This document shows, in pieces, positions 1-41,695 of a DNA stretch of 41,695 nt. The stretch spans positions 1 to 41,695 of the forward strand of contig DBJWYX010000001.1 of assembly GCA_052360825.1 (NCBI GenBank), in the 5' to 3' direction. How positions within the stretch are numbered: position 1 is the first letter of the stretch; the number at the start of each line of letters is the position of its first letter. The DNA is from Candidatus Wunengus sp. YC64. GTDB lineage: Bacteria; Planctomycetota; Brocadiia; Brocadiales; Brocadiaceae. The translations under genes and the position numbers were made by a program. The notes beneath the pieces were generated by a model. The model worked only from the letters and a program-made list of their open reading frames with translations. It did not search any database and was not told the DNA's origin.

Positions 1-569
1 TCGCCTCTTCTCGGCGATTCGTGATTGAAAAGAATTCCATTGCAGGCAAATATGTCATAGCCGTCTCTGTAGTTAACGGTCATCCAGTAAGCGTATACTT
101 TTGCTGCTGCGTAAGGGCTTCTGGGTCTGAAAGGTGTTTCTTCGTTTTGAGGCGCAGGGGAATCTCCAAACATTTCACTGCTGCTGGCTTGATAAAATTT
201 GGTCTTAATACCGCTTCTTCTAATAGCTTCCAGTATTCTCGTAGTCCCCAAACCGGTAATATCTCCTGTAAATTCTGGCATGTCAAAACTAACCCGCACG
301 TGGCTTTGAGCTGCTAAATGATAGATTTCATCAGGCTGAATATTATAAATGAGATTAGTAATTTGGCCTGAATCTGAGAGGTCACCATGGTGAAGAAAAA
401 GTCGAACATCAGGATTATGAGGGTCTAAGTATAGATGGTCAATCCTTTCGGTGTTGAAGGAACTGGAGCGACGTATAAGACCGTGAACTTCGTAGCCTTT
501 TGTCAGCAGGAATTCTGCAAGATAAGATCCGTCTTGTCCTGTAATGCCGGTAATTAAAGCTTTTTTCAT
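1..569 (-). CDS. gmd: GDP-mannose 4,6-dehydratase, N-terminal 189 codons (3' end lies beyond the left window edge)
   Basis: Absent from the ORF track because it runs off the edge. My hand translation of the reverse complement from the ATG (complement of 567..569) reads [64 protein letters not shown]...[39 protein letters not shown]. It shows the GxxGxxG Rossmann motif, the SPYAAAK catalytic YxxxK and the [13 protein letters not shown] block typical of GMD. The frame stays open to position 1. Confidence 0.9.
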
Positions 570-815
570 ATCAATTCAGTTTATGTACAGAGCAACGAAT
601 TTAACCGTTCCTATAATTTCTAAAACATTGTTTTTTTTGGAAAACCTTTATGTTCCAACTTTCACAAATTTGAAATACATCTTACCTTGATTACGTGATA
701 TTTTCAACAATGATACTCATAGAAAATAAAAAAGCAATTGAGTATAGTGGATGCCAAAGAAGATTGTCATGTGTGGCGTTGAGCCATAAGTAATCACTCC
801 TCGCTTGGCATAGGA

Positions 816-3572
816 TTATATCTTTTCTAACACCCTGGATACTTTTTCGAGATTTTGTTGCGCCTCTTTGTAACCAGCATCTATTCGTAATGCACTTTCA
901 AAGCAAGTTTTTGCATCATTGCACATATTCTTTTTGAAATATAATACCCCAAGATTGTTGTGTATGGAGGCATCGCTGTTATTCAAATTAATTGCTTTAT
1001 TAAGATGGGCGATGGCATCGTCTATTTGGTTGATACTTGAGTATACAATGGCAAGGTTATAGTGGGCATCAAAGAAGGATGGATTAACCTGCAAAGCCTT
1101 CTTGTACGCATCAATGGTCTTATCCATTTTCCCGTCTGTTTGATAGACAAGAGCCAGTCCGCACAAGGCAGTTTCGTCAATAGGATTGGTTTTTAATACC
1201 TTCGAATATGTTTCAATTGCCTCGCTAAGGTGTTCCCCTTCCAGCGCTCGTTTGCCTTTTGCACAGAGAACGGCATTTATATCAACCAGGCTTTCACGCA
1301 GCTCAAGCAATTGTTCATAGTCAACGTCGGGCCATTTTTCCTTAAATTTGGACCCATTAACGGATAAAATGTCACGATAATTAATTTTATTCTCAATAAA
1401 AGTTTGGCTTCTATAGTGGTGAATGAATACGCTTTCATCTACCATAATTGCATATCCTTTTCTAGAAACCTTTAAACATAAGTCATCATCTTCATAATTA
1501 CCTGTTCCAAAGGATTCATCCAGACCGCCTGCATCCTCGTAAAGCGCCTTTCTCATGAGGACTGCAAAACCGGCGACCCGGTATCTGGGGGTCAACCTTC
1601 CTTTGTATGTCTTTCTTATTTCCTGCGCAAATTTATAGAACCCCTGTTCGTCAGTATAGGGAATTTTGTTCACCTGCTGTCTCCCGCTGATGGAATTTGT
1701 GATAGGTCCTACCATGCCAATGTTTTTATCCATTTCTAAGCTTTCTACAAGACTCTCCAGCCAACCGTCCGACACGAGCACGTCATTATTGAGCAGCATC
1801 ACATATTCACCAGTAGCTATAGCCACCCCCTGATTGTTGCCCACTGCAAAGCCTTTATTTTCGTGGTTTTCGATAAGTTTATAATTTGGATGTTCTTTAA
1901 TTAACTTGCGGAGATATTCAACGGTGCCATCCGTTGATGCGTTATCCACAAAGACAATTTCGTGCGGATGGTTTGTATGATTCTGGATTGAATGAACGCA
2001 CTTTTGGGTATAGTCCAAGGCATTCCAGGTGAGAATGATTATAGAAACTGGTTTTTGAAGAGGGGGGTGAGAAATTAACTTGTCTGTAGTATTTTGCGCC
2101 AGGAGCAGTCTTTGAAAATTATTCCTGTATTTTTTATAAATCAATTCTCGAATCTTTGTAAATTCGTCTTGTTTACTGCTTGTTGTGGATGTTCCGTCAG
2201 CTCTCCAGCTAAATTCGCACGTTACCTCTCTTATGTGATAAAAATCATATTTCTCCGACATTCGGATCCACAGGTCCCAATCCTCAAGAACAGTCAAGGT
2301 TTCATCAAATATTCCCGCTTCATTGAAGCAGGTTCTATCGTGGACTACGCAGAGTACCGGCGTAATGTTGGTTTTGTAAAAAATACCTTTCACATAATCT
2401 ATGGAATACGGAATGTCCTTTTTAATTACCTGATAGGTATCTCCCTTTTTCGTCTGATATGCCCTGTAGGCATCCGTATAAACCGCTTTATAATTCGTAG
2501 TTGTTAATACTTTTACTGCCGTTTCTATATGATGTGGGTGGAAGATATCATCGTCATCGAGGTAGGCAATGTATTGACCTGCTGCATGCTTGATGGCGGT
2601 ATTTCTTACTGCTGCGAGGCCCTTGTTTTTATCGTGAACCAGGTATTTGATGGACAGTCGATCATGGAAAGTGTCTATAACACCCGATACATCTTCGCCT
2701 GCATCGTTAACCACAATTGCTTCGATACGTTTGTAAGTCTGTGCCGCAATGCTTTCCAGTGTTCTTTTCAAGGTGTCCGATCTGTTGTATGTGGGTACAA
2801 TAACAGTGACCAGAGGATGTGGTTGGGTTGCATTTCTCTGGCATTGGTTTAATATCTTTTTTGCTTCAGTAATAAGCTGAGGGTCGTAGAGGTTTGGATG
2901 GTTAAGGATAATTAGAGCCATTAATTCGCTATGATGCTCAAGTGCTTTTGTATACATACTCGTCTCTTTTACACGGTACATAAATAGCGGCTCGGAAAGC
3001 CTCTTTCCATAATATCCCTTCTCTCCACAAGAGATCCAAAAGTCCCAATCTTCATATCCCCAGACCATGTTGGGGTTATATCCACCTGCAGACTCCCACG
3101 CTTCACGCCGATACAGTGAGCAGTAGTTAAGATGGTTTTGAAGACACAATCGTTTAAAATCATACTCTCCTGCGCAAATAATTCGATTCGCAGCGCCAAA
3201 ATGTTTTACATCCGTATAGGCAATAGCAATTTCCGGGTGTGTTATCAAGAAAGAGACCGTCTTTTGCAGCATTTCAGGATGAATTAAATCGTCTGCATCG
3301 AGCGGTAAAATGTACTTTCCTTTTGATGCCTTAATTCCAGCATTTCTTGCCTCCGCCAAACCTTTGTTTTCCTGGTTTATAAGCCGAATCTGTTTTTCTG
3401 AATACTGCATAATCAAAGAATTCGCAATCTGGGGTGTATTGTCGCGGCTTCCGTCATTTACAATAATACATTCCCAGTGAGTAAAGGTTTGATTTACAAC
3501 AGACCCAACAGCTTCAGGCAGGTAATGTGCTTGGTTGTAACACGGAATAATAATCGATACTTCAGGCTTCAT
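816..3572 (-). CDS. 918-aa protein with three tandem GT2 (GT-A) glycosyltransferase domains and a C-terminal TPR array
   Basis: Three GT2 signatures are present. The first is VSIIIPCYNQAHYL...IIVNDGSRDNT...LDADD (aa 4-100). The second is VTVIVPTYNRSDTL...VVNDAGED...LDDDD (aa 254-345). The third is VSIIILTWNALDYT...VFVDNASTDGT...LLNNDV (aa 509-600). TPR repeats cover aa 770-912 and end in NNLGVLYFKK...EAQQNLEKV. The start overlaps the upstream stop by 4 nt (ATGA). Confidence 0.85.
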   Translation of the reverse strand: MKPEVSIIIPCYNQAHYLPEAVGSVVNQTFTHWECIIVNDGSRDNTPQIANSLIMQYSEKQIRLINQENKGLAEARNAGIKASKGKYILPLDADDLIHPEMLQKTVSFLITHPEIAIAYTDVKHFGAANRIICAGEYDFKRLCLQNHLNYCSLYRREAWESAGGYNPNMVWGYEDWDFWISCGEKGYYGKRLSEPLFMYRVKETSMYTKALEHHSELMALIILNHPNLYDPQLITEAKKILNQCQRNATQPHPLVTVIVPTYNRSDTLKRTLESIAAQTYKRIEAIVVNDAGEDVSGVIDTFHDRLSIKYLVHDKNKGLAAVRNTAIKHAAGQYIAYLDDDDIFHPHHIETAVKVLTTTNYKAVYTDAYRAYQTKKGDTYQVIKKDIPYSIDYVKGIFYKTNITPVLCVVHDRTCFNEAGIFDETLTVLEDWDLWIRMSEKYDFYHIREVTCEFSWRADGTSTTSSKQDEFTKIRELIYKKYRNNFQRLLLAQNTTDKLISHPPLQKPVSIIILTWNALDYTQKCVHSIQNHTNHPHEIVFVDNASTDGTVEYLRKLIKEHPNYKLIENHENKGFAVGNNQGVAIATGEYVMLLNNDVLVSDGWLESLVESLEMDKNIGMVGPITNSISGRQQVNKIPYTDEQGFYKFAQEIRKTYKGRLTPRYRVAGFAVLMRKALYEDAGGLDESFGTGNYEDDDLCLKVSRKGYAIMVDESVFIHHYRSQTFIENKINYRDILSVNGSKFKEKWPDVDYEQLLELRESLVDINAVLCAKGKRALEGEHLSEAIETYSKVLKTNPIDETALCGLALVYQTDGKMDKTIDAYKKALQVNPSFFDAHYNLAIVYSSINQIDDAIAHLNKAINLNNSDASIHNNLGVLYFKKNMCNDAKTCFESALRIDAGYKEAQQNLEKVSRVLEKI

Positions 3573-6500
3573 AGATTTGACTTTCTCAATTCAAGTGATA
3601 CTTCCTGGTGGCAGGCATGGGGGGTGAAATTTATGTATTTTTCTACATCTATTCTATATCCTTCCTCAAATTTATTCGCAAGTGTCTCGCTTGAATAACA
3701 AGTTTCACTTCCAACTCTATTATCGCAAACATTTTGCACAATATTTAACGGTGCACAGAACGTAAAAGAGAATTTACCGCAAAGAAGAATAGGTCTGGTA
3801 TTTACATATATTTGCTTGTTAGCCGCCATTTGGCCTTCTAAAGTGTTTGGATTTGAAAATTGTATTTGTGCAAGAAGGGGATAAATTTCCTTTACCCGAT
3901 ACACAGAGCTTGATACTTCCAGCGGGTAACCAAAATCAAGGTCAGCGCATACCCAATTGTATTTTAAAATGTCCTTTTCAACACTTGAAAACATCGGAAG
4001 TTTTTGCGCGGCATTGAGGGCGTAGCAATAAACGGTATTTTCACCAAGTCGCAAAGAGAATCCAATAGCGTTTTTATTCATATCAATACTTCTTGTAATG
4101 TTAGTAATATAAAAATCTCTCACGAATATATTATCGTCTACTAAAAATAAAACATACGTGTATTTTCTTATAAGCGGCAATACCTGTTCTTTAAAGTCTT
4201 TCTCTTTAATAAATGTCACATTGCTATACTCTTTTTTTAAGGCATCATAGAGTTTGTCATGCAACGCATTTGATGTTTTATAGATTACCGTCAAATCGGT
4301 TAATTGAGTATCCTTACAATGCATATAAAATGACCTTAACGTGCCATCTAATTGCATTGCCCTGTCTTTGCTGAATATGAGGCCAATTATTTGATTAGTT
4401 TTTTCTGTAGGTGATGTTTCATTCAGAATGTCATTAACTTTTTCAAGATTTTGTTGTGCCTCTCTATAGTTAACGTTTATTAATAATGCTATTTCAAAAT
4501 ATGTCTTTGCATCTAAGTACATACCTTTTTTGAAATACAAGACACCAAGGTTGTTATAGACAGAAGCATCTCCGCTGCGCAAACGAATTGCCTTTTCAAG
4601 ATAAAGTATAGCATTATCTGTTTGATTTACTTTTGCATATGCAATGGCAAGGCCATCGTATGCATCATAAAATGATGGGTTGCTCTCAATGGCTTTTTTA
4701 TAGTTATTAATAGCCTCGTTATATGCTCCATTTTGGAAAAATACTTCTGCCTTGTTAAAGAGATCAGATGATAAATCTGCGATAATTGATTCATTGTTGT
4801 TATCCTGAAATTGATTACTCTTTGAAAAGCTCTTTGTGTCCTGTGTGTATGTAATCTTGGAAGAAAATATTCGCTTCTCTCGTAAAAGTCTTAAATACAA
4901 TTCTTCATACTTGTCTACAATAGACTCCCAGGTAAGTTTCTCTTTCCATTCACGATAGCCTTCATTTACAAGTTGTATTCGAAGACTTTCATTATCCAAA
5001 ATATTGTTTGCATGAATTGCCATATCTTCAGGCGCGCAGACGATCCCGCCTTTCCACTCACGGACATTCCCACAATCTGTCGAAACAAAAGGTGTTTTAG
5101 AGGCCTTGGCTTCAATAATCACAAGTGGTGATGCTTCAATATGAGAACCAAACAAAAATATATCCGCCTCATAATAAGCAGCAAGGGTGTCTTCACGCGG
5201 AATATCCATGAAAAACTGTACGTTCATACCAGCGGCCTGCGCTTTCAAATTTGATAATTGAGCGCCTTCTTTTCCAATAAAAACCATGGTAAAATCAGGC
5301 CTATTCATTTGTTTTACACACTCAATAACTCTTTCCTGCCCCTTCCCTTCATAAAAATTTGCTACACATAATCCCCAAAAAGGTGTTCTGATATTGTATT
5401 TTTCCCTAAAGTTTGTCTGAGGTAGCCGTAAAAATTCTTCTTCATCAACACCATTGGGAATTACCATGCTGTTTGTAAATCCATGATTTTTGGCATATTC
5501 ATAGTCTTGATACAATGCAGAGTGATAAATTGCCGTGTCGTACTGTGGAACAATCGTTGGAATTATGCGATTGAAGTAATCTGCAAATTGTGGCCAACAG
5601 ATTGTACGGCTGTTTGAGAGTGCGGAGTAGCCACACGGTGCAATGACATTGACCTTATTTTCTCGCATTGGCAAAGCCTCAAATGCTAAATCAGTTGCCC
5701 ATTGCTGAGCAGCATAGTTCATCATCACATCCGCTGGGTGATGACGCACGAAATCCTTGTAATGCTCAATATCATGGCCATGAATTCCATTTCCAAGTGA
5801 ACCTTTAACGGAAAATTCTTCAATCTGAACACCATTAAGTTCGTGAAACATGCGATTATCGAGTTTTGTTGTGGCTACTGTGACGAGGTGTCCGCGTTTT
5901 GCAAGTCTCTCCGATATTTGTTGAACAACGATTTCAGCTCCTCCTGTATGGGGGGAATAGAATTCAACGGTATGAAGAACGGAAAGAGACTTATTTAACT
6001 GTTGAAATTTTGTTTTACCATTCAAATTATCACAACCTGGTTTATCGAGTTGTCCTGTATCGTGTTCTTTAAAGTTCTGTTGTTTATAGTTCTCGCGGAT
6101 TTTTTCAGCAAGTATTTGTTGTGTTTTTGCCCGCGTACTTCCAACGCTTGCCGGGTGTAGCCGGATCCTGTGCAATACCTCAGGAATATTTGCCAGTTCA
6201 AAACCCGCTATTAATGCACGCGCAAAGAAGTCGTAATCATCAACACTGCGATATTCTTCGCGATAATATCCAATTTTGTCAAATACTTCCCTTCTGATTA
6301 AGGATGCACTGTTAATCATAGAATTTACTTCACCAAAGGTTTCACGAATGCGTTCCGGCTGCCATTCGATCGGGGGTTTCCCTCTGTAATTGTGTTCGTC
6401 GTCAAAATACTCAGCAATACATCCAACGATAGCAATTTCAGGATGCTCCTCCAGATATCCAACCAATTTCTCTAGCTTGTTTGGTAAAGATATATCGTCG

Positions 6501-7132
6501 CTATCGTGATTTAGCAAGTATTTTGAGTTAGGATTTGTGTGTTTAATTGCCTCGTTCCTGGTTTTAACTTCGCCATTGTGTGGCAAGGAAAATACTTTAA
6601 TTCTTTTATCTCTGTTTTCATAGTCCCTGGCAATTTGAAGAGATTTATCAGTAGAACCATCGTCGGCAATAATTATCTCAAAGCCACAATAAGTTTGCAA
6701 AAGAAGAGATTCAAGGGTTTCAGCTAAATACTTTTCGCTATTATAGACAGGCATAAAAATTGAAACAGTTGGGGATACGGTGTAGTTGCAGGAGAGGGAT
6801 CTATCGAAGTTCTGACACCATAGCGCCCACAGTACCTCTTCAGTGGGTGATTCATCAACCACGCATTCACGCAATATGTCTTTCGATATTTGCCGTAATT
6901 TTGCCAAAGCAACCATTTTATGTTTCTTTGCTTTAACGATTATATTATAGGTCATCTGCCAGTGAGAAAATTCAAAATGAATTTCATCAAATCCTAATTT
7001 ACTTAAGACATGCTCGTACTTTTCTCTATACCATCCATCCTTGTGAATTGCCCAATCTGCTTCATGCGAACCAAACAGATGACGCATAACTGACTGTTTT
7101 TGAGTATACGAATGTTGTGAGGATGACATCAA
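3569..7132 (-). CDS. 1187-aa multidomain protein: GT2 domain, GT4 (GT-B) domain, TPR array, and an unassigned C-terminal alpha/beta domain (possibly GT-A-like)
   Basis: GT2 signature VSIFMPVYNSEKYL...IIADDGSTDKS...HDSDD at aa 121-330. GT-B signature LHTVEFYSPHTGGAEIVVQQISERLAKRGH...EASPLVIIEAKASKTPFVSTD at aa 383-745. TPR at aa 790-900. The C-terminal 270 aa (IGLIFSKDRAMQLD...FLVDDNIF) carries a DxD-like motif, but I cannot name a family. Confidence 0.8.
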   Translation of the reverse strand: MMSSSQHSYTQKQSVMRHLFGSHEADWAIHKDGWYREKYEHVLSKLGFDEIHFEFSHWQMTYNIIVKAKKHKMVALAKLRQISKDILRECVVDESPTEEVLWALWCQNFDRSLSCNYTVSPTVSIFMPVYNSEKYLAETLESLLLQTYCGFEIIIADDGSTDKSLQIARDYENRDKRIKVFSLPHNGEVKTRNEAIKHTNPNSKYLLNHDSDDISLPNKLEKLVGYLEEHPEIAIVGCIAEYFDDEHNYRGKPPIEWQPERIRETFGEVNSMINSASLIRREVFDKIGYYREEYRSVDDYDFFARALIAGFELANIPEVLHRIRLHPASVGSTRAKTQQILAEKIRENYKQQNFKEHDTGQLDKPGCDNLNGKTKFQQLNKSLSVLHTVEFYSPHTGGAEIVVQQISERLAKRGHLVTVATTKLDNRMFHELNGVQIEEFSVKGSLGNGIHGHDIEHYKDFVRHHPADVMMNYAAQQWATDLAFEALPMRENKVNVIAPCGYSALSNSRTICWPQFADYFNRIIPTIVPQYDTAIYHSALYQDYEYAKNHGFTNSMVIPNGVDEEEFLRLPQTNFREKYNIRTPFWGLCVANFYEGKGQERVIECVKQMNRPDFTMVFIGKEGAQLSNLKAQAAGMNVQFFMDIPREDTLAAYYEADIFLFGSHIEASPLVIIEAKASKTPFVSTDCGNVREWKGGIVCAPEDMAIHANNILDNESLRIQLVNEGYREWKEKLTWESIVDKYEELYLRLLREKRIFSSKITYTQDTKSFSKSNQFQDNNNESIIADLSSDLFNKAEVFFQNGAYNEAINNYKKAIESNPSFYDAYDGLAIAYAKVNQTDNAILYLEKAIRLRSGDASVYNNLGVLYFKKGMYLDAKTYFEIALLINVNYREAQQNLEKVNDILNETSPTEKTNQIIGLIFSKDRAMQLDGTLRSFYMHCKDTQLTDLTVIYKTSNALHDKLYDALKKEYSNVTFIKEKDFKEQVLPLIRKYTYVLFLVDDNIFVRDFYITNITRSIDMNKNAIGFSLRLGENTVYCYALNAAQKLPMFSSVEKDILKYNWVCADLDFGYPLEVSSSVYRVKEIYPLLAQIQFSNPNTLEGQMAANKQIYVNTRPILLCGKFSFTFCAPLNIVQNVCDNRVGSETCYSSETLANKFEEGYRIDVEKYINFTPHACHQEVSLELRKSNL

Positions 7133-7222
7133 GGCGACTCTATGAGTTTTTTTATATCATGTTTAATGGTTTCTGTGGTATTCATGCTGCTTTTGCCCTT
7201 GATAGAGATAAACCTAATTTAC

Positions 7223-8074
7223 CTATGGGATATATTTCCCGAAAAGGTAATAATTATTTGGTAAATGCCTTATTTCGTAACTATACCACTTGTAATTTTT
7301 TAGAGAATCTTTCCATGCTGAAAAAAAGTTACTATTATCTATTTCTCCAAACTGCTTTTGATATGCGATTAAAAATAAATCAAAATTATCAAGCATACTT
7401 AAGATTGCATATATTGGTGTTTCACTTATTGACCAGGTAGCGATAAAGATTGATTTCTTTTTTGATTCTTTATTATTTAAAATCTCTCTGAGCACTTCAG
7501 TTTTAAAAATACAACTAACTCCATTTGTATATTCATTTGCTCCATACTTTGCGTTTATTCCAATACTCTTTAAATAAAATTCTTGAAGCGCCGAAAAAAC
7601 AGGAAGATCAAAAATGATATATTTGCCTTTAAAACCCAGATTATGAAATAATCTACACATGCTCCCATATCCCCCTCCAAATTCAAGCACATAATCTATA
7701 TCAGTAATATTCAATTTCAATTGATTTCCAAGTTGGGCTAAATGATATGCGTGATGGATCAAATTACTACTACTTTTAGGGTAAAATATACATGGATCAG
7801 GGTGTCCTATCTGGACTTCCTCAGTGGCGCTTTTCCAAATGTGCCAATTACCTTCTATTAAGAACTTTAGTTCATTAACAATGTAAGATGATGTTTTTGG
7901 AACGAACATTGTGTTACGGATGACATTCCATTGAAGAAATCTTCTGGGGTCTGAATTATTAATGTCTTCGACTAACTCAGTAACATTATTAACCCATTCG
8001 GGTTGAATTTCAGAATTATCTGCGTCAGAATATAAAATATTATTTACATGGTTTCTTAAATTATTGATAAGCAA
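7223..8074 (-). CDS. Class I SAM-dependent methyltransferase (putative sugar O-methyltransferase type)
   Basis: Glycine-rich SAM motif VLEFGGGYGSMCRL followed by an acidic residue (IIFDLP). The size and the N-terminal helical region resemble the putative sugar O-methyltransferases found in surface-glycan loci. It overlaps the upstream gene by 19 nt. Confidence 0.6.
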   Translation of the reverse strand: MLINNLRNHVNNILYSDADNSEIQPEWVNNVTELVEDINNSDPRRFLQWNVIRNTMFVPKTSSYIVNELKFLIEGNWHIWKSATEEVQIGHPDPCIFYPKSSSNLIHHAYHLAQLGNQLKLNITDIDYVLEFGGGYGSMCRLFHNLGFKGKYIIFDLPVFSALQEFYLKSIGINAKYGANEYTNGVSCIFKTEVLREILNNKESKKKSIFIATWSISETPIYAILSMLDNFDLFLIAYQKQFGEIDNSNFFSAWKDSLKNYKWYSYEIRHLPNNYYLFGKYIP

Positions 8075-10923
8075 AAGTTTCTCTCTTTTAAATTCGAGTT
8101 ATCCGGACCACTTTCGTTCCAAAGTAAACGTCTCGGTTCAGGCATTTTTGTTGGAACAAAATGTTTCCATCTCTGTATGTATAACTCAATGTCTTGTGTA
8201 CTGTTGTTGAGATTAGATTTCTTCTGATTATCCATAACGTTGTTATGAACAACAAAACACCCAGGCAATGGAATCAGTTGGTTGCATTTCTCATAGAATT
8301 TCAAACACAGATCAGCATCTGCGCAGTAAAATTTATAGTTTTCGTCAAAACCGTTTACCTCCCTAAAGCAATCAAGTCTTACCAGACCATAATTCATCAG
8401 GAGTTTTTGTCCATAGGTAAAATCGATACCAAATCTATCCCAACATGGTTCAGCAATCACATTTTTATAAAAGAAAACCCCACCTGCAACATCCGGGTTT
8501 TGTTTATCCAATAATTCAACAGCTTTAGAAATACATCCTACATTAAAAATAATATCATCGCTTGCATACATTGCCCATTTGCCCAGAGCCTTGGAAAAAC
8601 CAAAATTGTATAATTGTGGCCATGAATGTTTACCTTCACCAAAATATTCTAATTCGTTATAAATCTGGTTTATTCCATGCTTACGAAGGATTTCCAAAGT
8701 GTTATCAGAAGATCCACCCTCAACAACAATTACTTCGTAGATTACACCTTGTGCGGAGGTTTTTAGACTTGTAAGCATTTCATCAAGAAGTTGAGCGCGA
8801 TTTTTTGTTGCAACGACGATACTAACGTCAGTTTTAACAGAAGATTCATTTGCTATGGCAGTGGAGTATGATGTCCGATTACGATTTATGCATGCAATAT
8901 TTTCAAGTGCAATTTCATTTGTACTATCTATATTCAATACCCTTTCCAAAAGGTTTCTGGCTGGAATAAAATTCTTTTCGATAATTTCGATAACGGCAAG
9001 GTTATTTAACGCGTCAACATGTTTATTGTCAATTTCAAGAACCTTCTTTAATATCTCACGTGCTTCTGAATACTGCTTTTGTTCAATTATTTTTTCTGCC
9101 CCTATAACGGATTTGTATAAAATAAGCTTTTTTTCTAATAACTGAATGTTTTTTAGTGCAGTATCATTAGCAGTGTCGTGTTCTAATACTCTTTGTAATA
9201 GTTCTGCTGCCTTTTCCCAGTTCTTTTCAAATATTTCAATCTCTGCAAGATTATTCAGTGCATTCGTGTTGGCTGGCCATTTATTTAAGAGATTATTAAG
9301 GATCTTTCTTGCCTCACTTCTCTTACCTTCTTGAGATTTTAAATTTGCACAAAGATTAAGCAGGTCGGGTGAGTTTAAATATTCATCAATGAATTCAGGT
9401 GCGGCCTGAGTGACTATTTGTAATGCCTCTTTTGTCAAGGCGTAATTACCTAACTTTTCTGCCGATTGGGCAAGATACCAAAATACACGCCAATGATTAC
9501 ATCCGAATTTTGTTGCCGATGCAAGTTCAGTGACTGCTTCCGCATGATTTCCTTTCTGCTGTAAGATCAAGCCTGACCATAGTCTGAGAAAGCCGTCATT
9601 CTGGTAAACATTTTTATAATTAAGAATTCCTCCTGCCCCTTCACCACTGAGTAAAGGATGTGATGAGGCAATGCTCTTTTCGGCTTTGAATAGTTCATGA
9701 ATATTTTGTGAATGCATGCTTGTGGTAAAATCCTGTGCATAATTGCCGAGTGCTTCGATAAACTTATCTGCTCCGGAAATGGACTTTTGATTTTCGTTTA
9801 TGTTATTTATATGAATAACTTGATTCTGTAACATTAAATCTCCATTACTATTCCACTTCCTTTTCTTCTTAGGGAGCCGCATCATCTTTTCATAAACGCA
9901 ATTAAGTTTTTTTGCAGCATTTTCAGCGCCAAAGATTTGTTTTGCATATTCCAGGGCATTTCGTCCTAACCGTGTGCGTTCTTCAGGATGATGAAACAAA
10001 TATTCTATTGCCTCCTTATATTCCGATTCGCTGTGAATTACCAAACCTGTTTCTTCGTGTTTAACAAGTTGTTTTATTCCTCCATAGGGAAATACTACCG
10101 GTGGTATACCTGCATACATAACTTCCTGCAAAGTCAGCTCCGCGGCAGCATAAGTACCTTCACACAAGGGATAACCGTAAATGTCTAATATTTCTATAAC
10201 CGATTTTATACTATTTATATATCCTCGAAAATCAAATCGCTCTTCTACACCAAGATTCATAGCTTGATTTCTTAATTGATCCTGGATACCACCACCACAA
10301 ACGATGAACTTCACATCGGGAACATCGACTGAAGCGCTCATCCGGATGTAATTTTTGTGCATTTTAACGAAATCTACGGTACCGATATAACCAACATTAA
10401 AGTGGTTGTGCGGACGTAATTTTATTCCTTTTAGACGTTCAAAATCGGCAGCGTCATAAACCATCTCTACACAGTGTTGTTTTTTCTCATGAGGTATATC
10501 CCTGAAAATGGGTAATTCATTATAGGTAAATGGATTACAGGGAATATTCATATCTGCAAAGTTAACGAGTTGGGGGGTTATAATTTGTGGGGGGCCATTA
10601 CCTGCGACATGATACCATATCATGAGACGCATTGGAGGTAATTCAGAACGCAACAGTTCATAAATTTCCGGATTATTCCACCAGTTAAAGTGTACGATGT
10701 CTGCCTTTTCTATTTCATTAAAAAGTGTATGCTTGTCAGGGGCACTGAGCATAGACATCCCGGCTTCTTTTGCCAGTTCAATAGCATCAGGCTGTGCCGG
10801 AAGCAAGGAGACGACACTATGTCTGAAATTTCCAAATCGCGATGAGTATTTTGATGTGGCAATCATTGAGCGCGCAGCGCCGCCAAGGCTAAGGCATTGT
10901 ATTATATGTAAAATATTTGACAT
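8056..10923 (-). CDS. 955-aa GT4 (GT-B) - TPR - GT2 (GT-A) fusion glycosyltransferase
   Basis: The N-terminus reads ILHIIQCLSLGGAARSM...EGTYAAAELTLQEVMYAGIPPVV (GT-B EX7E-like region). TPR repeats cover aa 445-680 and include an internal 61-aa duplication. The C-terminal GT2 reads DVSIVVATKNRAQLL...VVEGGSSDNT (aa 698-955). Confidence 0.8.
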   Translation of the reverse strand: MSNILHIIQCLSLGGAARSMIATSKYSSRFGNFRHSVVSLLPAQPDAIELAKEAGMSMLSAPDKHTLFNEIEKADIVHFNWWNNPEIYELLRSELPPMRLMIWYHVAGNGPPQIITPQLVNFADMNIPCNPFTYNELPIFRDIPHEKKQHCVEMVYDAADFERLKGIKLRPHNHFNVGYIGTVDFVKMHKNYIRMSASVDVPDVKFIVCGGGIQDQLRNQAMNLGVEERFDFRGYINSIKSVIEILDIYGYPLCEGTYAAAELTLQEVMYAGIPPVVFPYGGIKQLVKHEETGLVIHSESEYKEAIEYLFHHPEERTRLGRNALEYAKQIFGAENAAKKLNCVYEKMMRLPKKKRKWNSNGDLMLQNQVIHINNINENQKSISGADKFIEALGNYAQDFTTSMHSQNIHELFKAEKSIASSHPLLSGEGAGGILNYKNVYQNDGFLRLWSGLILQQKGNHAEAVTELASATKFGCNHWRVFWYLAQSAEKLGNYALTKEALQIVTQAAPEFIDEYLNSPDLLNLCANLKSQEGKRSEARKILNNLLNKWPANTNALNNLAEIEIFEKNWEKAAELLQRVLEHDTANDTALKNIQLLEKKLILYKSVIGAEKIIEQKQYSEAREILKKVLEIDNKHVDALNNLAVIEIIEKNFIPARNLLERVLNIDSTNEIALENIACINRNRTSYSTAIANESSVKTDVSIVVATKNRAQLLDEMLTSLKTSAQGVIYEVIVVEGGSSDNTLEILRKHGINQIYNELEYFGEGKHSWPQLYNFGFSKALGKWAMYASDDIIFNVGCISKAVELLDKQNPDVAGGVFFYKNVIAEPCWDRFGIDFTYGQKLLMNYGLVRLDCFREVNGFDENYKFYCADADLCLKFYEKCNQLIPLPGCFVVHNNVMDNQKKSNLNNSTQDIELYIQRWKHFVPTKMPEPRRLLWNESGPDNSNLKERNFCLSII

Positions 10924-10964
10924 GTACGTATTCTCGTTAGAGTCCTTATTTAAAATTTTATAAG

Positions 10965-13900
10965 TTATCCTACTTCAGTGCTTATAGGTTTTCGGTAAAC
11001 CCTTATCGTTGAAAAAACACCAGGAATAATTGGCAAATGAGCTTGCGTTTGCGTTGGGTCTGTAGGATAAAGCAATGGAATATGTATTACCTCACAATGA
11101 TAGGTATTTTCCATCAACTCCTGGCATGCTTGACGTATACCAGGTTCTTTCCTCCCGTGATGAAAAAGGATTGCTTCTCTATTGTTATTATCAAGGGGAG
11201 GAAGATAATCGTGAAAAATCATCATCCCGCCAGGGGCTAGGAGTGGAAAATAACAAAGTATATCCTGTTTTACTCCCTCATAGGTATGATCACCGTCAAT
11301 AAAGATCATTTTGGCATAATTACCATTTTTTTTAAATAATTGCTGTAAAGATGGAGCCGCTTGTTGAGATGCTGTAGATAAATGAACTACTTCTCCACCA
11401 ATTACTTTCAAAACATCATTCAGTTGAGCCTGTCCGCCTGGCTCAATTGCAAATCCTTGTAATAACGGTGTAATTTTTTTTAGTGCCATATAAATCAGAA
11501 AGAGTGAAGCTCCTGCGTAGGAACCCACCTCAACAAAACGCAAAGGAGATGATTTGTGGGGTAAATAATTTCTTATAGCATAATATAATTGAAAACGTTC
11601 ATTAATAGACATCTGGCTTACTAATCCCTTCGGGGCAGGATCATCATTATGAAATTCATCAATAATCTTTGACGCCACTACCGTGTTAACAGGAAATTTG
11701 TCAGGCTTTTGAAACCAGACACCAGTTCCATCTATTTTACTGAGATCGAACTTTACATTCCGAATTGTTTCATATTCATGAATAGCTTTTTTACAACCTT
11801 CCCAATATCCATAATCATCTATTTGTATCAGGCCATAATTAACAACACGATCGTATAAATTGTGTAAAATTACTTTTGTTGATTCATACCAATCGCCGTC
11901 CATATGCAAGAACGCAATCATACCGGCAGTATCACGCATTTTGGGTAATGTGTCGCGAAAATCACCCTTGACCGTCTTTAAAATATCTGAAACCCCCAAT
12001 TTTGCACAAATGTTTTTGACGCTATCTTCTGGAGCAGCACAGGTTCCTGCTCCCCACCCAGTTGTATTAGCCGCTTGTCCGTTATGCTGATCGTACTCAG
12101 TAGGAAATGGCATACCATCGAAACAATCGAAGGCATATAACCAGCGAGGTTGTTTGCTGTATTTTTTTATGACATACGCAAGTAATGCTGCGGAGCCTCC
12201 TGCTGCTACACCACATTCAACGAAGTTTCCGGGTATATTTTGTTCACACACCCTCTTTGTTAGAGAAAAGAGCGAGAACAATCGTTCCTCACTTAACATC
12301 GTATAAGGGCGAATAACCTGAAGTAATGTGCTGAATTCATTATCAATACACGGCATAGTGGTTGTGTGAGGGTATTGATGAACAATTTGCGTCAGAAGAT
12401 TATTTGCCTCTGAGTTGTTGGGAAAATAGCGAAGTTCTTCCTGTAATGACTCTCTTGCAGAATGATGTTGGCCCAGTTTTATGAAGCACGCTGCCCTAAG
12501 GTAATCAATTCCCTGGGTTGGTAATTTTAATGATTTTGCTCGATTAAGAAATTCAAACGCAGTTTCAAAATGTCCTGTTTTTATTTCTTTTACAGCGTTT
12601 TGAATGCAGGCGGTGATGTCATTTCTATTTACGGTATCTTTCATTGTATGATGCTGATTACTGACTGAATTTGAAGAAATATATTTGCGTATAATTTTAT
12701 CCAGTTCCTTTGCCCTGTTTTGGATAGAATATTCTTTTAAACAACGTTCCTGTCCTTTCCGTGCAATTTCTTCACGTTTTTCTGGATGAGCAAGATAATA
12801 TAAAATCTTATCAATGAGTTCTTTTTCATCTTTAAAAGTTTCTATTTCTATTCCGGGTTCAAAAAATTGTTTCAGGTTTTCATGATACTCTGTCAAAAGG
12901 AACGTGCCGCTGCCGGTAACTTCAAAGATACGCATATTGGCGGTTTCTTTGTTGGCCAGATCCGTTGTTGTCCGAAGTGCAGAATTTTGTATTTGCAAAA
13001 TACCTCTTGCATCCAGTGCTATTTTACCGGTGTGAAGGGCACGATGCATTGCAATACCAAATTGTCCTTCACGATGGTATTGCGCCACCTCCGGAGGGAT
13101 ACTATCTGTTTGACCACTCAGATAAAAAGCACAGGAAAATTCCTTTCCAGGCTGGGAAGCGGCCCTGGCAACTGTTTGCAGGTATTTGTTACGACGGGGA
13201 TGCTGTGTTAATGTCCATTGACCGGAGAATACAACATCATATTGAGGTGTTACCTCGTTAATGATTTCGTTTATCCATGTTGGAAATCCGGGGAAAAAGT
13301 GTTCTGTTGACCTTGCGCCGAGTTTAAGCGCCATACTTCGTAAAGCAGAAAGATTGGATAGTATCACGTCAAATTCGGACCAATCAGTGCCTTCTGGTAT
13401 GTTTGCAGCACGCCATCCTAAAACCAGCTTTGGTTTCCATGATAACGAATTTATAAAACGGCTATCAAACGTTATGGGATCGGTAAGGTACAAAATGTCC
13501 GGTTTTAACGTGTTGATCTGGTTTCGTGTTATTTCTCGTGTCCAATCATGGGTCTTATCGATTGACATATTATTTTCACGCAACCACTGCTCCTGAGCAT
13601 GTTGATTATTGGCAATAATCAGTTGAGAATCATAGCCAAATTCACCCATATAAGGAGCAACCATATGAATTGCGCTGAAACCGTCATAGACTAAATAATT
13701 AATTTGCTCTTTAAATGAAGTGTGAGCAAGGCCAGGATGTATATTGTATAGATTTACCAGATAATTTTGGTAGAAGGTATGTACCTGTAAAAACTTTAAT
13801 GACGCAGTCTCTGGCTTTTTGAAAAAGTTAGCTGATAATGTTTTACTTTTTAAAGTAGGAAATAAATGGTTTTGTTTGTCGATACGGGTGTCCTCTTTAA

Positions 13901-15176
13901 TTTCTGAGATTACTTTAAATATTTCCTCGTCCTTTGGGAAATGTACTGTGAGTGTATCGCAAACTTTATTTGCTTCGCTTGTGCTTCCAAGTTTTGCTAA
14001 TATCTTAGCAAGGTTTATCCCAGCACATTTATCGTTATTATCGAGTGCATATGCTGTTTCAAACTGCTTTTTTGCCTCCAATAGCTTACCACATCGGTAG
14101 TTTATAACGCCGAGCAAGTTAGATACATCAGAACTCTTTCCATATTGGGTAATCAAAAGATTGCATAACTGTTCAGCCTCATCATGATAATTTGCCTTTA
14201 TAAGTTTTTCTGCAAAAGGTAAAAGAGTATCTATATCTTTATGTGGTTGGTTTACTAAGGCATAAATTTCAGAAAGCAACGCGGCTTTTTTACCATTGCC
14301 TTCTGCGATAGAGGATGTTTCTTCTGAAACACTCGGCTTTATTAATGACTTTTTGTTATGACTTGCAGAAAGCCTTCTCACTTCATATTCAAACTTTTCC
14401 GTCCAGAGGAACATGGTATTTACCAAAGGAGCCTTCAAATAAATCAAAGCGGAGAATGCCTTCTCGCGCTTTGTCTCAGGATTGCAATGCATGTCCATAA
14501 GGACATTACATTGCAATGCCTCAAATTCATCCGGTGTGTATTCTGTAAAAATCAGGCGGTTGTTAACTGCTTCCACCCACCACCTATGGTTAGACGTCTT
14601 TGCACTATTCAGAAATATGTCTTTCACCTTTGCAGGTGTTTCAAGGTATCCTCTCTTGGCAATCCTCATAAGTTCCCTGCAAGCTATTTCGGGATTATGA
14701 ACGTGTTCCAGTACATGAGAACAATAAACAAAATCAAACTCCTTATCCGGAAAAGGCATATCTTCCACATTGCATTCGTAAACCGGCTTGCCATGGATGT
14801 GCTTAAAAGGCTTTCCGGCCCTTCCATAGGTGTTGTTGTTAAAAGTAACATCCGATAAGTGAGTAGCAAGAGGAAATGGAAGATGTCCACTGCCAATATC
14901 CAGCACTTTATCTGTGGGTATAATGCCAAAGTTGTAATGGCGTGCCTGATAAAGATTATAACGATCTTTATGTGGCAAAAGTTGATAACAATCATATAGC
15001 TCCGCTAATACATCAATTGCCTGGACAGGATAGGCGATAAGCAATTGCTCGTAGATATCGATAGCCTCAAGAAAATTACCACTTTGGAATTTCTCTCTGG
15101 CAACTATTACATCCTGTTGTAAGTCACACAAATCTATTTTGAATTTTACACGTTTGCCGTATTTAACAGTATTCAT
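10965..15176 (-). CDS. 1403-aa fusion: class I methyltransferase - TPR - CgeB-like GT-B glycosyltransferase - TPR - TylF-type O-methyltransferase - second class I (Methyltransf_24-like) methyltransferase
   Basis: First methyltransferase: VLDIGSGHLPFP...FDFVYCSHVLEHVHNPE...AKRGYLETP (aa 85-215). Glycosyltransferase tail: MRIFEVTGSGTFLLTEYHENLKQFFEPGIEIETF (aa 460-830). TylF-like domain: NFVECGVAAGGSAALL...LHMDGDWYESTK...IQIDDYGYWEG (aa 945-1158). Third methyltransferase: RFVEVGSYAGASL...IFIDGDHTYEGV...GGMMIFHDY (aa 1190-1390). Confidence 0.8.
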   Translation of the reverse strand: MNTVKYGKRVKFKIDLCDLQQDVIVAREKFQSGNFLEAIDIYEQLLIAYPVQAIDVLAELYDCYQLLPHKDRYNLYQARHYNFGIIPTDKVLDIGSGHLPFPLATHLSDVTFNNNTYGRAGKPFKHIHGKPVYECNVEDMPFPDKEFDFVYCSHVLEHVHNPEIACRELMRIAKRGYLETPAKVKDIFLNSAKTSNHRWWVEAVNNRLIFTEYTPDEFEALQCNVLMDMHCNPETKREKAFSALIYLKAPLVNTMFLWTEKFEYEVRRLSASHNKKSLIKPSVSEETSSIAEGNGKKAALLSEIYALVNQPHKDIDTLLPFAEKLIKANYHDEAEQLCNLLITQYGKSSDVSNLLGVINYRCGKLLEAKKQFETAYALDNNDKCAGINLAKILAKLGSTSEANKVCDTLTVHFPKDEEIFKVISEIKEDTRIDKQNHLFPTLKSKTLSANFFKKPETASLKFLQVHTFYQNYLVNLYNIHPGLAHTSFKEQINYLVYDGFSAIHMVAPYMGEFGYDSQLIIANNQHAQEQWLRENNMSIDKTHDWTREITRNQINTLKPDILYLTDPITFDSRFINSLSWKPKLVLGWRAANIPEGTDWSEFDVILSNLSALRSMALKLGARSTEHFFPGFPTWINEIINEVTPQYDVVFSGQWTLTQHPRRNKYLQTVARAASQPGKEFSCAFYLSGQTDSIPPEVAQYHREGQFGIAMHRALHTGKIALDARGILQIQNSALRTTTDLANKETANMRIFEVTGSGTFLLTEYHENLKQFFEPGIEIETFKDEKELIDKILYYLAHPEKREEIARKGQERCLKEYSIQNRAKELDKIIRKYISSNSVSNQHHTMKDTVNRNDITACIQNAVKEIKTGHFETAFEFLNRAKSLKLPTQGIDYLRAACFIKLGQHHSARESLQEELRYFPNNSEANNLLTQIVHQYPHTTTMPCIDNEFSTLLQVIRPYTMLSEERLFSLFSLTKRVCEQNIPGNFVECGVAAGGSAALLAYVIKKYSKQPRWLYAFDCFDGMPFPTEYDQHNGQAANTTGWGAGTCAAPEDSVKNICAKLGVSDILKTVKGDFRDTLPKMRDTAGMIAFLHMDGDWYESTKVILHNLYDRVVNYGLIQIDDYGYWEGCKKAIHEYETIRNVKFDLSKIDGTGVWFQKPDKFPVNTVVASKIIDEFHNDDPAPKGLVSQMSINERFQLYYAIRNYLPHKSSPLRFVEVGSYAGASLFLIYMALKKITPLLQGFAIEPGGQAQLNDVLKVIGGEVVHLSTASQQAAPSLQQLFKKNGNYAKMIFIDGDHTYEGVKQDILCYFPLLAPGGMMIFHDYLPPLDNNNREAILFHHGRKEPGIRQACQELMENTYHCEVIHIPLLYPTDPTQTQAHLPIIPGVFSTIRVYRKPISTEVG

Positions 15177-15197
15177 GTGAAATATTTCTTCCTTCCA

Positions 15198-18100
15198 TTA
15201 GCCCAGATACCTCAGTTTGTCATTGGTAAACATGCGTTGTAGCAAGGAGTCCGCAAAGAATTTGACACCCCAGTCAGGTATTTTATAAGCGCAATAACCA
15301 CCGCCAATCGGGTAAGACCCCGGCAATCCGCCATAAACGTTTTTATCAGAAACACCATCCAGTAGATGTAATTGTTTTATATCATCTAAAAGAAAATCTG
15401 CAACAGGTACTAGCTGAGGGTTATTGGTATATCCCGCTAGTTTTCGCAAAAAATACTCAATCTGTGCATTTCCTGTTACGCACGACCAATGGTCATTACT
15501 ATGCCAATTACAGTCAAAAGTGCCTGGAAGAGTTACATAATTACTACCTTTGTCCATCGCTTTTGCCTTCATATAGAAATCAGCGATGCCTTTGGCGGCA
15601 TTTTGTAAAACGGTTAGCACTTTCCGACGATCAAAATGAGCATTGTCAAGTAAGTAAATTTCCATAAGGCCCACCAATACATAACCAATAAGATGAGTCC
15701 ACGGTTTGTTAGGATCTGATAAGCTGTTGTTTGAAAACCATCCATTTGAGTTTGCCTGTGACAGTGTCCAATCAATTGCGCGTTCTGCAATCTCGCGGTA
15801 TTTTTCATTGCCGTTTATTGTATATAATTCGAGTAAAGCCCATGCAACTCTGCTTTTATAGGCTTTAGGCCCATTGTAAGTGTTTCTTGTCCACATTCCA
15901 TTAGCGTCTTGGATATCGGCAATCCAATCGGCAGCACGATTGGCAGCCTCAAGATATTTCCCTTTTCCTGTTTCTTTGTAAAGCGCTATCCAGCCAATAA
16001 TAACCTGGCTGGTATTAAAAACTCTGGGCCTCTGTCCATAAACGCCAACCGGTTCACCTGCACCACCTTCCGGTGATTGAATCTCTACTTCCCAATCACC
16101 CATCTCAATCGCCCACGTAAGATATAATTCTATTCCTGAGAGCCTGTAGTAACATAAAAAAGTAGGGATTATATAACCGGTAGTTTCCGGATAATCAACA
16201 TCCCACTTTCTTGAATCTAAATGGTACATTGCGGATACTCCGCCACCACAGTTAACATCCTGTGCAACTCTTAACCATTTGATACATGCATCAAGATGGT
16301 CTCTGTCAGGCAAAATAGGGTTTTTCCTTGTGTTATATCTGTCCAGCTCATGCCTTATCCTCGACATTTCGTTTGTGTCACGTTTTATGTTTTTTAACTT
16401 ATTATGAGTTTCAGTCAATAGTTTTTTGATTTCTAAATCGTCAGGAATACAGTTCAAATATGTAGTATAAAGGGTTGTCAAATCCTCATAACGATCTAAT
16501 GAATGTAATATCTTTCCGCACTTAACAACGGTTATACGATCGTCTGGCGTTAACTCGAGCACTTTTAATAAATATTGCCAGGCCTTTTCAGTTTTTCCTG
16601 CTTCCCAAAAGTTAAATCCAAGATTCCGAAAAATATCAATATCATTCCGTGGTCTTCCTGTAGGATTTCGCTGAATCGAAGATTTTATTATTTGTAATGT
16701 CTTGTTGACATCATTATTGAAATCATGCACAATATTCCCATTTTTAATCGCTTCCAAAAAGAACATCTGCTCAGGTCTGTTATCAATCTTGTCAATTTCA
16801 GGCATTCTGCTTTCACCATATTTCTTTTCCTCTACAAGAGAAAAACCAGCCTCCTCAAAAAGGACTTTGAGGCTTTCAAAGTCATAAACGTATTTACAGT
16901 GTTTTCCACCAGCCTGGAAACCATAAAAGAATTCGTTAAATTTGTCTGCGATTGTCTTGCCCGGAAAACGCTCACGCCCATCTTTCAGTTTCTGGAAATA
17001 AAATTCGCAGTCATTGTTCAGATATTTTTCTGAAAGAATGCGTAAGTCCTGCGTACCAAAACGAGCAATACCGCCTTGCTTTAATACACGAAAAACATCT
17101 TTAATAATTTCAATCGCACGCTGTCTTGAAAAATAATTAATTGCGGACATACAAACGACGGCAACCACGCTTTCATCAGGAAAAGGCAACAGCTCCCTTT
17201 CGAGATCCAATACCATATCCGCATTTGGGGAAACATCTATGTTAATAAATCCATCCAACTTAATGGGGCCGCAGCATAAATTTATTTTTGCCTCAGTTTT
17301 TGCAGTTTTTGTCTTGATATCTTTTGCCGGAATGCGTTGTTGCTTGCTATGGGTATGTCTTTGTTCGAGAAAGTATGACAAACAATTATTCAGACAAAAT
17401 TCCGGCGCATTACCTGTTAAAATATTCCATCGGAACTTTCTATATTCAGGATTATTCCAAATATCGAGAACATCCATTTCAAAAATATTTCCGAAACAGG
17501 TGGCTTTGTTGAAATCATGGCAGCATATTATCACTGAACCATCAAGTAAAATGGTAAAAACATTTTGAGGATTTGGGCATTCACGTATGGCTAATCTGAG
17601 CGATCCTATGTCATTGTAATATTTACGTTGTAATTCAGGATGATCAGAATAGGAAAATTGTGCTTCATTTGTGCGAATATATGGCGCTTTAAAGGTCGCA
17701 TGAAGTCCTAATGATTTACAATATTTCCGGAATGACTCCATTTCATGTTGATTATGTTTGAATACAACGAACTGAGGGTATATGTGAACCTTGTTGCCGT
17801 GTTTCATGTTAAAATGGTGTAAAATTTCTAAAGACGACATGGCCTTTTTAACATTACCGCCTTTCCGGTATTTCTCGTAAACTTCCTGGGTAACTCCATC
17901 TATTGAAACAATAATATCTGCAACGCCGGACGTTATTAATTCCTCAGTCTTTTCCGGGGTAAGGGAGATGCCATTGGTGCTGATATTCGTTTTGCAAAAT
18001 TCTGAAGCATATTGTGTCATAGAAATAATATCTTTATTCAGCATGGGCTCACCCCATAAATGAAGATAAAGATATTTGGCATGAGGACGGATTCTATCCG

Positions 18101-18272
18101 CAATAATTTTGAAGTGTTCAAAGCTCATAAACCCTTTTTTGCGTAGTACCGAGTCCCCACCAAGAGCACACTCCGGGCATTTCAGATCACATGCAAGCGC
18201 AGTTTCAATACTAAAGGTCTCTGGCAGCATTTTGTTAAATTCTTCCGTGGTTATTGATTGTTTATTTATCAT
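15198..18272 (-). CDS. 1024-aa fusion: radical SAM with SPASM/twitch-like Cys cluster - class I methyltransferase - TPR-like linker - (alpha/alpha) toroid domain (terpene-cyclase/prenyltransferase/LanC/AGE-like fold)
   Basis: CX3CX2C at C28/C32/C35 (ALACDLKCPEC). Cys-rich region ECPNP...IICCHD...ATCFG...EFCLNNC at aa 231-297. Methyltransferase signature INLCCGPIKLDGFINID...VLKQGGIARF at aa 328-510. The C-terminal region (aa 655-1015) has repeated aromatic/Gly hairpin motifs: YPETTGYIIPTF, QVIIGWIALYKETG, SRVAWALLELY, WTHLIGYVLVGL. Confidence 0.8.
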   Translation of the reverse strand: MINKQSITTEEFNKMLPETFSIETALACDLKCPECALGGDSVLRKKGFMSFEHFKIIADRIRPHAKYLYLHLWGEPMLNKDIISMTQYASEFCKTNISTNGISLTPEKTEELITSGVADIIVSIDGVTQEVYEKYRKGGNVKKAMSSLEILHHFNMKHGNKVHIYPQFVVFKHNQHEMESFRKYCKSLGLHATFKAPYIRTNEAQFSYSDHPELQRKYYNDIGSLRLAIRECPNPQNVFTILLDGSVIICCHDFNKATCFGNIFEMDVLDIWNNPEYRKFRWNILTGNAPEFCLNNCLSYFLEQRHTHSKQQRIPAKDIKTKTAKTEAKINLCCGPIKLDGFINIDVSPNADMVLDLERELLPFPDESVVAVVCMSAINYFSRQRAIEIIKDVFRVLKQGGIARFGTQDLRILSEKYLNNDCEFYFQKLKDGRERFPGKTIADKFNEFFYGFQAGGKHCKYVYDFESLKVLFEEAGFSLVEEKKYGESRMPEIDKIDNRPEQMFFLEAIKNGNIVHDFNNDVNKTLQIIKSSIQRNPTGRPRNDIDIFRNLGFNFWEAGKTEKAWQYLLKVLELTPDDRITVVKCGKILHSLDRYEDLTTLYTTYLNCIPDDLEIKKLLTETHNKLKNIKRDTNEMSRIRHELDRYNTRKNPILPDRDHLDACIKWLRVAQDVNCGGGVSAMYHLDSRKWDVDYPETTGYIIPTFLCYYRLSGIELYLTWAIEMGDWEVEIQSPEGGAGEPVGVYGQRPRVFNTSQVIIGWIALYKETGKGKYLEAANRAADWIADIQDANGMWTRNTYNGPKAYKSRVAWALLELYTINGNEKYREIAERAIDWTLSQANSNGWFSNNSLSDPNKPWTHLIGYVLVGLMEIYLLDNAHFDRRKVLTVLQNAAKGIADFYMKAKAMDKGSNYVTLPGTFDCNWHSNDHWSCVTGNAQIEYFLRKLAGYTNNPQLVPVADFLLDDIKQLHLLDGVSDKNVYGGLPGSYPIGGGYCAYKIPDWGVKFFADSLLQRMFTNDKLRYLG

Positions 18273-18289
18273 ATGATCGGATATACACT

Positions 18290-19834
18290 TTAAAGTGACT
18301 GTTTATTTGTCAAGCCTTGGCTAGTATTTATTGCCTTCAGCGTATCGATGGACTCCTTATGGGTTGGGTCTATGGCAAGTTCATTTAAAAGAGCCTTTTC
18401 CGCTAAATCATAATTCCCATTTTTCAGAAAACAGAGTGCACGAGCGTAATGAAGACCCGCAATCCGTAATCCAATACTATTAGATAATGATAGTGTATTG
18501 TTAAAAGCTTTTAGGGCGGATGAATACTCTTGTGATTCATAAAATCTTGATCCTGTATTAAGCAAATAGTGAATAGCCTCTTTGCCCTGTAACTTTACCG
18601 CTTCTGTAAGGTATGGGTCAGATGCAGATATTTGTTGAGGTGTATCGTCCTTTAAGCTTAGTAAGAATTCAGCTATATCTTTTGATGGTAAATATGGCGT
18701 TCTTCTCGACAGATGTTCTTTTTGAATATTAAATGCACCGGACAATATCTCCTCAATATCAGTGACCATTTCAAATTGTAGGGGAGAGGTCAATTGTTCA
18801 TTTACTAAACCTGGTAAATCCCTTATGTCGATTGTTCTGTTGGTAGGCCACTGCAAATCATCTAGCATGATGCCACCTGATTTTACTAAAACTGTTGGTA
18901 CTTTTAATAAAAACGCCTCTGCTGCCGTTGTAGAACCATAGTGGAAAAAGATGCCGCATTTCTGCATAACACTTGCAATGCTTACCGGGTCTGACAAATA
19001 GACAATGTTGGGATAATTTTCAAATTCTCTATAGCGATCAGTTCCTTTTCGAGCGTTAACAATATTTTCCGTCGGGTGGCTTTTAATAATAAATAAAATA
19101 TCTGAGTTATTTTTCGCAGTTTCAACAATAGTTTTTATCCATAGATCCCTCAATTGCGCAGTTTGTTCAGATAAGAGTATTTTTTGTGCCAGTTCATACT
19201 CAAATTCATTCTTATTATTAACATCAAACAAGTCTCCCGCCCTGATTAAATCTTCCCGTGTATAATCAGCTAGTGCGAAACCTGTTACAAAAAATAAAAT
19301 ATGTTCTCTGGGGTAATGTTGTATTCTGTTTCTCAATTTCTGAGGGATATCCAGCGTATTTAAACGGTTGTTTTCAAAATAACATTCGTAATTTGGATAA
19401 CCAAATGCTTTTACCCGTTCTTTCGAAGAAATTATGCTATGTCTTACCAGGCCTTTAGCGAGTAAATCTGCGGCTTTTTTACCCCATACTAATTCGTAGT
19501 CAACAATATTATTCCCATACCGGTCCAATCCTATAAGACTTTTAAGATGTTTTTCTGAATTAAAATTTAAAATTCCTTCAGTCCTGAAACAGATGATATG
19601 GCAATTTAGTAAATATTTGATGATATAAAACGGAGTTGAGACAGGATATGCGCTAAATGGGAAGGTAAAAATGATATTTGGAGAGAATTCTAAAATTTTT
19701 GATAAAAATTGATTCTCGTGGAAATCTAGTATTTTTGTGGTTGTTTCAAGTTTTTCCTGTACCATCCATTTTATAATTTTATTCATTATTTCGAGTTCAC
19801 GCTCAGGTTTATTCAGTACAAATAAAACTCTCAT
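18290..19834 (-). CDS. 514-aa protein of uncertain function, GT-B-like / surface-carbohydrate-biosynthesis type, with C-terminal TPR
   Basis: Two Rossmann-like halves (MRVLFVLNKP...; ILFIIKSHPTEN...FFHYGSTTAAEAFLLKVPTVLV) resemble capsule-synthesis or glycerophosphotransferase-like transferases. The C-terminal TPR reads YSSALKAFNNTL...GNYDLAEKALLNELAIDP. The assignment is by eye only. Confidence 0.45.
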   Translation of the reverse strand: MRVLFVLNKPERELEIMNKIIKWMVQEKLETTTKILDFHENQFLSKILEFSPNIIFTFPFSAYPVSTPFYIIKYLLNCHIICFRTEGILNFNSEKHLKSLIGLDRYGNNIVDYELVWGKKAADLLAKGLVRHSIISSKERVKAFGYPNYECYFENNRLNTLDIPQKLRNRIQHYPREHILFFVTGFALADYTREDLIRAGDLFDVNNKNEFEYELAQKILLSEQTAQLRDLWIKTIVETAKNNSDILFIIKSHPTENIVNARKGTDRYREFENYPNIVYLSDPVSIASVMQKCGIFFHYGSTTAAEAFLLKVPTVLVKSGGIMLDDLQWPTNRTIDIRDLPGLVNEQLTSPLQFEMVTDIEEILSGAFNIQKEHLSRRTPYLPSKDIAEFLLSLKDDTPQQISASDPYLTEAVKLQGKEAIHYLLNTGSRFYESQEYSSALKAFNNTLSLSNSIGLRIAGLHYARALCFLKNGNYDLAEKALLNELAIDPTHKESIDTLKAINTSQGLTNKQSL

Positions 19835-19884
19835 ATCTATTTTCCGTGGTTATGTTTTAATAATAAATTTTATCCAGCTTTAAT

Positions 19885-19909
19885 TTCCCTTTATTTCACA
19901 TAAAGGGAA
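19885..19909. repeat. Perfect 10-bp inverted repeat (stem-loop) immediately after the stop codon of the 19913..20911 gene
   Basis: TTCCCTTTAT (19885-19894), a 5-nt loop TTCAC, then ATAAAGGGAA (19900-19909). No U-tract follows on the transcribed minus strand, so it is not a canonical intrinsic terminator. Confidence 0.5.
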
Positions 19910-19912
19910 TCA

Positions 19913-20911
19913 CTATTTGTTTCCATTTTTCCGTGCAGAAATCCACATATGTGAAGATAATCCATTATCCGATAACCATTTTTGGAAAGAATCCATGTAG
20001 ACATCTCCTTCATCAATTAATATGCGCTTTAAAAATGGTTGATTATCAAGTGATACAGCACCTTCTGTTACCTTGTTTTTTACCAATTCAGCGTCTAATT
20101 TTCCCGGAGTTTCAATTTCTAAAATTTCAAAACCAATCCTTTCCAATAGGAGAGAAATTGATTTTGGATGAAAATAGTTCAAATGATCAGGCGCGGTGGT
20201 ATTATCAGACTTGTCTTTCAATACCAACAAATCGAACCCCTTGATATTTGGCGTTGCAATAAATAAGAGGCCTCCCTCATTTAATGTTTCATAGATACCA
20301 TTCACATATTTCTTTGGATCAAACACATGTTCTATTGATTCAATGCTTGTTATGACATCTGCTTTCTTTACGTTTATGTTTTCAATAAAATCCTCAATAA
20401 CATGTAAACCTCTTTCACGGCAAGATTGGGCAGGACTTGGATTAGGTTCAACCGCAACAACCTCTTTAAATATTCCTGTTATTTTTACCTGTTCGCAAAA
20501 AGTTCCACACCCTGCACCAATATCCATAAATGATTCTGTATGAATCTTATATTTTTCACAGAGTTCAGTAATTTTCTTTATTCTTGGTGATATTAAATAT
20601 TTTACTCTTGCGTCCTCTGACCGTGGATAGACATTTTCGTTCCAAAATTTTTCAGCCAAGGATATTTTATAATGTTGAAATATCATTTCTTGAGTTGGGC
20701 GTGGACTTACAAAAACGGTTTCACATAGGGAACACCTCACAAAGGTAAAACCGTCCCTCATGTAAAATAGTTCTTTTTTATCTTTGTTGCAGGCAGGGCA
20801 GGTGACCTCCACAAAGTGGCTTTTGTTCGATAAAATATTTTCCTGATCTATTTTGTAAAGCTTTCTCCCTTCAGAACGTAAGTCATCTGCTCTAATCTCA
20901 GTTTCTCTCAT
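19913..20911 (-). CDS. Class I SAM-dependent methyltransferase with N-terminal zinc-ribbon
   Basis: CPACN...CSLCETVF four-Cys ribbon at aa 38-64, followed by the SAM motif FMDIGAGCGTF and VITSIESIEHVFDP...GGLLFIATPN. Confidence 0.75.
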   Translation of the reverse strand: MRETEIRADDLRSEGRKLYKIDQENILSNKSHFVEVTCPACNKDKKELFYMRDGFTFVRCSLCETVFVSPRPTQEMIFQHYKISLAEKFWNENVYPRSEDARVKYLISPRIKKITELCEKYKIHTESFMDIGAGCGTFCEQVKITGIFKEVVAVEPNPSPAQSCRERGLHVIEDFIENINVKKADVITSIESIEHVFDPKKYVNGIYETLNEGGLLFIATPNIKGFDLLVLKDKSDNTTAPDHLNYFHPKSISLLLERIGFEILEIETPGKLDAELVKNKVTEGAVSLDNQPFLKRILIDEGDVYMDSFQKWLSDNGLSSHMWISARKNGNK

Positions 20912-20970
20912 GTAATACCTCCCGAAGAGAAAATAAAAAAGTAAAAAGTGAAATAGAGATACATGATTAT

Positions 20971-22074
20971 TTATTCAATGGGATTTTCCATCTCCCATTC
21001 TCCAATGTGATTCCTCTTCCACATGGGACCTCTAAATATTTCTGCAACATTCCAGAATTCATCCAGTGTAATATTGATATAATCACAGAATTTTTGAATA
21101 AACTTGATTCCACACTTGCCATCGTACTGTCTTACAAGTCTTACCCCTTCTTCTCTTGTTATTCTGCCTGCCCAAATATCAGCACATGCTTCATCGGTCG
21201 CAAAACCATAACCGAGTTTCATATGTTTTAACATTTGGTTTACAATACCGGTATCATCATCAAGGGCATGATAATTCGTATAACGTCCCAGTTCGTGTGG
21301 TTCTTCATTTCTTACTTTCAAGCCACGTGCAATCGAAAACATGGCGTGGGCATGAGGCGACCATCTTTTATAGTAACCAAGGTAGACCATCTTGATACCG
21401 GCCTCTTGTATTTCTTCTTGTGAGGGATATTGATAAGGCAGCAAGTCATTTAGTATTAAGTCTTCACAAAGCAGATGCGATGCGTTTCCTGACCAGCCAA
21501 GGGTGTTCTGTTTATTGATGTTGAATGCGTCTCCGGCGTTTTTATCTTTACTGTCATCGTCTAAGGTAGTAGTTTCAATATCAAAAATGACTAACGGCAC
21601 TTTATAAAAAAGAGCGGCTCTTACGGGTGTCGCATAGAGGGCATATTCTGAAGGCTTTACAGGATTTCCCCATTTATAAAATGCCATTTTTGCCAGTTTT
21701 CTGCATACCTTTGGATTCGATCTGAACATAAAACAATCAAAACCCATTTCCTGTAAATTATTTAAATTATGCCTTCCTATTTCTGTTATCTTATCAGGTG
21801 CCATATTCGCCAGTAAAACCCTCAATCCTAATTCATCTCTGGCAAAAAGCGCCATATAGGTGCTATCCTTTCCGCCACTAACGCCGACTACACAATCATA
21901 TTGGGCGTTTTTTCTCCTGGCATCCTCAGCTATTTTCAGAAGTTGTTTTTTCCTCGCATCCCAATCAACCTTATCAAGCGACCTATAATATCTGCAAAAA
22001 TTGCAAACACCCTTTTCATCAAAATTAATTCCCGCCCTTGTATCTGGTAAAACACAATTCTTACAGTATTTCAT
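20971..22074 (-). CDS. N-acetyl sugar amidotransferase (PP-loop ATP pyrophosphatase, PseA/WbpG/WbuX type)
   Basis: N-terminal CKNCVLPDT...CNFCRYY zinc ribbon, followed by the PP-loop VVGVSGGKDSTYMA. Length and layout are typical of the acetamidino-forming amidotransferases found in nonulosonic acid and O-antigen loci. Confidence 0.85.
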   Translation of the reverse strand: MKYCKNCVLPDTRAGINFDEKGVCNFCRYYRSLDKVDWDARKKQLLKIAEDARRKNAQYDCVVGVSGGKDSTYMALFARDELGLRVLLANMAPDKITEIGRHNLNNLQEMGFDCFMFRSNPKVCRKLAKMAFYKWGNPVKPSEYALYATPVRAALFYKVPLVIFDIETTTLDDDSKDKNAGDAFNINKQNTLGWSGNASHLLCEDLILNDLLPYQYPSQEEIQEAGIKMVYLGYYKRWSPHAHAMFSIARGLKVRNEEPHELGRYTNYHALDDDTGIVNQMLKHMKLGYGFATDEACADIWAGRITREEGVRLVRQYDGKCGIKFIQKFCDYINITLDEFWNVAEIFRGPMWKRNHIGEWEMENPIE

Positions 22075-22142
22075 TATTGGTTCCTTTTATTTTGCATTCA
22101 ACCTATAGGGATTAAGTTAATTATGTGAAAAAGATTACGGTC

Positions 22143-22964
22143 CTATTTTTTCACTATTACCACACAAAGAACTCCATTTTCCTTATATTCATTACCTGGG
22201 ATATGTTCTGGAAAATTGACAGATACAGACACCTCTTGCCAGCCCAAAGAACTATCATGTTTGTAAATATATTCATATATTGTGGTGCCTGCAGGCATAC
22301 TTGATTTAATTTGATTCCATTTGTTTTCATTGTATTCTAAATGCATTGCATAACGCCCCTTGGAATCTTTTGTCGAAAAAACACCACCGCTTCCAAAAGG
22401 GACAGTAAGGATAAGTTTCCCCCCAGGACGAAGAATACGCATCATTTCTCGTACGGCCTTTTCATCTTCTTTACAATCATAAAGTGCTGGGAAAGAACCA
22501 TAATCAAGTGTAGGACGATCAAATACCGTATGAGGTGATTCAAGATACTTATCAAAACCTAAATGTTCTAATACAGATACACATAATACAACATCAAAGG
22601 TGTCAGTTTTGTAAGAACAAAACCTGATATCCTGGCAAGAAAAGCGGATAGAGTTTATTAAGTTTTGATCAAATTTTACAAAACGATTATGTACACGGTT
22701 AAAAGGAACAATATCACAAGCGTAGAGTTCTCTCTTTTGCTCAATAAGTGACAGTAAACCATAAAAATACGATGGATCAGCAAGGGAGGTTCCTATATCA
22801 ACAATTTTTCTTTCTTTTCCGATTGATGAAAATACAAAAGGAATTTCCACACACCGCTCTGATTCACCAGGAAAATATGGTTTATTACGGGAAATCCGAA
22901 AGGGTTCGCGGCTTTCTAAATAACGTTGTATATTTCCATATTTATTAGTGTGCATATGACCCAC
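22143..22964 (-). CDS. Class I SAM-dependent methyltransferase
   Basis: KIVDIGTS... motif I, then FDVVLCVSVLEHLGFD and ILRPGGKLILTVPFG (Methyltransf_11-like). It overlaps the upstream gene by 20 nt. Confidence 0.7.
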   Translation of the reverse strand: MGHMHTNKYGNIQRYLESREPFRISRNKPYFPGESERCVEIPFVFSSIGKERKIVDIGTSLADPSYFYGLLSLIEQKRELYACDIVPFNRVHNRFVKFDQNLINSIRFSCQDIRFCSYKTDTFDVVLCVSVLEHLGFDKYLESPHTVFDRPTLDYGSFPALYDCKEDEKAVREMMRILRPGGKLILTVPFGSGGVFSTKDSKGRYAMHLEYNENKWNQIKSSMPAGTTIYEYIYKHDSSLGWQEVSVSVNFPEHIPGNEYKENGVLCVVIVKK

Positions 22965-24588
22965 TCAACATTACGTCAATATCATACTCAAACTGTTTTA
23001 AATAATATGTCCAATCTGTTCCGTTATTTTCTCTTATGGCATCTTTTGCAAATTTGAGATACTCAATCCTCTGGTCTTTTCTTTTTTGTAATCGCATTAC
23101 TTCAGAAAGGCCTAATAAGGCAAAAACGTGGTTTGGGGCCATATCGAGTACATATCGAAAATCACGTTCAGCCTGCTGAAGTGAATGGTTTGTGCCTATT
23201 TTTAAATTGCGGTTATTGACAAAGTTCGACTTTAAGTTTGCCCTATAATTTAACTTGTTCAGTTCTTCTGATGTGTAATCAATGTGTTTCATGTCAGGCG
23301 AAAAATAGTTCTCGCCATAATGTATATCAAAGTCTTCGATTAACCTTCTCTCCTTGCTGTAAGTATACAGATCAGAACCTGGAAAAGGTTGAAAGCAATA
23401 AAAACATTTCCAATCAAGATCCAATGAATCTGCATAGTCAATAGTTTGTTTCACACTTGCCAGATCTTCAAAGGGAAATCCGACAATAAAGAAACCGATT
23501 GCCACTGCGTTACCATATTTCCTGATAAGCTTGATGGTATTTTCCGTTTCCTCAATCGTGAGTGGTTTCTTTACACTCTTGAGAGTATCATTCGAGCCAG
23601 ATTCAATCGCTAAATTGAACAAGCCAATGCCACTTTCATACATCATCTGAATAACGTTATCATCATTTATTGTGCGAATCGAGAGACCGCCGCCGGATAT
23701 CCACGTAATATTTAATTTTTTAAGCTCGGTTAAGAATTCAATGAGCCAGCTTTTATTGATGCTGATATTCTCGTCATTGAATACGACAGTATTTACATTA
23801 TATGAGTCTTTCAGGTAACGGATCTCATCAATCACGTTTGATATATTCCGTTTCCGCCAGCGTCTTTTCCAAAAACTGGAAGATGAGCAAAAGGTGCATG
23901 CATTGGGGCAACCTCTGGTTGCAGTTACGGTCGCGAGTTTTATTTCTTCCTTCTTCTTAATGCGGTATAAAACGTTTCTACCCTCACGAAAATAATAGTG
24001 AAAAAGTGTGTCCTCCCATGGGAGGCGTTTGACATTGGCAAATCCTTCCCAAAAAGTGCGTCTGGGGGTCTTTATAATATTTTCACCATTTTTAAATGCT
24101 ACCCCTTCGACATCCTTAAGTATTTTTTGATCATTTAAGGCATCTATGAGATCTGAAAAACCCAGTTCCCCCTCAGAAAGTATTGCATAATCAATATTAC
24201 TATCGGAAAGGCATTTGTCGGTTAAATGAGTAGGGTAGTGTCCACCGAAGACGACAAGAATATTTGAGTTAATATTTTTAATATGTTCTGCAAGTAAATG
24301 AAATACATTGATACTTGAGTAGTACAGTGTTGATATTGCAATGAGATCTGGTCGAAAGTCATTAATATGGGTTTTAAGAGTATCAACAATATTCATTTTT
24401 GATATGAACTTCATTTCAATATTCAAATCAACAAACTTAACTTCTAAATCACCCCTGTTTTTCATGAATGAATAAACATAAAGCAATCCCAGCGGGGGTT
24501 CATAATACGCATAGCCAGCAGAAGTGTTATTTTCTATCAATGATGGATCAGGGGGATTTAGAAATAATATTTTTCGAATCTTAACCAT
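22945..24588 (-). CDS. Cobalamin-binding-domain (class B) radical SAM enzyme, 547 aa, with TPR-like C-terminal tail
   Basis: The N-terminal B12-type Rossmann region reads ILVVFGGHYPT...DYAILSEGELGF. CX3CX2C is at RGCPNACTFC. The C-terminal helical repeat reads AERDFRYVLDMAPNHVFALLGLSEV. Confidence 0.85.
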   Translation of the reverse strand: MVKIRKILFLNPPDPSLIENNTSAGYAYYEPPLGLLYVYSFMKNRGDLEVKFVDLNIEMKFISKMNIVDTLKTHINDFRPDLIAISTLYYSSINVFHLLAEHIKNINSNILVVFGGHYPTHLTDKCLSDSNIDYAILSEGELGFSDLIDALNDQKILKDVEGVAFKNGENIIKTPRRTFWEGFANVKRLPWEDTLFHYYFREGRNVLYRIKKKEEIKLATVTATRGCPNACTFCSSSSFWKRRWRKRNISNVIDEIRYLKDSYNVNTVVFNDENISINKSWLIEFLTELKKLNITWISGGGLSIRTINDDNVIQMMYESGIGLFNLAIESGSNDTLKSVKKPLTIEETENTIKLIRKYGNAVAIGFFIVGFPFEDLASVKQTIDYADSLDLDWKCFYCFQPFPGSDLYTYSKERRLIEDFDIHYGENYFSPDMKHIDYTSEELNKLNYRANLKSNFVNNRNLKIGTNHSLQQAERDFRYVLDMAPNHVFALLGLSEVMRLQKRKDQRIEYLKFAKDAIRENNGTDWTYYLKQFEYDIDVMLSGSYAH

Positions 24589-24611
24589 ATCATTTATTAG
24601 TCGTTATACTC

Positions 24612-26255
24612 TTAACATAAGCTGAAGTTTATTTTTTCTTTAATATCTCTTTCAAAGAGATTTAAGTAGTTACCCCAAAAATAATTACTTTTAAAAATAT
24701 TATTTGCCTCATTATAATAATGCGTTGCTTGTTCTTTATTTCCTAAATTATCAAATGAATATCCTAAAAATAATAACCCAAAAGCATGATTAGGAACCAT
24801 CGTGATGACATTGTTGAAATCTTTGATGGCAAGATTGTAGTCTTGTTGTTTTAACGCATAATTTTCAATAAAGTTAATTTTAAGGTTATTGTAGTAATTA
24901 CAATCACTAAGCCAGTCTTTATCAAAGGATGGGGTAGTTAATATACTTGTGCTTTGAAGGTCTTTATAATTTATTTTTTTATTATTTATATACCCTTCTT
25001 TTATGCAATAGTCATATAAATCTGTTTTAGGAAAAGGTGAAAAAATATTTAAACTTACCCAGTTTACTTCAAGAGAGCTTGCAAAATCATATGTTTGTTG
25101 AATATCTTCTTTTGTCTCAAAGGGAAATCCTACAATAAACGAGGCCCCAATATATACTTCTTCATATTGTCTTAAATTATCAATTGCGTCTTGCACTATG
25201 TTCAAGGTCAAGGGCTTTTTTATTCTTTTAAGAGTATTGTTACAACCCGATTCAATTGCCAGGGAAAATAACTTATATCCTGATTCAACCATTTTTTTTA
25301 CCATATTTTTATTCGTTAAAGATTTTACATTTTCACCGGTTGACCCCCAATATTTAATAGGTCTTTCTTTGATTAGATAATCACAGATATCAATTACACG
25401 CTCTGAATTATGTGTAAATAAATCATCATTAATTTTAATGAAATTTATATTATATTTCTTTTTTAGATATCTAATCTCTTCTAAAACATTTTCGGCACTA
25501 CGGTATCTAATTTGGCCCCATACTTTTTTCGTAGCACAAAATCCACATTGAAATATACAGCCTCTTGATGAAACAATACTAATGGGTTTCTGATTATCCA
25601 TTATTTTTTGGTAGGAATTTCTTGCAAGTTCCCCGTAAAGATGAACGGGAAGATCTTCTAAATCAGGGAAAGGTAATTCGTCCAGATTCTGTATTTTTTC
25701 TTCCATGGGATTGACAATAGTTTTTCCTTTATCTCTATAGACAATTCCTTTTACATTGGATAATGGTATGTTATGGATAAACGCTTTTATAAGATTGTAA
25801 AAAACAATTTCACCTTCTGACAGCACAACTATATCCAAATTTACATCTTCCATAGCACATTCACTATCAAGTGTTGGATATGAGCCACCCATTACGGTTA
25901 TAATGTCTTTGTTTACATCCTTACATAATGCTATTGCTTTATGTGCCTGACCAACTACAGCATGAGAGAAAGCACTAATGCCTACAATATCAGGGTTAAA
26001 ATCTTCAATTTTCTTTTCTACCCTCCGCCATAAAATGTCCATATTGGCTTTATTATCACAAAACGTAATATATTGAATAGCATCAATATTTGAATCATAT
26101 ATCTCAATTTCTATTTCAGGAAGTTTACTTTTAACATATGATTTAATATAAGCTAAGCCCAATGGAAGTTCGGCGTCCCCTCCCTTTTTCAATATTTTTT
26201 CGTTATCATATTTACCTTCATAGGTATTGAATGGAAGTATTAGTAGTATTTTCAT
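24612..26255 (-). CDS. Cobalamin-binding-domain (class B) radical SAM enzyme, 547 aa, tandem paralog of 22945..24588
   Basis: IITVMGGSYPT...DIVVLSEGEIVF, CX3CX2C at RGCIFQCGFC, and the shared block LAIESG.NNTLKRIKKPLT / FIVGFPFE. The C-terminal tail reads AIKDFNNVITMVPNHAFGLLFLGYS. It is the same length as its neighbour. Confidence 0.85.
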   Translation of the reverse strand: MKILLILPFNTYEGKYDNEKILKKGGDAELPLGLAYIKSYVKSKLPEIEIEIYDSNIDAIQYITFCDNKANMDILWRRVEKKIEDFNPDIVGISAFSHAVVGQAHKAIALCKDVNKDIITVMGGSYPTLDSECAMEDVNLDIVVLSEGEIVFYNLIKAFIHNIPLSNVKGIVYRDKGKTIVNPMEEKIQNLDELPFPDLEDLPVHLYGELARNSYQKIMDNQKPISIVSSRGCIFQCGFCATKKVWGQIRYRSAENVLEEIRYLKKKYNINFIKINDDLFTHNSERVIDICDYLIKERPIKYWGSTGENVKSLTNKNMVKKMVESGYKLFSLAIESGCNNTLKRIKKPLTLNIVQDAIDNLRQYEEVYIGASFIVGFPFETKEDIQQTYDFASSLEVNWVSLNIFSPFPKTDLYDYCIKEGYINNKKINYKDLQSTSILTTPSFDKDWLSDCNYYNNLKINFIENYALKQQDYNLAIKDFNNVITMVPNHAFGLLFLGYSFDNLGNKEQATHYYNEANNIFKSNYFWGNYLNLFERDIKEKINFSLC

Positions 26256-26350
26256 TAAAGTTCTTTCTAAAGTTATTATAGATTTTTCAGCATGACATTA
26301 ATTTTTACTCTGCATAGTTACGAATTGACGGATAATTTATTATTTATTAG

Positions 26351-27766
26351 TTAGGTGACAGCCTTCCAATTCTTTGCTATGTAATTCAAAATAATCTGGT
26401 ATTTTGAATTAGTTGAATCATATTTGAGACTTCTTAATAATAAATGTACATTTTTTAACAGATGAAATAATTTATTAGGGGGGAGCTTTAAAAGATAAAG
26501 GATTGGTTTTTCAAATATTGGGTACTTAATCAGATAATAAAATAATTTATCGACATTAATTAACCTGTTAATGTTGTCTTGTCGAATGAGTGATGCATTT
26601 TTGTTTAAGTTACTTATTTCATTTAAAGTTGGTTCATGGTCAAGATAGCCATTTTTTACGGAATCTCTTGTTAGTGACAGACCGGGGTAGGGGATTAAAA
26701 CATTAGAGTGATAGGTGTTTGCCTTCAGTTTCCTACACAGACGAATGGTATCCATTGCTTGGTCTATCGTTTCGCCTGGCCAGCCAAAAATGATATCCGC
26801 CCCAACACGGATTTTGTATTTATGGCAAAGGTGAAAAGCTGCTTCAATCTGTTCATTTGACATCTGTCTTCCTGCGATATTTTTCCGAATTGATGGATTA
26901 CCTGATTGAATGCCAAATGTGATTCTGTCACAGCCAGATTCCTTCATGAGCAAGATGAATTCTTCATCAATATTTTCTATACGGCAATTGCATAAAAAGG
27001 GGGGGAGTTTGCGGTTTTTATATTCCTCTAAAAAGGGTTTGAGCCATTTCTTATGGGCATTGAATGTACCGTCTTGAAAATGAACCCACTTTAGTCCATA
27101 GGTATTTTTCACATATTCAATTTCACGAAAGACTGATTCTGTATCTCTCATGCGCCAATATATTTCATCATAAAATTTCTTTAATTCTGTATTGTAGCAA
27201 AAAGTACAACTATAAGCACATCCTCGAGATATAATAAAGTTTTTAGTATCATTATCTGCCAGATCACGGTATTTGTAATATAAGTCTCTGTCGGGGTCGG
27301 GCAAGACATTTAAATCAGAGGTAAGTTTTATATTATTGTTTATAAATATGTTGTCATTGGCTTCACGATATCCTATTCCCGGCACATTTTTTAATGATTC
27401 ACCATTGTTACATAATTGTAAAAAAAGGGGGAGTGTGTATTCACCATCGCCTCGAAGGACAAAGTCCACCTGAGTATTTTTAATGATCTCAGGGAAAATG
27501 AGTGTAAATGGGCCCCCCACAACCGTTTTGGATTTAGGCAGACATTGTTTCAGCCTTGAAAAGGACTCAAGCATGAATGACTCTTCACCAATAAAAAGAC
27601 TGTAAAGGATATAATCAGGCTGAAATGTAATTATCCGATCATAAAAATGAGGCTCTAAATTTTTTATGAAGATATCACACGCAACATCGATTTCTTTTAG
27701 GCATCCTGAAAGTTGTTGGACGCCAATTTTTTCATATGCGTCACGTTGAATAAATGCGACTTTCAT
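26351..27766 (-). CDS. Cobalamin-binding-domain (class B) radical SAM enzyme, 471 aa, more divergent
   Basis: N-terminal TVVGGPFTLIFPE...DFVLRGDGEYT and CX3CX2C at RGCAYSCTFC. Radical SAM core blocks are ITFGIQSGNPSIRK and IIFGWPGET. Confidence 0.8.
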   Translation of the reverse strand: MKVAFIQRDAYEKIGVQQLSGCLKEIDVACDIFIKNLEPHFYDRIITFQPDYILYSLFIGEESFMLESFSRLKQCLPKSKTVVGGPFTLIFPEIIKNTQVDFVLRGDGEYTLPLFLQLCNNGESLKNVPGIGYREANDNIFINNNIKLTSDLNVLPDPDRDLYYKYRDLADNDTKNFIISRGCAYSCTFCYNTELKKFYDEIYWRMRDTESVFREIEYVKNTYGLKWVHFQDGTFNAHKKWLKPFLEEYKNRKLPPFLCNCRIENIDEEFILLMKESGCDRITFGIQSGNPSIRKNIAGRQMSNEQIEAAFHLCHKYKIRVGADIIFGWPGETIDQAMDTIRLCRKLKANTYHSNVLIPYPGLSLTRDSVKNGYLDHEPTLNEISNLNKNASLIRQDNINRLINVDKLFYYLIKYPIFEKPILYLLKLPPNKLFHLLKNVHLLLRSLKYDSTNSKYQIILNYIAKNWKAVT

Positions 27767-27821
27767 ATATGATATCCTGAGTAATATATAATTCCTTTAG
27801 ATGGGATTGTTGTTTTTATGC

Positions 27822-28679
27822 CTAGCACTTATGCACAGACACCTTTCTTTCGACATGGCAAATATTTGACTTTAACCAGCCATAATAACGTAATAAAACG
27901 ATAATGAGCAGGAATGGCAAGCAACCTATTTCTGTGAACTTAATCCGTGATAAGGGGACATAAAAATCATGAAGTAAAGGATGCAGAAAAGATTTCAATT
28001 TTCTCAATATCCCCCAATTATTTCTCTGTGTGCAATAAAATAAATAATCTCCCCTTCCATAACGCGTCCATCTTTCTATGACTGATGAAAAGATATCAAA
28101 GCCAATTTCAAAACACCGAGTGTTGGAGATGGCAAAAAGCAGACCATCTCGCGACATTCTATTACACAATTCTGTGTCGTCGCTGTTTTTCATGAAGGGG
28201 TTGTATTTATATTTTTTTAAAATATCTGTTTTAAATAATGTTGGAGTACCTACCACATTTTTGTAGCCGGGGGTATATTTTCTGATACGGTAAATATTTT
28301 GAGCCCATCCCCAATAGCTGCCAGTATCACGGAGGATTGTTACTGCTGATACAATGGCACAGTTGTGTAGTTCTAAATAATTAATCATCTCTTTCAAAGA
28401 ACCTTTGGGCATAATATTATCAGGTCCGACAAAACAAATATATTTTGTATTAGACCGTTCAATGCCTATGTTTCTTGCATTGGCTAAACCTTTCGCCTGA
28501 TCATCTACTATTTCATCAACATAATCCTGTGCTATTATAGTGGTTTTATCTGTTGAACCGCCATCGACTAAAATAGTGCGTGCAGGGTTATTCTCCTTAA
28601 TAGAATCAAGGCAGTCCTTTATCGTGTTTTCTACGTTATAGCTACAAACTACAATGGTTAAATCAAGCTTGCTTATCAT
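27822..28679 (-). CDS. GT2 family glycosyltransferase (285 aa) with one C-terminal hydrophobic segment
   Basis: LTIVVCSYNVENTI...ILVDGGSTDKT...VGPDN, and the C-terminal segment IGCLPFLLIIVLLRYYGWL. Confidence 0.8.
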   Translation of the reverse strand: MISKLDLTIVVCSYNVENTIKDCLDSIKENNPARTILVDGGSTDKTTIIAQDYVDEIVDDQAKGLANARNIGIERSNTKYICFVGPDNIMPKGSLKEMINYLELHNCAIVSAVTILRDTGSYWGWAQNIYRIRKYTPGYKNVVGTPTLFKTDILKKYKYNPFMKNSDDTELCNRMSRDGLLFAISNTRCFEIGFDIFSSVIERWTRYGRGDYLFYCTQRNNWGILRKLKSFLHPLLHDFYVPLSRIKFTEIGCLPFLLIIVLLRYYGWLKSNICHVERKVSVHKC

Positions 28680-28721
28680 ATTGTTTATTAAGGTTTCTTG
28701 GGATAAAAATGATTTAAAAAA

Positions 28722-30068
28722 CTACCAGTACAAACCGTAATAGTTTGAATTGTGCTTATGGTTATTTCCAATTCGAACCAAGTCTAAAACAATTTTATCG
28801 GGACTCAATTGTTCCAGCCATTCATCAAGCCCTGGATATTTATTGAAAATTACAAACAATTCACAGCGCTCAGTAAAATCACGCAAGTCGCTAAACAACA
28901 TTTCTCCTATATTGGGAAGTTCTGCATATAAAAACTCTAAATTCGCTCCAATGAGCTTATCAGGGTAAAGATTTGGATCATAAACTGAAACTCCATATTT
29001 TCCACTATAGAGCATTTTGGCAATTTCAACCGCGGGACTATTTCTCAAGTCATCTGTGTCTGGCTTAAATGTTAAACCAAAGAACCCTATTTTTCTTTTG
29101 CCGAAGGATCTTATCCATGTAGCGATGTATTTAATTTGATTAAAATTGCTATTCTCAATTGAGTTTATAAGCGTTGTGGGAAAATCAAAATCTTTGGTTT
29201 TAAAACAAAATGCCCTGACGTCTTTCGGCAGGCATGAACCTCCATAAGGTTTTCCTGGCGTAAGATAAGCCCTGCTTAGGTTAAGTTTGTCATCTTTACA
29301 AAAGAGATTCATTACCTCATGCGAGTCTATACCCAGACTCCTGCAGGCAAGCCCGATTTCATTTGCAAAGGTAATTTTTAAGGCATGAAAGATGTTGTCG
29401 GCATATTTGGCCATTTGAGCAGATGAAATGTTTGTTACGATTTTTTCACCATCCACACAGTCATACAAGTGAAGAAGTGTCTGCCCAAGTGTTTCATCTC
29501 CTTCGTATACGCCGATTACTGTTTTGGCCGGATGATAAAAATCATAAATTGCAGAGCCCTCTCGTAAAAATTCAGGGTTATAGGCAATATGGACTTTATC
29601 AGGAGAAAGATTTTTTTTATAGTACAGTAGGGGGTAGAGTACTTTATCCATTATCCCAGGAGGCATAGTACTGCGGTAGACAAGGATGTGTTCTTTCCCT
29701 AGTGTTGATAAAATATCAGCAATTTCTTGGGTAACTCGGGTAATATATGTCATGTCAATGTCACCATCATTATGGCTCGGCGTTCCTACACAGATCATTG
29801 ACAATTCGGTTTGCTCAAGAGCATCTTTCAGATTTAAAGTAGCAGTTAGGCGTCTTTTCTTAACGCCAGCAAGAATTAAATCATCTAATTCTGGCTCTGT
29901 TACAGGGGAGTGCCCTGATTTTATACAGGATACTTTGTATTCTTGTATATCAACACCGATGACTTCATGCCCTTCCTGAGAAAAGCAGCCGCAACTCGTG
30001 CTTCCGACATAGCCCAAACCAATAATACTGATCTTCAATAAACCTCTCCTCGGAGAAAAAGTATTCAT
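28722..30068 (-). CDS. Nucleotide-sugar 6-dehydrogenase (UDP-glucose/GDP-mannose dehydrogenase family; N-terminus resembles AlgD-type GDP-mannose 6-dehydrogenase)
   Basis: KISIIGLGYVGSTSCGCFSQEGHEVIGVDI Rossmann fold and the catalytic Cys motif GGSCLPKD. The C-terminal nucleotide-sugar-binding domain reads FGLTFKPDTDDLRNSP. Confidence 0.8.
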   Translation of the reverse strand: MNTFSPRRGLLKISIIGLGYVGSTSCGCFSQEGHEVIGVDIQEYKVSCIKSGHSPVTEPELDDLILAGVKKRRLTATLNLKDALEQTELSMICVGTPSHNDGDIDMTYITRVTQEIADILSTLGKEHILVYRSTMPPGIMDKVLYPLLYYKKNLSPDKVHIAYNPEFLREGSAIYDFYHPAKTVIGVYEGDETLGQTLLHLYDCVDGEKIVTNISSAQMAKYADNIFHALKITFANEIGLACRSLGIDSHEVMNLFCKDDKLNLSRAYLTPGKPYGGSCLPKDVRAFCFKTKDFDFPTTLINSIENSNFNQIKYIATWIRSFGKRKIGFFGLTFKPDTDDLRNSPAVEIAKMLYSGKYGVSVYDPNLYPDKLIGANLEFLYAELPNIGEMLFSDLRDFTERCELFVIFNKYPGLDEWLEQLSPDKIVLDLVRIGNNHKHNSNYYGLYW

Positions 30069-30071
30069 TCC

Positions 30072-31361
30072 TCAATGTTTCCGGAAAACAGATTCGACAA
30101 TCTTTCCTTTAAGAAGTGATTTCAGCTCTTTTGATTCATCGTTATTCTTTATCAAAGAAAAAATCTGATCGTAAGCGTTTAGTGTTTGATTAATTTCATT
30201 CTCGGTGTGGGAAACACTTATGATATGATACCCAGCGTATAAGATTCCTCGTTTTATCATCTCTTGCTGAACAATACTTTTAAGAAGTAAGTCATCATTA
30301 CCGTGTTTATCCGTAAAAAACATAAACGTCTTAGGAGGATACCCTTTCAAATGTATTCGGCGTTCAAGATCATATTTATTTAATAAGATACTTACCCCGT
30401 CTATGAGTATATTGCCCATTTTCCATATATGAGATATCGCATTAGTTGTCGCTAATTCCTTTATTACCGTTAATCCTGCGGTAATACCAACCAAGTCTCC
30501 CCCAAAAGTGAAAGAATAAAAGATTTCATCAAATATTTTCATAATGTCACTATTGCCTACAATAACTGAAATTGGGAATCCGTTACCCAATGCTTTGCCA
30601 AAACAAGCAAGATCAGGGGTAATGCCAAAGAATTCTTGCGCACCACCGATGGCCCATCGGAAACCAGTCCAGCATTCGTCGTAAATAACCAGTGCACCGT
30701 TGTTGTGGGCTATTTTATTGATTCTTTCTAAAAAATTATCTTTCGGGGGTTCCAAACCAACAGGTTCGAGAATAACACATGCAATTTGGTCGGGATGGAG
30801 AGAGAATAGTCTTTCAAGCGAAGCAGGATTATTGTATTCAAAGGTAACCGTTAATTCTTTAATGGCTTTTGGCACGCCGAGGTTACGCGTGGTAGTACCA
30901 ATATACCAATCCTGCCACCCATGATAGCCACAGCAGGCAATCATATTCCTTCCGGTATATGCTCTTGCAGTACGAACTGCCCCTGATGTTGCATCAGATC
31001 CATTTTTACCAAATCTCACCATCTCGGCACAGGGAATGGTTTCACATAATTTCTCAGCCAGTTCAATTTCCTTGTGATGCGGTAATGAGAAGGCGACTCC
31101 TTTGTCTATCTGAGATTTAACTGCCTCGTTAACCTTTGGATTATTGTGCCCCAGGATAATTGGACCTAAGGCCATGGGCCAATCTATAAATTTGTTTCCA
31201 TCTACGTCCCATACAAAGCAGCCATCAGCTCTATCTAAAAATATTGGTGATACACCGAATGGGTATTGTGTCCATCCCTTGCTAAACGTCTGTGTGCCGG
31301 AGGGTATATACTTTATAGCATTATCAAACATACCCAGGGATTGGCTGAAAGTTAGAGGCAT
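30072..31361 (-). CDS. Class III PLP-dependent aminotransferase (glutamate-1-semialdehyde aminomutase-like)
   Basis: FVWDVDGNKFIDW...GPIILGHNNP, VRFGKNGSDAT, IYDECWTGFRW, and the PLP-lysine context CFGKALGNGFPIS. Confidence 0.85.
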   Translation of the reverse strand: MPLTFSQSLGMFDNAIKYIPSGTQTFSKGWTQYPFGVSPIFLDRADGCFVWDVDGNKFIDWPMALGPIILGHNNPKVNEAVKSQIDKGVAFSLPHHKEIELAEKLCETIPCAEMVRFGKNGSDATSGAVRTARAYTGRNMIACCGYHGWQDWYIGTTTRNLGVPKAIKELTVTFEYNNPASLERLFSLHPDQIACVILEPVGLEPPKDNFLERINKIAHNNGALVIYDECWTGFRWAIGGAQEFFGITPDLACFGKALGNGFPISVIVGNSDIMKIFDEIFYSFTFGGDLVGITAGLTVIKELATTNAISHIWKMGNILIDGVSILLNKYDLERRIHLKGYPPKTFMFFTDKHGNDDLLLKSIVQQEMIKRGILYAGYHIISVSHTENEINQTLNAYDQIFSLIKNNDESKELKSLLKGKIVESVFRKH

Positions 31362-32206
31362 ACCATATCCTTTGTTAAAGATTTCTTATAACCCTCATCG
31401 CGCAGGATATGTTTATTAATTACCCTAATTTCAGGATATTTATTAAGTGTCTGGAGGATGTCTCGCCATGAAGCATCTACAAGTGAAATTGACAAGGATT
31501 TTGACAATTCTTGTAAGAATATAAAATCGTCAGGTTCATCGATGGTCCAACGTTCATCTCTAAGGTTTTCAGGACATGAGTAATTAATAGCTTGAAACAT
31601 ATATTCTGATGTTTCATTTATTGGTATGCATACATCTGGAAAGATTTCTTCAGTTTCGTAATTGAGGGATTTATAAAGGTTCTTGCCGTGTAATTGGGTG
31701 CGTTTGAGAATCCAAGGAACAACGTGCTCTCTTTCTGAAGCAAGTTTTGCATTCTTCCATGCCAATTCTAAAGCATTAAAAGAGAATACGCATACATCGA
31801 GACCATCAGGAAAAGCAGTGGCAACTGCGAGATCTACATTCGACTGATGGTAGCTCTTGATTACGTTATCTATGATATCTGGATCTACCAAAGGGCAATC
31901 TCCCGTTAATCTCACAATGTGATTGACCCCATATGACAAGGATGCTTGATAGTATCGGTCTAAAACATCTTTTTCTGATCCTCTGAAACAGGGAATTTCG
32001 TGTTGTTGGGCAACATACTCAATGGCGCCGTTTGCGGGTTCTGTTGATGTCACAACAACGATACCATCTAATTCTTTTGAACGTTTTAACCTTTCCAGCA
32101 TAACTCCTATAACAGGTTTCCCTTGTAAAGACATAAGGACCTTTCCTGGTAATCGTGATGAGTGTACTCTGGCCTGCAATAAAGCAACAGTATTATGCAT
32201 TTTCAT
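31352..32206 (-). CDS. SpsF-type cytidylyltransferase (CMP-ulosonic acid synthetase family candidate)
   Basis: ALLQARVHSSRLPGKVL...GKPVI...VVVTS...GSEKDVLDRYY...RLTGDCPLVDP, as in the CTP_transf_3/SpsF family. It overlaps the downstream aminotransferase gene by 10 nt. Confidence 0.75.
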   Translation of the reverse strand: MKMHNTVALLQARVHSSRLPGKVLMSLQGKPVIGVMLERLKRSKELDGIVVVTSTEPANGAIEYVAQQHEIPCFRGSEKDVLDRYYQASLSYGVNHIVRLTGDCPLVDPDIIDNVIKSYHQSNVDLAVATAFPDGLDVCVFSFNALELAWKNAKLASEREHVVPWILKRTQLHGKNLYKSLNYETEEIFPDVCIPINETSEYMFQAINYSCPENLRDERWTIDEPDDFIFLQELSKSLSISLVDASWRDILQTLNKYPEIRVINKHILRDEGYKKSLTKDMVCL

Positions 32207-32371
32207 ATAATTCCCTTATGGTGAGAACCCTATGTAGTTCCTTTAAAAAAGTTTTCTTGAGATGTTCCGTATAATCGGGAAAATCTCCTGAAAAAGTGTC
32301 AAACATTAAAAGTATTTAAATTACTGTAAATTCTATTTGCAGAAATTTATATAGTAAAATATCGGTAAAAA

Positions 32372-33052
32372 TCATTTTGTAAATTCTGATGAATAATAAG
32401 TGTGTTCTACCACACAATTATTCTTTTGAGCTACTGCGCATAAATATTCTCTGTTTTTTTCTTCATCAATAGTAAGATTTTGCTTATGAAGTCTGTATCT
32501 GTAAAGTGGCAAGTTTATACGTTCTATTTTATAGTGTTTTTCGAAACGTATTCGAAAATCAACATCCTCTCCAATATGAAGTTCAGTATCATATAAACCT
32601 ATATTTATCATCAGACCTTTTTTAAACATGATCCCGCAAGCAATGGGCCGTTCATGGACACTCATTTTATTGAGAATCGTTTCCTTGTCATCGACGAGAA
32701 AATAGTCAGTTGCCACGGCATCAGAATGATTAAATTGCATGTATAGATAGCAAAATTTCAGAAAATCAGGATGCAAATAATCATCCGCATCAAGATTGAC
32801 GATGTAATCACCTTTTGCATTCATAATGCCTTGATTACGAGAATAAGGTAAGCCTTTGTTATCAGCATGATCTATTACACGAATCCAATGACCGTAGGAC
32901 TCTAAAATATATTTTGTGGAATCCTTACTGCTGTCGTTGACAACGATAATTTCAAAATCTGTTTTGGAAAGAGATTGCTCTATGCAGCTTCTGATTGCCC
33001 TTGCAATGTATTTATCATAATTGAATGTCGGAATAATTATGCTTATTTTCAT
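32372..33052 (-). CDS. GT2 family glycosyltransferase (226 aa)
   Basis: ISIIIPTFNYDKYI...IIVVNDSSKDST...LDADD. Confidence 0.85.
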   Translation of the reverse strand: MKISIIIPTFNYDKYIARAIRSCIEQSLSKTDFEIIVVNDSSKDSTKYILESYGHWIRVIDHADNKGLPYSRNQGIMNAKGDYIVNLDADDYLHPDFLKFCYLYMQFNHSDAVATDYFLVDDKETILNKMSVHERPIACGIMFKKGLMINIGLYDTELHIGEDVDFRIRFEKHYKIERINLPLYRYRLHKQNLTIDEEKNREYLCAVAQKNNCVVEHTYYSSEFTK

Positions 33053-33055
33053 GGT

Positions 33056-34120
33056 TTATTCCAGATAATCCCAGAGTATCTGCTGATCTCTTTGTATTGT
33101 TGTTTTCAATTTTCGCCCTAAGGTTTTATGGAAGAGTGAAGGAGAAATACCTCCGCCTGGACGTTTTGGAATGAGCATATCCTTTGTGAGAACAGTTCCC
33201 TGAGGAATGACTTCATTTGCTACTAAACTCCGTCGAGCATTCTTCCGTGCAGGCATTTCTGAATCAACAATTTCAGCAGTTATGGCAGTAGTCTCCTCGG
33301 CTAATTTAATATGCTTTATCATCCGGCGTAGCAAGGTAGTGTCAGCGGAATGATAATGATCATCTTCAGGAAGAGTACGATCTAAGGTAAAATGCTTTTC
33401 TACAATTTTGGCACCCAAAGCCACCGCAATTGCAGGAATGATTATGTCTTCGTCGGGAACGGTATGGTCTGAATAACCAATAGTAATTTCAGGAAACAAC
33501 TTTTTTAGTTCTGCTATTCTATATAAATTTGCTTCACCATTAGGGGTTGGATATGAAAGGGTACAATGCATTAGAGCCAATTCTTTTACGCTTTTTGATA
33601 TTAAGAAATCAACGGCATTGCTGACTTCTTTGAAGTAGGAGGCGCCAGTTGAAAGGATTATTGGTTTTTGCGTTTGAGCAATTTCCTCAAGTAATGGATA
33701 GTTGTCTAAGTCACCTGATGCAACCTTCATGAAAGGGATATCCAGATCGTTCAGCCACCTCACGGATTGATGATCAAATGGGGTTGAACAAAAGTTAATT
33801 TCCTTTTTCTTTGCATATTCATTTAACACTTGATAATCTTCAAAATTAAATTTATCCCTTTTTTGAAAACAATCAGCTTGTGTTTTATATTTTTTGCTGT
33901 TATTTTGTTTCCAGTAGGTAGGGGCCCAATGCGTTACCAGGGTATCTGCTTTATAGGTTTGAAATTTAATAGTATCTGCCCCGGCTTCGGCAGCAGCATT
34001 TATAAGTTCTTTTGCTTTCCTTAAATCACAATCATGATGTACACCAGCTTCTGCAATAATAAAGGTATTGCAGGTTTTGTTTTTCTTGTGTTGAGATAAA
34101 AAATTTCTATTTTGCTCCAT
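33056..34120 (-). CDS. NeuB-family ulosonic acid synthase (sialic/pseudaminic/legionaminic acid synthase type) with C-terminal SAF domain
   Basis: FIIAEAGVHHDCDLRKAKELINAAAEAGADTIKFQTY, GYSDHT, and the SAF-like tail RRSLVANEVIPQGTVLTKDMLIPKRPGGGI. The exact substrate cannot be told from sequence. Confidence 0.88.
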   Translation of the reverse strand: MEQNRNFLSQHKKNKTCNTFIIAEAGVHHDCDLRKAKELINAAAEAGADTIKFQTYKADTLVTHWAPTYWKQNNSKKYKTQADCFQKRDKFNFEDYQVLNEYAKKKEINFCSTPFDHQSVRWLNDLDIPFMKVASGDLDNYPLLEEIAQTQKPIILSTGASYFKEVSNAVDFLISKSVKELALMHCTLSYPTPNGEANLYRIAELKKLFPEITIGYSDHTVPDEDIIIPAIAVALGAKIVEKHFTLDRTLPEDDHYHSADTTLLRRMIKHIKLAEETTAITAEIVDSEMPARKNARRSLVANEVIPQGTVLTKDMLIPKRPGGGISPSLFHKTLGRKLKTTIQRDQQILWDYLE

Positions 34121-34155
34121 TCTTTCTATCCTCTATGAGTAACAAGAAAAATACT

Positions 34156-35160
34156 CTAGATAAATTCAAGTCTCGTTTCTAAATATTCCTTCATATCTCC
34201 AACACTCACCCAGACAACACACTTATTACATACAGGGACATAATCCCATTGTGAGTTTAAATGTGCTTGGCGTATTTTGCGAATAGGCAGGTCCTGCCAA
34301 ATATTACGGAGACATTTTTTGTGAATATTGCCGACCACGCCTGAATAATTCCAGTCGACATTGCAGATAGAAACATCTCCATTGCTGTTTACTGCAAGTG
34401 CATACCACAGCAGCGCACATGGGTAACGGTATGGTGATGTTTCATCTGTTACCGTCAAATTATTTATAGCTCCATTCCAGTTATGAATTCCGGTTACTTG
34501 AACCTGATCTGCGATGCCTTCCCATGTATTGTGAAATGCTTCAATTTCATCATCGCTTATTTGATTAAATTCCATTATCTTTACTCGTATCGTGGTTATG
34601 GCGCCAATTTTGTCTCTATATTCAATGAAAGATTTAATGTTGTCGTTTAAGACATTAAAACCTCGACGTTGCTTCAATTTTTGATATGTTTCAGCAAATG
34701 CGGCATCAATACTGATGGTTATGTCATCAATTCCTGATTCTAATAGCTGTTTTCCTCTTGGTGTGTTTAATAATGTTCCATTGGTATTTAAATGAATGAC
34801 TTTTGCTATGTTTTTCTCCTTGGCATAAGCAACCATCTCTGGCAGTTCTTTGTTTAATAAGGGCTCACCATCTTTGTGTAGATTCAGCATGATAAGCCGA
34901 TTGTCTTCATTTATTTCATCGATTATTTTTTTAAACGTTTTCATCGAAAGATAATTCGTTCCCTGTTGTTGAACAGTTTTCTCTCTTGGACAAAAAATGC
35001 AACTTAAATTGCAGGCATTTGTTGGTTCAATGTTCAAAACTAATGGGAAATTGGTGGTAATGTGCTTCTTAATGATTTCTGGTTTAAGACATGTTAGACT
35101 TCCGTCAACATAGTCTTCATGGATAGGCTTATGGTATTGTATGGATTGACCTCTTCCCAT
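34156..35160 (-). CDS. Radical SAM enzyme with SPASM/twitch-like C-terminal Cys cluster (334 aa)
   Basis: CX3CX2C at PTNACNLSCIFCPRE. The C-terminal Cys-rich region reads YPCALLW...GDVSICNVDW...KKCLRNIW...VPVCNKCVVW. It is the first gene to the left of the IS relic. Confidence 0.85.
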   Translation of the reverse strand: MGRGQSIQYHKPIHEDYVDGSLTCLKPEIIKKHITTNFPLVLNIEPTNACNLSCIFCPREKTVQQQGTNYLSMKTFKKIIDEINEDNRLIMLNLHKDGEPLLNKELPEMVAYAKEKNIAKVIHLNTNGTLLNTPRGKQLLESGIDDITISIDAAFAETYQKLKQRRGFNVLNDNIKSFIEYRDKIGAITTIRVKIMEFNQISDDEIEAFHNTWEGIADQVQVTGIHNWNGAINNLTVTDETSPYRYPCALLWYALAVNSNGDVSICNVDWNYSGVVGNIHKKCLRNIWQDLPIRKIRQAHLNSQWDYVPVCNKCVVWVSVGDMKEYLETRLEFI

Positions 35161-35254
35161 TAGATCTCTTAATACCTAAAAAATATTAAAATACTGACTA
35201 AACGTAACACATATCAATATTTTTTAAATTTTTATTAAAAACGGGAAAACAATG

Positions 35255-35270
35255 CGCAAATATCTAGCCA
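35255..35270 (-). promoter_or_regulatory. Candidate sigma-54 (-24/-12) promoter upstream of the island's first gene
   Basis: The minus strand reads TGGCTAgatatTTGCg. The GG and GC dinucleotides have the exact consensus spacing (TGGCAC-N5-TTGCW) and TTGC is exact; the -24 hexamer deviates at 2 positions. It lies about 95 nt upstream of the ATG at 35160. Confidence 0.35.
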
Positions 35271-35528
35271 AAGTATGTGATAAGGAGGCCGTAAAGTAGA
35301 AAAGCAAAGAAAAACTTCCAATTGCAGGTTTTATGTACTTAAGTAAGAAAAAACACAGGATAATTACGGTTAGTTATGATGTGTAATGTTTAAAATTTAA
35401 ACGGTTATAAGTTATTAGGTAGAAATTAACAACGATAAACATTTTGCTCAAGTATTGCTTTATAGAGCAAGATATCTCCACAATAATGACAAATTTTGTG
35501 GAGAACTTGATCAGGCAGTCCGTCAAGG

Positions 35529-36097
35529 ATGAGCTATGCATGTAAGCGTGAACTTGAATTAGCACTTGAGAAACCACAAAAAGATTCTGGCATTAATTGT
35601 GCGCGTTGGGACGGTATTGTAGTTGGAGAGTATTTAAAACGAGTTCTTGGTATGGCGATTCTGGTATGATGCGCTCAACAGTTGCTGCATAAATTGGGGT
35701 ATAACCCTCAAGGAACCATTGTATCGTTTTGTTCAGGCATTGAAGAGAGGCGTAAAAGGATTCTACGTCTCATTTAAAAAACTTCACATGATCCAAGAAG
35801 GAGTTGAAAATCGAATGATTCTTTTTGCTGATGATGCAAGTTTTTTCCTGCATCTAATGCTTGAAAGAATGTGGTCTAAAAAAGGGAAACAACAATCCTT
35901 ATATGCCCAACCAGCATCAGAAGCGTTTGAATGTTACTGGTTGGGTTGATCCGATACATGGCTTGCATGGAATGATGAAGTGCATATGGGCAATACAAAA
36001 AGCTTTCTTGCATTCCTTAAGAATATTACACAAACGATGGCATCAAAAAAAGATAGTGTCGCTTGTAATCGTATATAAGCGTATACTATGTAATTAA
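35529..36097 (+). pseudogene. IS630/Tc1-mariner-family transposase relic, frameshifted and 3'-truncated
   Basis: Three consecutive plus-strand frames carry collinear IS630-like blocks. The first is ...CARWDGIVVGEYLKRVLG (35529..), then (W)YDALNSCCINWGITLKEP, then ILFADDASFFLHLMLERMWSKKGKQQSL (first acidic residue region). The next frame gives QKRLNVTGWVDPIHGLHG...AFLHSLRILHKRWHQKKIVSLV. The second and third catalytic acidic regions are missing where the TPR gene's 3' end begins. More degraded N-terminal remains may extend left to about 35230. Confidence 0.55.
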
Positions 36098-37203
36098 TCA
36101 ATGACAAGACTCACCCTATGCACACGAGACGGTTGCGGTAGGCTTTCTAGTGCAGCTATGATATCCTGTTGTTGTGGGTCTATGGCTAAGGACTTATTCC
36201 AAACGCTCCTCGCCCTGATTGGATTTTCAGCCATTTTGTAGCAATGTCCTAAAAGGTTGTAGAGCGGAATTATTTCATCTGTGTCCGTTGTTTCTGACAA
36301 TATGGAGTTAATACTATGGCTTGTCTCATGGGTTTCGATAGATTTTTCTATGAAACAAATAGCGTCCTGGTATTTTTTTTGGTCGTAATAAAGTTTTCCT
36401 AAATTGTTGACTGCACTGATATAGGATATGTCAAGTTTTGCAGCCATTGTAAATAATGCCTCTGCCTGCTTATCCATTCCCAATTCAATGCAACATTCAC
36501 CCAGCAAGTTATATGCCTCGGTATTATTTTTGTCCATGAGTAATGTCTCTCTGAGGTGTTTCATGGCCCTGGGATACATTTTTTGCATCTTATAGATGAT
36601 TCCAAGTAAAAAATGCACTTCGGGAAGAGATGAATCGGTTTTGAGTACGCGCAAGAGGATATTTTTGGCCTTTGTGTAATTGTCTTTCTTGATAAGTAAT
36701 TTACAAAGGTTTACAGCAGGTGGTATATAATCTGGTTTTAAGCTGAAAGATTCAGTGAAGAAGGATTCCGCTTCTTTTTCTAAACCGAGGTGGATGTGGC
36801 ACAATCCCATGAAATAATAAGTTTCATAATCGTCGGGTTTGGCCAGTACAACTTCTTTGAAATGAGAGAGCGCCATAGTGTATTCTTTGCGCTCCATATA
36901 CAAAGAAGCAAGATTATAATGGGCTTCAGTTAAAGCAAAATCAATGTGTAATGCTTTTTTAAATTTATTGATTGCCTCCATATATTTTTTGTTTCTGATG
37001 TAATAAATTCCCAGGTGATTGTAACCTTGGGCATAACGGGGGTTCATTTCAACGGCGGCCTTTAAGTATGGATAGGCTTCATCCCAGCTGCCTTTTTCAA
37101 TCAAGGTGTTTGCAAGAGTGACATTAATATCGAAATCATTGCAATTGTCATCGTTATTGGTTGGAACGGTATTAAAAGAATTATTTTTCATTACGTTTAT
37201 CAT
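36094..37203 (-). CDS. Stand-alone TPR repeat protein (369 aa), 12 nt downstream of csrA
   Basis: At least 8 TPR-like 34-mers, for example WDEAYPYLKAAVEMNPRYAQGYNHLGIYY, YMEAINKFKKALHIDFALTEAHYNLASLY and YQDAICFIEKSIE. There is no catalytic motif. Confidence 0.8.
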   Translation of the reverse strand: MINVMKNNSFNTVPTNNDDNCNDFDINVTLANTLIEKGSWDEAYPYLKAAVEMNPRYAQGYNHLGIYYIRNKKYMEAINKFKKALHIDFALTEAHYNLASLYMERKEYTMALSHFKEVVLAKPDDYETYYFMGLCHIHLGLEKEAESFFTESFSLKPDYIPPAVNLCKLLIKKDNYTKAKNILLRVLKTDSSLPEVHFLLGIIYKMQKMYPRAMKHLRETLLMDKNNTEAYNLLGECCIELGMDKQAEALFTMAAKLDISYISAVNNLGKLYYDQKKYQDAICFIEKSIETHETSHSINSILSETTDTDEIIPLYNLLGHCYKMAENPIRARSVWNKSLAIDPQQQDIIAALESLPQPSRVHRVSLVID

Positions 37204-37215
37204 GACTTCATTCCT

Positions 37216-37494
37216 TTATGAAAGATGTTTTGAAGAAACCATTTCTTCAGATGTGGACTTTTTTACACCTTTTCGCCATATTTGGGCAATTTCTATTAGA
37301 TCATGTTTAGACACTGTGGAAGCCTTCTGGTTTTCCTCTTGAATCTTTTCGAAAATTTCTTCCCGATGAACCTTGATATTTTTTGGCGCTATGATGCCCA
37401 ACTTAACCTGTTTGCCCTGGCATTCTAATAGGGTAACTTTTATTTCGCTTCCTATGGTGATGCTTTCTCCTAACTTCCTTGTCAGTATAAGCAC
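37216..37494 (-). CDS. csrA: Carbon storage regulator CsrA (92 aa, GTG start, long C-terminal extension)
   Basis: [47 protein letters not shown] is the canonical CsrA core. It lies immediately downstream of fliW. The start codon is the complement of 37492..37494, which is GTG. Confidence 0.92.
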
Positions 37495-37523
37495 GGTACT
37501 TTACCTTTCTGAAAGTTGATCAA

Positions 37524-37994
37524 TTAATATCGAATGAGCTGTTGGTTTAAGCTGTAATAGTCCTCTGTGAGCACGACCTGTTTCCCCATTTTATTTTTCA
37601 TGTTAATGAGTATCGGTCCTTTTAGATTTAGCGTTACATCTTCTGGCTTTTTCCCCAGGGTAACAATACAAAACATTTCAACGTCTTTTTCCTTTTTGAT
37701 GTTAAGCAAGACAAGATCATCTTTTGATAGAGAGGGTTTATAATCAGAGAAAAAGAGTGTTGGATTAAGGATGGGAAAAGCAACCATCGGGTCTTCCAAA
37801 GAAACCAGCCATTCAAAAGGAAGACATTCTTCAACAGCTATAATGGCAAATTGTTTCAGCTCTTCAAATCCCAATAATCCTTGTTCAAATGTTATTATAT
37901 TTTCCTTTTCAATGCTCAAGTTGCCGAAATTACTCGTTGATAATTTTACTACCGTACTGCTTTCTTTCATTGGCCTTTCTTCCATTTTTAACAT
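37524..37994 (-). CDS. fliW: Flagellar assembly factor FliW (CsrA antagonist)
   Basis: NIITFEQGLLGFEELKQFAII...PFEWLVSLEDPMVAFPILNP...INMKNKMGKQVVL. An AGGAG sits 6 nt upstream of the ATG at 37994. Confidence 0.9.
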   Translation of the reverse strand: MLKMEERPMKESSTVVKLSTSNFGNLSIEKENIITFEQGLLGFEELKQFAIIAVEECLPFEWLVSLEDPMVAFPILNPTLFFSDYKPSLSKDDLVLLNIKKEKDVEMFCIVTLGKKPEDVTLNLKGPILINMKNKMGKQVVLTEDYYSLNQQLIRY

Positions 37995-38048
37995 GTTATG
38001 CTCCTGTCGTGGATAAAGTTTAAAGAAATAAAATTATTAGTGAAATTT

Positions 38049-38064
38049 AGCAAACATTGTGCCA
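38049..38064 (-). promoter_or_regulatory. Sigma-54 (RpoN) -24/-12 promoter upstream of fliW-csrA-TPR
   Basis: The minus strand reads TGGCACaatgtTTGCt, a full match to the TGGCAC-N5-TTGCW consensus. It is located about 55 nt upstream of the fliW ATG, inside the 296-bp flgL-fliW spacer. Confidence 0.6.
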
Positions 38065-38290
38065 TGAAATGCGCATGAAATTATGTAAAATGTGAATGAG
38101 ATTCTATTCTATTTAAAATAATGAACTTAAGAATGGTGTGGTTTATATTCGTTTTAATCAATGATGTGATTTATTAAAAAAAAGGGGAAAATTATTCCAT
38201 ATAGGTAAAAAATTCTAAGGGGGATATATTCCGTAGATTAGTGAGGATGTAATATCTTTACACAGGTTGATTAATTTTTATACAGGGAAT

Positions 38291-39202
38291 TTATCTTAAA
38301 AAATCAAGAAGGGTCTGTTGAATGACCATTGCGCCTGTTTTCAGGGAGGATTGAAGGACGTTTTCCTGGTGTTGCAAGTCTACAATTAAAGATGCGACGT
38401 CAGCGTCTTCGGTATATGAAATCAGTTCCTTTAATGCCGTTTGTGAATTTCCCAGGCTGTTTGTGGTCATTTCCAACCTGTTAGCCTTTGCGCCAAACTT
38501 GGTAATTTCTGTAGATAGGGCATTCGTCGCAGTATCAAAGGTGTTTCTCAAGTTTGAAAAGGCTGTGGAATCAAAAGTGCTTGCCTTTAATGCGTCTCGT
38601 AATGATATCAGTGTGGAGAAGGCCTTATTGTCCTGGAATAATTTACCTCCGGGTAAGTTTACCTGTATTAATGTGTCGGGGCCTATCTGGTATTTAATTT
38701 CTTCATTATTACCGTTGTAGGATACAGATGTAATGTTACCATTGCTGTCCCGTGTGGCTGTAAAAGCAGATGTGAGAGTCTTTGTGCCTGAAAATATATA
38801 TCGGCCATTATTGTCTGTGTTTGCGTTTTGCAGAACAGACTCCAGCAATTCGTCTAATTCATTTGCAATGATGTTCCTGTCAGACTGTCCAAGTGTATCA
38901 TTACCAGCTTGAATGGCCAGATCTTTGATCTTCAAAAAGAGTTCCTGTATGCTTTCGAGCGTGTTGGATGTGTAATTTATCTGTTCTTTAGCAGTTTCGG
39001 TATTATCTAAAAATTGCTGTACCTGGAGCTCTTCTGCTCTTAAACCAAGGACTTTTCTGGTGCCAGAGGGGTCGTCAGAAGGGCGGTTAATTTGTTTTCC
39101 ACTGGATAGCTTTTCCTGTATTCCTTGTATTTTCTTATAGTTCAAATTGATATTAGAAAGTGTTGTGCGGTTTAAGCTTTCCTGGGTTATTCTGAAGGGC
39201 AT
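38291..39202 (-). CDS. flgL: Flagellar hook-associated protein 3 (hook-filament junction) FlgL
   Basis: Flagellin-type N-terminus RITQESLNRTTLSNINLNYKKIQGIQEKLSSGKQINRPSDDPSG and C-terminus DADVASLIVDLQHQENVLQSSLKTGAMVIQQTLLDFL. It follows flgK. A GGAG sits 8 nt upstream of the ATG. Confidence 0.9.
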   Translation of the reverse strand: MPFRITQESLNRTTLSNINLNYKKIQGIQEKLSSGKQINRPSDDPSGTRKVLGLRAEELQVQQFLDNTETAKEQINYTSNTLESIQELFLKIKDLAIQAGNDTLGQSDRNIIANELDELLESVLQNANTDNNGRYIFSGTKTLTSAFTATRDSNGNITSVSYNGNNEEIKYQIGPDTLIQVNLPGGKLFQDNKAFSTLISLRDALKASTFDSTAFSNLRNTFDTATNALSTEITKFGAKANRLEMTTNSLGNSQTALKELISYTEDADVASLIVDLQHQENVLQSSLKTGAMVIQQTLLDFLR

Positions 39203-39259
39203 AGTTTAATCTCCAATAATTAAGTAAATTAGGCTGCCTGCGGCGGCAACTTTTAAGCT

Positions 39260-39333
39260 CCCCTCTAGAAAGAGGGGCTGGGGATGTGTTGTGGCAAACA
39301 TACACACCCCTTTATCCCCTCTTTTTAGAGGGG
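39260..39333. repeat. Three adjacent GC-rich stem-loops in the flgK-flgL spacer; the two outer ones share the same 7-bp stem
   Basis: First hairpin: CCCCTCT-agaa-AGAGGGG (39260-39277). Second, imperfect hairpin: GGGGaTGTGT...ACACACCCC (39280-39310). Third hairpin: CCCCTCT-tttt-AGAGGGG (39316-39333). The structures are visible directly; their function is unknown. Confidence 0.55.
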
Positions 39334-39405
39334 AATCACAAAAGATTGGAATTCCTGTACATCAAGGTATTGCAATTTAACCAGTAAACTGTGCAGTAAA
39401 GAAAA

Positions 39406-41379
39406 TTAACCCAACGTGCTTAATAGCCTATCCATAAGTCCGTTAACAATTGAGATATATTTTGCCGAGGCTTGATACGCCTGTTGATACCTTACCAGAT
39501 TGACTAATTCTTCATCTACTGAAACACCGGATATTTCATCTCTTCGGTTTTGCAGGCTTGTTTCTATTACGTCATAGCTCTCCTCAGATTTATAGGCATT
39601 ACTTGCTTCTTCTCCTAATGACGATGCAATCTGATGCAAATAATCAGCGAATGTCGTATTATTAATGGCGCTGGTGTCGTCCTGTAGTTCAGCCAAACGT
39701 AATGCGTTTGTATTGTTTCCGACCTCTCCCGTTGAGGCTGCAATCAGAGAAACATCGTTGCTTACGTCTGTACTGACGGCAATGTTCGAGGCATCAGAAC
39801 CACTAAAAAAGGTATTAATGCCTAGAGCAGCCAGGAGGTTCGTTGTATCTGAATCATTTATAACATTGAGCGAAAAGGTATCTCCTGTAGTAATCGAGCC
39901 GCTGGAGAGGGAGAGAGACACACCGTTCGCAACATTTAATGTGTTTCCCGCGGTATAAGTGCTTCCTACATCGAGCGTCGCCACAACGGTTCCGCCGCTA
40001 TTCTTTACTTCTACCTGAAGTCCCGATGTTGTTCCAATCGTGCCCGACCCTAAAGCTGTGAATGTGTATGTGTCATTTGACTGCCCTGAATATACGCCAG
40101 ATACCGAAGCCGTTGATGTTCCCAATGCTCCGGGATTTGGGTCAAGGGCATATGAAAAATTGAATTTGTAACCTGTTGCGGCGCCGATTTGAAGTTTGTT
40201 GTCTGCGATGGATGCAGTAATATTGCCGGCGGTACCGCTTACAGTGGCATTTATGGCATTTTTGACGTCAGTGAGGGAATTCGTTGCGACATTTACAGAT
40301 ACTTTGTTCTTTGTTACTGCGCCTGTACTGGTATTTATTACCGTAATATACATGTCACCGGTGGAGGGAGTAATTGTTAATCCGGCAGTATTAAGAACGG
40401 CAGTGGCGCTTGACACAGAGTTGATTGATTTTATACTGGTGAACCCGCCGGACAGCCCTACCCCTTCACCGTGGATACGATTAACGTCTTTTATAATGCC
40501 CGATGCAAGGTTATCGAGTTTTTTGTCATAATTAGCAATCGTCGTATTATAAAAATCTTGCAATGCTTTTATTTCTCCGGTCTTGAAAGTAAATTTTGAC
40601 ATTTTTTCAGAATCCGTGATACTGAGAGTTCCTGATGTATCAATATCAAAAGTAAGGCTTTTTACATTTGTACCGGAGACCAGCGACCCTCCAGGCGTCA
40701 TGACATCCACCATTCCATTATTTTGCGTGTTTACCGTTATGTGAGTAAGTTTGCTGAGATCGTGCAATAATGCCTCTCGTTTATCTAATAAATCATTGGA
40801 TTCGATACCTTTGGTTTTGAGCGAGGCTATTTGTTTGTTTATGCTTGCAATATTTGTGGTTATGGCATTGACGTCCGAGAGCTTATTTTCAATGCTTTGT
40901 TTAATAAATGTTTTCATTTGGTCCAGTTCGTTGACTATTCTTCGAAAGGTATCAGTCAACGTGTTTGCATTTTCGAGAAAAGTCGAACGGATACTCATGT
41001 CTTCCGGGTATTGTGAGAGATCGTTGATACCTTTGAAAAAAGAGGATAATGCGTTATTTAGGCTGGAATCAGAAGTTTCATTAAAGACAGTTTCCAGTTC
41101 TTTGAGATATTGACTTTTTATCGATGCACTGCCAATAGACGATGAAATATCTCTAAGGCGGCTGTTGAGGTAATCATCCTTATGTCGTATAATCTTTACC
41201 AGCTCTACACCTTGCCCGAGTGTGCCTGCAGTTGTAATCGTGGGGTTGCGTGCGGCCAGGACAGACGACTGCTTTGTATAACCCTTTGTATTAGCGTTTG
41301 AGATATTATGGGACGTAACCAACATAGAGCGTTGGGCGGTTAATATGCCGCTTAAGCCAATTTGTAAATCCGAAGACAT
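39406..41379 (-). CDS. flgK: Flagellar hook-associated protein 1 FlgK
   Basis: N-terminus LQIGLSGILTAQRSMLVTSHNISNANTKGYTKQ (rod/hook N-terminal motif) and C-terminus ISGVSVDEELVNLVRYQQAYQASAKYISIVNGLMDRLL. The central domain is long and rich in Ser/Thr/Gly. Confidence 0.92.
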   Translation of the reverse strand: MSSDLQIGLSGILTAQRSMLVTSHNISNANTKGYTKQSSVLAARNPTITTAGTLGQGVELVKIIRHKDDYLNSRLRDISSSIGSASIKSQYLKELETVFNETSDSSLNNALSSFFKGINDLSQYPEDMSIRSTFLENANTLTDTFRRIVNELDQMKTFIKQSIENKLSDVNAITTNIASINKQIASLKTKGIESNDLLDKREALLHDLSKLTHITVNTQNNGMVDVMTPGGSLVSGTNVKSLTFDIDTSGTLSITDSEKMSKFTFKTGEIKALQDFYNTTIANYDKKLDNLASGIIKDVNRIHGEGVGLSGGFTSIKSINSVSSATAVLNTAGLTITPSTGDMYITVINTSTGAVTKNKVSVNVATNSLTDVKNAINATVSGTAGNITASIADNKLQIGAATGYKFNFSYALDPNPGALGTSTASVSGVYSGQSNDTYTFTALGSGTIGTTSGLQVEVKNSGGTVVATLDVGSTYTAGNTLNVANGVSLSLSSGSITTGDTFSLNVINDSDTTNLLAALGINTFFSGSDASNIAVSTDVSNDVSLIAASTGEVGNNTNALRLAELQDDTSAINNTTFADYLHQIASSLGEEASNAYKSEESYDVIETSLQNRRDEISGVSVDEELVNLVRYQQAYQASAKYISIVNGLMDRLLSTLG

Positions 41380-41393
41380 ACTTTCTATTCTCC

Positions 41394-41695
41394 TTAGATT
41401 TCGGTATCGATTAAAACCATGGGAAGCTCATTACCCTGCATTTTCCCGGAATGTTGGTATATAGGGTTTTGATAAGAAGAGGAGCAAAATATCTTTACGA
41501 TATCTTCTGTAATATCGAGTGAATAATGAGTCAGGGTTGCATTGGTCTCATTTAAATCCTGCAATTGTTTTATGGATTGTTTTAACCTGTCAACCAGAGC
41601 ACCGAGCTTGTTACTGTGCAAGCGGTCTATTGTATTCATCAAAGATTTCATGGTAAAGGTGTCTTTAATATGATGTTCTTTGCAAAAATATTCCA
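41394..41695 (-). CDS. FlgN-like flagellar export chaperone, probably 5'-truncated by the right window edge
   Basis: The frame stays open upstream of the listed ATG (41651) to the window end (...EYFCKEHHIKDTFTMKSL...). It is a small helical protein ending 14 nt before flgK. LQDLNETNATLTHYSLDITEDIV resembles the FlgN C-terminal region. The call rests on position plus weak similarity only. Confidence 0.4.
   Translation of the reverse strand, partial: EYFCKEHHIKDTFTMKSLMNTIDRLHSNKLGALVDRLKQSIKQLQDLNETNATLTHYSLDITEDIVKIFCSSSYQNPIYQHSGKMQGNELPMVLIDTEI

What the first reader, a model, noticed from the sequence alone, without database searches (positions are those of the whole stretch)
10965..15176. 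1403-aa protein carrying three different methyltransferase domains and one glycosyltransferase domain
The domain order is Methyltransf_11-like, TPR, CgeB-like GT-B, TPR, TylF-like, then Methyltransf_24-like. TylF (macrocin O-methyltransferase) relatives are classical sugar O-methyltransferases. Three distinct methyltransferase folds on one chain with one sugar-adding domain suggests that one sugar is added and then methylated at several positions without release. That would give a strongly hydrophobic, permethylated residue.
Basis: partly seen in the sequence, partly recalled or inferred. Interest (0 to 1): 0.62.

Follow-up and report, generated by a model that had tools for sequence, protein, structure and literature searches.

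The report
Fused sugar-adding, triple-methylating flagellar glycan enzyme
A real 1403-residue gene in the flagellar sugar island of an anammox bacterium fuses one sugar-adding domain to three intact methyl-adding domains; it most likely builds heavily methylated sugars on the flagellar filament protein, but it belongs to a large, widespread and untested enzyme family, so it is not a one-off.

Summary
ORF 10965-15176 (minus strand) encodes a 1403-aa soluble protein. Its domain order is Methyltransf_11/23, TPR, CgeB-like GT-B, TPR, TylF, Methyltransf_24. All three methyltransferase domains keep their SAM-binding and catalytic residues across 19 full-length homologues. The TylF domain is closest to SpnH, MycF and NovP, which O-methylate sugars already attached to an acceptor.

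The gene lies in a 41-kb run of soluble enzymes downstream of flgK-flgL-fliW-csrA, with nonulosonic-acid genes and ten glycosyltransferase domains. No protein in the run has a membrane segment. This fits direct cytoplasmic glycosylation of flagellin.

The architecture is common: hundreds of homologues occur in more than ten phyla. It is made of two modules that also occur alone. One is MT11-GT, always preceded by a radical-SAM/toroid gene. The other is TPR-TylF-MT24, usually followed by a GT1 gene. Full-length homologues also occur in bacteria without flagellin.

So "one sugar, methylated three times without release" is possible and has precedent (spinosyn, PBCV-1 A064R/A061L). The evidence favours methyl groups spread over one or two residues instead. 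This is an uncharacterised variant of a known kind, of moderate interest.

The parts
10965..15176 (-). Whole ORF: 1403-aa soluble MT11-TPR-GT-B-TPR-TylF-MT24 fusion (P0001)
   Evidence: ORF and translation; Pfam matches; no hydrophobic segment with KD19 >= 1.8; homologues
14397..14999 (-). N-terminal class I SAM methyltransferase domain (Methyltransf_11/23), residues about 60-260. Motif I is V91-L-D93-x-G95-S-G97; acidic D109
   Evidence: Pfam; invariant residues in 19 homologues; 58-74% identical to most full-length homologues, 94% and 99% to the two closest
13887..14219 (-). TPR1 insertion, residues about 320-430. Detected only in this clade (P0002, P0003, P0006, P0025)
   Evidence: TPR_19 51.7 bits; domain survey
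12657..13814 (-). GT-B glycosyltransferase domain, residues about 455-840 (CgeB-like Glyco_trans_1_2 C-terminal half). Invariant R749, F751, E752, G755, G757, E777, E779
   Evidence: Pfam; model pLDDT 95.4; Foldseek hits to SdgB, PimB', TreT, GlgM, ManT, TarM and GtfA at TM 0.5-0.6 and 9-14% identity; invariants
12372..12644 (-). TPR2, residues about 845-935. Lies directly in front of the TylF domain in nearly all relatives that have one
   Evidence: Sub-threshold TPR_6/ANAPC3 hits; conserved position; weak profile hits to TPR structures
11682..12359 (-). TylF/MycF/NovP-type metal-dependent sugar O-methyltransferase domain, residues about 940-1165. Motifs: E987-C-G-V-A-x-G-G-S; F1016-D1017; H1091-M-D1093-G-D1095; D1120-D1121-Y1122
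   Evidence: Pfam 155 bits; alignments to SpnH, NovP and MycF; invariants; Foldseek target-normalised TM 0.81-0.87 to the truncated SpnH/MycF chains, 0.67-0.71 to the fuller MycF/NovP chains
10968..11639 (-). Methyltransf_24 (CCoAOMT/CmcI/MeT1-like) O-methyltransferase domain, residues about 1180-1403. Motifs: G1218-S-x-x-G1222-x-S; E1245-P; D1294-G-D1296-H; H1322-D1323. Ends in the conserved tail DPTQTQAHLPIIPGVFSTIRxYRKP
   Evidence: Pfam 101.5 bits; invariants; modelled together with TylF at pLDDT 90.1, pTM 0.89; MeT1 and CCoAOMT-like structural neighbours
15198..18272 (-). Upstream partner gene: radical SAM-SPASM-(MT)-(alpha/alpha)6 toroid, 1024 aa. Separated from the target by 21 nt
   Evidence: Pfam; found directly upstream wherever MT11 is present in about 10 distinct loci, 47-61% identical; fused to the target family in P0005, P0007 and P0027
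8056..10923 (-). Downstream partner gene: GT1-TPR-GT2, 955 aa. Separated from the target by 41 nt
   Evidence: Pfam; a GT1-domain gene follows the family in L013-L017 and L022; 53% identical over 53% of its length to the gene after the Limnospira TPR-TylF-MT24 gene
37216..41379 (-). Flagellar genes flgK, flgL-like, fliW and csrA-sized ORF that head the same-strand run
   Evidence: Pfam FlgK_D1, Flagellin_N/C and FliW; ORF list
31352..34120 (-). Nonulosonic-acid genes (NeuB synthase, GT2, CMP-cytidylyltransferase) in the same island
   Evidence: Pfam NeuB 264 bits, CTP_transf_3 102.7 bits
3..569 (-). GDP-mannose 4,6-dehydratase (cut by the contig end): source of a 6-deoxyhexose donor
   Evidence: Pfam GDP_Man_Dehyd 293.9 bits; GMD homologues within 10 kb of relatives in 6 loci

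Best explanation
The gene encodes a soluble cytoplasmic enzyme that works in the flagellin O-glycan pathway of an anammox bacterium. It is a fusion of two modules that evolve independently.

Module A is the Methyltransf_11 domain plus the GT-B domain. It works with the radical-SAM/toroid protein encoded just upstream. It adds one sugar from a nucleotide sugar to the growing glycan and methylates it once.

Module B is TPR2-TylF-Methyltransf_24, which is predicted to be one rigid double O-methyltransferase. It puts two further methyl groups on sugar hydroxyls after the sugar has been transferred, as SpnH, MycF and NovP do. Its substrate is probably a 6-deoxyhexose made through the island's GDP-mannose dehydratase. 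That sugar is added either by the internal GT or by the GT1 domain of the next gene.

The TPR blocks tether the enzyme to the protein acceptor or to partner enzymes, by analogy with FlmG.

The net product is a di- to tri-O-methylated, hydrophobic and probably chain-ending part of the glycan.

Shown: the domains, intact motifs, solubility, synteny and flagellar context. Inferred: the acceptor, the donor, the positions methylated, and whether the methyl groups share one residue.
For: Domains and cut-offs.

Catalytic and SAM residues are invariant in 19 full-length homologues and match SpnH, NovP and MycF position by position.

The GT-B model has pLDDT 95.4. Its neighbours are GT4-type enzymes, including the protein O-glycosyltransferases SdgB and GtfA and the methylmannose-polysaccharide ManT.

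The TylF+MT24 model has pTM 0.89. Its nearest structures are SpnH, MycF, NovP, MeT1 and CalS11.

Context: flgK-flgL-fliW head the same-strand run, with NeuB, a CMP-transferase, ten GT domains and GMD. None of the 26 proteins has a clear membrane segment, and there is no flippase, ABC transporter or oligosaccharyltransferase.

The genome's two 304-aa flagellins have Ser/Thr/Ala-rich centres and are flanked by GT2-TPR or TPR genes.

Relatives lie within 10 kb of flagellin or flgK/flgL in Ignavibacteriota, Azospira, Verrucomicrobiota, Nitrospira and other Planctomycetota.

Module independence and partner genes.

Functional precedents:
- FlmG: its TPR binds flagellin (PMC7591256).
- A064R/A061L: add a rhamnose, then methylate O-2, then O-3 (PMC9614988).
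- The anammox relative Kuenenia carries methyl-HexNAc and a putative dimethyl-deoxyhexose on a surface glycoprotein (PMC5088730).
Against: There is no biochemical or glycan-structure evidence for this organism or for any family member.

Full-length homologues exist in genomes with no flagellin: Desulfonema magnum (8 Mb, complete) and a Thiomargarita MAG. The TPR-TylF-MT24 form is common in cyanobacteria. The family is therefore not flagellin-specific, and the target here could be another surface protein.

The flagellin genes are on other contigs.

CalS11, a family relative, methylates the nucleotide sugar before transfer.

Donor and acceptor cannot be read from the sequence. GT similarity to solved enzymes is only 9-14% identity.
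Confidence: 0.6

Rival explanations
1. The internal GT adds one sugar, and the three MT domains methylate that same residue at three positions without releasing it. For a terminal 6-deoxyhexose this would be O-2, O-3 and O-4. The result is a permethylated hydrophobic cap.
For: There are three intact MT domains of three different subfamilies on one chain with one GT. A 6-deoxyhexose has exactly three free hydroxyls, and GMD is in the island. SpnH, the closest solved relative, belongs to the SpnG/I/K/H set that attaches and tri-O-methylates one rhamnose (PMC9415975, PMC4213763). A064R-D3 and then A061L methylate the same terminal rhamnose in strict order (PMC9614988).
Against: MT11-GT and TPR-TylF-MT24 occur separately in many genomes, each with its own partner gene. 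The cyanobacterial TylF-MT24 form keeps the downstream GT1 neighbour but has no internal GT. Desulfonema has four MT domains around this GT. Nine other GT domains and at least two other MT genes in the island give many alternative acceptor sugars.
Confidence: 0.2
2. The enzyme has the same chemistry, but the acceptor is not flagellin. It could be an S-layer or other surface glycoprotein, a pilin, or a free or lipid-bound polysaccharide.
For: Full-length homologues occur in flagellin-free Desulfonema magnum and Thiomargarita. The Limnospira homologue sits near GT41 genes and a pilin gene. [quoted passage not shown] Limnospira/Arthrospira polysaccharide contains 3-O-methyl- and 2,3-di-O-methyl-rhamnose (PMC11339812).
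Against: In this genome the gene lies in one same-strand run with flgK-flgL-fliW-csrA and nonulosonic-acid genes. The run has no export, flippase or lipid-carrier genes and no membrane proteins. That is the signature of cytoplasmic flagellin glycosylation, not of secreted-protein or polysaccharide pathways. Several distant relatives are directly next to flagellin genes.
Confidence: 0.2
3. The cassette makes a cytoplasmic polymethylated oligo- or polysaccharide by alternating glycosyl transfer and methylation, like mycobacterial methylmannose polysaccharide. It does not make a protein-linked glycan.
For: The parts list resembles the MMP cluster, which has a GT4-type GT-B (ManT), two O-MTs (MeT1, pMeT3) and an (alpha/alpha)6 hydrolase (MmpH) (PMC9883506). 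ManT and MeT1 appear among the structural neighbours of the GT and MT models. The upstream partner carries an (alpha/alpha)6 toroid. All proteins are soluble.
Against: The similarities are at fold level only (9-17% identity). TPR modules occur on nearly every large enzyme of the island, and flagellar or pilin neighbourhoods recur. Both point to protein acceptors. No radical-SAM partner exists in the MMP system.
Confidence: 0.07
4. One or more MT domains act on the nucleotide-activated sugar before transfer (CalS11-type). The GT then transfers an already methylated sugar.
For: CalS11, a TDP-rhamnose 3'-O-methyltransferase, is a detectable relative of the TylF domain by sequence and by fold.
Against: The TylF domain is far closer to SpnH, MycF and NovP (E 1e-22 against 2e-5), which act after glycosyl transfer. 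The viral A064R system also methylates after transfer (PMC9614988).
Confidence: 0.1
5. One of the three MT domains is a non-catalytic structural or SAM-sensing remnant.
For: Tandem MT domains in other proteins sometimes include a pseudo-enzyme. TylF and MT24 are predicted to pack as one unit.
Against: SAM-loop glycines, the acidic residue and the metal/base Asp or His residues are invariant or at least 90% conserved in every domain across phyla.
Confidence: 0.05

Closest known systems
SpnH, MycF, NovP and TylF: sugar O-methyltransferases of spinosyn, mycinamicin, novobiocin and tylosin pathways (PDB 4cdz/4ce0, 4x7u, 2wk1)
   Same: The TylF domain matches them at E 1e-22 to 1e-19. It keeps the SAM loop, the FD.F.G.P motif, and the MDGD.YEST and DDY metal/base residues. 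Target-normalised TM is 0.81-0.87 to the truncated SpnH/MycF chains and 0.67-0.71 to the fuller MycF/NovP chains. These enzymes methylate a hydroxyl of a deoxysugar already attached to its acceptor.
   Different: They are stand-alone enzymes of about 250-280 aa from actinomycete secondary metabolism. Here the domain lacks their first ~67 profile positions, is preceded by TPR repeats, and is fused to another MT, a GT and a third MT in a flagellar glycan island. Identity is only 24-31%.
PBCV-1 A064R (rhamnosyltransferase-rhamnosyltransferase-methyltransferase) with A061L
   Same: One polypeptide adds sugars and then O-methylates the terminal one. A second MT adds a second methyl to the same rhamnose only after the first. 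The system is soluble and cytoplasmic (PMC9614988).
   Different: The GT folds are unrelated (A064R has a GT-A domain and a new family), it has one MT per chain, the glycan is a viral capsid N-glycan, and it has no TPR. The similarity is functional logic only, not homology.
FlmG flagellin O-glycosyltransferase of Caulobacter and Brevundimonas
   Same: It has a TPR plus GT-B architecture, is soluble, and lies in flagellar or nonulosonic-acid gene neighbourhoods. Its TPR binds flagellin (PMC7591256; bioRxiv 10.1101/2022.03.25.485807).
   Different: FlmG is 596 aa, has no methyltransferase domain and transfers pseudaminic or legionaminic acid directly to Ser/Thr. Sequence relatedness of the GT domains could not be tested here.
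Mycobacterial methylmannose polysaccharide cluster (ManT, MeT1, pMeT3, MmpH)
   Same: It combines a GT4-type GT-B, several regiospecific sugar O-MTs and an (alpha/alpha)6 protein in one soluble pathway (PMC9883506). ManT and MeT1 are structural neighbours of the models.
   Different: The proteins are separate. There are no TPR repeats, no radical-SAM partner and no protein acceptor. Identity is only 11-17%.
O-glycan of the Kuenenia stuttgartiensis S-layer protein Kustd1514
   Same: The organism is also an anammox bacterium (Kuenenia per PMC5088730; one search shows only that the window's genome has an HZS_alpha match). The glycan is extensively methylated, with one or two methyl-HexNAc and a putative dimethyl-deoxyhexose (PMC5088730).
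   Different: No genes were assigned in that study. Only this genome among 61 of the order has the full-length gene. The acceptor there is an S-layer protein, not flagellin.

Membership tests
TylF/MycF/NovP O-methyltransferase family (PF05711) | Profile match above the curated cut-off | tested here: met
   155 bits against a cut-off of 23, residues 958-1157, profile positions 68-264 of 264
TylF/MycF/NovP O-methyltransferase family (PF05711) | Glycine-rich SAM loop, plus the Asp residues that bind the metal and act as base (MDGD...DDY) | tested here: met
   E-C-G-V-A-A-G-G-S, H-M-D-G-D-W-Y-E-S-T and I-D-D-Y align with the same residues of SpnH, NovP and MycF. They are invariant in 19 homologues.
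TylF/MycF/NovP O-methyltransferase family (PF05711) | Class I MT fold superposable on solved members | tested here: met
   Foldseek target-normalised TM is 0.81-0.87 to the truncated SpnH/MycF chains and 0.67-0.71 to the fuller MycF/NovP chains, E about 1e-13 to 4e-15
TylF/MycF/NovP O-methyltransferase family (PF05711) | Metal-dependent O-methylation of a sugar hydroxyl | not testable with these tools
   Needs an enzyme assay
Methyltransf_24 (PF13578; CCoAOMT/CmcI-like) | Profile match above cut-off with the SAM loop and the D-x-D-H / H-D metal motif | tested here: met
   101.5 bits against 26.3. G1218, S1219, G1222, S1224, G1295 and H1322 are invariant; E1245, D1294, D1296, H1297 and D1323 are at least 90% conserved.
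Methyltransf_11/23 class I SAM methyltransferases | Profile match above cut-off, motif I and the acidic residue after beta-2 | tested here: met
   46.5 and 39.2 bits against 21.2 and 27. V91, L92, D93, G95, S96, G97 and D109 are invariant. The PF08241 match covers only the C-terminal half of that profile.
GT-B glycosyltransferases, CgeB-like Glyco_trans_1_2 (PF13524) | Profile match and a two-Rossmann-domain GT-B fold with conserved C-terminal Glu residues | tested here: met
   93.3 bits against 25. Model pLDDT 95.4. 412 PDB GT-B matches at E <= 1e-3. E752, E777 and E779 are invariant.
CAZy GT4 retaining glycosyltransferases | Sequence-level membership or retaining mechanism | tested here: inconclusive
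   The nearest structures are GT4-type, but only at 9-14% identity and TM 0.5-0.6. No PDB hit by sequence or by profile.
FlmG-type flagellin glycosyltransferase | TPR domain plus GT-B domain in one soluble protein | tested here: met
FlmG-type flagellin glycosyltransferase | Homology of the GT domain to FlmG, flagellin binding by the TPR, transfer of a nonulosonic acid | not tested
   No FlmG sequence was available. The PF13524 search rang in all 14 control genomes and so was uninformative. Binding and activity need experiments.
Flagellin glycosylation island | Glycan genes contiguous with flagellar structural or regulatory genes | tested here: met
   flgK, flgL-like and fliW head the same-strand run, with NeuB and a CMP-transferase inside it
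Flagellin glycosylation island | Flagellin gene adjacent, or glycan shown on flagellin | tested here: not met
   Both flagellin genes lie on other contigs, C58 and C136, of this fragmented MAG. Adjacency is seen in relatives L014, L024, L031, L033 and L066. There are no glycan data.

The most novel reading that the evidence does not exclude
A single polypeptide works as an add-and-permethylate machine. Its GT-B domain installs a terminal 6-deoxyhexose on the flagellin O-glycan. Its three regiospecific O-methyltransferase domains then convert that residue, in fixed order, into a 2,3,4-tri-O-methyl sugar that caps the chain and makes the filament surface hydrophobic. It acts with a dedicated radical-SAM/toroid partner, as part of a cassette conserved across more than ten phyla.
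Probability: 0.18. Interest if true: 0.62.

Novelty: new variant of a known kind. Interest (0 to 1): 0.4.

Why it matters
Sugar O-methylation on bacterial surface glycoproteins is widely observed. Examples are anammox S-layer glycans, flagellin glycans of Aeromonas, Pseudomonas and Clostridioides, and cyanobacterial polysaccharides. The enzymes responsible are rarely assigned.

This family offers a ready candidate. It has 360 clusters (50% identity) at E <= 1e-30 for the TylF-MT24 half alone. It ties TylF-type enzymes, known from antibiotic pathways, to protein-glycan tailoring. Its modular forms carry one to four MT domains, which gives a natural experiment for relating domain content to the degree of methylation.

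The strict pairing of the MT11-GT module with a radical-SAM/(alpha/alpha)6 protein points to undescribed sugar chemistry upstream of the methylation steps.

For anammox bacteria, it suggests where the unusual methylated surface sugars may come from.

Tried and rejected
1. Testing relatedness to FlmG. No FlmG sequence was at hand, and the PF13524 family search rang in all 14 control genomes, so it says nothing.

2. Literature search for TylF-type enzymes in flagellin glycosylation, and for TPR plus O-methyltransferase plus flagellin. Both returned zero papers.

3. Sequence and profile searches of the PDB for the GT domain found nothing. The domain had to be folded.

4. Desulfobaculum xiamenense as a cultured example with flagellin next to the gene was rejected. 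The nearby-looking flagellin hit is on a different contig, and the same-contig hit is about 90 kb away.

5. Paralogy between the N-terminal MT11 domain and the MT-like middle of the upstream radical-SAM partner was rejected. Only generic motif similarity was found, E 0.02-0.1.

6. The second strong PF13524 protein of the genome (C114, 706 aa) is a CgeB-like GT with a long, uncharacterised C-terminal region. It matches only residues 723-833 at 34% identity and is not a paralogue of the fusion.

7. The promoter and terminator scan of 7000-19000 gave no more sites than shuffles, and none at the gene borders. It adds nothing beyond the short 21- and 41-nt gaps.

8. A look-up of earlier scan notes by sequence found no look-alike stretch.

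9. Cluster look-up for organism names of the closest homologues returned no names.

Full report
**The observation**

The minus strand carries one uninterrupted ORF from 15176 to 10965 (1403 aa, ATG start). Pfam places the following on it, each above the curated cut-off:
- Methyltransf_11/23 at residues 77-219.
- TPR_19 at residues 363-422.
- Glyco_trans_1_2 at residues 708-825.
- TylF at residues 958-1157 (155 bits).
- Methyltransf_24 at residues 1215-1324 (101.5 bits).

A second TPR stretch at about 850-930 gets only sub-threshold hits. It is nevertheless conserved directly in front of the TylF domain in nearly all relatives that have one. [quoted passage not shown] An AlphaFold model of residues 445-850, built on 72 sequences, is a complete and confident GT-B fold (pLDDT 95.4, pTM 0.92).

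**Are the domains likely to be active?**

It fails. In an alignment of 19 full-length homologues at 52-77% identity, these residues are invariant or nearly so:
- MT11: V91-L-D93-x-G95-S-G97 and D109.
- TylF: E987-C-G-V-A-x-G-G-S995, F1016-D1017, H1091-x-D1093-x-D1095 and D1120-D1121-Y1122.
- MT24: G1218-S-x-x-G1222-x-S1224, E1245-P1246, D1294-G-D1296-H1297 and H1322-D1323.
- GT: R749, F751, E752, G755, G757, E777 and E779.

The TylF residues align one-to-one with the SAM loop and the metal/base aspartates of SpnH, NovP and MycF.

A model of residues 935-1403 has pLDDT 90.1 and pTM 0.89. For a two-domain model, that pTM suggests TylF and MT24 pack as one rigid unit; this is an inference. Its best structural matches are SpnH (spinosyn rhamnosyl 4'-O-methyltransferase), MycF and NovP. 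Target-normalised TM is 0.81-0.87 to the truncated SpnH/MycF chains and 0.67-0.71 to the fuller MycF/NovP chains. Next come MeT1 of the mycobacterial methylmannose pathway, CalS11 and CCoAOMT-like enzymes.

The GT model's neighbours are GT4-type enzymes: SdgB, PimB', TreT, GlgM, the methylmannose ManT, TarM and GtfA. Similarity is only TM 0.5-0.6 and 9-14% identity. The fold is therefore settled, but the family, donor and mechanism are not.

**Context**

Every ORF of 150 aa or more is on the minus strand, apart from one 166-aa plus-strand frame inside the target gene. The run starts with flgK, a flgL-like gene, fliW and a csrA-sized ORF. It continues as follows:
- a TPR protein;
- a radical-SAM/SPASM gene, NeuB, a GT2, a CMP-cytidylyltransferase, an aminotransferase and a UDP-sugar dehydrogenase;
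- three B12-radical-SAM genes and two methyltransferases;
- a 514-aa TPR protein;
- a 1024-aa radical-SAM-SPASM-toroid fusion;
- the target;
- a 955-aa GT1-TPR-GT2, a 283-aa ORF, a 1187-aa GT2-GT4-TPR and a 918-aa triple-GT2-TPR;
- GDP-mannose 4,6-dehydratase at the contig end.

The target is 21 nt from its upstream neighbour and 41 nt from its downstream neighbour. No promoter or terminator signal stands out above shuffles.

None of the 26 proteins has a clear membrane segment, and no flippase, ABC transporter, Wzy or oligosaccharyltransferase is present. A pathway that is all soluble and rich in TPR repeats, next to flagellar genes and nonulosonic-acid genes, is the pattern of cytoplasmic flagellin O-glycosylation. 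In Caulobacter FlmG, the TPR half binds flagellin and the GT-B half transfers the sugar (PMC7591256).

The genome is a 2.6-Mb MAG, 79% complete. It has a strong hydrazine-synthase alpha match, so it is an anammox bacterium. Its two 304-aa flagellins have Ser/Thr/Ala-rich centres. They lie on other contigs, flanked by GT2-TPR or TPR genes and fliD.

**How common is the architecture?**

It is very common. A search of the 90%-clustered protein collection returned 490 hits among the 8000 candidates scored. The top 121 proteins break down as follows:

| Architecture | Count |
|---|---|
| MT11-GT-TylF-MT24 (the query's architecture) | 24 |
| GT-TylF-MT24 | 31 |
| TPR-TylF-MT24, no GT (mostly cyanobacteria) | 21 |
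| MT11-GT-TylF, 12 of them with a different C-terminal MT | 29 |
| GT-TylF, no MT11 or MT24 | 10 |
| MT11-GT only | 6 |

Several are further fused to radical-SAM/SPASM domains.

The TylF-MT24 half alone finds 360 clusters (50% identity) at E <= 1e-30. Genome records place relatives in Thiomargarita, Desulfonema, Geobacter, Melioribacteraceae, Azospira, Desulfovibrio, Pelotalea, Pararhodospirillum, Nitrospira, Planctomycetota, Verrucomicrobiota and Bacillota. NCBI already labels members "TylF/MycF/NovP-related O-methyltransferase".

Within the window's own order, only this genome of 61 has the full-length gene. I infer that this is a variable, probably exchanged, island gene.

**Two modules**

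Neighbour analysis of 85 fetched loci gives a clear pattern. A homologue of the upstream radical-SAM-SPASM-(MT)-toroid protein lies directly upstream wherever the MT11 domain is present. This holds in about ten distinct full-type loci at 47-61% identity, and also in L023, L064, L070 and L073, which have MT11 with or without GT and no TylF. It is never found upstream of MT11-less forms.

The TPR-TylF-MT24 part is instead followed by a GT1-domain gene. In Limnospira, which lacks the internal GT, that neighbour is 53% identical to the window's downstream GT1-TPR-GT2 over 53% of that protein's length (E 1e-158).

The protein is therefore best read as a fusion of two units:
- Module A: MT11-GT, working with the radical-SAM/toroid protein.
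- Module B: a double O-methyltransferase, working with, or just before, a GT1.

In Desulfonema magnum the MT11 part is a separate 369-aa ORF. The remaining 1306-aa ORF there carries an extra Methyltransf_25 domain, giving four MT domains around one GT.

Adding one sugar and methylating it at several positions has good precedent:
- In the spinosyn pathway, spnG, spnI, spnK and spnH encode rhamnose attachment and methylation, and spinosyns carry a tri-O-methylated rhamnose (PMC9415975, PMC4213763).
- In PBCV-1, A064R adds a rhamnose and methylates O-2, after which A061L methylates O-3 (PMC9614988).
- The island's GMD could supply a 6-deoxyhexose, which has exactly three free hydroxyls.

Against it, the modules occur independently, their partner genes differ, Desulfonema has four MT domains, and nine more GT domains sit in the same run. 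The methyl groups may therefore be spread over at least two residues. The only anammox glycan analysed so far shows that pattern: methyl-HexNAc plus a putative dimethyl-deoxyhexose on the Kuenenia S-layer protein (PMC5088730).

I commit to the two-module model. One methyl goes with the internally added sugar. Two methyls come from the rigid TylF-MT24 pair, probably on one deoxyhexose. I rate strict single-residue tri-methylation at about 0.2.

**Is the acceptor flagellin?**

For this genome, flagellin is the best reading. The gene is contiguous with flagellar genes and there is no export machinery. Relatives also lie within 10 kb of flagellin or flgK/flgL genes in several phyla: L014, L024, L031, L033, L066, L020, L046, L051 and L057.

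The family as a whole is not flagellin-specific. Desulfonema magnum (complete genome) and a Thiomargarita MAG have full-length homologues but no flagellin. The Limnospira form sits near GT41 genes and a pilin gene. Limnospira/Arthrospira polysaccharide contains 3-O-methyl- and 2,3-di-O-methyl-rhamnose (PMC11339812). A non-flagellin target therefore remains a real rival here, at about 0.2.

A polymethylated-polysaccharide reading, with MMP-like parts (PMC9883506), and CalS11-like methylation of the nucleotide sugar are minor rivals.

**Verdict**

The gene is an uncharacterised variant of a known kind: soluble, TPR-tethered glycan-tailoring enzymes of flagellin islands, and GT-MT fusions such as A064R. 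Its main value is threefold. It is a candidate for the unassigned sugar O-methylations on bacterial surface glycoproteins. It shows that TylF-type enzymes are widely used outside antibiotic pathways. It exposes a conserved pairing with a radical-SAM/toroid protein. Interest is moderate at 0.4, because the family is large, is already annotated by homology, and nothing here is mechanistically surprising yet.

Earlier scan notes were used only as leads. I checked the anammox assignment and the synteny of the radical-SAM fusion independently.

Noticed in passing
L104 (G056:C2:15000-34000), ORF 7041-16307: A genome of a related genus in the same family encodes a 3088-aa single ORF. Its domains are sulfotransferase, TylF, Methyltransf_11, GT1, TPR, B12-radical SAM, three GT2 and TPR. 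It is preceded by a second sulfotransferase, a GT2, a DegT aminotransferase and an MT. It looks like a whole glycan-tailoring pathway fused into one chain.
   Followed up: partly
L022 (Desulfonema magnum chromosome), 4770-15059: The genome has no flagellin, yet it keeps the cassette. It has a 1555-aa fusion of the TPR-514 protein with radical SAM-SPASM-MT-toroid. Next comes MT11 as a separate 369-aa ORF. Then comes a 1306-aa GT-Methyltransf_25-TPR-TylF-MT24, so four MT domains in all. Whether the MT11 split is natural or a frameshift was not checked.
   Followed up: partly
window 10986-11084 (-), residues 1365-1397: The C-terminal tail PLLYPTDPTQTQAHLPIIPGVFSTIRxYRKP is almost invariant, from this planctomycete to cyanobacteria. 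It is modelled with high confidence as an extended segment ending in a beta-strand. Its role is unknown; it could dock a partner or close the MT24 site.
   Followed up: no
window 1-41695: None of the 26 ORFs has a clear membrane segment. The only borderline case is the C-terminus of the 285-aa GT2 at 27822-28679. The whole island is soluble, with no export or lipid-carrier genes.
   Followed up: yes
window 7223-8074 (-): A 283-aa ORF with no Pfam family (only a Methyltransf_23 hint at E 0.01). It overlaps the upstream GT1-TPR-GT2 gene by 19 nt. No homologue was seen in the related loci.
   Followed up: no
L001 (G000:C58) and L002 (G000:C136): The two 304-aa flagellins are highly similar to each other and have Ser/Thr/Ala-rich central regions. 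One is followed by a GT2-TPR gene. The other is preceded by a 416-aa TPR protein and followed by a fliD-like gene. Further TPR or GT genes therefore sit right at the flagellin genes.
   Followed up: partly
L016 (Limnospira chromosome CP091467.1): A 1222-aa TPR-TylF-MT24 gene is followed by an 805-aa GT1, which is 53% identical to the window's downstream gene. Within 9 kb lie another MT, two GT41 (OGT-like) genes and a pilin gene. This may be a pilin or polysaccharide methyl-sugar locus in a cyanobacterium known for methylated rhamnose (PMC11339812).
   Followed up: partly
L005 (G000:C114), ORF 937-3054: The same genome has a 706-aa protein with an N-terminal CgeB-like GT and a long C-terminal region of unassigned function. 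It is unrelated to the fusion beyond the GT C-terminal half, at 34% identity.
   Followed up: partly

Follow-up and report, generated by a model that had tools for sequence, protein, structure and literature searches.

Whether a single polypeptide of 1024 amino acids can truly unite four parts of such different character, and what it would do in the cell if it does, is the question raised by a locus in the genome of Candidatus Wunengus sp. YC64 (GCA_052360825.1 DBJWYX010000001.1:1-41695). The whole stretch of 41,695 nucleotides that was analysed is referred to here as the window. A first-pass annotation had described the gene as an unusual fusion of a radical SAM/SPASM-like part, a class I methyltransferase, a TPR-like linker and a C-terminal toroid domain. 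In the present analysis, the gene and its parts were assigned as follows:

15198..18272, minus strand: target ORF, 1024 aa plus stop codon, comprising radical SAM/Twitch, methyltransferase, TPR-like arm and (alpha/alpha)6 barrel
17361..18272, minus strand: radical SAM and Twitch auxiliary domain, aa 1-304 (Pfam Radical_SAM and SPASM above cutoffs; PDB fold and sequence matches)
18168..18191, minus strand: CX3CX2C motif (C28, C32, C35), aa 28-35, read in the sequence, predicted ligand of the SAM-cleaving [4Fe-4S] cluster
17376..17618, minus strand: predicted Twitch sub-domain, aa 219-299, with invariant C232, C250, C251, C293 and C297
16734..17297, minus strand: class I SAM-dependent methyltransferase, aa 326-513 (Pfam Methyltransf_11, strand and helix order of the model, Foldseek)
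16329..16649, minus strand: TPR-like arm of six helices in three hairpins, aa 542-648 (AlphaFold2 helices and pLDDT)
15201..16307, minus strand: (alpha/alpha)6 six-hairpin barrel of an unnamed family, aa 656-1024 (twelve helices in the model, Foldseek matches)

The ORF starts with ATG, contains no internal stop and lies 17 nt from its upstream and 21 nt from its downstream neighbour within a single long minus-strand operon. Profile searches returned Pfam Radical_SAM, SPASM and Methyltransf_11 as well as a weak cluster of toroid-family matches at aa 745-930. In the AlphaFold2 model (mean pLDDT 91.7), a radical SAM and auxiliary part (aa 1-304), a Rossmann methyltransferase (aa 326-513), six helices (aa 542-648) and twelve helices (aa 656-1014) are resolved, with low-confidence linkers at aa 305-325 and aa 514-541. 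Intact frame, Pfam matches, model and homologues of identical layout thus bear out the four-part architecture, and the range of nt 15201-16310 given earlier for aa 655-1024 is correct. With a pTM of 0.57 and disordered inter-domain linkers, a fixed domain arrangement is not predicted, and hence the model gives no support for physical cooperation between the domains.

Altogether, 165 homologues were found, a recurrence well beyond chance. Among the best 120 of these (E-values 0 to 1e-115), 56 combine radical SAM, methyltransferase and barrel, 36 methyltransferase and barrel, and two radical SAM and barrel. The full-architecture homologues, at least 56 in number and 40-87% identical to the target, come from independent assemblies including isolate genomes, and their linker positions are conserved. 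An artefact of assembly or annotation, with separate genes joined into one long ORF, might be suggested by genomes in which the radical SAM gene and the methyltransferase-barrel gene are split, but this explanation is effectively refuted by the uninterrupted reading frame, by the fusion and linker positions common to the 56 homologues, and by a copy of 85-86% identity on another contig in unchanged gene order. Mis-assembly had been named as the outcome that would undo the four-part assignment; the same architecture in at least 56 proteins, one of them encoded on an 8-Mb Desulfonema magnum contig, settles that the fusion is genuine. Hence, the four-part protein is confirmed as a genuine and widely conserved fusion. 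As had been supposed, no characterised enzyme of this architecture turned up in the PDB or the searchable literature. Its recurrence in these homologues means that it is not a one-off.

The N-terminal part belongs to the radical SAM superfamily, as seen from its invariant CX3CX2C motif, its Pfam Radical_SAM match (aa 25-163, 49 bits, cutoff 29.5) and its fold, which is like that of BtrN, BlsE and MoaA. C28, C32 and C35 are invariant in all 55 radical-SAM-bearing homologues, and so are C232, C250, C251, C293 and C297 of the auxiliary domain, where Pfam SPASM matches aa 232-297 with 51 bits (cutoff 21.5). The best fold matches in the PDB found by Foldseek are BtrN, BlsE, SuiB, SkfB, MoaA, EpeE, PqqE, viperin and DesII; by sequence, BtrN (1.3e-12) is followed by BlsE (6e-7) and SkfB (4e-5). 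The BtrN sequence match is strongest across aa 219-299, and C232, C250, C293 and C297 align with the four cysteines of the aligned BtrN segment, which we take to be the ligands of the BtrN auxiliary cluster. A full SPASM domain carries seven cysteines in the order CX9-15GX4C, gap, CX2CX5CX3C, gap, C and holds two auxiliary clusters. In a Twitch domain, a truncated SPASM, one cysteine pair at a beta-hairpin and a C-terminal pair ligate one [4Fe-4S] cluster. A full SPASM assignment was rejected for the target, in which only C232-X12-G-X4-C250 and C293-X3-C297 are invariant and the CX2CX5 part and the final cysteine are missing; Pfam SPASM still matches because the model covers Twitch domains too. 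The NCBIfam N_Twi_rSAM model matches aa 232-314. The auxiliary domain is therefore predicted from its sequence to be a single-cluster Twitch of the BtrN type. Thus, core motif and auxiliary cysteines stood up from the first description, whereas the SPASM-like label has to give way to a BtrN-like, one-cluster Twitch. All matches to NCBIfam radical SAM models are far under cutoff, which leaves the module in no named family.

Class I methyltransferases are recognised by a Rossmann-like fold of seven strands, by their glycine-rich motif I and LKPGG-type motif, and by an acidic residue that follows strand 2. For aa 326-513, Pfam Methyltransf_11 scores 26 bits (cutoff 21.2), the model displays a Rossmann-type order of strands and helices, and Foldseek matches are class I methyltransferases without exception. 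N331, L332, C333, G335, D346, D356 and the DNRPEQ stretch at 497-502 are near-invariant, and an LKQGG motif at about aa 397-401 is conserved. Accordingly, the domain is a class I SAM-dependent methyltransferase, as had been claimed. TPRs are tandem helix-turn-helix repeats of 34 residues, and the three hairpins of the following arm are spaced by about 34-37 residues in the model. No significant Pfam TPR match was obtained in the target protein, and the equivalent of the arm in one homologue (P0022, aa 918-981) is matched by Pfam TPR_19 above cutoff. The pLDDT of the arm rises from 80 in its first block to 98 and stays at 93-98 on into the barrel, so that both appear rigidly continuous.

A six-hairpin barrel of the (alpha/alpha)6 type arranges twelve helices in an inner and an outer ring and has its long loops on one face. 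In case of the C-terminal part, the predicted twelve helices across aa 656-1014, joined by long and short loops in alternation, and the TM-scores of 0.64-0.71 (normalised to the target) against GH88 and AGE structures identify an (alpha/alpha)6 barrel and not additional TPR repeats, in line with the toroid originally proposed. Foldseek matches comprise GH88, GH105, AGE, GH76 and a polysaccharide lyase, and unrelated catalytic families (hydrolases, lyase, epimerases) match about equally well. The modelled barrel thus resembles six-hairpin enzymes of the GH88/GH105 and AGE type in fold only. The weak Pfam matches at aa 745-930 are to the GH127 catalytic domain (33 bits), Pec_lyase, SQHop_cyclase_C, GH88, GH9, LANC_like, GH76 and C5-epim_C; no family-specific Pfam or NCBIfam model matches the barrel over its full length. 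Membership in GH127 (DUF1680), whose site consists of a Glu, a Cys3 zinc centre and a Cys nucleophile, was rejected, the match covering only profile positions 118-212 of 376 and C931 being the sole invariant Cys. Membership in the LanC/LanC-like proteins, which bind zinc through two Cys and one His, was rejected likewise, as no second conserved Cys accompanies C931 and H860 and LANC_like reaches 18.7 bits (cutoff 23.2). The barrel family is large, unnamed and uncharacterised: at E<=1e-30 it comprises 882 representative clusters, and most of its members stand alone, are about 400 aa long and are found in glycan clusters.

Ten residues (E696, Y700, H860, Y864, C931, Q937, Y993, W1001, K1004 and D1008) are kept in 117-119 of 119 distant relatives, and all but W1001 are candidate pocket residues. 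The conserved positions sit in the model at the N-terminal ends of helices 2, 4, 6, 8, 10 and 12, after the long loops, and the long-loop face is the usual active-site face of six-hairpin enzymes. Three motifs (PWTH, HWSC, GGYC) had been singled out for conserved-looking His/Cys positions that might bind a metal. This holds for H860 of PWTH and C931 of HWSC, both kept in 82 of 83 sequences, but not for H928 of HWSC, which is variable, nor for C994 of GGYC, present in only 46 of 83 as against 82 for the adjacent Y993. H659 is kept in 83 of the 119 distant relatives, leaving H860 as the only family-wide invariant His. Some distant relatives have a GT4 glycosyltransferase or a formyltransferase as fusion partner, and others adjoin formyltransferase genes. 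Haloarchaeal relatives cluster with WecB, an NDP-sugar dehydrogenase, GT4 enzymes and a methyltransferase, and aerobic haloarchaea carry them without a radical SAM partner. The barrel family is thus tied to glycan synthesis.

The two neighbours of the target gene take part in its evolutionary rearrangements:

18290..19834, minus strand: upstream 514-aa ORF, glycosyltransferase-like with C-terminal TPR (NCBIfam BFO_1060, surf_polysacc and TPR matches)
10965..15176, minus strand: downstream 1403-aa ORF with methyltransferase, TPR, Glyco_trans_1_2, TPR, TylF O-methyltransferase and Methyltransf_24 (Pfam)

The upstream ORF matches the BFO_1060 family glycosyltransferase model with 106 bits, under its 200-bit cutoff, and also surf_polysacc. 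In five homologues (P0010, P0004, P0005, P0119, P0111), the N-terminal ~510 aa are the counterpart of this ORF (34-48% identical over full length), and parts of the downstream ORF are fused to the radical SAM module in P0106, P0120, P0119, P0107 and P0035. Conversely, Heliobacterium, Desulfobaculum and Pararhodospirillum possess separate radical SAM genes, 51-55% identical to target aa 14-303 and within two genes of a methyltransferase-barrel gene, and in Pseudodesulfovibrio a separate 288-aa radical SAM/SPASM gene lies directly upstream of it. The target modules, the upstream GT-TPR gene and the downstream MT-GT1_2-TylF gene hence occur fused or adjacent in varied combinations in many anaerobes, with the target architecture as one of the states in a network of fusions and fissions that involves the neighbouring genes. 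A GT1_2(-TylF) protein follows the target homologue in all 11 loci having downstream sequence, directly or, at locus L009, after one short methyltransferase gene, and the trio of radical SAM module, methyltransferase-barrel unit and MT-GT1_2(-TylF) protein recurs in every informative locus. Two radical SAM homologues (L004, L005) have MT-GT1_2 but no barrel nearby; together with the haloarchaeal barrels lacking radical SAM, this means that neither module strictly needs the other.

The window locus is a flagellin glycosylation island. Its order runs from flgK, flgL, fliW and csrA (encoding FlgK, an FlgL-like protein, FliW and CsrA) through nonulosonic-acid genes to TPR-glycosyltransferases, and TPR-enzyme fusions dominate it. 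The sugar genes encode a NeuB-type synthase, a cytidylyltransferase, an aminotransferase, an NDP-sugar dehydrogenase and a WbuX amidotransferase; three B12-radical SAM enzymes and giant TPR-glycosyltransferases are also present. In Heliobacterium, FliD, FliS and two Maf proteins adjoin the split module, and NeuB or CMP-sugar synthetase genes are found at four loci (L001, L010, L011, L018). Because flanks extend for no more than 10 kb, just 2 of the ~13 loci examined show flagellar genes, and an NDP-sugar dehydrogenase occurs in only about half of the contexts. This glycosylation context, passed over in the first-pass annotation, is the strongest clue to the function of the target.

Our best reading, to which we assign a probability of roughly 0.6, is that of a trifunctional sugar-tailoring enzyme of the flagellin glycosylation island. 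Judged by analogy with relatives of only ~15-20% identity, it most likely alters a sugar of the flagellar coat by uncharacterised chemistry. The radical SAM module would abstract a hydrogen atom from a sugar carbon, with subsequent oxidation or rearrangement, BtrN-type dehydrogenation to a keto sugar being the closest precedent. The barrel might hold this sugar for an acid/base step, e.g. epimerisation beside the new carbonyl, hydration or elimination, and the methyltransferase would cap the product. An acidic sugar (nonulosonic or uronic acid) seems the most likely substrate, modified either once it is on flagellin or while still an activated precursor. Finally, the TPR-like arm may serve as docking site for flagellin or a partner enzyme, by analogy with FlmG, whose TPR domain is known to bind flagellin (PMC7591256).

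Different substrates or a different role of the barrel could be imagined for the same set of domains. In a hydrolase or lyase reading, the barrel would be a GH127-, GH88- or PL-like enzyme trimming or editing a glycan or hydrolysing a nucleotide sugar rather than an epimerase/isomerase partner of the radical step, and the fusion would reflect co-regulation only. The top Pfam match (GH127, above cutoff), the top Foldseek matches (GH88 and GH105 unsaturated glucuronyl hydrolases, a polysaccharide lyase), the GH127 name of some barrel relatives in NCBI, and invariant E696 and D1008 which, with His and Tyr, would fit a glycosidase or a His/Tyr lyase set, are in its favour. The GH127 match, however, spans 95 of 376 profile positions and falls short of the catalytic region, one invariant Cys rules out a Cys-rich zinc site, and the GH88 structures are only 11-15% identical. 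As the protein also lacks a signal peptide, is fused to cytoplasmic Fe-S/SAM enzymes and belongs to a biosynthetic operon, we consider this role unlikely. An action on isoprenoids or a lipid carrier by a barrel of the terpene cyclase/prenyltransferase type is very improbable. Such enzymes are marked by QW repeats, an isoprenoid context and either DxDD or an Asp-Cys-His zinc site, and membership of the barrel among them was rejected. Weak SQHop_cyclase_C and Prenyltrans matches, a match of the barrel profile to squalene-hopene cyclase (4e-6, across one hairpin pair) and the RefSeq/IMG label 'prenyltransferase/squalene oxidase repeat-containing protein' of relatives point in this direction, but the likeness is restricted to the generic hairpin repeat. 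No terpene cyclase or prenyltransferase is among the top 50 Foldseek matches, the DxDD motif was not seen in sequence or consensus, and the genomic context is wholly sugar metabolism, with no conserved isoprenoid pathway genes seen beside family members.

A peptide or protein maturase, by comparison, would introduce side-chain changes (epimerisation, thioether or cross-link formation, methylation) into flagellin or a small peptide in a RiPP-like manner, the barrel being LanC-like. Such an activity would be compatible with the SuiB, SkfB, EpeE, PqqE and StsB entries among the structural and NCBIfam matches, with weak LANC_like and LanM matches of the barrel and its relatives, and with a protein substrate bound at the TPR-like arm. 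RiPP maturases, though, usually possess a two-cluster SPASM, while the auxiliary domain here is a predicted one-cluster Twitch nearest to BtrN, and the radical SAM core, beginning at about aa 20, is not preceded by a leader-peptide recognition domain. With C931 as sole invariant barrel Cys, a Cys-Cys-His zinc site of LanC is impossible, and relatives of the barrel are joined to GT4 glycosyltransferases or formyltransferases and lie in polysaccharide clusters. Overall, a maturase appears rather improbable.

For the preferred sugar-tailoring function, the closest known system is BtrN, the Twitch radical SAM 2-deoxy-scyllo-inosamine dehydrogenase of the butirosin pathway (PDB 4m7t), which oxidises a ring CH-OH of an aminocyclitol and hence acts on a sugar-like ring. 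Both proteins display a CX3CX2C core followed by a short auxiliary domain with four alignable cysteines, and BtrN is the best solved relative of the target by sequence (1.3e-12) as well as fold (E 5e-10, TM 0.67-0.75 normalised to the target), albeit at only ~17-18% identity in the Foldseek alignments. In contrast to BtrN, the last cysteine pair of the target is CX3C instead of CX2C, an extra invariant cysteine (C251) is present, methyltransferase and barrel are fused to the module, and the context is flagellin glycosylation instead of aminoglycoside synthesis. The predicted link to BtrN-type dehydrogenases, which oxidise a ring CH-OH to C=O by means of family-specific substrate-binding residues, is one of fold and motif. 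BlsE and DesII are radical SAM enzymes converting sugar nucleosides or nucleotide sugars, BlsE acting on a glucuronic-acid moiety. Both figure in the top structural matches, and a sequence match to BlsE was obtained as well, yet these matches are weaker than that of BtrN (NCBIfam BlsE model 31 bits, cutoff 400). The target operon encodes an NDP-sugar dehydrogenase, an enzyme that makes uronic acids.

GH88/GH105 enzymes and AGE (cellobiose 2-epimerase) have the 12-helix barrel in common with the target and likewise carry conserved polar residues on its long-loop face, at 11-15% identity. The active site of GH88 is an Asp/Asp pair, while AGE relies on a pair of catalytic His, plus a further His and an Arg, in the middle of the barrel; the invariant set of the target (one Cys, one fully invariant His, three Tyr, Lys, Glu, Asp), compared by residue type, has no obvious match to either. 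GH127 beta-L-arabinofuranosidase (Pfam 33.3 versus 24.9 bits cutoff) shares a hairpin sequence pattern with the barrel. In biological setting, a parallel is FlmG, the TPR plus GT-B flagellin glycosyltransferase of Caulobacter, which is likewise modular, with a flagellin-binding TPR part and a catalytic part, and belongs to a flagellin glycosylation locus (PMC7591256), although the target is not a glycosyltransferase and its TPR-like arm is short (three hairpins). For the upstream 514-aa ORF, the best NCBIfam family (BFO_1060; 106 versus 200 bits cutoff) is that of the Tannerella forsythia nonulosonic-acid transferases Tanf_01245 and TFUB4_00887; members are genetically required to add Pse or Leg derivatives to protein O-glycans (PMC5420450).

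The 1024-aa protein encoded at 15198-18272 on the minus strand is best read as a sugar-tailoring enzyme of a flagellin glycan pathway, a reading to which we give a probability of about 0.6. Its gene is one frame without interruption, starts with ATG and is embedded in a long, tightly packed minus-strand operon, 17 nt beyond the upstream stop codon and 21 nt ahead of the downstream gene's start. Pfam matches above cutoff were obtained for Radical_SAM (aa 25-163), SPASM (aa 232-297) and Methyltransf_11, and aa 745-930 gave many weak matches to toroid families (GH127, pectate lyase, squalene-hopene cyclase C-terminal domain, GH88, GH9, LanC-like, GH76 and C5-epimerase). Together with these matches, a confident AlphaFold2 model (mean pLDDT 91.7), built from 88 aligned homologues, resolves the four parts that the first-pass annotation had proposed:

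aa 1-304: radical SAM and auxiliary domain
aa 326-513: Rossmann methyltransferase (MT)
aa 542-648: three-hairpin arm of six helices
aa 656-1014: closed 12-helix barrel

Only the linkers (aa 305-325 and 514-541) are modelled with low confidence, and the pTM of 0.57 predicts beads on a string with no fixed assembly. As confidence does not fall from the hairpin arm into the barrel, the arm is regarded as the N-terminal arm of the barrel module and not as a free linker. The closed barrel and its fold matches to six-hairpin enzymes also bear out the earlier suggestion of a toroid C-terminus, and a C-terminus made of mere further TPR repeats is ruled out by the 12 helices closing in the model.

Searching 5.8 billion proteins brought up 165 homologues, the best 120 of which were mapped onto the query one segment after another. 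Radical SAM, MT and barrel are united in 56 of these 120 (40-87% identity; sources include Desulfonema magnum, Desulfuromonadaceae and Ignavibacteria), while 36 comprise MT and barrel only (about 660-720 aa; sources include Heliobacterium undosum, Desulfobaculum xiamenense, Pararhodospirillum oryzae, Pseudodesulfovibrio and Anaeromyxobacter). Two combine radical SAM and barrel without the MT, and the radical SAM module without barrel occurs in 26, mostly fused to other methyltransferase/glycosyltransferase modules, with the MT kept in 2. A mis-assembly joining separate genes, which had been raised as a possibility, is thus as good as impossible, given the uninterrupted frame, the same fusion in those 56 homologues and a gene order shared with another contig. 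In genomes with split modules, a separate radical SAM gene lies at most two genes from the MT-barrel gene, and in Heliobacterium, Desulfobaculum and Pararhodospirillum it displays 51-55% identity to aa 14-303 of the target. Split and fused forms are orthologous fission/fusion states, so that the fusion serves as a 'Rosetta stone' for a functional link. Many long homologues (P0012, P0018, P0022, P0024, P0025 and P0028) additionally bear an N-terminal extension of about 400-510 aa without Pfam match and unrelated to the 514-aa ORF upstream of the target; this extension is a further module of the system.

In the radical SAM module, C28, C32 and C35 of the CX3CX2C motif are invariant among homologues, as are C232, C250, C251, C293 and C297, while C259 is not conserved. 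Among solved structures, BtrN comes closest in sequence (E 1.3e-12, with the best-matching stretch at aa 219-299) as well as in fold (Foldseek E 5e-10). C232, C250, C293 and C297 pair with the four Cys in the aligned stretch of BtrN, which are the ligands of BtrN's single auxiliary cluster, and the auxiliary domain of the target is therefore assigned as a Twitch domain. A full SPASM domain was dropped in view of this BtrN-like Cys pattern and of an incomplete seven-Cys motif, which lacks its CX2CX5 section and its last Cys. Hence, the CX3CX2C core and auxiliary Cys cluster of the first-pass annotation hold, whereas its SPASM-like label has to give way to Twitch. Since all matches to NCBIfam radical SAM models fall far below cutoff, the module belongs to no named family.

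The methyltransferase retains its SAM-binding motifs in the homologue alignment. When aa 320-650 were modelled on their own (pLDDT 88), Foldseek exclusively retrieved class I small-molecule methyltransferases, none of them specific enough to hint at the acceptor. The following arm is missing from stand-alone barrels, and in homologue P0022 the corresponding region scores as true TPR. In FlmG, flagellin is bound by a TPR domain (PMC7591256), and the TPR-like arm may by analogy be a dock for flagellin or a partner enzyme.

In the model, the twelve barrel helices are joined by alternately long and short loops, and each of the following conserved motifs opens an even-numbered helix after a long loop, the long-loop face being the usual catalytic face in six-hairpin enzymes:

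aa 694-700: YPETTGY
aa 739-756: GEPxG...PRVFNTxQ
aa 808-811: RVAW
aa 856-864: KPWTHLIGY
aa 929-937: WSCxTGNAQ
aa 998-1008: IPNWGVKFFAD

Ten residues (E696, Y700, H860, Y864, C931, Q937, Y993, W1001, K1004 and D1008) are kept in 117-119 of 119 distant relatives, while E740 and R750 are found in the flagellar subfamily alone. Regarding the PWTH, HWSC and GGYC motifs previously pointed out as conserved, this applies to H860 and C931 but neither to H928 nor to the Cys of GGYC. A single invariant Cys rules out a zinc site of LanC or GH127 type but leaves room for a catalytic Cys or for a metal site of the His/Cys/carboxylate kind. The nearest structures in Foldseek are GH88/GH105 unsaturated glucuronyl hydrolases, AGE-type cellobiose 2-epimerases, a polysaccharide lyase and GH76, with target-normalised TM-scores of 0.64-0.71 at 11-15% identity, and sequence profiles resemble solved structures at the repeat level only. 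Membership of the barrel in GH127, LanC or terpene cyclase families was rejected on motif and coverage. AprG, a weak sequence match to the barrel, was dropped after a literature search had yielded nothing usable on it.

When 1.84 billion representative proteins were searched by profile, 3962 barrel relatives emerged, 882 of them with E<=1e-30, which puts the family at no fewer than 882 clusters at 50% identity under this threshold. The majority stand alone and are 380-420 aa long, some form fusions with GT4 glycosyltransferases or with a formyltransferase, and none is covered by a dedicated Pfam or NCBIfam model, their database names ranging inconsistently from 'hypothetical' over 'prenyltransferase beta subunit' and 'terpene cyclase/mutase' to 'GH127' and 'YyaL'. 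Haloarchaeal stand-alone barrels (32-33% identity) reside in glycan clusters with WecB, NDP-sugar dehydrogenase, GT4 enzymes, and sulfatase-like and methyltransferase genes. A Formyl_trans_N formyltransferase repeatedly adjoins stand-alone barrel relatives or is fused to them (loci L014 and L020; proteins P0240 and P0302), making it a second recurrent barrel partner besides methyltransferases.

The genes of the window, all on one strand, make up a flagellin glycosylation island and are arranged in operon order as follows:

37216-37994 and 38291-41651, minus strand: small FlgN-like ORF (at the right window edge), FlgK, FlgL-like protein, FliW and CsrA
next after the FliW/CsrA group: TPR protein
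34156-35160, minus strand: second radical SAM/SPASM enzyme, stand-alone, 334 aa, directly upstream of the NeuB-type synthase
following: NeuB-type synthase, GT2 glycosyltransferase, cytidylyltransferase, class III aminotransferase, NDP-sugar dehydrogenase, another GT2
22945-27766, minus strand: three tandem B12-binding radical SAM paralogues (547, 547 and 471 aa)
19913-22964, minus strand: methyltransferase, WbuX-type N-acetyl sugar amidotransferase, methyltransferase
18290-19834, minus strand: glycosyltransferase-like/TPR ORF, 514 aa, directly before the target
10965-15176, minus strand: MT-TPR-GT1_2-TPR-TylF-MT24 protein, 1403 aa, directly after the target
following the 1403-aa protein: three more TPR-glycosyltransferase giants
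1-570, minus strand: partial GDP-mannose dehydratase-like ORF, running off the left window edge

The FliW-CsrA pair sits downstream of FlgK and the FlgL-like protein, and no flagellin gene proper is located within the window. Including the target, radical SAM enzymes of the island number five, a hint that the glycan undergoes extensive radical chemistry. For the 334-aa protein, the best NCBIfam match is the spiro-SPASM family, below cutoff, and identity to the target's radical SAM module is only about 21-30%; the B12-binding paralogues best match P- and C-methyltransferases, BchE and HpnJ, all below cutoff. The WbuX-type amidotransferase scores 328 bits, above cutoff, and is framed by a class I methyltransferase on each side, an arrangement presumably resembling the Campylobacter genes for acetamidino and N-methylacetimidoyl nonulosonic acids. 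Very large proteins (918, 1187, 955 and 1403 aa) follow one another at 816-15176 on the minus strand, each with two or three glycosyltransferase/methyltransferase domains and TPR blocks. A 283-aa ORF at 7223-8074 weakly matches a sugar O-methyltransferase of NanM type; in another organism it forms part of the fusion protein P0108. By eye, the N-terminus of the partial ORF at 1-570 resembles GDP-mannose 4,6-dehydratase, so genes for deoxyhexose synthesis probably lie beyond the window. Within the otherwise tightly packed operon, a 934-bp stretch of 65% A+T (35161-36093) holds no ORF of at least 100 aa on the operon strand, no Rfam match, no terminator-like site and no promoter-like sites above chance; a regulatory region or promoter inside the operon may be located here. 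An Rfam scan of the whole window found nothing.

Gene neighbourhoods were compared over about 13 loci with the radical SAM module and/or the MT-barrel unit, and about 6 stand-alone-barrel loci; the genome contig scan found 7 loci. In Heliobacterium undosum, FliD, FliS and two Maf flagellin glycosyltransferases accompany the split module, and NeuB or CMP-sugar synthetase genes flank it in other genomes. In each of the 11 loci with downstream sequence, the target homologue is followed by a GT1_2(-TylF) unit, either immediately or with one short methyltransferase gene in between. Segments of the downstream giant also occur elsewhere in fusions with the radical SAM module. The upstream 514-aa ORF combines a glycosyltransferase-like domain with a C-terminal TPR, and its full length is matched at 34-48% identity by the N-terminal extension of five long homologues. 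Homologues of this ORF are fused N-terminally to a radical SAM-MT-barrel protein in P0004, P0005 and P0010, and to a radical SAM module without barrel in P0111 and P0119. Its best NCBIfam match, below cutoff, is to BFO_1060 glycosyltransferases, of which the Tannerella forsythia members are genetically required for adding pseudaminic/legionaminic acid derivatives to protein O-glycans (PMC5420450). At two loci (L004 and L005), the radical SAM homologue is fused to the other methyltransferase with no barrel within 10 kb, whereas none of the examined MT-barrel genes lacks a radical SAM module, be it fused or close by. Thus, radical SAM and MT-GT1_2 look like the core of the system and the MT-barrel like an add-on.

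How such an enzyme would act can be sketched. By analogy with BtrN, the radical SAM module would take a hydrogen atom off a sugar carbon and thereby oxidise or rearrange the sugar, the barrel would hold the same sugar for an acid/base step (epimerisation beside the new carbonyl, hydration or elimination), and the methyltransferase would cap the product, either on the flagellin-bound glycan or on an activated precursor. The specific scheme of dehydrogenation, epimerisation and methylation is rather doubtful as it stands. An acidic sugar (nonulosonic or uronic acid) is the favoured substrate, since uronic acids are the substrates of the closest fold matches, genes for an NDP-sugar dehydrogenase or a NeuB-type synthase turn up repeatedly in the neighbourhoods, and some genomes fuse the enzyme with a candidate nonulosonic-acid transferase. 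On a bolder reading, the barrel would be the founder of a large six-hairpin family without a name, whose invariant Glu/Tyr/His/Tyr/Cys/Gln/Tyr/Lys/Asp pocket might perform an undescribed sugar-tailoring reaction. Recruited in anaerobes and fused with a BtrN-like radical SAM dehydrogenase and a methyltransferase, the barrel would then serve a new, oxygen-independent modification of the nonulosonic or uronic acid in the flagellin glycan, with radical oxidation first, epimerisation or rearrangement second and methylation last.

Other functions have to be weighed against sugar tailoring. Top matches of the radical SAM module include the peptide maturases SuiB, SkfB, EpeE and PqqE, beside BlsE and DesII, which act on a sugar nucleoside and a nucleotide sugar, respectively. 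A RiPP-like protein maturase is nevertheless disfavoured as improbable, because the auxiliary domain is a Twitch, a leader-recognition domain is absent, the barrel holds a single invariant Cys and the fusions of the barrel family are glycan-linked. That the barrel is a trimming hydrolase or lyase, as some of its fold neighbours are, is possible, if unlikely. Terpenoid chemistry, to which some database names allude, is effectively excluded; terpene cyclases, like LanC, are absent from the top 50 fold matches of the barrel.

For sugar tailoring, we infer that the three fused modules act on the same molecule. Fusion of three catalytic modules points to a specific, testable gene set for an unknown sugar modification, consisting of the candidate nonulosonic-acid transferase, the Twitch radical SAM module, the MT-barrel unit and the MT-GT1_2-TylF protein. 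Flagellin glycans influence filament assembly, motility, and host and phage recognition, and their chemistry in anaerobes is, to our knowledge, almost unexplored. The searchable literature holds no paper tying radical SAM enzymes to flagellin glycan tailoring, and searches for radical SAM with nonulosonic-acid glycosylation and for TylF with flagellin returned none on this family. If the proposal is correct, a first functional handle would be gained on thousands of six-hairpin proteins labelled hypothetical, prenyltransferase, terpene cyclase or GH127, and a protein-glycan case would join the short list of carbohydrate-acting radical SAM enzymes. Neither the target architecture nor the barrel family nor the Twitch subfamily of the target has a characterised member. 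The protein is a well-defined, experimentally tractable lead and not a surprise: flagellin glycosylation islands typically encode tailoring enzymes with several domains, and all components stem from known superfamilies, so this is not a new kind of system.

What the first reader, a model, noticed from the sequence alone, without database searches (positions are those of the whole stretch)
22945..27766. Three consecutive cobalamin-type (class B) radical SAM enzymes inside a glycan island; two are equal-length tandem paralogs with TPR-like tails
All three have an N-terminal B12-binding-type domain plus CX3CX2C (RGCPNACTFC, RGCIFQCGFC, RGCAYSCTFC). Class B radical SAM enzymes typically methylate unactivated carbon or phosphorus centres; GenK, Fom3 and PoyB/C are precedents. 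Three of them sit beside seven conventional SAM methyltransferase domains. This suggests C-methylation or another radical tailoring step on the sugars, or directly on the protein substrate. The two 547-aa copies share collinear blocks (LAIESG.N.TLK..KKPLT, F.VGFPFE, PNH.F.LL) and clearly arose by duplication.
Basis: partly seen in the sequence, partly recalled or inferred. Interest (0 to 1): 0.78.

Follow-up and report, generated by a model that had tools for sequence, protein, structure and literature searches.

The report
Three B12-radical-SAM enzymes tailoring a nonulosonic acid
Three intact cobalamin-type radical SAM genes lie in a row inside a flagellum-linked sugar island; each belongs to its own uncharacterised enzyme family that, across very distant microbes, is found next to the genes that make and CMP-activate sialic-acid-like nine-carbon sugars, so they most likely perform an undescribed radical modification (probably C-methylation) of that sugar.

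Summary
Three minus-strand ORFs (26351-27766, 471 aa; 24612-26255, 547 aa; 22945-24588, 547 aa) each carry a B12-binding domain, a radical SAM core and the quoted CX3CX2C motif. The two 547-aa proteins are collinear paralogs (34% identity, E 3e-88) with a TPR-like helical tail.

Two corrections. The duplication is ancient, not a local tandem event: each of the three proteins has its own ortholog group in other phyla. The island is specifically a nonulosonic-acid (NulO) island (NeuB, CMP-transferase, acetamidino-forming amidotransferase) placed next to flgN-flgK-flgL-fliW-csrA.

The new result is context. All 15 ortholog loci examined (Patescibacteria, Nitrospirales, Fibrobacterota, and loci whose proteins sources label Woesearchaeota/Aenigmarchaeota) carry NeuB and/or the CMP-transferase. 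Only 3 of 49 loci of distant B12-rSAM relatives do (p = 5e-12). The 471-aa enzyme co-varies perfectly with a small GT2 and a class-III aminotransferase.

None of the three reaches the cut-off of any named family (BchE, HpnJ, PhpK, MgmA, AprD4). The nearest solved structures share 14-18% identity.

Best reading: NulO-tailoring class B radical SAM enzymes, probably C-methyltransferases. The chemistry is inferred. No paper in the searched library links radical SAM enzymes to NulO biosynthesis.

The parts
26351..27766 (-). rSAM-3: 471-aa B12-domain radical SAM enzyme (CX3CX2C at C183/C187/C190). It has its own ortholog group at 38-68% identity.
   Evidence: AF2 model pLDDT 94. Nearest folds are MgmA, TsrM, AprD4, CysS and OxsB at 14-17% identity. 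It always occurs with the GT2 at 27822-28679 and the class-III aminotransferase.
24612..26255 (-). rSAM-2: 547-aa B12-domain radical SAM enzyme with a TPR-like tail. About 10 orthologs at 54-67% identity.
   Evidence: Orthologs lie in NulO loci L001, L018/L019, L020 and L021.
22945..24588 (-). rSAM-1: 547-aa B12-domain radical SAM enzyme with a conserved helical, TPR-like tail. About 55 orthologs at 47-65% identity.
   Evidence: AF2 model pLDDT 92.4, pTM 0.90. Fold search. In Patescibacteria it sits directly downstream of the CMP-transferase, and the gene calls overlap by 14 nt in L002/L003.
22143..22964 (-). 273-aa class I SAM methyltransferase. Its start overlaps the stop of rSAM-1.
   Evidence: Pfam Methyltransf_11, 39.6 bits. 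Overlap seen. Homologs sit next to the rSAM-1/2-type gene in L005 (31%), L009 (48%) and L021 (38%).
27822..28679 (-). 285-aa GT2 glycosyltransferase immediately upstream of rSAM-3.
   Evidence: Pfam Glycos_transf_2, 84.9 bits. A homolog is present in every locus that has an rSAM-3-type gene, next to it in most.
28722..30068 (-). Nucleotide-sugar dehydrogenase (UDP-Glc/UDP-ManNAc dehydrogenase family).
   Evidence: TIGR03026, 365 bits against cut-off 190. Also present in L009, L021 and L022.
30072..31361 (-). Class-III (GSA-aminomutase-like) PLP aminotransferase. It co-varies with rSAM-3.
   Evidence: Pfam Aminotran_3, 178 bits. PRK06209, 414 bits against cut-off 486. Presence/absence matrix.
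31352..32206 (-). CMP-ulosonic-acid-type cytidylyltransferase.
   Evidence: Pfam CTP_transf_3, 102.7 bits. Conserved neighbour of the rSAM families.
32372..33052 (-). 226-aa GT2 lying between NeuB and the CMP-transferase.
   Evidence: Conserved in L001 (72%) and L018 (49%).
33056..34120 (-). NeuB-family nonulosonic acid synthase.
   Evidence: Pfam NeuB, 264 bits. Closer to the NeuB_NnaB model (340 bits, cut-off 400) than to PseI (253 bits).
34156..35160 (-). 334-aa radical SAM/SPASM enzyme at the head of the NulO cassette.
   Evidence: Conserved in L001 (71%) and L018 (60%).
20971..22074 (-). N-acetyl sugar amidotransferase (PseA/WbpG type, forms acetamidino groups).
   Evidence: TIGR03573, 328.7 bits against cut-off 203.
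18290..19834 (-). 514-aa candidate NulO transferase with a TPR tail.
   Evidence: Resembles the BFO_1060 glycosyltransferase family, 106 bits, below cut-off 200. TPR_2 hit. 61% ortholog in L001.
37216..41651 (-). Flagellar genes flgN (partial), flgK, flgL, fliW and csrA that border the island.
   Evidence: FlgL: TIGR02550, 229.5 bits against cut-off 127.

Best explanation
The three genes encode members of three distinct, uncharacterised ortholog groups of class-B-type (B12-domain) radical SAM enzymes. These groups are dedicated tailoring enzymes of a CMP-nonulosonic-acid (NulO) pathway. In this organism the pathway supplies a flagellum-associated glycosylation island.

Shown here:
- Intact domains, cluster motifs and predicted fold.
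- Three separate ortholog groups.
- Strict genomic linkage of all three groups to NeuB and the CMP-transferase across phyla.
- Perfect co-variation of rSAM-3 with a small GT2 and a class-III aminotransferase.
- Close coupling of rSAM-1 to the CMP-transferase in Patescibacteria, and to a class I methyltransferase here.

Inferred mechanism: each enzyme uses its [4Fe-4S] cluster and SAM to make a 5'-deoxyadenosyl radical. This radical abstracts a hydrogen from an unactivated carbon of the NulO, most likely the CMP-activated sugar or its immediate precursor. Methylcobalamin held by the N-terminal domain then delivers a methyl group. A second SAM re-methylates the cobalamin.

Two precedents suggest how the modules work; both are recalled from established knowledge, not tested here. 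For the rSAM-3 / aminotransferase / rSAM-SPASM module, the precedent is gentamicin biosynthesis: GenK C-methylates a carbinol carbon, GenQ oxidises it, and the class-III aminotransferase GenB1 aminates it. For rSAM-1 sitting next to the CMP-transferase, the precedent is Fom1/Fom3, where a class B methyltransferase acts on a CMP-activated substrate.

The helical TPR-like tail, with its invariant Asn-rich motif, is read as the substrate-capping domain.
For: Domains and motifs.

Fold: AF2 models have pLDDT 92 and 94. The nearest structures are TsrM, OxsB, MgmA, TokK and CysS. The N-terminal domain of the rSAM-1 family profile aligns to the cobalamin domains of OxsB, TokK, CysS and TsrM. AprD4 matches only the core.

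Separate ortholog groups.

Linkage: 15 of 15 ortholog loci carry NeuB and/or the CMP-transferase, against 3 of 49 loci (8 kb or longer) of 25-35%-identical B12-rSAM relatives; Fisher p = 5e-12.

rSAM-1 and rSAM-3 family members share at least nine contigs (equal contig lengths).

The GT2 / rSAM-3 / aminotransferase trio is all present in 7 loci plus the window. It is absent from the other 8, apart from one 24%-identical rSAM-3-like gene in L011.

The same kinds of parts recur in another order in L021: three B12-rSAMs in a row plus methyltransferase, GT2, aminotransferase, CMP-transferase and sugar dehydrogenase.

Island identity: NeuB, CMP-transferase and the acetamidino-forming amidotransferase above its cut-off.

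Chemical plausibility: CMP-linked ulosonic acids with an 'elongated carbon backbone' (C10 marker fragment) and unknown biosynthesis were reported in Magnetospirillum gryphiswaldense (preprint 10.64898/2026.04.20.719630).
Against: - No biochemical datum exists for any member.
- Methyl transfer is not a defining property of the B12-domain radical SAM fold. OxsB, BchE and HpnJ do other chemistry. AprD4, which to my knowledge works without cobalamin, is among the nearest structures at TM about 0.7.
- The best partial NCBIfam hits are BchE, HpnJ and P-methyltransferases, not sugar C-methyltransferases.
- Many host lineages (Patescibacteria, DPANN) generally lack cobalamin synthesis. This is my own knowledge and was not tested.
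- The window has no cobalamin gene and no cobalamin riboswitch.
- The loci are not phylogenetically independent, and some are near-duplicates (L002/L003/L010), so the p-value overstates the support.
- The role of the co-varying GT2 is unexplained. It could mean that rSAM-3 acts on a different sugar.
The C10-sugar report is therefore only a plausibility argument.
Confidence: 0.5

Rival explanations
1. Same substrate class (NulO or CMP-NulO), but non-methylating radical chemistry. Candidates are epimerisation, AprD4-like diol dehydration/deoxygenation followed by transamination by the class-III aminotransferase, or an OxsB/HpnJ/BchE-like rearrangement or oxidation.
For: AprD4, a sugar diol dehydratase, is among the closest structures, at TM 0.69-0.76. 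The top partial family hits are BchE and HpnJ, which to my knowledge are not methyltransferases. The window lacks a PseB/LegB-type 4,6-dehydratase and a DegT aminotransferase. Deoxy and amino positions might therefore be installed late by radical dehydration plus the co-varying aminotransferase.
Against: NCBIfam AprD4 scores are only 40-55 bits against cut-off 500. The N-terminal domains pass the Pfam B12-binding cut-off, and that of the rSAM-1 family aligns to true cobalamin binders rather than to AprD4. Other loci do carry dehydratase/DegT genes. The contig is only 41.7 kb, so the missing genes may lie elsewhere in the genome.
Confidence: 0.27
2. One or more of the enzymes, especially rSAM-3 with its partner GT2, act on a different sugar of the glycan. 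This could be a uronic acid or a GT2 product on a lipid or protein carrier. In that case only the genomic address is shared with the NulO genes.
For: A GT2 homolog is present in every locus with rSAM-3. A nucleotide-sugar dehydrogenase recurs in the window, L009, L021 and L022. The island encodes many further GT and MT domains.
Against: In the Patescibacteria loci, rSAM-1 occurs with NeuB, the CMP-transferase and DegT but without that GT2 or the dehydrogenase. Every locus that carries rSAM-3 also carries NeuB and/or the CMP-transferase.
Confidence: 0.13
3. The enzymes modify the flagellin polypeptide or the protein-bound glycan. The TPR-like tail would act as a protein-docking module, as TPR domains do in the flagellin glycosyltransferase FlmG.
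For: The tail is TPR-like. Nearly every large protein of the island carries TPRs. Class B enzymes that methylate peptides exist, for example PoyC, MgmA and ApyD. MgmA is the best sequence match in the PDB.
Against: Orthologs are mostly in lineages that, to my knowledge, lack flagella (Patescibacteria, Fibrobacterota, DPANN-type archaea). No flagellar genes appear in their flanks. The compact model (pTM 0.90) suggests the tail packs onto the core. Its invariant residues are polar and Asn-rich. No precursor-peptide-like gene lies adjacent.
Confidence: 0.07
4. The automatic labels attached to many homologs are correct: anaerobic Mg-protoporphyrin cyclase BchE, YgiQ, or hopanoid enzymes.
For: JGI names. 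Best partial hits are BchE and HpnJ.
Against: Scores are 85-170 bits against cut-offs of 481-578. There are no tetrapyrrole or hopanoid genes in any neighbourhood.
Confidence: 0.02

Closest known systems
GenK / GenD1 with GenQ and GenB1 (gentamicin biosynthesis)
   Same: A class B radical SAM enzyme acts on an unactivated sugar carbon, and it works together with a dehydrogenase and a class-III PLP aminotransferase. That logic matches the rSAM-3 / class-III aminotransferase / rSAM-SPASM co-occurrence. The pathway details are from established knowledge, not tested here.
   Different: No sequence-level membership was shown. None of the three reaches the cut-off of any named NCBIfam family, and no gentamicin-pathway model appeared among the listed hits. 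The presumed substrate is a nine-carbon ulosonic acid or nucleotide sugar, not a pseudotrisaccharide. The setting is primary cell-surface glycan metabolism, not an antibiotic cluster.
Fom3 with Fom1 (fosfomycin biosynthesis)
   Same: A class B radical SAM C-methyltransferase whose real substrate is CMP-activated, with the cytidylyltransferase encoded alongside. This parallels the adjacent CMP-transferase/rSAM-1 gene pair in Patescibacteria. The Fom1/Fom3 facts are from established knowledge.
   Different: The substrate there is a phosphonate, not a sugar acid. Homology beyond the superfamily level was not tested. The best P-methyltransferase models (Sden_1168, PhpK) score 88-167 bits against cut-offs of 575-600.
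MgmA (MCR glutamine C-methyltransferase, PDB 9ccb), TsrM, TokK, CysS, OxsB
   Same: These are the nearest solved structures and the best sequence matches in the PDB. They share the Rossmann-type B12 domain, the radical SAM barrel and a C-terminal helical domain.
   Different: Only 14-18% identity. TIGR04014 (MgmA) scores 72-108 bits against cut-off 360. The substrates differ (protein, tryptophan, carbapenem, nucleoside). The tail here is a TPR-like repeat with its own invariant motif.
AprD4 (apramycin radical SAM diol dehydratase)
   Same: It acts on an aminosugar, has a B12-like N-terminal domain and a similar overall fold (TM 0.63-0.76).
   Different: To my knowledge AprD4 works without cobalamin. 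Its NCBIfam model scores 40-55 bits against cut-off 500. The rSAM-1 family profile aligns to AprD4 only over the core.
Canonical Pse/Leg/Neu nonulosonic acid clusters and flagellin glycosylation islands (Campylobacter, Helicobacter, Tannerella)
   Same: NeuB-family synthase, CMP-transferase, a PseA-type amidotransferase, a candidate BFO_1060-like NulO transferase and a location next to flagellar genes.
   Different: To my knowledge the described pathways contain no radical SAM step. Searches of the paper library found no paper linking radical SAM enzymes to NulO biosynthesis. This island has five radical SAM genes, lacks Maf-type transferases and lacks the usual 4,6-dehydratase and DegT genes within the window.

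Membership tests
Radical SAM superfamily (PF04055) | CX3CX2C [4Fe-4S] motif and a radical SAM core above the Pfam gathering score | tested here: met
   73.1, 70.6 and 91.0 bits against 29.5. The cysteines are invariant in the family alignments.
Class B (cobalamin-dependent) radical SAM enzymes | N-terminal B12-binding Rossmann domain fused to the radical SAM core | tested here: met
   PF02310 scores 61.8, 52.1 and 36.5 bits against 32.1. The predicted folds are nearest TsrM, OxsB, MgmA, TokK and CysS. The N-terminal domain of the rSAM-1 family profile aligns to their cobalamin domains; rSAM-3's aligns to CysS's.
Class B (cobalamin-dependent) radical SAM enzymes | Actual cobalamin binding, and methylcobalamin-mediated methyl transfer | not testable with these tools
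   No universal cobalamin-ligand motif exists for this class. AprD4 shows that the fold can, to my knowledge, work without the cofactor. The window has no cobalamin genes and no cobalamin riboswitch.
BchE (TIGR02026), anaerobic Mg-protoporphyrin cyclase | Score at or above the curated cut-off of 481 bits | tested here: not met
   169.7, 149.2 and 84.7 bits. No tetrapyrrole genes nearby.
HpnJ / HpnR hopanoid radical SAM enzymes (TIGR03471, TIGR04367) | Score at or above the curated cut-off (578 and 650 bits) | tested here: not met
   HpnJ: 129, 153 and 128 bits. HpnR: 86, 62 and 44 bits.
P-methyltransferases (Sden_1168 NF038361; PhpK TIGR04479) | Score at or above the curated cut-off (575 and 600 bits) | tested here: not met
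   94-167 bits and 88-103 bits.
MgmA (TIGR04014), MCR glutamine C-methyltransferase | Score at or above the curated cut-off of 360 bits | tested here: not met
   106, 108 and 72 bits. 17-18% identity to 9ccb in the structural alignments.
AprD4 radical SAM diol dehydratase (NF033070) | Score at or above the curated cut-off of 500 bits | tested here: not met
   40, 53 and 55 bits.
GenK / Fom3-type sugar or CMP-substrate C-methyltransferases | Orthology to GenK or Fom3 | not tested
   No GenK or Fom3 profile or sequence was available in the tools. The resemblance lies in pathway logic only.
TPR repeat proteins | Pfam TPR model above its gathering score in the C-terminal tail | tested here: inconclusive
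   rSAM-2 scores 23 bits against 27-28; rSAM-1 has no hit. However, the model shows helical hairpins, the tail matches repeated units in long repeat proteins, and relatives carry Pfam TPR hits.
Nonulosonic acid biosynthesis cluster | NeuB-family synthase plus a CMP-ulosonate cytidylyltransferase in the same operon-like array | tested here: met
   PF03102, 264 bits; PF02348, 102.7 bits. The specific type (Neu, Leg or Pse) is unresolved: NeuB_NnaB 340 bits against 400, PseI 253 against 340.
Flagellin glycosylation island | Location next to flagellar genes, plus a flagellin gene and a flagellin glycosyltransferase | tested here: inconclusive
   flgN, flgK, flgL, fliW and csrA border the island. 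There is no flagellin gene and no Maf-type transferase in the window. The BFO_1060-like candidate transferase is below its cut-off.

The most novel reading that the evidence does not exclude
These families are the missing enzymes that build carbon-extended or C-branched ulosonic acids. They would add methyl groups to unactivated carbons of a CMP-activated nine-carbon sugar, and in the rSAM-3 module the methylated carbon would then be oxidised and transaminated. The result would be 'C10' or branched sialic-acid-like sugars on the surfaces of flagellated anaerobes, Patescibacteria and DPANN archaea. This would be the first radical SAM step in nonulosonic acid biosynthesis. It would also give a biosynthetic explanation for the unassigned C10 ulosonic acids seen by mass spectrometry.
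Probability: 0.25. Interest if true: 0.8.

Novelty: new variant of a known kind. Interest (0 to 1): 0.62.

Why it matters
Nonulosonic acids such as sialic, legionaminic and pseudaminic acid shape motility, phage recognition and immune evasion. To my knowledge their known biosynthesis contains no radical chemistry.

This analysis finds three uncharacterised B12-domain radical SAM families locked to NeuB and the CMP-transferase. They occur from a flagellated anaerobe to Patescibacteria and to loci labelled DPANN archaea. That points to a widespread, undescribed tailoring step on these sugars.

It also gives defined candidate genes for testing where carbon-extended ulosonic acids come from. Finally, it flags a cobalamin requirement in reduced-genome symbionts that probably cannot make the cofactor.

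Tried and rejected
- Five literature searches found no paper that links radical SAM enzymes to nonulosonic, pseudaminic or legionaminic acid, neuB or flagellin glycosylation. The 'neuB' hits did not concern NulO biosynthesis.
- An Rfam scan of the window found nothing, so there is no cobalamin riboswitch.
- The source organism could not be named. The cluster look-up shows only that the window is a complete 41,695-bp NCBI contig and that near-identical island proteins recur in 9-32 metagenome sequences.
- The metagenome scan with the rSAM-3 profile returned only 25-35% relatives, not orthologs. I used them as a background set instead.
- I tested whether the 263-265-aa proteins next to the rSAM genes in L018 and L001 are homologs of the window's 273-aa methyltransferase. 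They are not detectably so by BLASTP, although they are orthologs of each other at 57% identity.
- The ORF-poor stretch at 35.2-36.1 kb looked like a possible transposase remnant, but its ORFs have no Pfam hit.
- A link to the Magnetospirillum C10 sugars could not be made.
- BchE, YgiQ and HpnJ annotations were rejected on family cut-offs and context.

Full report
**1. Observation**

The window carries an almost unbroken minus-strand gene array. The three ORFs named in the finding are exactly where stated:
- 26351-27766, 471 aa, here called rSAM-3.
- 24612-26255, 547 aa, rSAM-2.
- 22945-24588, 547 aa, rSAM-1.

Each passes the Pfam gathering scores for Radical_SAM and for the B12-binding domain. 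Each carries the quoted CX3CX2C motif. The cysteines are invariant in the family alignments.

rSAM-1 and rSAM-2 align over 521 residues at 34% identity, E 3e-88. rSAM-3 is 25% identical to either.

Gaps between the genes are 95 nt and 23 nt. The next gene, a 273-aa class I methyltransferase, starts 11-20 nt before the rSAM-1 stop codon. This fits a single co-translated unit.

The lowest G+C of the window (0.31-0.32, against 0.35-0.42 over most of it) lies over rSAM-2 and rSAM-3.

**2. The tails**

Pfam gives only sub-threshold TPR hits for rSAM-2 and none for rSAM-1. Three other results support a TPR-like tail:
- The AlphaFold model of rSAM-1 (pLDDT 92.4, pTM 0.90) ends in helical hairpins at residues 440-546.
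- The isolated tail matches 3-15 repeated stretches in long repeat proteins in a library of 1.8 billion proteins.
- More distant family members have Pfam TPR hits.

Part of the tail motif (N457, N461, F462, A476, F480; H490 nearly so) is invariant across rSAM-1, rSAM-2 and intermediate subfamilies. Within the rSAM-1 family further tail residues are invariant, including N451, N455, N459, N461, Q472, D476, F477 and H487. I read the tail as an integral substrate-capping domain. That reading is inference.

**3. The setting**

One end of the window holds flgN (partial), flgK, flgL, fliW, csrA and a TPR protein. After about 0.9 kb with no convincing ORF comes the island:
- a radical SAM/SPASM enzyme;
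- a NeuB-family synthase;
- a GT2;
- a CMP-type cytidylyltransferase;
- a class-III aminotransferase;
- a nucleotide-sugar dehydrogenase;
- a second GT2;
- the three B12-rSAMs and the methyltransferase;
- an N-acetyl sugar amidotransferase, above its curated cut-off; this family forms acetamidino groups;
- another methyltransferase;
- a BFO_1060-like candidate NulO transferase with a TPR tail;
- a 1024-aa fusion of radical SAM/SPASM, methyltransferase and a GH127-like domain;
- four giant GT/MT/TPR proteins.

This is therefore a nonulosonic-acid (NulO) island next to flagellar genes. It contains five radical SAM genes in total. No flagellin gene lies in the window.

**4. Three families, not one recent duplication**

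Each protein has its own ortholog group:
- rSAM-1: about 55 proteins at 47-65% identity.
- rSAM-2: about 10 proteins at 54-67%.
- rSAM-3: about 50 proteins at 38-68%.

Sources label some rSAM-1 and rSAM-3 orthologs as Patescibacteria (Staskawiczbacteria). One rSAM-2 ortholog is labelled Woesearchaeota. One contig, L001, carries orthologs of all three, and there the rSAM-1 and rSAM-2 orthologs are separated by two other genes. The paralogy is real but old.

**5. Conserved neighbourhoods**

I fetched 15 distinct ortholog loci and compared them with the window proteins by tblastn. The loci come from Patescibacteria, Nitrospirales, Fibrobacterota, two unnamed NCBI assemblies, and metagenome contigs whose proteins sources label Woesearchaeota or Aenigmarchaeota.

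- All 15 carry NeuB and/or the CMP-transferase within the flanks. In most, the rSAM-1/2-type gene lies within 1-8 kb of them.
- Only 3 of 49 loci (8 kb or longer) of 25-35%-identical B12-rSAM relatives do so. Fisher p = 5e-12. The loci are not independent.
- In the Patescibacteria loci the order is aminotransferase (DegT), CMP-transferase, rSAM-1, WbqC. The CMP-transferase and rSAM-1 gene calls overlap by 14 nt in L002/L003.
- rSAM-3 co-varies perfectly with the 285-aa GT2 and the class-III aminotransferase. All three are present in 7 loci plus the window. They are absent from the other 8, apart from one 24%-identical rSAM-3-like gene in L011.
- L021 repeats the three-in-a-row arrangement with the same accessory genes in a different order.

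**6. Family placement**

No NCBIfam model reaches its cut-off. BchE, HpnJ, the Sden_1168 and PhpK P-methyltransferases, MgmA, ApyD and AprD4 all score 3-10 times too low.

The best PDB sequence match is MgmA (9ccb), E 6e-16 and 2e-15. Structure searches with both models return TsrM, OxsB, MgmA, TokK, CysS and AprD4 at 14-18% identity.

The N-terminal domain of the rSAM-1 family profile aligns to the cobalamin domains of OxsB, TokK, CysS and TsrM. AprD4 matches only the core.

The proteins therefore belong to the B12-domain radical SAM class but to no characterised family.

**7. Mechanism**

What is shown is the architecture and the linkage to NulO genes. What follows is inferred.

Each enzyme would make a 5'-deoxyadenosyl radical, abstract a hydrogen from an unactivated NulO carbon, and transfer a methyl group from methylcobalamin.

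Two precedents, from established knowledge and not tested here, fit the modules:
- GenK/GenQ/GenB1 in gentamicin biosynthesis: C-methylation of a carbinol carbon, then oxidation, then class-III transamination. This matches the rSAM-3 / aminotransferase / SPASM set.
- Fom1/Fom3 in fosfomycin biosynthesis: a class B methyltransferase acting on a CMP-activated substrate. This matches the CMP-transferase/rSAM-1 pair.

A 2026 preprint reports CMP-linked ulosonic acids with an elongated (C10) backbone and unknown origin in Magnetospirillum gryphiswaldense. This shows that such products exist in nature. I could not connect that organism to these families.

**8. Rivals**

- Non-methylating radical chemistry on the same sugar remains quite possible, for example AprD4-like dehydration followed by transamination, epimerisation or rearrangement.
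- rSAM-3 might act on another sugar made by its partner GT2.
- Action on flagellin itself is unlikely. Most orthologs are in lineages that, to my knowledge, lack flagella.
- The BchE/YgiQ labels on many homologs fail both the cut-offs and the context test.

**9. Novelty**

The searches of 8 million open papers and preprints found no paper that links radical SAM enzymes to NulO biosynthesis or flagellin glycosylation. The enzyme class is known. Its use in this pathway appears undescribed, as does its spread across Patescibacteria, DPANN-labelled archaea, Nitrospirales and Fibrobacterota. I rate it a new variant of a known kind, with interest 0.62.

Noticed in passing
window 15198-18272 (-): A 1024-aa fusion protein: radical SAM/SPASM domain, class I methyltransferase domain and a C-terminal GH127/GH88/LanC-like domain. 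It is 86% identical to a protein in L001, and its 90%-identity cluster holds 14 sequences from metagenomes and assemblies. To my knowledge this domain combination has not been characterised.
   Followed up: partly
window 34156-35160 (-): A 334-aa radical SAM/SPASM enzyme heads the NeuB cassette. It is conserved with NeuB, GT2, CMP-transferase and aminotransferase in L001 (71%) and in the Woesearchaeota-labelled locus L018 (60%). Its best partial hit is the 'spiro-SPASM' family. It could be a BtrN-like sugar dehydrogenase that feeds the aminotransferase.
   Followed up: partly
window 35200-36090: About 0.9 kb between the flagellar block and the glycan island has no convincing ORF. Its short ORFs have no Pfam hit. 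It might be a promoter region or a degraded insertion.
   Followed up: partly
window 24000-27000: G+C drops to 0.31-0.32 over rSAM-2 and rSAM-3, against 0.35-0.42 over most of the window. Together with the cross-phylum distribution of the cassette, this hints at horizontal acquisition.
   Followed up: no
window 18290-19834 (-): A 514-aa protein with a BFO_1060-like (Tannerella NulO-transferase family) N-terminal part and a C-terminal TPR. It is a candidate flagellin NulO transferase, analogous in layout to FlmG. No Maf-type gene is present in the window.
   Followed up: partly
window 816-15176 (-): Four very large proteins (918-1403 aa) combine GT2, GT1/GT4, TylF, class I methyltransferase and TPR domains. 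One of them has three GT2 domains in a single chain. This suggests an assembly line for a long, heavily methylated glycan.
   Followed up: no
L001 7695-8492 and L018 11631-12422: A conserved protein of about 265 aa with no Pfam hit (57% identity between two distant loci) sits beside the rSAM genes. It carries a methyltransferase-like 'DFVIDGGTMEHCF' motif. It has no detectable homolog in the window.
   Followed up: partly
L079, L055, L096, L089 (metagenome loci): Arrays of several B12-domain radical SAM genes in a row (up to about seven tblastn matches in L079) occur in metagenome contigs that show no NeuB match. Multi-copy class B arrays therefore seem to be a wider, unexplored theme.
   Followed up: no
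L002 / L010 15669-17180: The Patescibacteria locus carries a second NeuB fused to a cupin domain (503 aa). It is followed by an epimerase, a SPASM radical SAM gene and a 606-aa B12-rSAM gene. This looks like a second, different radical-SAM-containing ulosonic acid cassette in the same genome.
   Followed up: no

Follow-up and report, generated by a model that had tools for sequence, protein, structure and literature searches.

The stretch of DNA analyzed here (the window, 41,695 nucleotides) belongs to an anammox-type groundwater bacterium, a planctomycete. Pfam and NCBIfam scans covered the set of long reading frames that tiles its minus strand, together with an edge fragment (3-569). Positions 30072-35160 hold a cassette of five intact, co-directional and tightly spaced open reading frames on the minus strand; their products are listed first below, in order, followed by the surrounding features.

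34156..35160, minus strand: radical SAM enzyme with a single-auxiliary-cluster (Twitch-like) SPASM domain, 334 aa (Pfam Radical_SAM and SPASM)
33056..34120, minus strand: NeuB-family PEP-condensing ulosonic acid synthase with a SAF domain, 354 aa (Pfam NeuB, 264 bits, and SAF)
32372..33052, minus strand: minimal GT2 (GT-A fold), 226 aa (Pfam Glycos_transf_2, 116 bits)
31352..32206, minus strand: SpsF-type cytidylyltransferase, 284 aa (Pfam CTP_transf_3, 103 bits)
30072..31361, minus strand: class III (GSA-aminomutase-like) PLP aminotransferase, 429 aa (Pfam Aminotran_3, 178 bits)
28722..30068, minus strand: nucleotide-sugar 6-dehydrogenase, UDP-glucose dehydrogenase-like (TIGR03026, 365 bits)
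27822..28679, minus strand: second GT2, 285 aa (Pfam Glycos_transf_2)
22945..27766, minus strand: three tandem B12-binding radical SAM enzymes (Pfam B12-binding and Radical_SAM in all three)
20971..22074, minus strand: N-acetyl sugar amidotransferase of the WbuX/PseA family (TIGR03573, 328.7 bits against a cut-off of 203.2)
3..569, minus strand: N-terminal 189 residues of a GDP-mannose 4,6-dehydratase, truncated by the window edge (TIGR01472, 322 bits)
35161..36093, no strand: non-coding spacer of 933 nt upstream of the cassette (sequence inspection)
36094..41379, minus strand: upstream context of FlgK, FlgL/flagellin-like, FliW, CsrA and a TPR protein (Pfam)

The preliminary description of this locus proposed an ulosonic acid cassette devoid of the canonical precursor enzymes. 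The domain scans confirm the enzymes that it named, the NeuB-type synthase, the SpsF-type cytidylyltransferase and those that bracket them, as intact reading frames. They also confirm the negative one: among the window's long minus-strand frames and the 3-569 fragment, neither model collection detected DegT, Epimerase_2 (NeuC/LegG), PseB/Polysacc_synt_2, PseG/Glyco_tran_28 or a PseH/LegH-type acetyltransferase, and PseB/C/H/G, LegB/C/H/G and NeuC were not found within the window. This absence must nonetheless be read with the caveat that the GDP-mannose 4,6-dehydratase fragment and the PseA/WbuX-like amidotransferase do occur there. The former is 85% identical to the Gmd encoded upstream of the cassette in a related locus (L087), and the amidotransferase family is also present in five sibling loci.

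A profile search with the radical SAM enzyme recovered 76 metagenomic loci, and the counts that follow refer to the 39 loci around its relatives in which at least 9 kb was analyzed. A NeuB-like gene is present in 35 of these, an SpsF-type cytidylyltransferase in 34, an aminotransferase (class III or DegT) in 30, and a small GT2 or a PseG-like hydrolase in 32, the two being mutually exclusive. Less frequent companions are a PseF-like second cytidylyltransferase (11/39) and an SDR (10/39). Gene order in L001 and L086 is identical to that of the window; L002 and L004 have the same genes, but with a DegT enzyme instead of the class III aminotransferase, a replacement also seen in other loci, so the fold class of the aminotransferase is not essential. 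Chance is far from sufficient to explain the arrangement, since these genes are found together in dozens of independent metagenomic contigs. The five genes co-occur across named lineages of several phyla and in varied surroundings, and all of the inspected contexts are glycan loci with glycosyltransferases, Wzz/export genes or flagellar genes. Comparison with two relatives of about 95% DNA identity shows more synonymous than non-synonymous codon differences in each gene of the cassette, all of which are under purifying selection; the small GT2 is the most constrained, with 13 synonymous differences and a single non-synonymous one (versus L090).

These comparisons separate two kinds of gene among those that the preliminary description had placed around the synthase and the cytidylyltransferase. 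The first kind comprises the radical SAM enzyme, the small GT2 and the aminotransferase, core members of the cassette rather than bystanders; the data support a non-canonical cassette in which these three are integral, conserved partners of the other two proteins. The sugar 6-dehydrogenase, however, is an accessory, lineage-specific insertion outside the conserved module: it occurs in the window and in L090 only, and is missing at that position in L001, L086, L002 and L004. A picture in which it works with a NeoB/BtrB-type transaminase on C6 finds no comparative support.

The synthase scores below the curated cut-offs (TIGR03569, 340 against 399.65; PseI, 253 against 340), and indeed both it and the cytidylyltransferase fall under every curated equivalog cut-off. 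Aligned to the Neisseria meningitidis NeuB (1xuu), it retains E24, K52, Q54, H219, H243 and R320. Its clade, however, carries the motifs EDDHYHS and IAEAGVHH[DG]C where the canonical enzymes have GPDHKASLE and IAEAGVNHNG. All homologues of at least 55% identity are on metagenomic or MAG contigs, every inspected neighborhood of these is the same cassette, and the EDDHYHS version was seen only in this cassette. The synthase belongs to a distinct NeuB subclade.

No NCBIfam model reaches its cut-off with the radical SAM enzyme (the best, spiro-SPASM, gives 104 bits against 250). Its family of 334 members is uniform in length, at about 332-349 aa. In 26 homologues the invariant cysteines are C50, C54 and C57, which form the CX3CX2C motif, together with only C248, C266, C311, C314 and C24; the radical SAM motif is thus accompanied by four invariant C-terminal cysteines. 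An AF2 model (pLDDT 91.7) has as its best Foldseek match BtrN (4m7t; E 2.9e-12, target-normalised TM-score 0.73), tied with DesII, a deaminase/dehydratase; SuiB and BlsE come below these, and anSME and SpeY also appear in the list. BtrN is the closest PDB match in sequence as well, at only about 17% identity. In radical SAM dehydrogenases such as BtrN and anSME the auxiliary cluster serves as an electron sink. The enzyme of the cassette models as BtrN-like with one auxiliary cluster, and we propose it as a candidate sugar dehydrogenase, independent of both O2 and NAD.

The aminotransferase has the PLP lysine motif FGKALGNG and the motif DECWTGFR, but remains below the NCBIfam cut-offs (PRK06209, the best, 414 against 486; HemL TIGR00713, 274 against 527). 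Its PDB matches are GSA aminomutases and then the GenB C-6' aminotransferases, the first of them to act on sugars. Its context is revealed by gene fusions. Of the 150 cluster representatives (50% identity) closest to it, 34 carry a fusion to CTP_transf_3, five to a Gfo/Idh/MocA dehydrogenase (one of them a triple dehydrogenase::cytidylyltransferase::aminotransferase), two to a GNAT domain and one to NeuB; fusions to SDR domains also occur. L087 and L089 contain minimal modules that consist of the radical SAM enzyme and a cytidylyltransferase::aminotransferase fusion, and in modules of this type no NeuB lies within about 8-10 kb on either side of the radical SAM gene. We propose the aminotransferase as a candidate for aminating a carbonyl formed by the radical SAM enzyme. 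The latter is its likely oxidising partner, as the fused Gfo/Idh/MocA dehydrogenase would be in other lineages; six loci have both, however, and therefore the two are not simple alternatives. The cytidylyltransferase, for its part, scores far under the curated cut-offs (PseF, 21 bits; KdsB, 40-67 bits), and 6oew is its best PDB match (6.1e-33), followed by KdsB structures. It is proposed as a candidate CMP-ulosonic acid synthetase, although the PseF-like second cytidylyltransferase found in some loci means that it might activate a compound other than the final sugar.

The small GT2 matches an uncharacterised 228-aa glycosyltransferase of known structure (6p61, E 4.7e-59). Where NeuB genes have enough flank (39 genes), it adjoins the synthase in 22 cases and a PseG-like gene does so in 7, the two never together; at the locus level the counts are 22 for the GT2 and 10 for the PseG-like gene, again mutually exclusive. 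The hydrolase slot has three alternative fillings: a GT2-NeuB-cytidylyltransferase triad that has neither the radical SAM enzyme nor the aminotransferase (L026), a cytidylyltransferase::PseG-like fusion adjoining NeuB in Bacillus salipaludis, and, in a second cassette type, a PseG-like gene next to NeuB (TIGR03590, 103 bits). Our guess, whose one basis is this complementary distribution, is that the small GT2 is a putative nucleotide-sugar hydrolase in the position of PseG, LegG or NeuC.

Taken together, the five genes probably constitute a self-contained, conserved module for a CMP-ulosonic acid, a sialic-acid-like sugar, bearing an extra amino group, probably a free one, and made without the canonical Pse/Leg/Neu precursor enzymes. 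The best reading of the individual steps, which we hold tentatively, begins with the minimal GT2, which would free an aldose from a common nucleotide sugar, as PseG, LegG and NeuC do. The NeuB-type synthase, its catalytic residues conserved, would join this sugar to PEP. The BtrN-like enzyme, given this role because of its fold, cysteine pattern and context, would need neither NAD nor O2 to oxidise a hydroxyl, either on the ulosonic acid itself or on its CMP derivative, to a carbonyl; the class III aminotransferase, whose PLP residues are present and whose tie to the pathway comes from the fusions, would turn that carbonyl into an amine, and the SpsF-type enzyme would make the CMP-sugar. The substrate sugar, the carbon oxidised, the product and the order of the steps are those that we infer. 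Since the module has no N-acetyltransferase, the added amine may remain free or undergo modification at a later stage. The preliminary description's view that the product is a non-standard ulosonic acid, either aminated or radical-modified, is hence partly sustained: an aminated, radical-SAM-dependent version of it is the best reading because the partners are integral and conserved and because the aminotransferase is fused to cytidylyltransferases, to NeuB and to sugar dehydrogenases. Such a route, so far uncharacterised, would dispense with the textbook enzymes in favor of a radical SAM enzyme, another kind of aminotransferase and a small GT-fold protein.

The logic proposed here combines that of two known systems and applies it to a NeuB product. 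In the Kdo8N pathway of Shewanella, a hydroxyl of the formed ulosonic acid is oxidised (KdnB), transaminated (KdnA) and the product then cytidylylated (KdsB), and the DegT variants of the cassette match KdnA, the Kdo8N transaminase (5k8b), at 8e-40. However, the Kdo8N oxidant is an iron-type alcohol dehydrogenase and not a radical SAM enzyme, the cassette's aminotransferase is of class III, and its synthase is NeuB-type instead of KdsA. The second system is that of the aminoglycosides, in which BtrN and BtrS (butirosin, 2-deoxystreptamine), GenK/GenQ/GenB1 and NeoQ/NeoB (C-6' amination) provide the comparison: a Twitch-type radical SAM dehydrogenase and a PLP aminotransferase convert an alcohol to an amine under anoxic conditions, and the B12-radical SAM neighbors of the cassette recall GenK. 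Apart from the low identity to BtrN, the differences are that the cassette would act on an ulosonic acid or nucleotide sugar instead of an aminocyclitol pseudo-oligosaccharide, and that the window has no aminoglycoside genes.

An alternative with the same class of product, which we consider unlikely but the strongest of the competing explanations, keeps the order of the Pse and Leg pathways of Campylobacter and Helicobacter (PseB/C/H/G/I/F, LegB/C/H/G/I/F). Modification by the radical SAM enzyme and the aminotransferase, in place of PseB/PseC or LegB/LegC, would come first, at the nucleotide-sugar stage, and GT2 hydrolysis, NeuB and the cytidylyltransferase would follow. Both systems have a NeuB-family condensation of a free amino sugar with PEP, a CTP_transf_3 enzyme that makes the CMP-sugar, an amine installed by an aminotransferase, a dedicated enzyme that frees the sugar from its nucleotide and, as the usual setting, a flagellar or surface glycosylation island, and the five genes correspond one-to-one to five of the six canonical steps. 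Moreover, the nearest matches of the DegT substitutes are perosamine synthases and LegC/PseC, enzymes whose substrates are nucleotide sugars, before condensation; DesII, the joint top fold match, is a TDP-sugar enzyme; and, as a soft inference, the invariant E252 and D253 of the NeuB subclade (EDDHYHS, against the canonical GP) could bind an incoming ammonium group. Nonetheless, the frequent aminotransferase::cytidylyltransferase fusions and the NeuB-free minimal modules fit better with amination and cytidylylation as neighboring late steps, and we know of no class III aminotransferase that acts on nucleotide sugars. The cassette also differs in content from the Pse/Leg systems: it has no SDR 4,6-dehydratase, N-acetyltransferase, GT-B hydrolase or 2-epimerase but has instead the radical SAM enzyme, the class III aminotransferase (DegT in siblings) and the minimal GT2, and its synthase and cytidylyltransferase lie below the LegI/NeuB, PseI and PseF cut-offs.

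Two further explanations are both quite improbable. According to the first, the synthase and the cytidylyltransferase are no more than the last two enzymes of a standard Neu, Leg or Pse pathway that begins with genes located elsewhere in the genome; tailoring of other sugars in the glycan would then be the task of the radical SAM enzyme, the GT2 and the aminotransferase. Our view of the genome is limited to 41.7 kb, the NeuB/LegI model is the nearest to the synthase, the island contains the dehydratase fragment and the PseA-like amidotransferase, and related Kuenenia has legB, legC and legG homologues. Such a division of labor is opposed by the joint travel of the five genes through several phyla and surroundings, by the restriction of the EDDHYHS subclade to the cassette, by the fusions of the aminotransferase to NeuB and to the cytidylyltransferase, and by the failure of both supposedly standard enzymes to reach any equivalog cut-off. 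The second invokes a pair of the DesI/DesII type, in which transamination would precede a radical deamination; such a pair removes a hydroxyl, hence the product would be an extra-deoxy and not an amino ulosonic acid. The desosamine pathway, which pairs an aminotransferase with a radical SAM lyase, is the precedent, and the tied structural match to DesII agrees with it. However, a keto sugar would be needed beforehand and most loci have neither an SDR nor another dehydrogenase, the invariant four-cysteine auxiliary site is typical of radical SAM dehydrogenases and unlike DesII, and the GNAT::aminotransferase fusions imply that in some lineages the amine is retained and acylated. Finally, a non-ulosonic product, some other CMP- or CDP-linked amino compound comparable to CMP-aminoethylphosphonate, would accommodate the cytidylyltransferase's lack of fit to any equivalog and the minimal modules without NeuB, but is very improbable given a synthase that keeps all the metal-, PEP- and sugar-binding residues of the N. 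meningitidis enzyme, the exclusively glycan contexts, and the PseG-like and PseF-like genes that co-occur with the module.

The closest solved structures, 6p61 for the GT2, 6oew for the cytidylyltransferase and 6ncs for a short NeuB, are presumably structural-genomics targets from Leptospira. In L. interrogans, LA_1613-LA_1615 cluster a neuB2 with extra domains, an unassigned PLP aminotransferase and neuA2, a trio that the authors read as an animal-like Neu5Ac route (PMC3438082; PMC4758666). It resembles the cassette in bringing together a NeuB-type synthase, an aminotransferase and a CMP-synthetase, but no radical SAM partner was reported.

The genes around the cassette offer an indication of the sugar's destination. 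The B12-binding radical SAM trio, whose counterparts lie beside the cassette in loci that include L001, L004, L086 and L088, are likely C-methyltransferases or other tailoring enzymes. The second GT2, with equivalents of about 290 aa directly after the aminotransferase in L004 and L086 and further downstream in L087, is a candidate transferase for the glycan. The island also holds many methyltransferases, the PseA/WbuX amidotransferase and TPR-glycosyltransferase fusions, and it adjoins flgK-flgL-fliW-csrA, which suggests a flagellar glycosylation island and, as the end point of the sugar, a heavily methylated glycan on the flagella or surface proteins of this anammox planctomycete. CMP-activated nonulosonic acids with a free amine have been reported from anammox bacteria (10.1101/2020.12.03.409086). 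In Ca. Kuenenia stuttgartiensis the free-amine sugar is credited to a Leg-like cluster of legB, legC and legG homologues with a deacetylase and a formyltransferase, and not to a cassette of the present type (preprint 10.64898/2026.04.20.719630). Kuenenia is of the same bacterial group (at 90% identity, proteins from the window fall into clusters with those of Brocadiaceae and Ca. Wunengus), and its sugar, like the product proposed here, is CMP-activated, amine-bearing, methylated and carried on a surface glycoprotein; the window's cassette, however, lacks all of those genes and uses the radical SAM enzyme, the class III aminotransferase and the GT2. The only open reading frame of the spacer between the cassette and the flagellar genes (35647-35949, plus strand) has no Pfam match. 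Alignments of the spacer to L090, L091 and L092 are interrupted at 36033 and around 35443-35598; it is a probable promoter region, variable among close relatives, and the arrangement of the flagellar genes beyond it is kept in L091.

The cassette at 30072-35160 is a real feature of this genome, a conserved and uncharacterised variant of ulosonic acid biosynthesis. Its five open reading frames are intact, all lie on the minus strand and are separated by gaps of -10 to 165 nt. Their Pfam assignments are as follows.

34156-35160, minus strand: Radical_SAM plus SPASM protein
33056-34120, minus strand: NeuB plus SAF synthase
32372-33052, minus strand: GT2 protein, 226 aa
31352-32206, minus strand: CTP_transf_3 cytidylyltransferase
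30072-31361, minus strand: class III aminotransferase

None of these five proteins reaches the curated cut-off of any characterised NCBIfam equivalog. The core idea of the preliminary description, that the genes form a cassette for a non-standard ulosonic acid, is supported. The same description had noted that the Pse/Leg/Neu precursor enzymes are missing, and we can confirm this because no domains of PseB, PseC (DegT), PseH or PseG, of LegB, LegC, LegH or LegG, or of NeuC occur in the long minus-strand frames with which the window is tiled; to be added are a fragment of a GDP-mannose 4,6-dehydratase (Gmd, 3-569), which is the sole dehydratase in the window, and a WbuX/PseA-family amidotransferase (20971-22074). 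The scanned frames also contain no Epimerase_2, DegT, or hexapeptide or GNAT acetyltransferase domain, and neither the family of KdnB (iron-type alcohol dehydrogenase) nor that of KdnA (DegT-type). The nucleotide-sugar 6-dehydrogenase that directly follows the aminotransferase (28722-30068, minus strand) had been named among the enzymes that bracket the cassette. The role proposed for it is not supported: it is missing from the sibling cassettes, and for this reason a core mechanism in which it supplies an aldehyde to a NeoB-like transaminase is rejected.

A metagenome scan with the radical SAM profile gave 76 loci, in 39 of which at least 9 kb could be analysed; these 39 include some near-duplicates (L126/L127, L105/L106, L002/L117, and the window with L090 and L091). 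A NeuB-like gene is present in 35 of them, an SpsF-type cytidylyltransferase in 34, a class III or DegT aminotransferase in 30 (25 and 9 respectively, 4 having both), the small GT2 in 22 and a PseG-like protein in 10, and the last two never occur together. Two loci (L001 and L086) have the gene order of the window, while in two others (L002 and L004) a DegT aminotransferase replaces the class III enzyme within an otherwise identical gene set. The canonical Pse partners are missing from most sibling loci too: SDR genes accompany the radical SAM gene in 10 of the 39. Gfo-type dehydrogenases coexist with it in 6, and the window has neither kind of dehydrogenase. A second, PseF-like cytidylyltransferase gene is found in 11 of the 39. 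As a negative control, a NeuB-clade scan whose patterns proved too generic gave only ordinary NeuB loci (at most 44% identity, from 80 reference genomes), in which there were no close radical SAM relatives, just two weak matches below 30% identity, and, with the exception of L026, no close homologue of the small GT2 adjoining NeuB. NeuB homologues with at least 55% identity came exclusively from metagenomic or MAG contigs, and those inspected lie in the same gene set. Codon changes were compared with two relatives whose DNA is about 95% identical; in every cassette gene they are more often synonymous than non-synonymous, the small GT2 being the most constrained (13 synonymous vs 1 non-synonymous).

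The loci fall into two architectures. The first, that of the window, consists of radical SAM enzyme, NeuB, small GT2, cytidylyltransferase and an aminotransferase. The second runs in the order PIG-L deacetylase, WbqC, carbamoyltransferase, radical SAM enzyme, class III aminotransferase, SpsF-type cytidylyltransferase and a second radical SAM/SPASM protein, followed by a HemK-like methyltransferase or a B12-radical SAM protein, NeuB and the PseG-like protein. Its carriers (L088, L120, L126-L128, L133-L139 and L145) are Omnitrophota-like contigs, and their NeuB has a C-terminal region with FFAPS in place of the KRPG motif, and the pocket motif GPDQKCS.

In the radical SAM enzyme the cysteines of the CX3CX2C motif (C50, C54 and C57) are invariant in an alignment of 26 sequences, and the only other invariant cysteines are C248, C266, C311 and C314, together with the N-terminal C24. 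The Pfam SPASM match covers residues 248-314. A full SPASM domain holds two clusters with seven or eight cysteines, and a Twitch domain one auxiliary [4Fe-4S] cluster with four; the spacing of C248/C266/C311/C314 resembles that of the auxiliary-cluster ligands of BtrN, and the enzyme is predicted from these positions to have just one auxiliary cluster, like the Twitch enzymes. The family is tight, with 334 matches of 332-349 aa; where its members are named, they come from MAGs of Thermodesulfobacteriota, Deltaproteobacteria, Magnetococcales and Omnitrophota. The best NCBIfam model, 'spiro-SPASM', scores 104 bits against a cut-off of 250. When the AlphaFold model (pLDDT 91.7) was searched with Foldseek, BtrN ranked first (4m7t, E 2.9e-12, TM-score normalised to target 0.73), and it is also the best PDB match by sequence; DesII, then SuiB, BlsE, MoaA, anSME and SpeY follow, the scores of DesII, SuiB and BlsE being like that of BtrN. 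BtrN converts an alcohol to a ketone which an aminotransferase then aminates, and in radical SAM dehydrogenases of this kind the auxiliary cluster serves as electron sink. With no SDR or Gfo-type dehydrogenase in the window or in most loci that contain the radical SAM gene, the radical SAM enzyme is the sole redox candidate, and it is predicted to oxidise an alcohol to a carbonyl.

The synthase is a NeuB by family (PF03102, 264 bits, residues 39-277) and carries the SAF domain (PF08666, residues 296-354). Aligned with 1xuu, its metal-binding histidine pair, its catalytic or PEP-binding Glu, Lys and Gln and its SAF-domain arginine are all retained (E24, K52, Q54, H219, H243 and R320, equivalent to E25, K53, Q55, H215, H236 and R314) and are invariant within the clade. 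Its scores remain below the cut-offs both for N-acetylneuraminate/legionaminate synthase (TIGR03569, 340.4 vs 399.65 bits) and for pseudaminate synthase (TIGR03586, 253.2 vs 340.25 bits), and its sugar-pocket motif reads EDDHYHS where canonical enzymes have GPDHKASLE. Among the NeuB genes of L006-L165 these two motifs and the GPDQKCS of the second cassette type are joined by a class GNDHYHAMD, usually but not always with an NYYDIAKE-type insertion, and by short forms of about 235 aa carrying GPDHSGS; the radical SAM family occurs with several of these classes. The cytidylyltransferase belongs to CTP_transf_3 (PF02348, 102.7 bits, residues 7-185), its PDB matches being 6oew (6.1e-33) and then KdsB structures, and it scores below the characterised equivalogs (PseF, 21 vs 206 bits; KdsB models, 40-67 vs 155-281 bits).

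NeuB enzymes require a free aldose, and known pathways therefore include PseG, LegG or NeuC. The window has no hydrolase of the PseG-type GT-B fold (TIGR03590); the GT-A fold GT2 is present instead. Where the flanking sequence of a NeuB gene is long enough (39 genes), the small GT2 adjoins it in 22, a PseG-like gene in 7 and both in none; the PseG-like gene (TIGR03590, 103 bits) is found only in cassettes devoid of the small GT2. The closest structure to the GT2 is 6p61 (E 4.7e-59), which has no assigned function, and it is from its distribution that we predict the small GT2 to be a nucleotide-sugar hydrolase equivalent to PseG, LegG or NeuC. In L026, an Actinomycetota MAG, GT2, NeuB and cytidylyltransferase stand in a row, with the radical SAM enzyme and the aminotransferase absent. 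In Bacillus salipaludis (L166, 7374-10053) NeuB is immediately preceded by a 541-aa CTP_transf_3::Glyco_tran_28_C (SpsF::PseG-like) fusion, whose neighbours also include an alpha-2,8-polysialyltransferase-like gene, Wzy and a flippase, with no adjacent dehydratase or aminotransferase, and this bacterium could be a culturable model for the triad. Because of the exclusive occurrence of GT2 and PseG-like genes beside NeuB, the triad of L026 and the Bacillus fusion, the base pathway looks like one of hydrolase, synthase and cytidylyltransferase, whose first slot holds a PseG-like protein of GT-B fold in some loci and a minimal GT-A protein in others.

The aminotransferase is a class III PLP enzyme (PF00202, 178 bits) with the Schiff-base lysine (K256, in FGK(256)ALGNG) and the PLP-binding aspartate (D228, in YD(228)ECWTGFR). 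It scores below the HemL cut-offs (TIGR00713, 274 vs 527 bits; PRK06209, 414 vs 486) and is encoded in a glycan island, not in a haem-pathway setting. The solved structures nearest to it are GSA aminomutases and then, among sugar-acting enzymes, the GenB C-6' aminotransferases. HMMER was run against all 1.84 billion cluster representatives, and the best 150 (P0460-P0609) were classified by domain architecture, with Pfam checks on ten matches. Among these closest representatives 34, about a quarter, are fused to an SpsF-type cytidylyltransferase, and one of the 34 is a triple Gfo/Idh/MocA::cytidylyltransferase::aminotransferase of 1026 aa. Besides this triple, the best 150 include four Gfo/Idh/MocA::aminotransferase fusions, one with a PseF-like domain, one NeuB::aminotransferase, two GNAT::aminotransferase and one aminotransferase::SDR; fusion to an APH-kinase domain also occurs in the family. 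Such fusions connect the aminotransferase with the pathway of NeuB and the cytidylyltransferase, and they show a sugar alcohol dehydrogenase to be its usual partner. Two minimal loci have the radical SAM gene with a cytidylyltransferase::aminotransferase fusion, accompanied by a GT2 in L087 and by nothing else in L089. As neither has a NeuB within about 8-10 kb on each side of the radical SAM gene, they suggest that the trio may act on an ulosonic acid made elsewhere. Shewanella KdnB, KdnA and KdsB act on already made Kdo; the likeness to this Kdo8N system is one of logic and not of membership, only the DegT variants of sibling loci resembling KdnA (8e-40, with perosamine synthases better at 3e-56).

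These elements can be arranged in a five-step scheme, which as a whole we regard as falling slightly short of an even chance. The GT2 would free the sugar and NeuB would add PEP to it; the radical SAM dehydrogenase would then form a carbonyl, either on the free or on the CMP-linked acid, the aminotransferase would convert this carbonyl to an amine, and the cytidylyltransferase would activate the sugar. The main rival employs the same enzymes but, on the pattern of the Pse and Leg pathways, has the nucleotide sugar oxidised and aminated first and hydrolysed afterwards. It is favoured by the resemblance of the DegT variants to LegC, PseC and perosamine synthase and by the extra acidic residues of EDDHYHS where canonical NeuB has GPDH; we nonetheless consider it improbable. 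Of the lesser alternatives, one would place canonical precursor genes elsewhere in the genome, another would assume a deoxygenation of the DesI/DesII type, and a third a product that is not a sugar.

Nonulosonic acids cap bacterial flagella, S-layers, capsules and LPS, where they shape phage/host recognition and surface charge, and to our knowledge the first enzyme of every characterised bacterial route to them is either an SDR dehydratase that depends on NAD or an epimerase of the NeuC type. Our literature search found no paper linking a radical SAM enzyme with NeuB and nothing relevant on the gene combination. On the most far-reaching reading, this would be the first pathway to a nonulosonic or related ulosonic acid that depends on radical SAM chemistry, with a BtrN-like enzyme standing in for the NAD-dependent dehydratase or dehydrogenase and a GT-A protein taken over as nucleotide-sugar hydrolase. 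It would yield a CMP-activated amino-ulosonic acid not described before, to which the B12-radical SAM enzymes next to the cassette might add C-methyl groups or a chain extension, and it would be widespread in uncultured bacteria, many of which belong to anaerobic lineages (anammox Planctomycetota, Thermodesulfobacteriota, Omnitrophota, Magnetococcales). We put this forward tentatively, with more doubt than confidence. If true, the radical SAM replacement would be a new enzymatic logic and would probably bring the field a new sugar; a large orphan family, the class III aminotransferases annotated as GSA aminomutases, would gain a function; and there would be gene candidates for unexplained ulosonic acids detected by MS in environmental bacteria, such as the free-amine nonulosonic acids of anammox bacteria and the 10-carbon CMP-ulosonic acid of Magnetospirillum. 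The cassette is small enough for a test by heterologous expression.

For anammox bacteria, S-layer glycans have been reported to contain nonulosonic acids that are CMP-activated and methylated and have a free amine (10.1101/2020.12.03.409086). The Kuenenia sugar has been attributed to a Leg-like cluster with deacetylase and formyltransferase (preprint 10.64898/2026.04.20.719630), which differs from the cassette of the window, and because of this assignment we reject a direct equation of the cassette with the source of the published free-amine sugar. The S-layer glycan of Kuenenia is heavily methylated, which fits the many methyltransferases in the window's island. In Magnetospirillum a 10-carbon CMP-ulosonic acid was reported without assignment (preprint 10.64898/2026.04.20.719630); chain-modified products, made through the B12-radical SAM genes beside the cassette, are conceivable as speculation. 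A neuB2-aminotransferase-neuA2 trio exists in Leptospira, its aminotransferase having no assigned role (PMC3438082, PMC4758666).

On its 5' side the cassette is preceded by a TPR protein, CsrA, FliW, an FlgL-like protein and FlgK (Pfam). The 90%-identity cluster of the TPR protein has named members from Planctomycetota, Ca. Brocadiaceae and Ca. Wunengus, and the order of flagellar genes, TPR gene, spacer and cassette is kept in near-identical contigs (L090-L093) from Hainich groundwater and other metagenomes; a groundwater anammox planctomycete is therefore the most likely source of the window. The spacer itself (35161-36093) is 933 nt of non-coding sequence with indels relative to close relatives (breakpoints at 36033 and about 35443-35598); the idea that it is a transposase remnant is unsupported, since its sole ORF has no Pfam match. 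Within the cassette, about 104 nt of the 165-nt gap between GT2 and cytidylyltransferase (32207-32371) are missing in L090. When 27.5-37.6 kb was scanned for promoters and terminators, promoter-like sites were fewer than in shuffled sequence, and no useful terminator was seen.

On the 3' side lie the 6-dehydrogenase, a second GT2, three B12-radical SAM enzymes and several methyltransferases. Further features of this region are listed here.

20971-22074, minus strand: N-acetyl sugar amidotransferase, WbuX/PseA family, 328.7 bits, above cut-off
3-569, minus strand: GDP-mannose 4,6-dehydratase, first 189 residues, running off the left edge (TIGR01472, 322 bits)
within 816-15176, minus strand: giant protein of 918 aa, three GT2 domains plus TPR
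within 816-15176, minus strand: giant protein of 1187 aa, GT2 plus GT4/GT1 plus TPR
within 816-15176, minus strand: giant protein of 955 aa, GT1 plus TPR plus GT2
within 816-15176, minus strand: giant protein of 1403 aa, methyltransferase plus TPR plus GT1-like plus two TylF/Methyltransf_24

WbuX/PseA-family enzymes convert N-acetyl to acetimidoyl groups on amino sugars, pseudaminic acid included, and a member also occurs in five sibling loci. The Gmd at the edge is 85% identical to that of L087, which lies about 4 kb upstream of the L087 cassette, and there is a Gmd near the L134 cassette too; a link between Gmd and the cassette was considered and is unproven, Gmd being close to the cassette in only 3 loci. 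The three B12-binding radical SAM genes are in tandem (22945-27766, minus strand; 471, 547 and 547 aa, one with C-terminal TPR repeats), and similar genes stand beside the cassette in many sibling loci. A 1024-aa fusion (15198-18272, minus strand) begins with a radical SAM/SPASM domain that shares 27% identity with the enzyme of the cassette; a SAM methyltransferase domain occupies its centre, and its C-terminal region resembles an (alpha/alpha)6 barrel, with weak matches to GH127, LanC and squalene-cyclase. The four giant multi-domain glycosyltransferase/TPR/methyltransferase proteins occupy 816-15176, and in joining TPR to glycosyltransferase domains they are reminiscent of GmaR and FgtA, which glycosylate flagellin.
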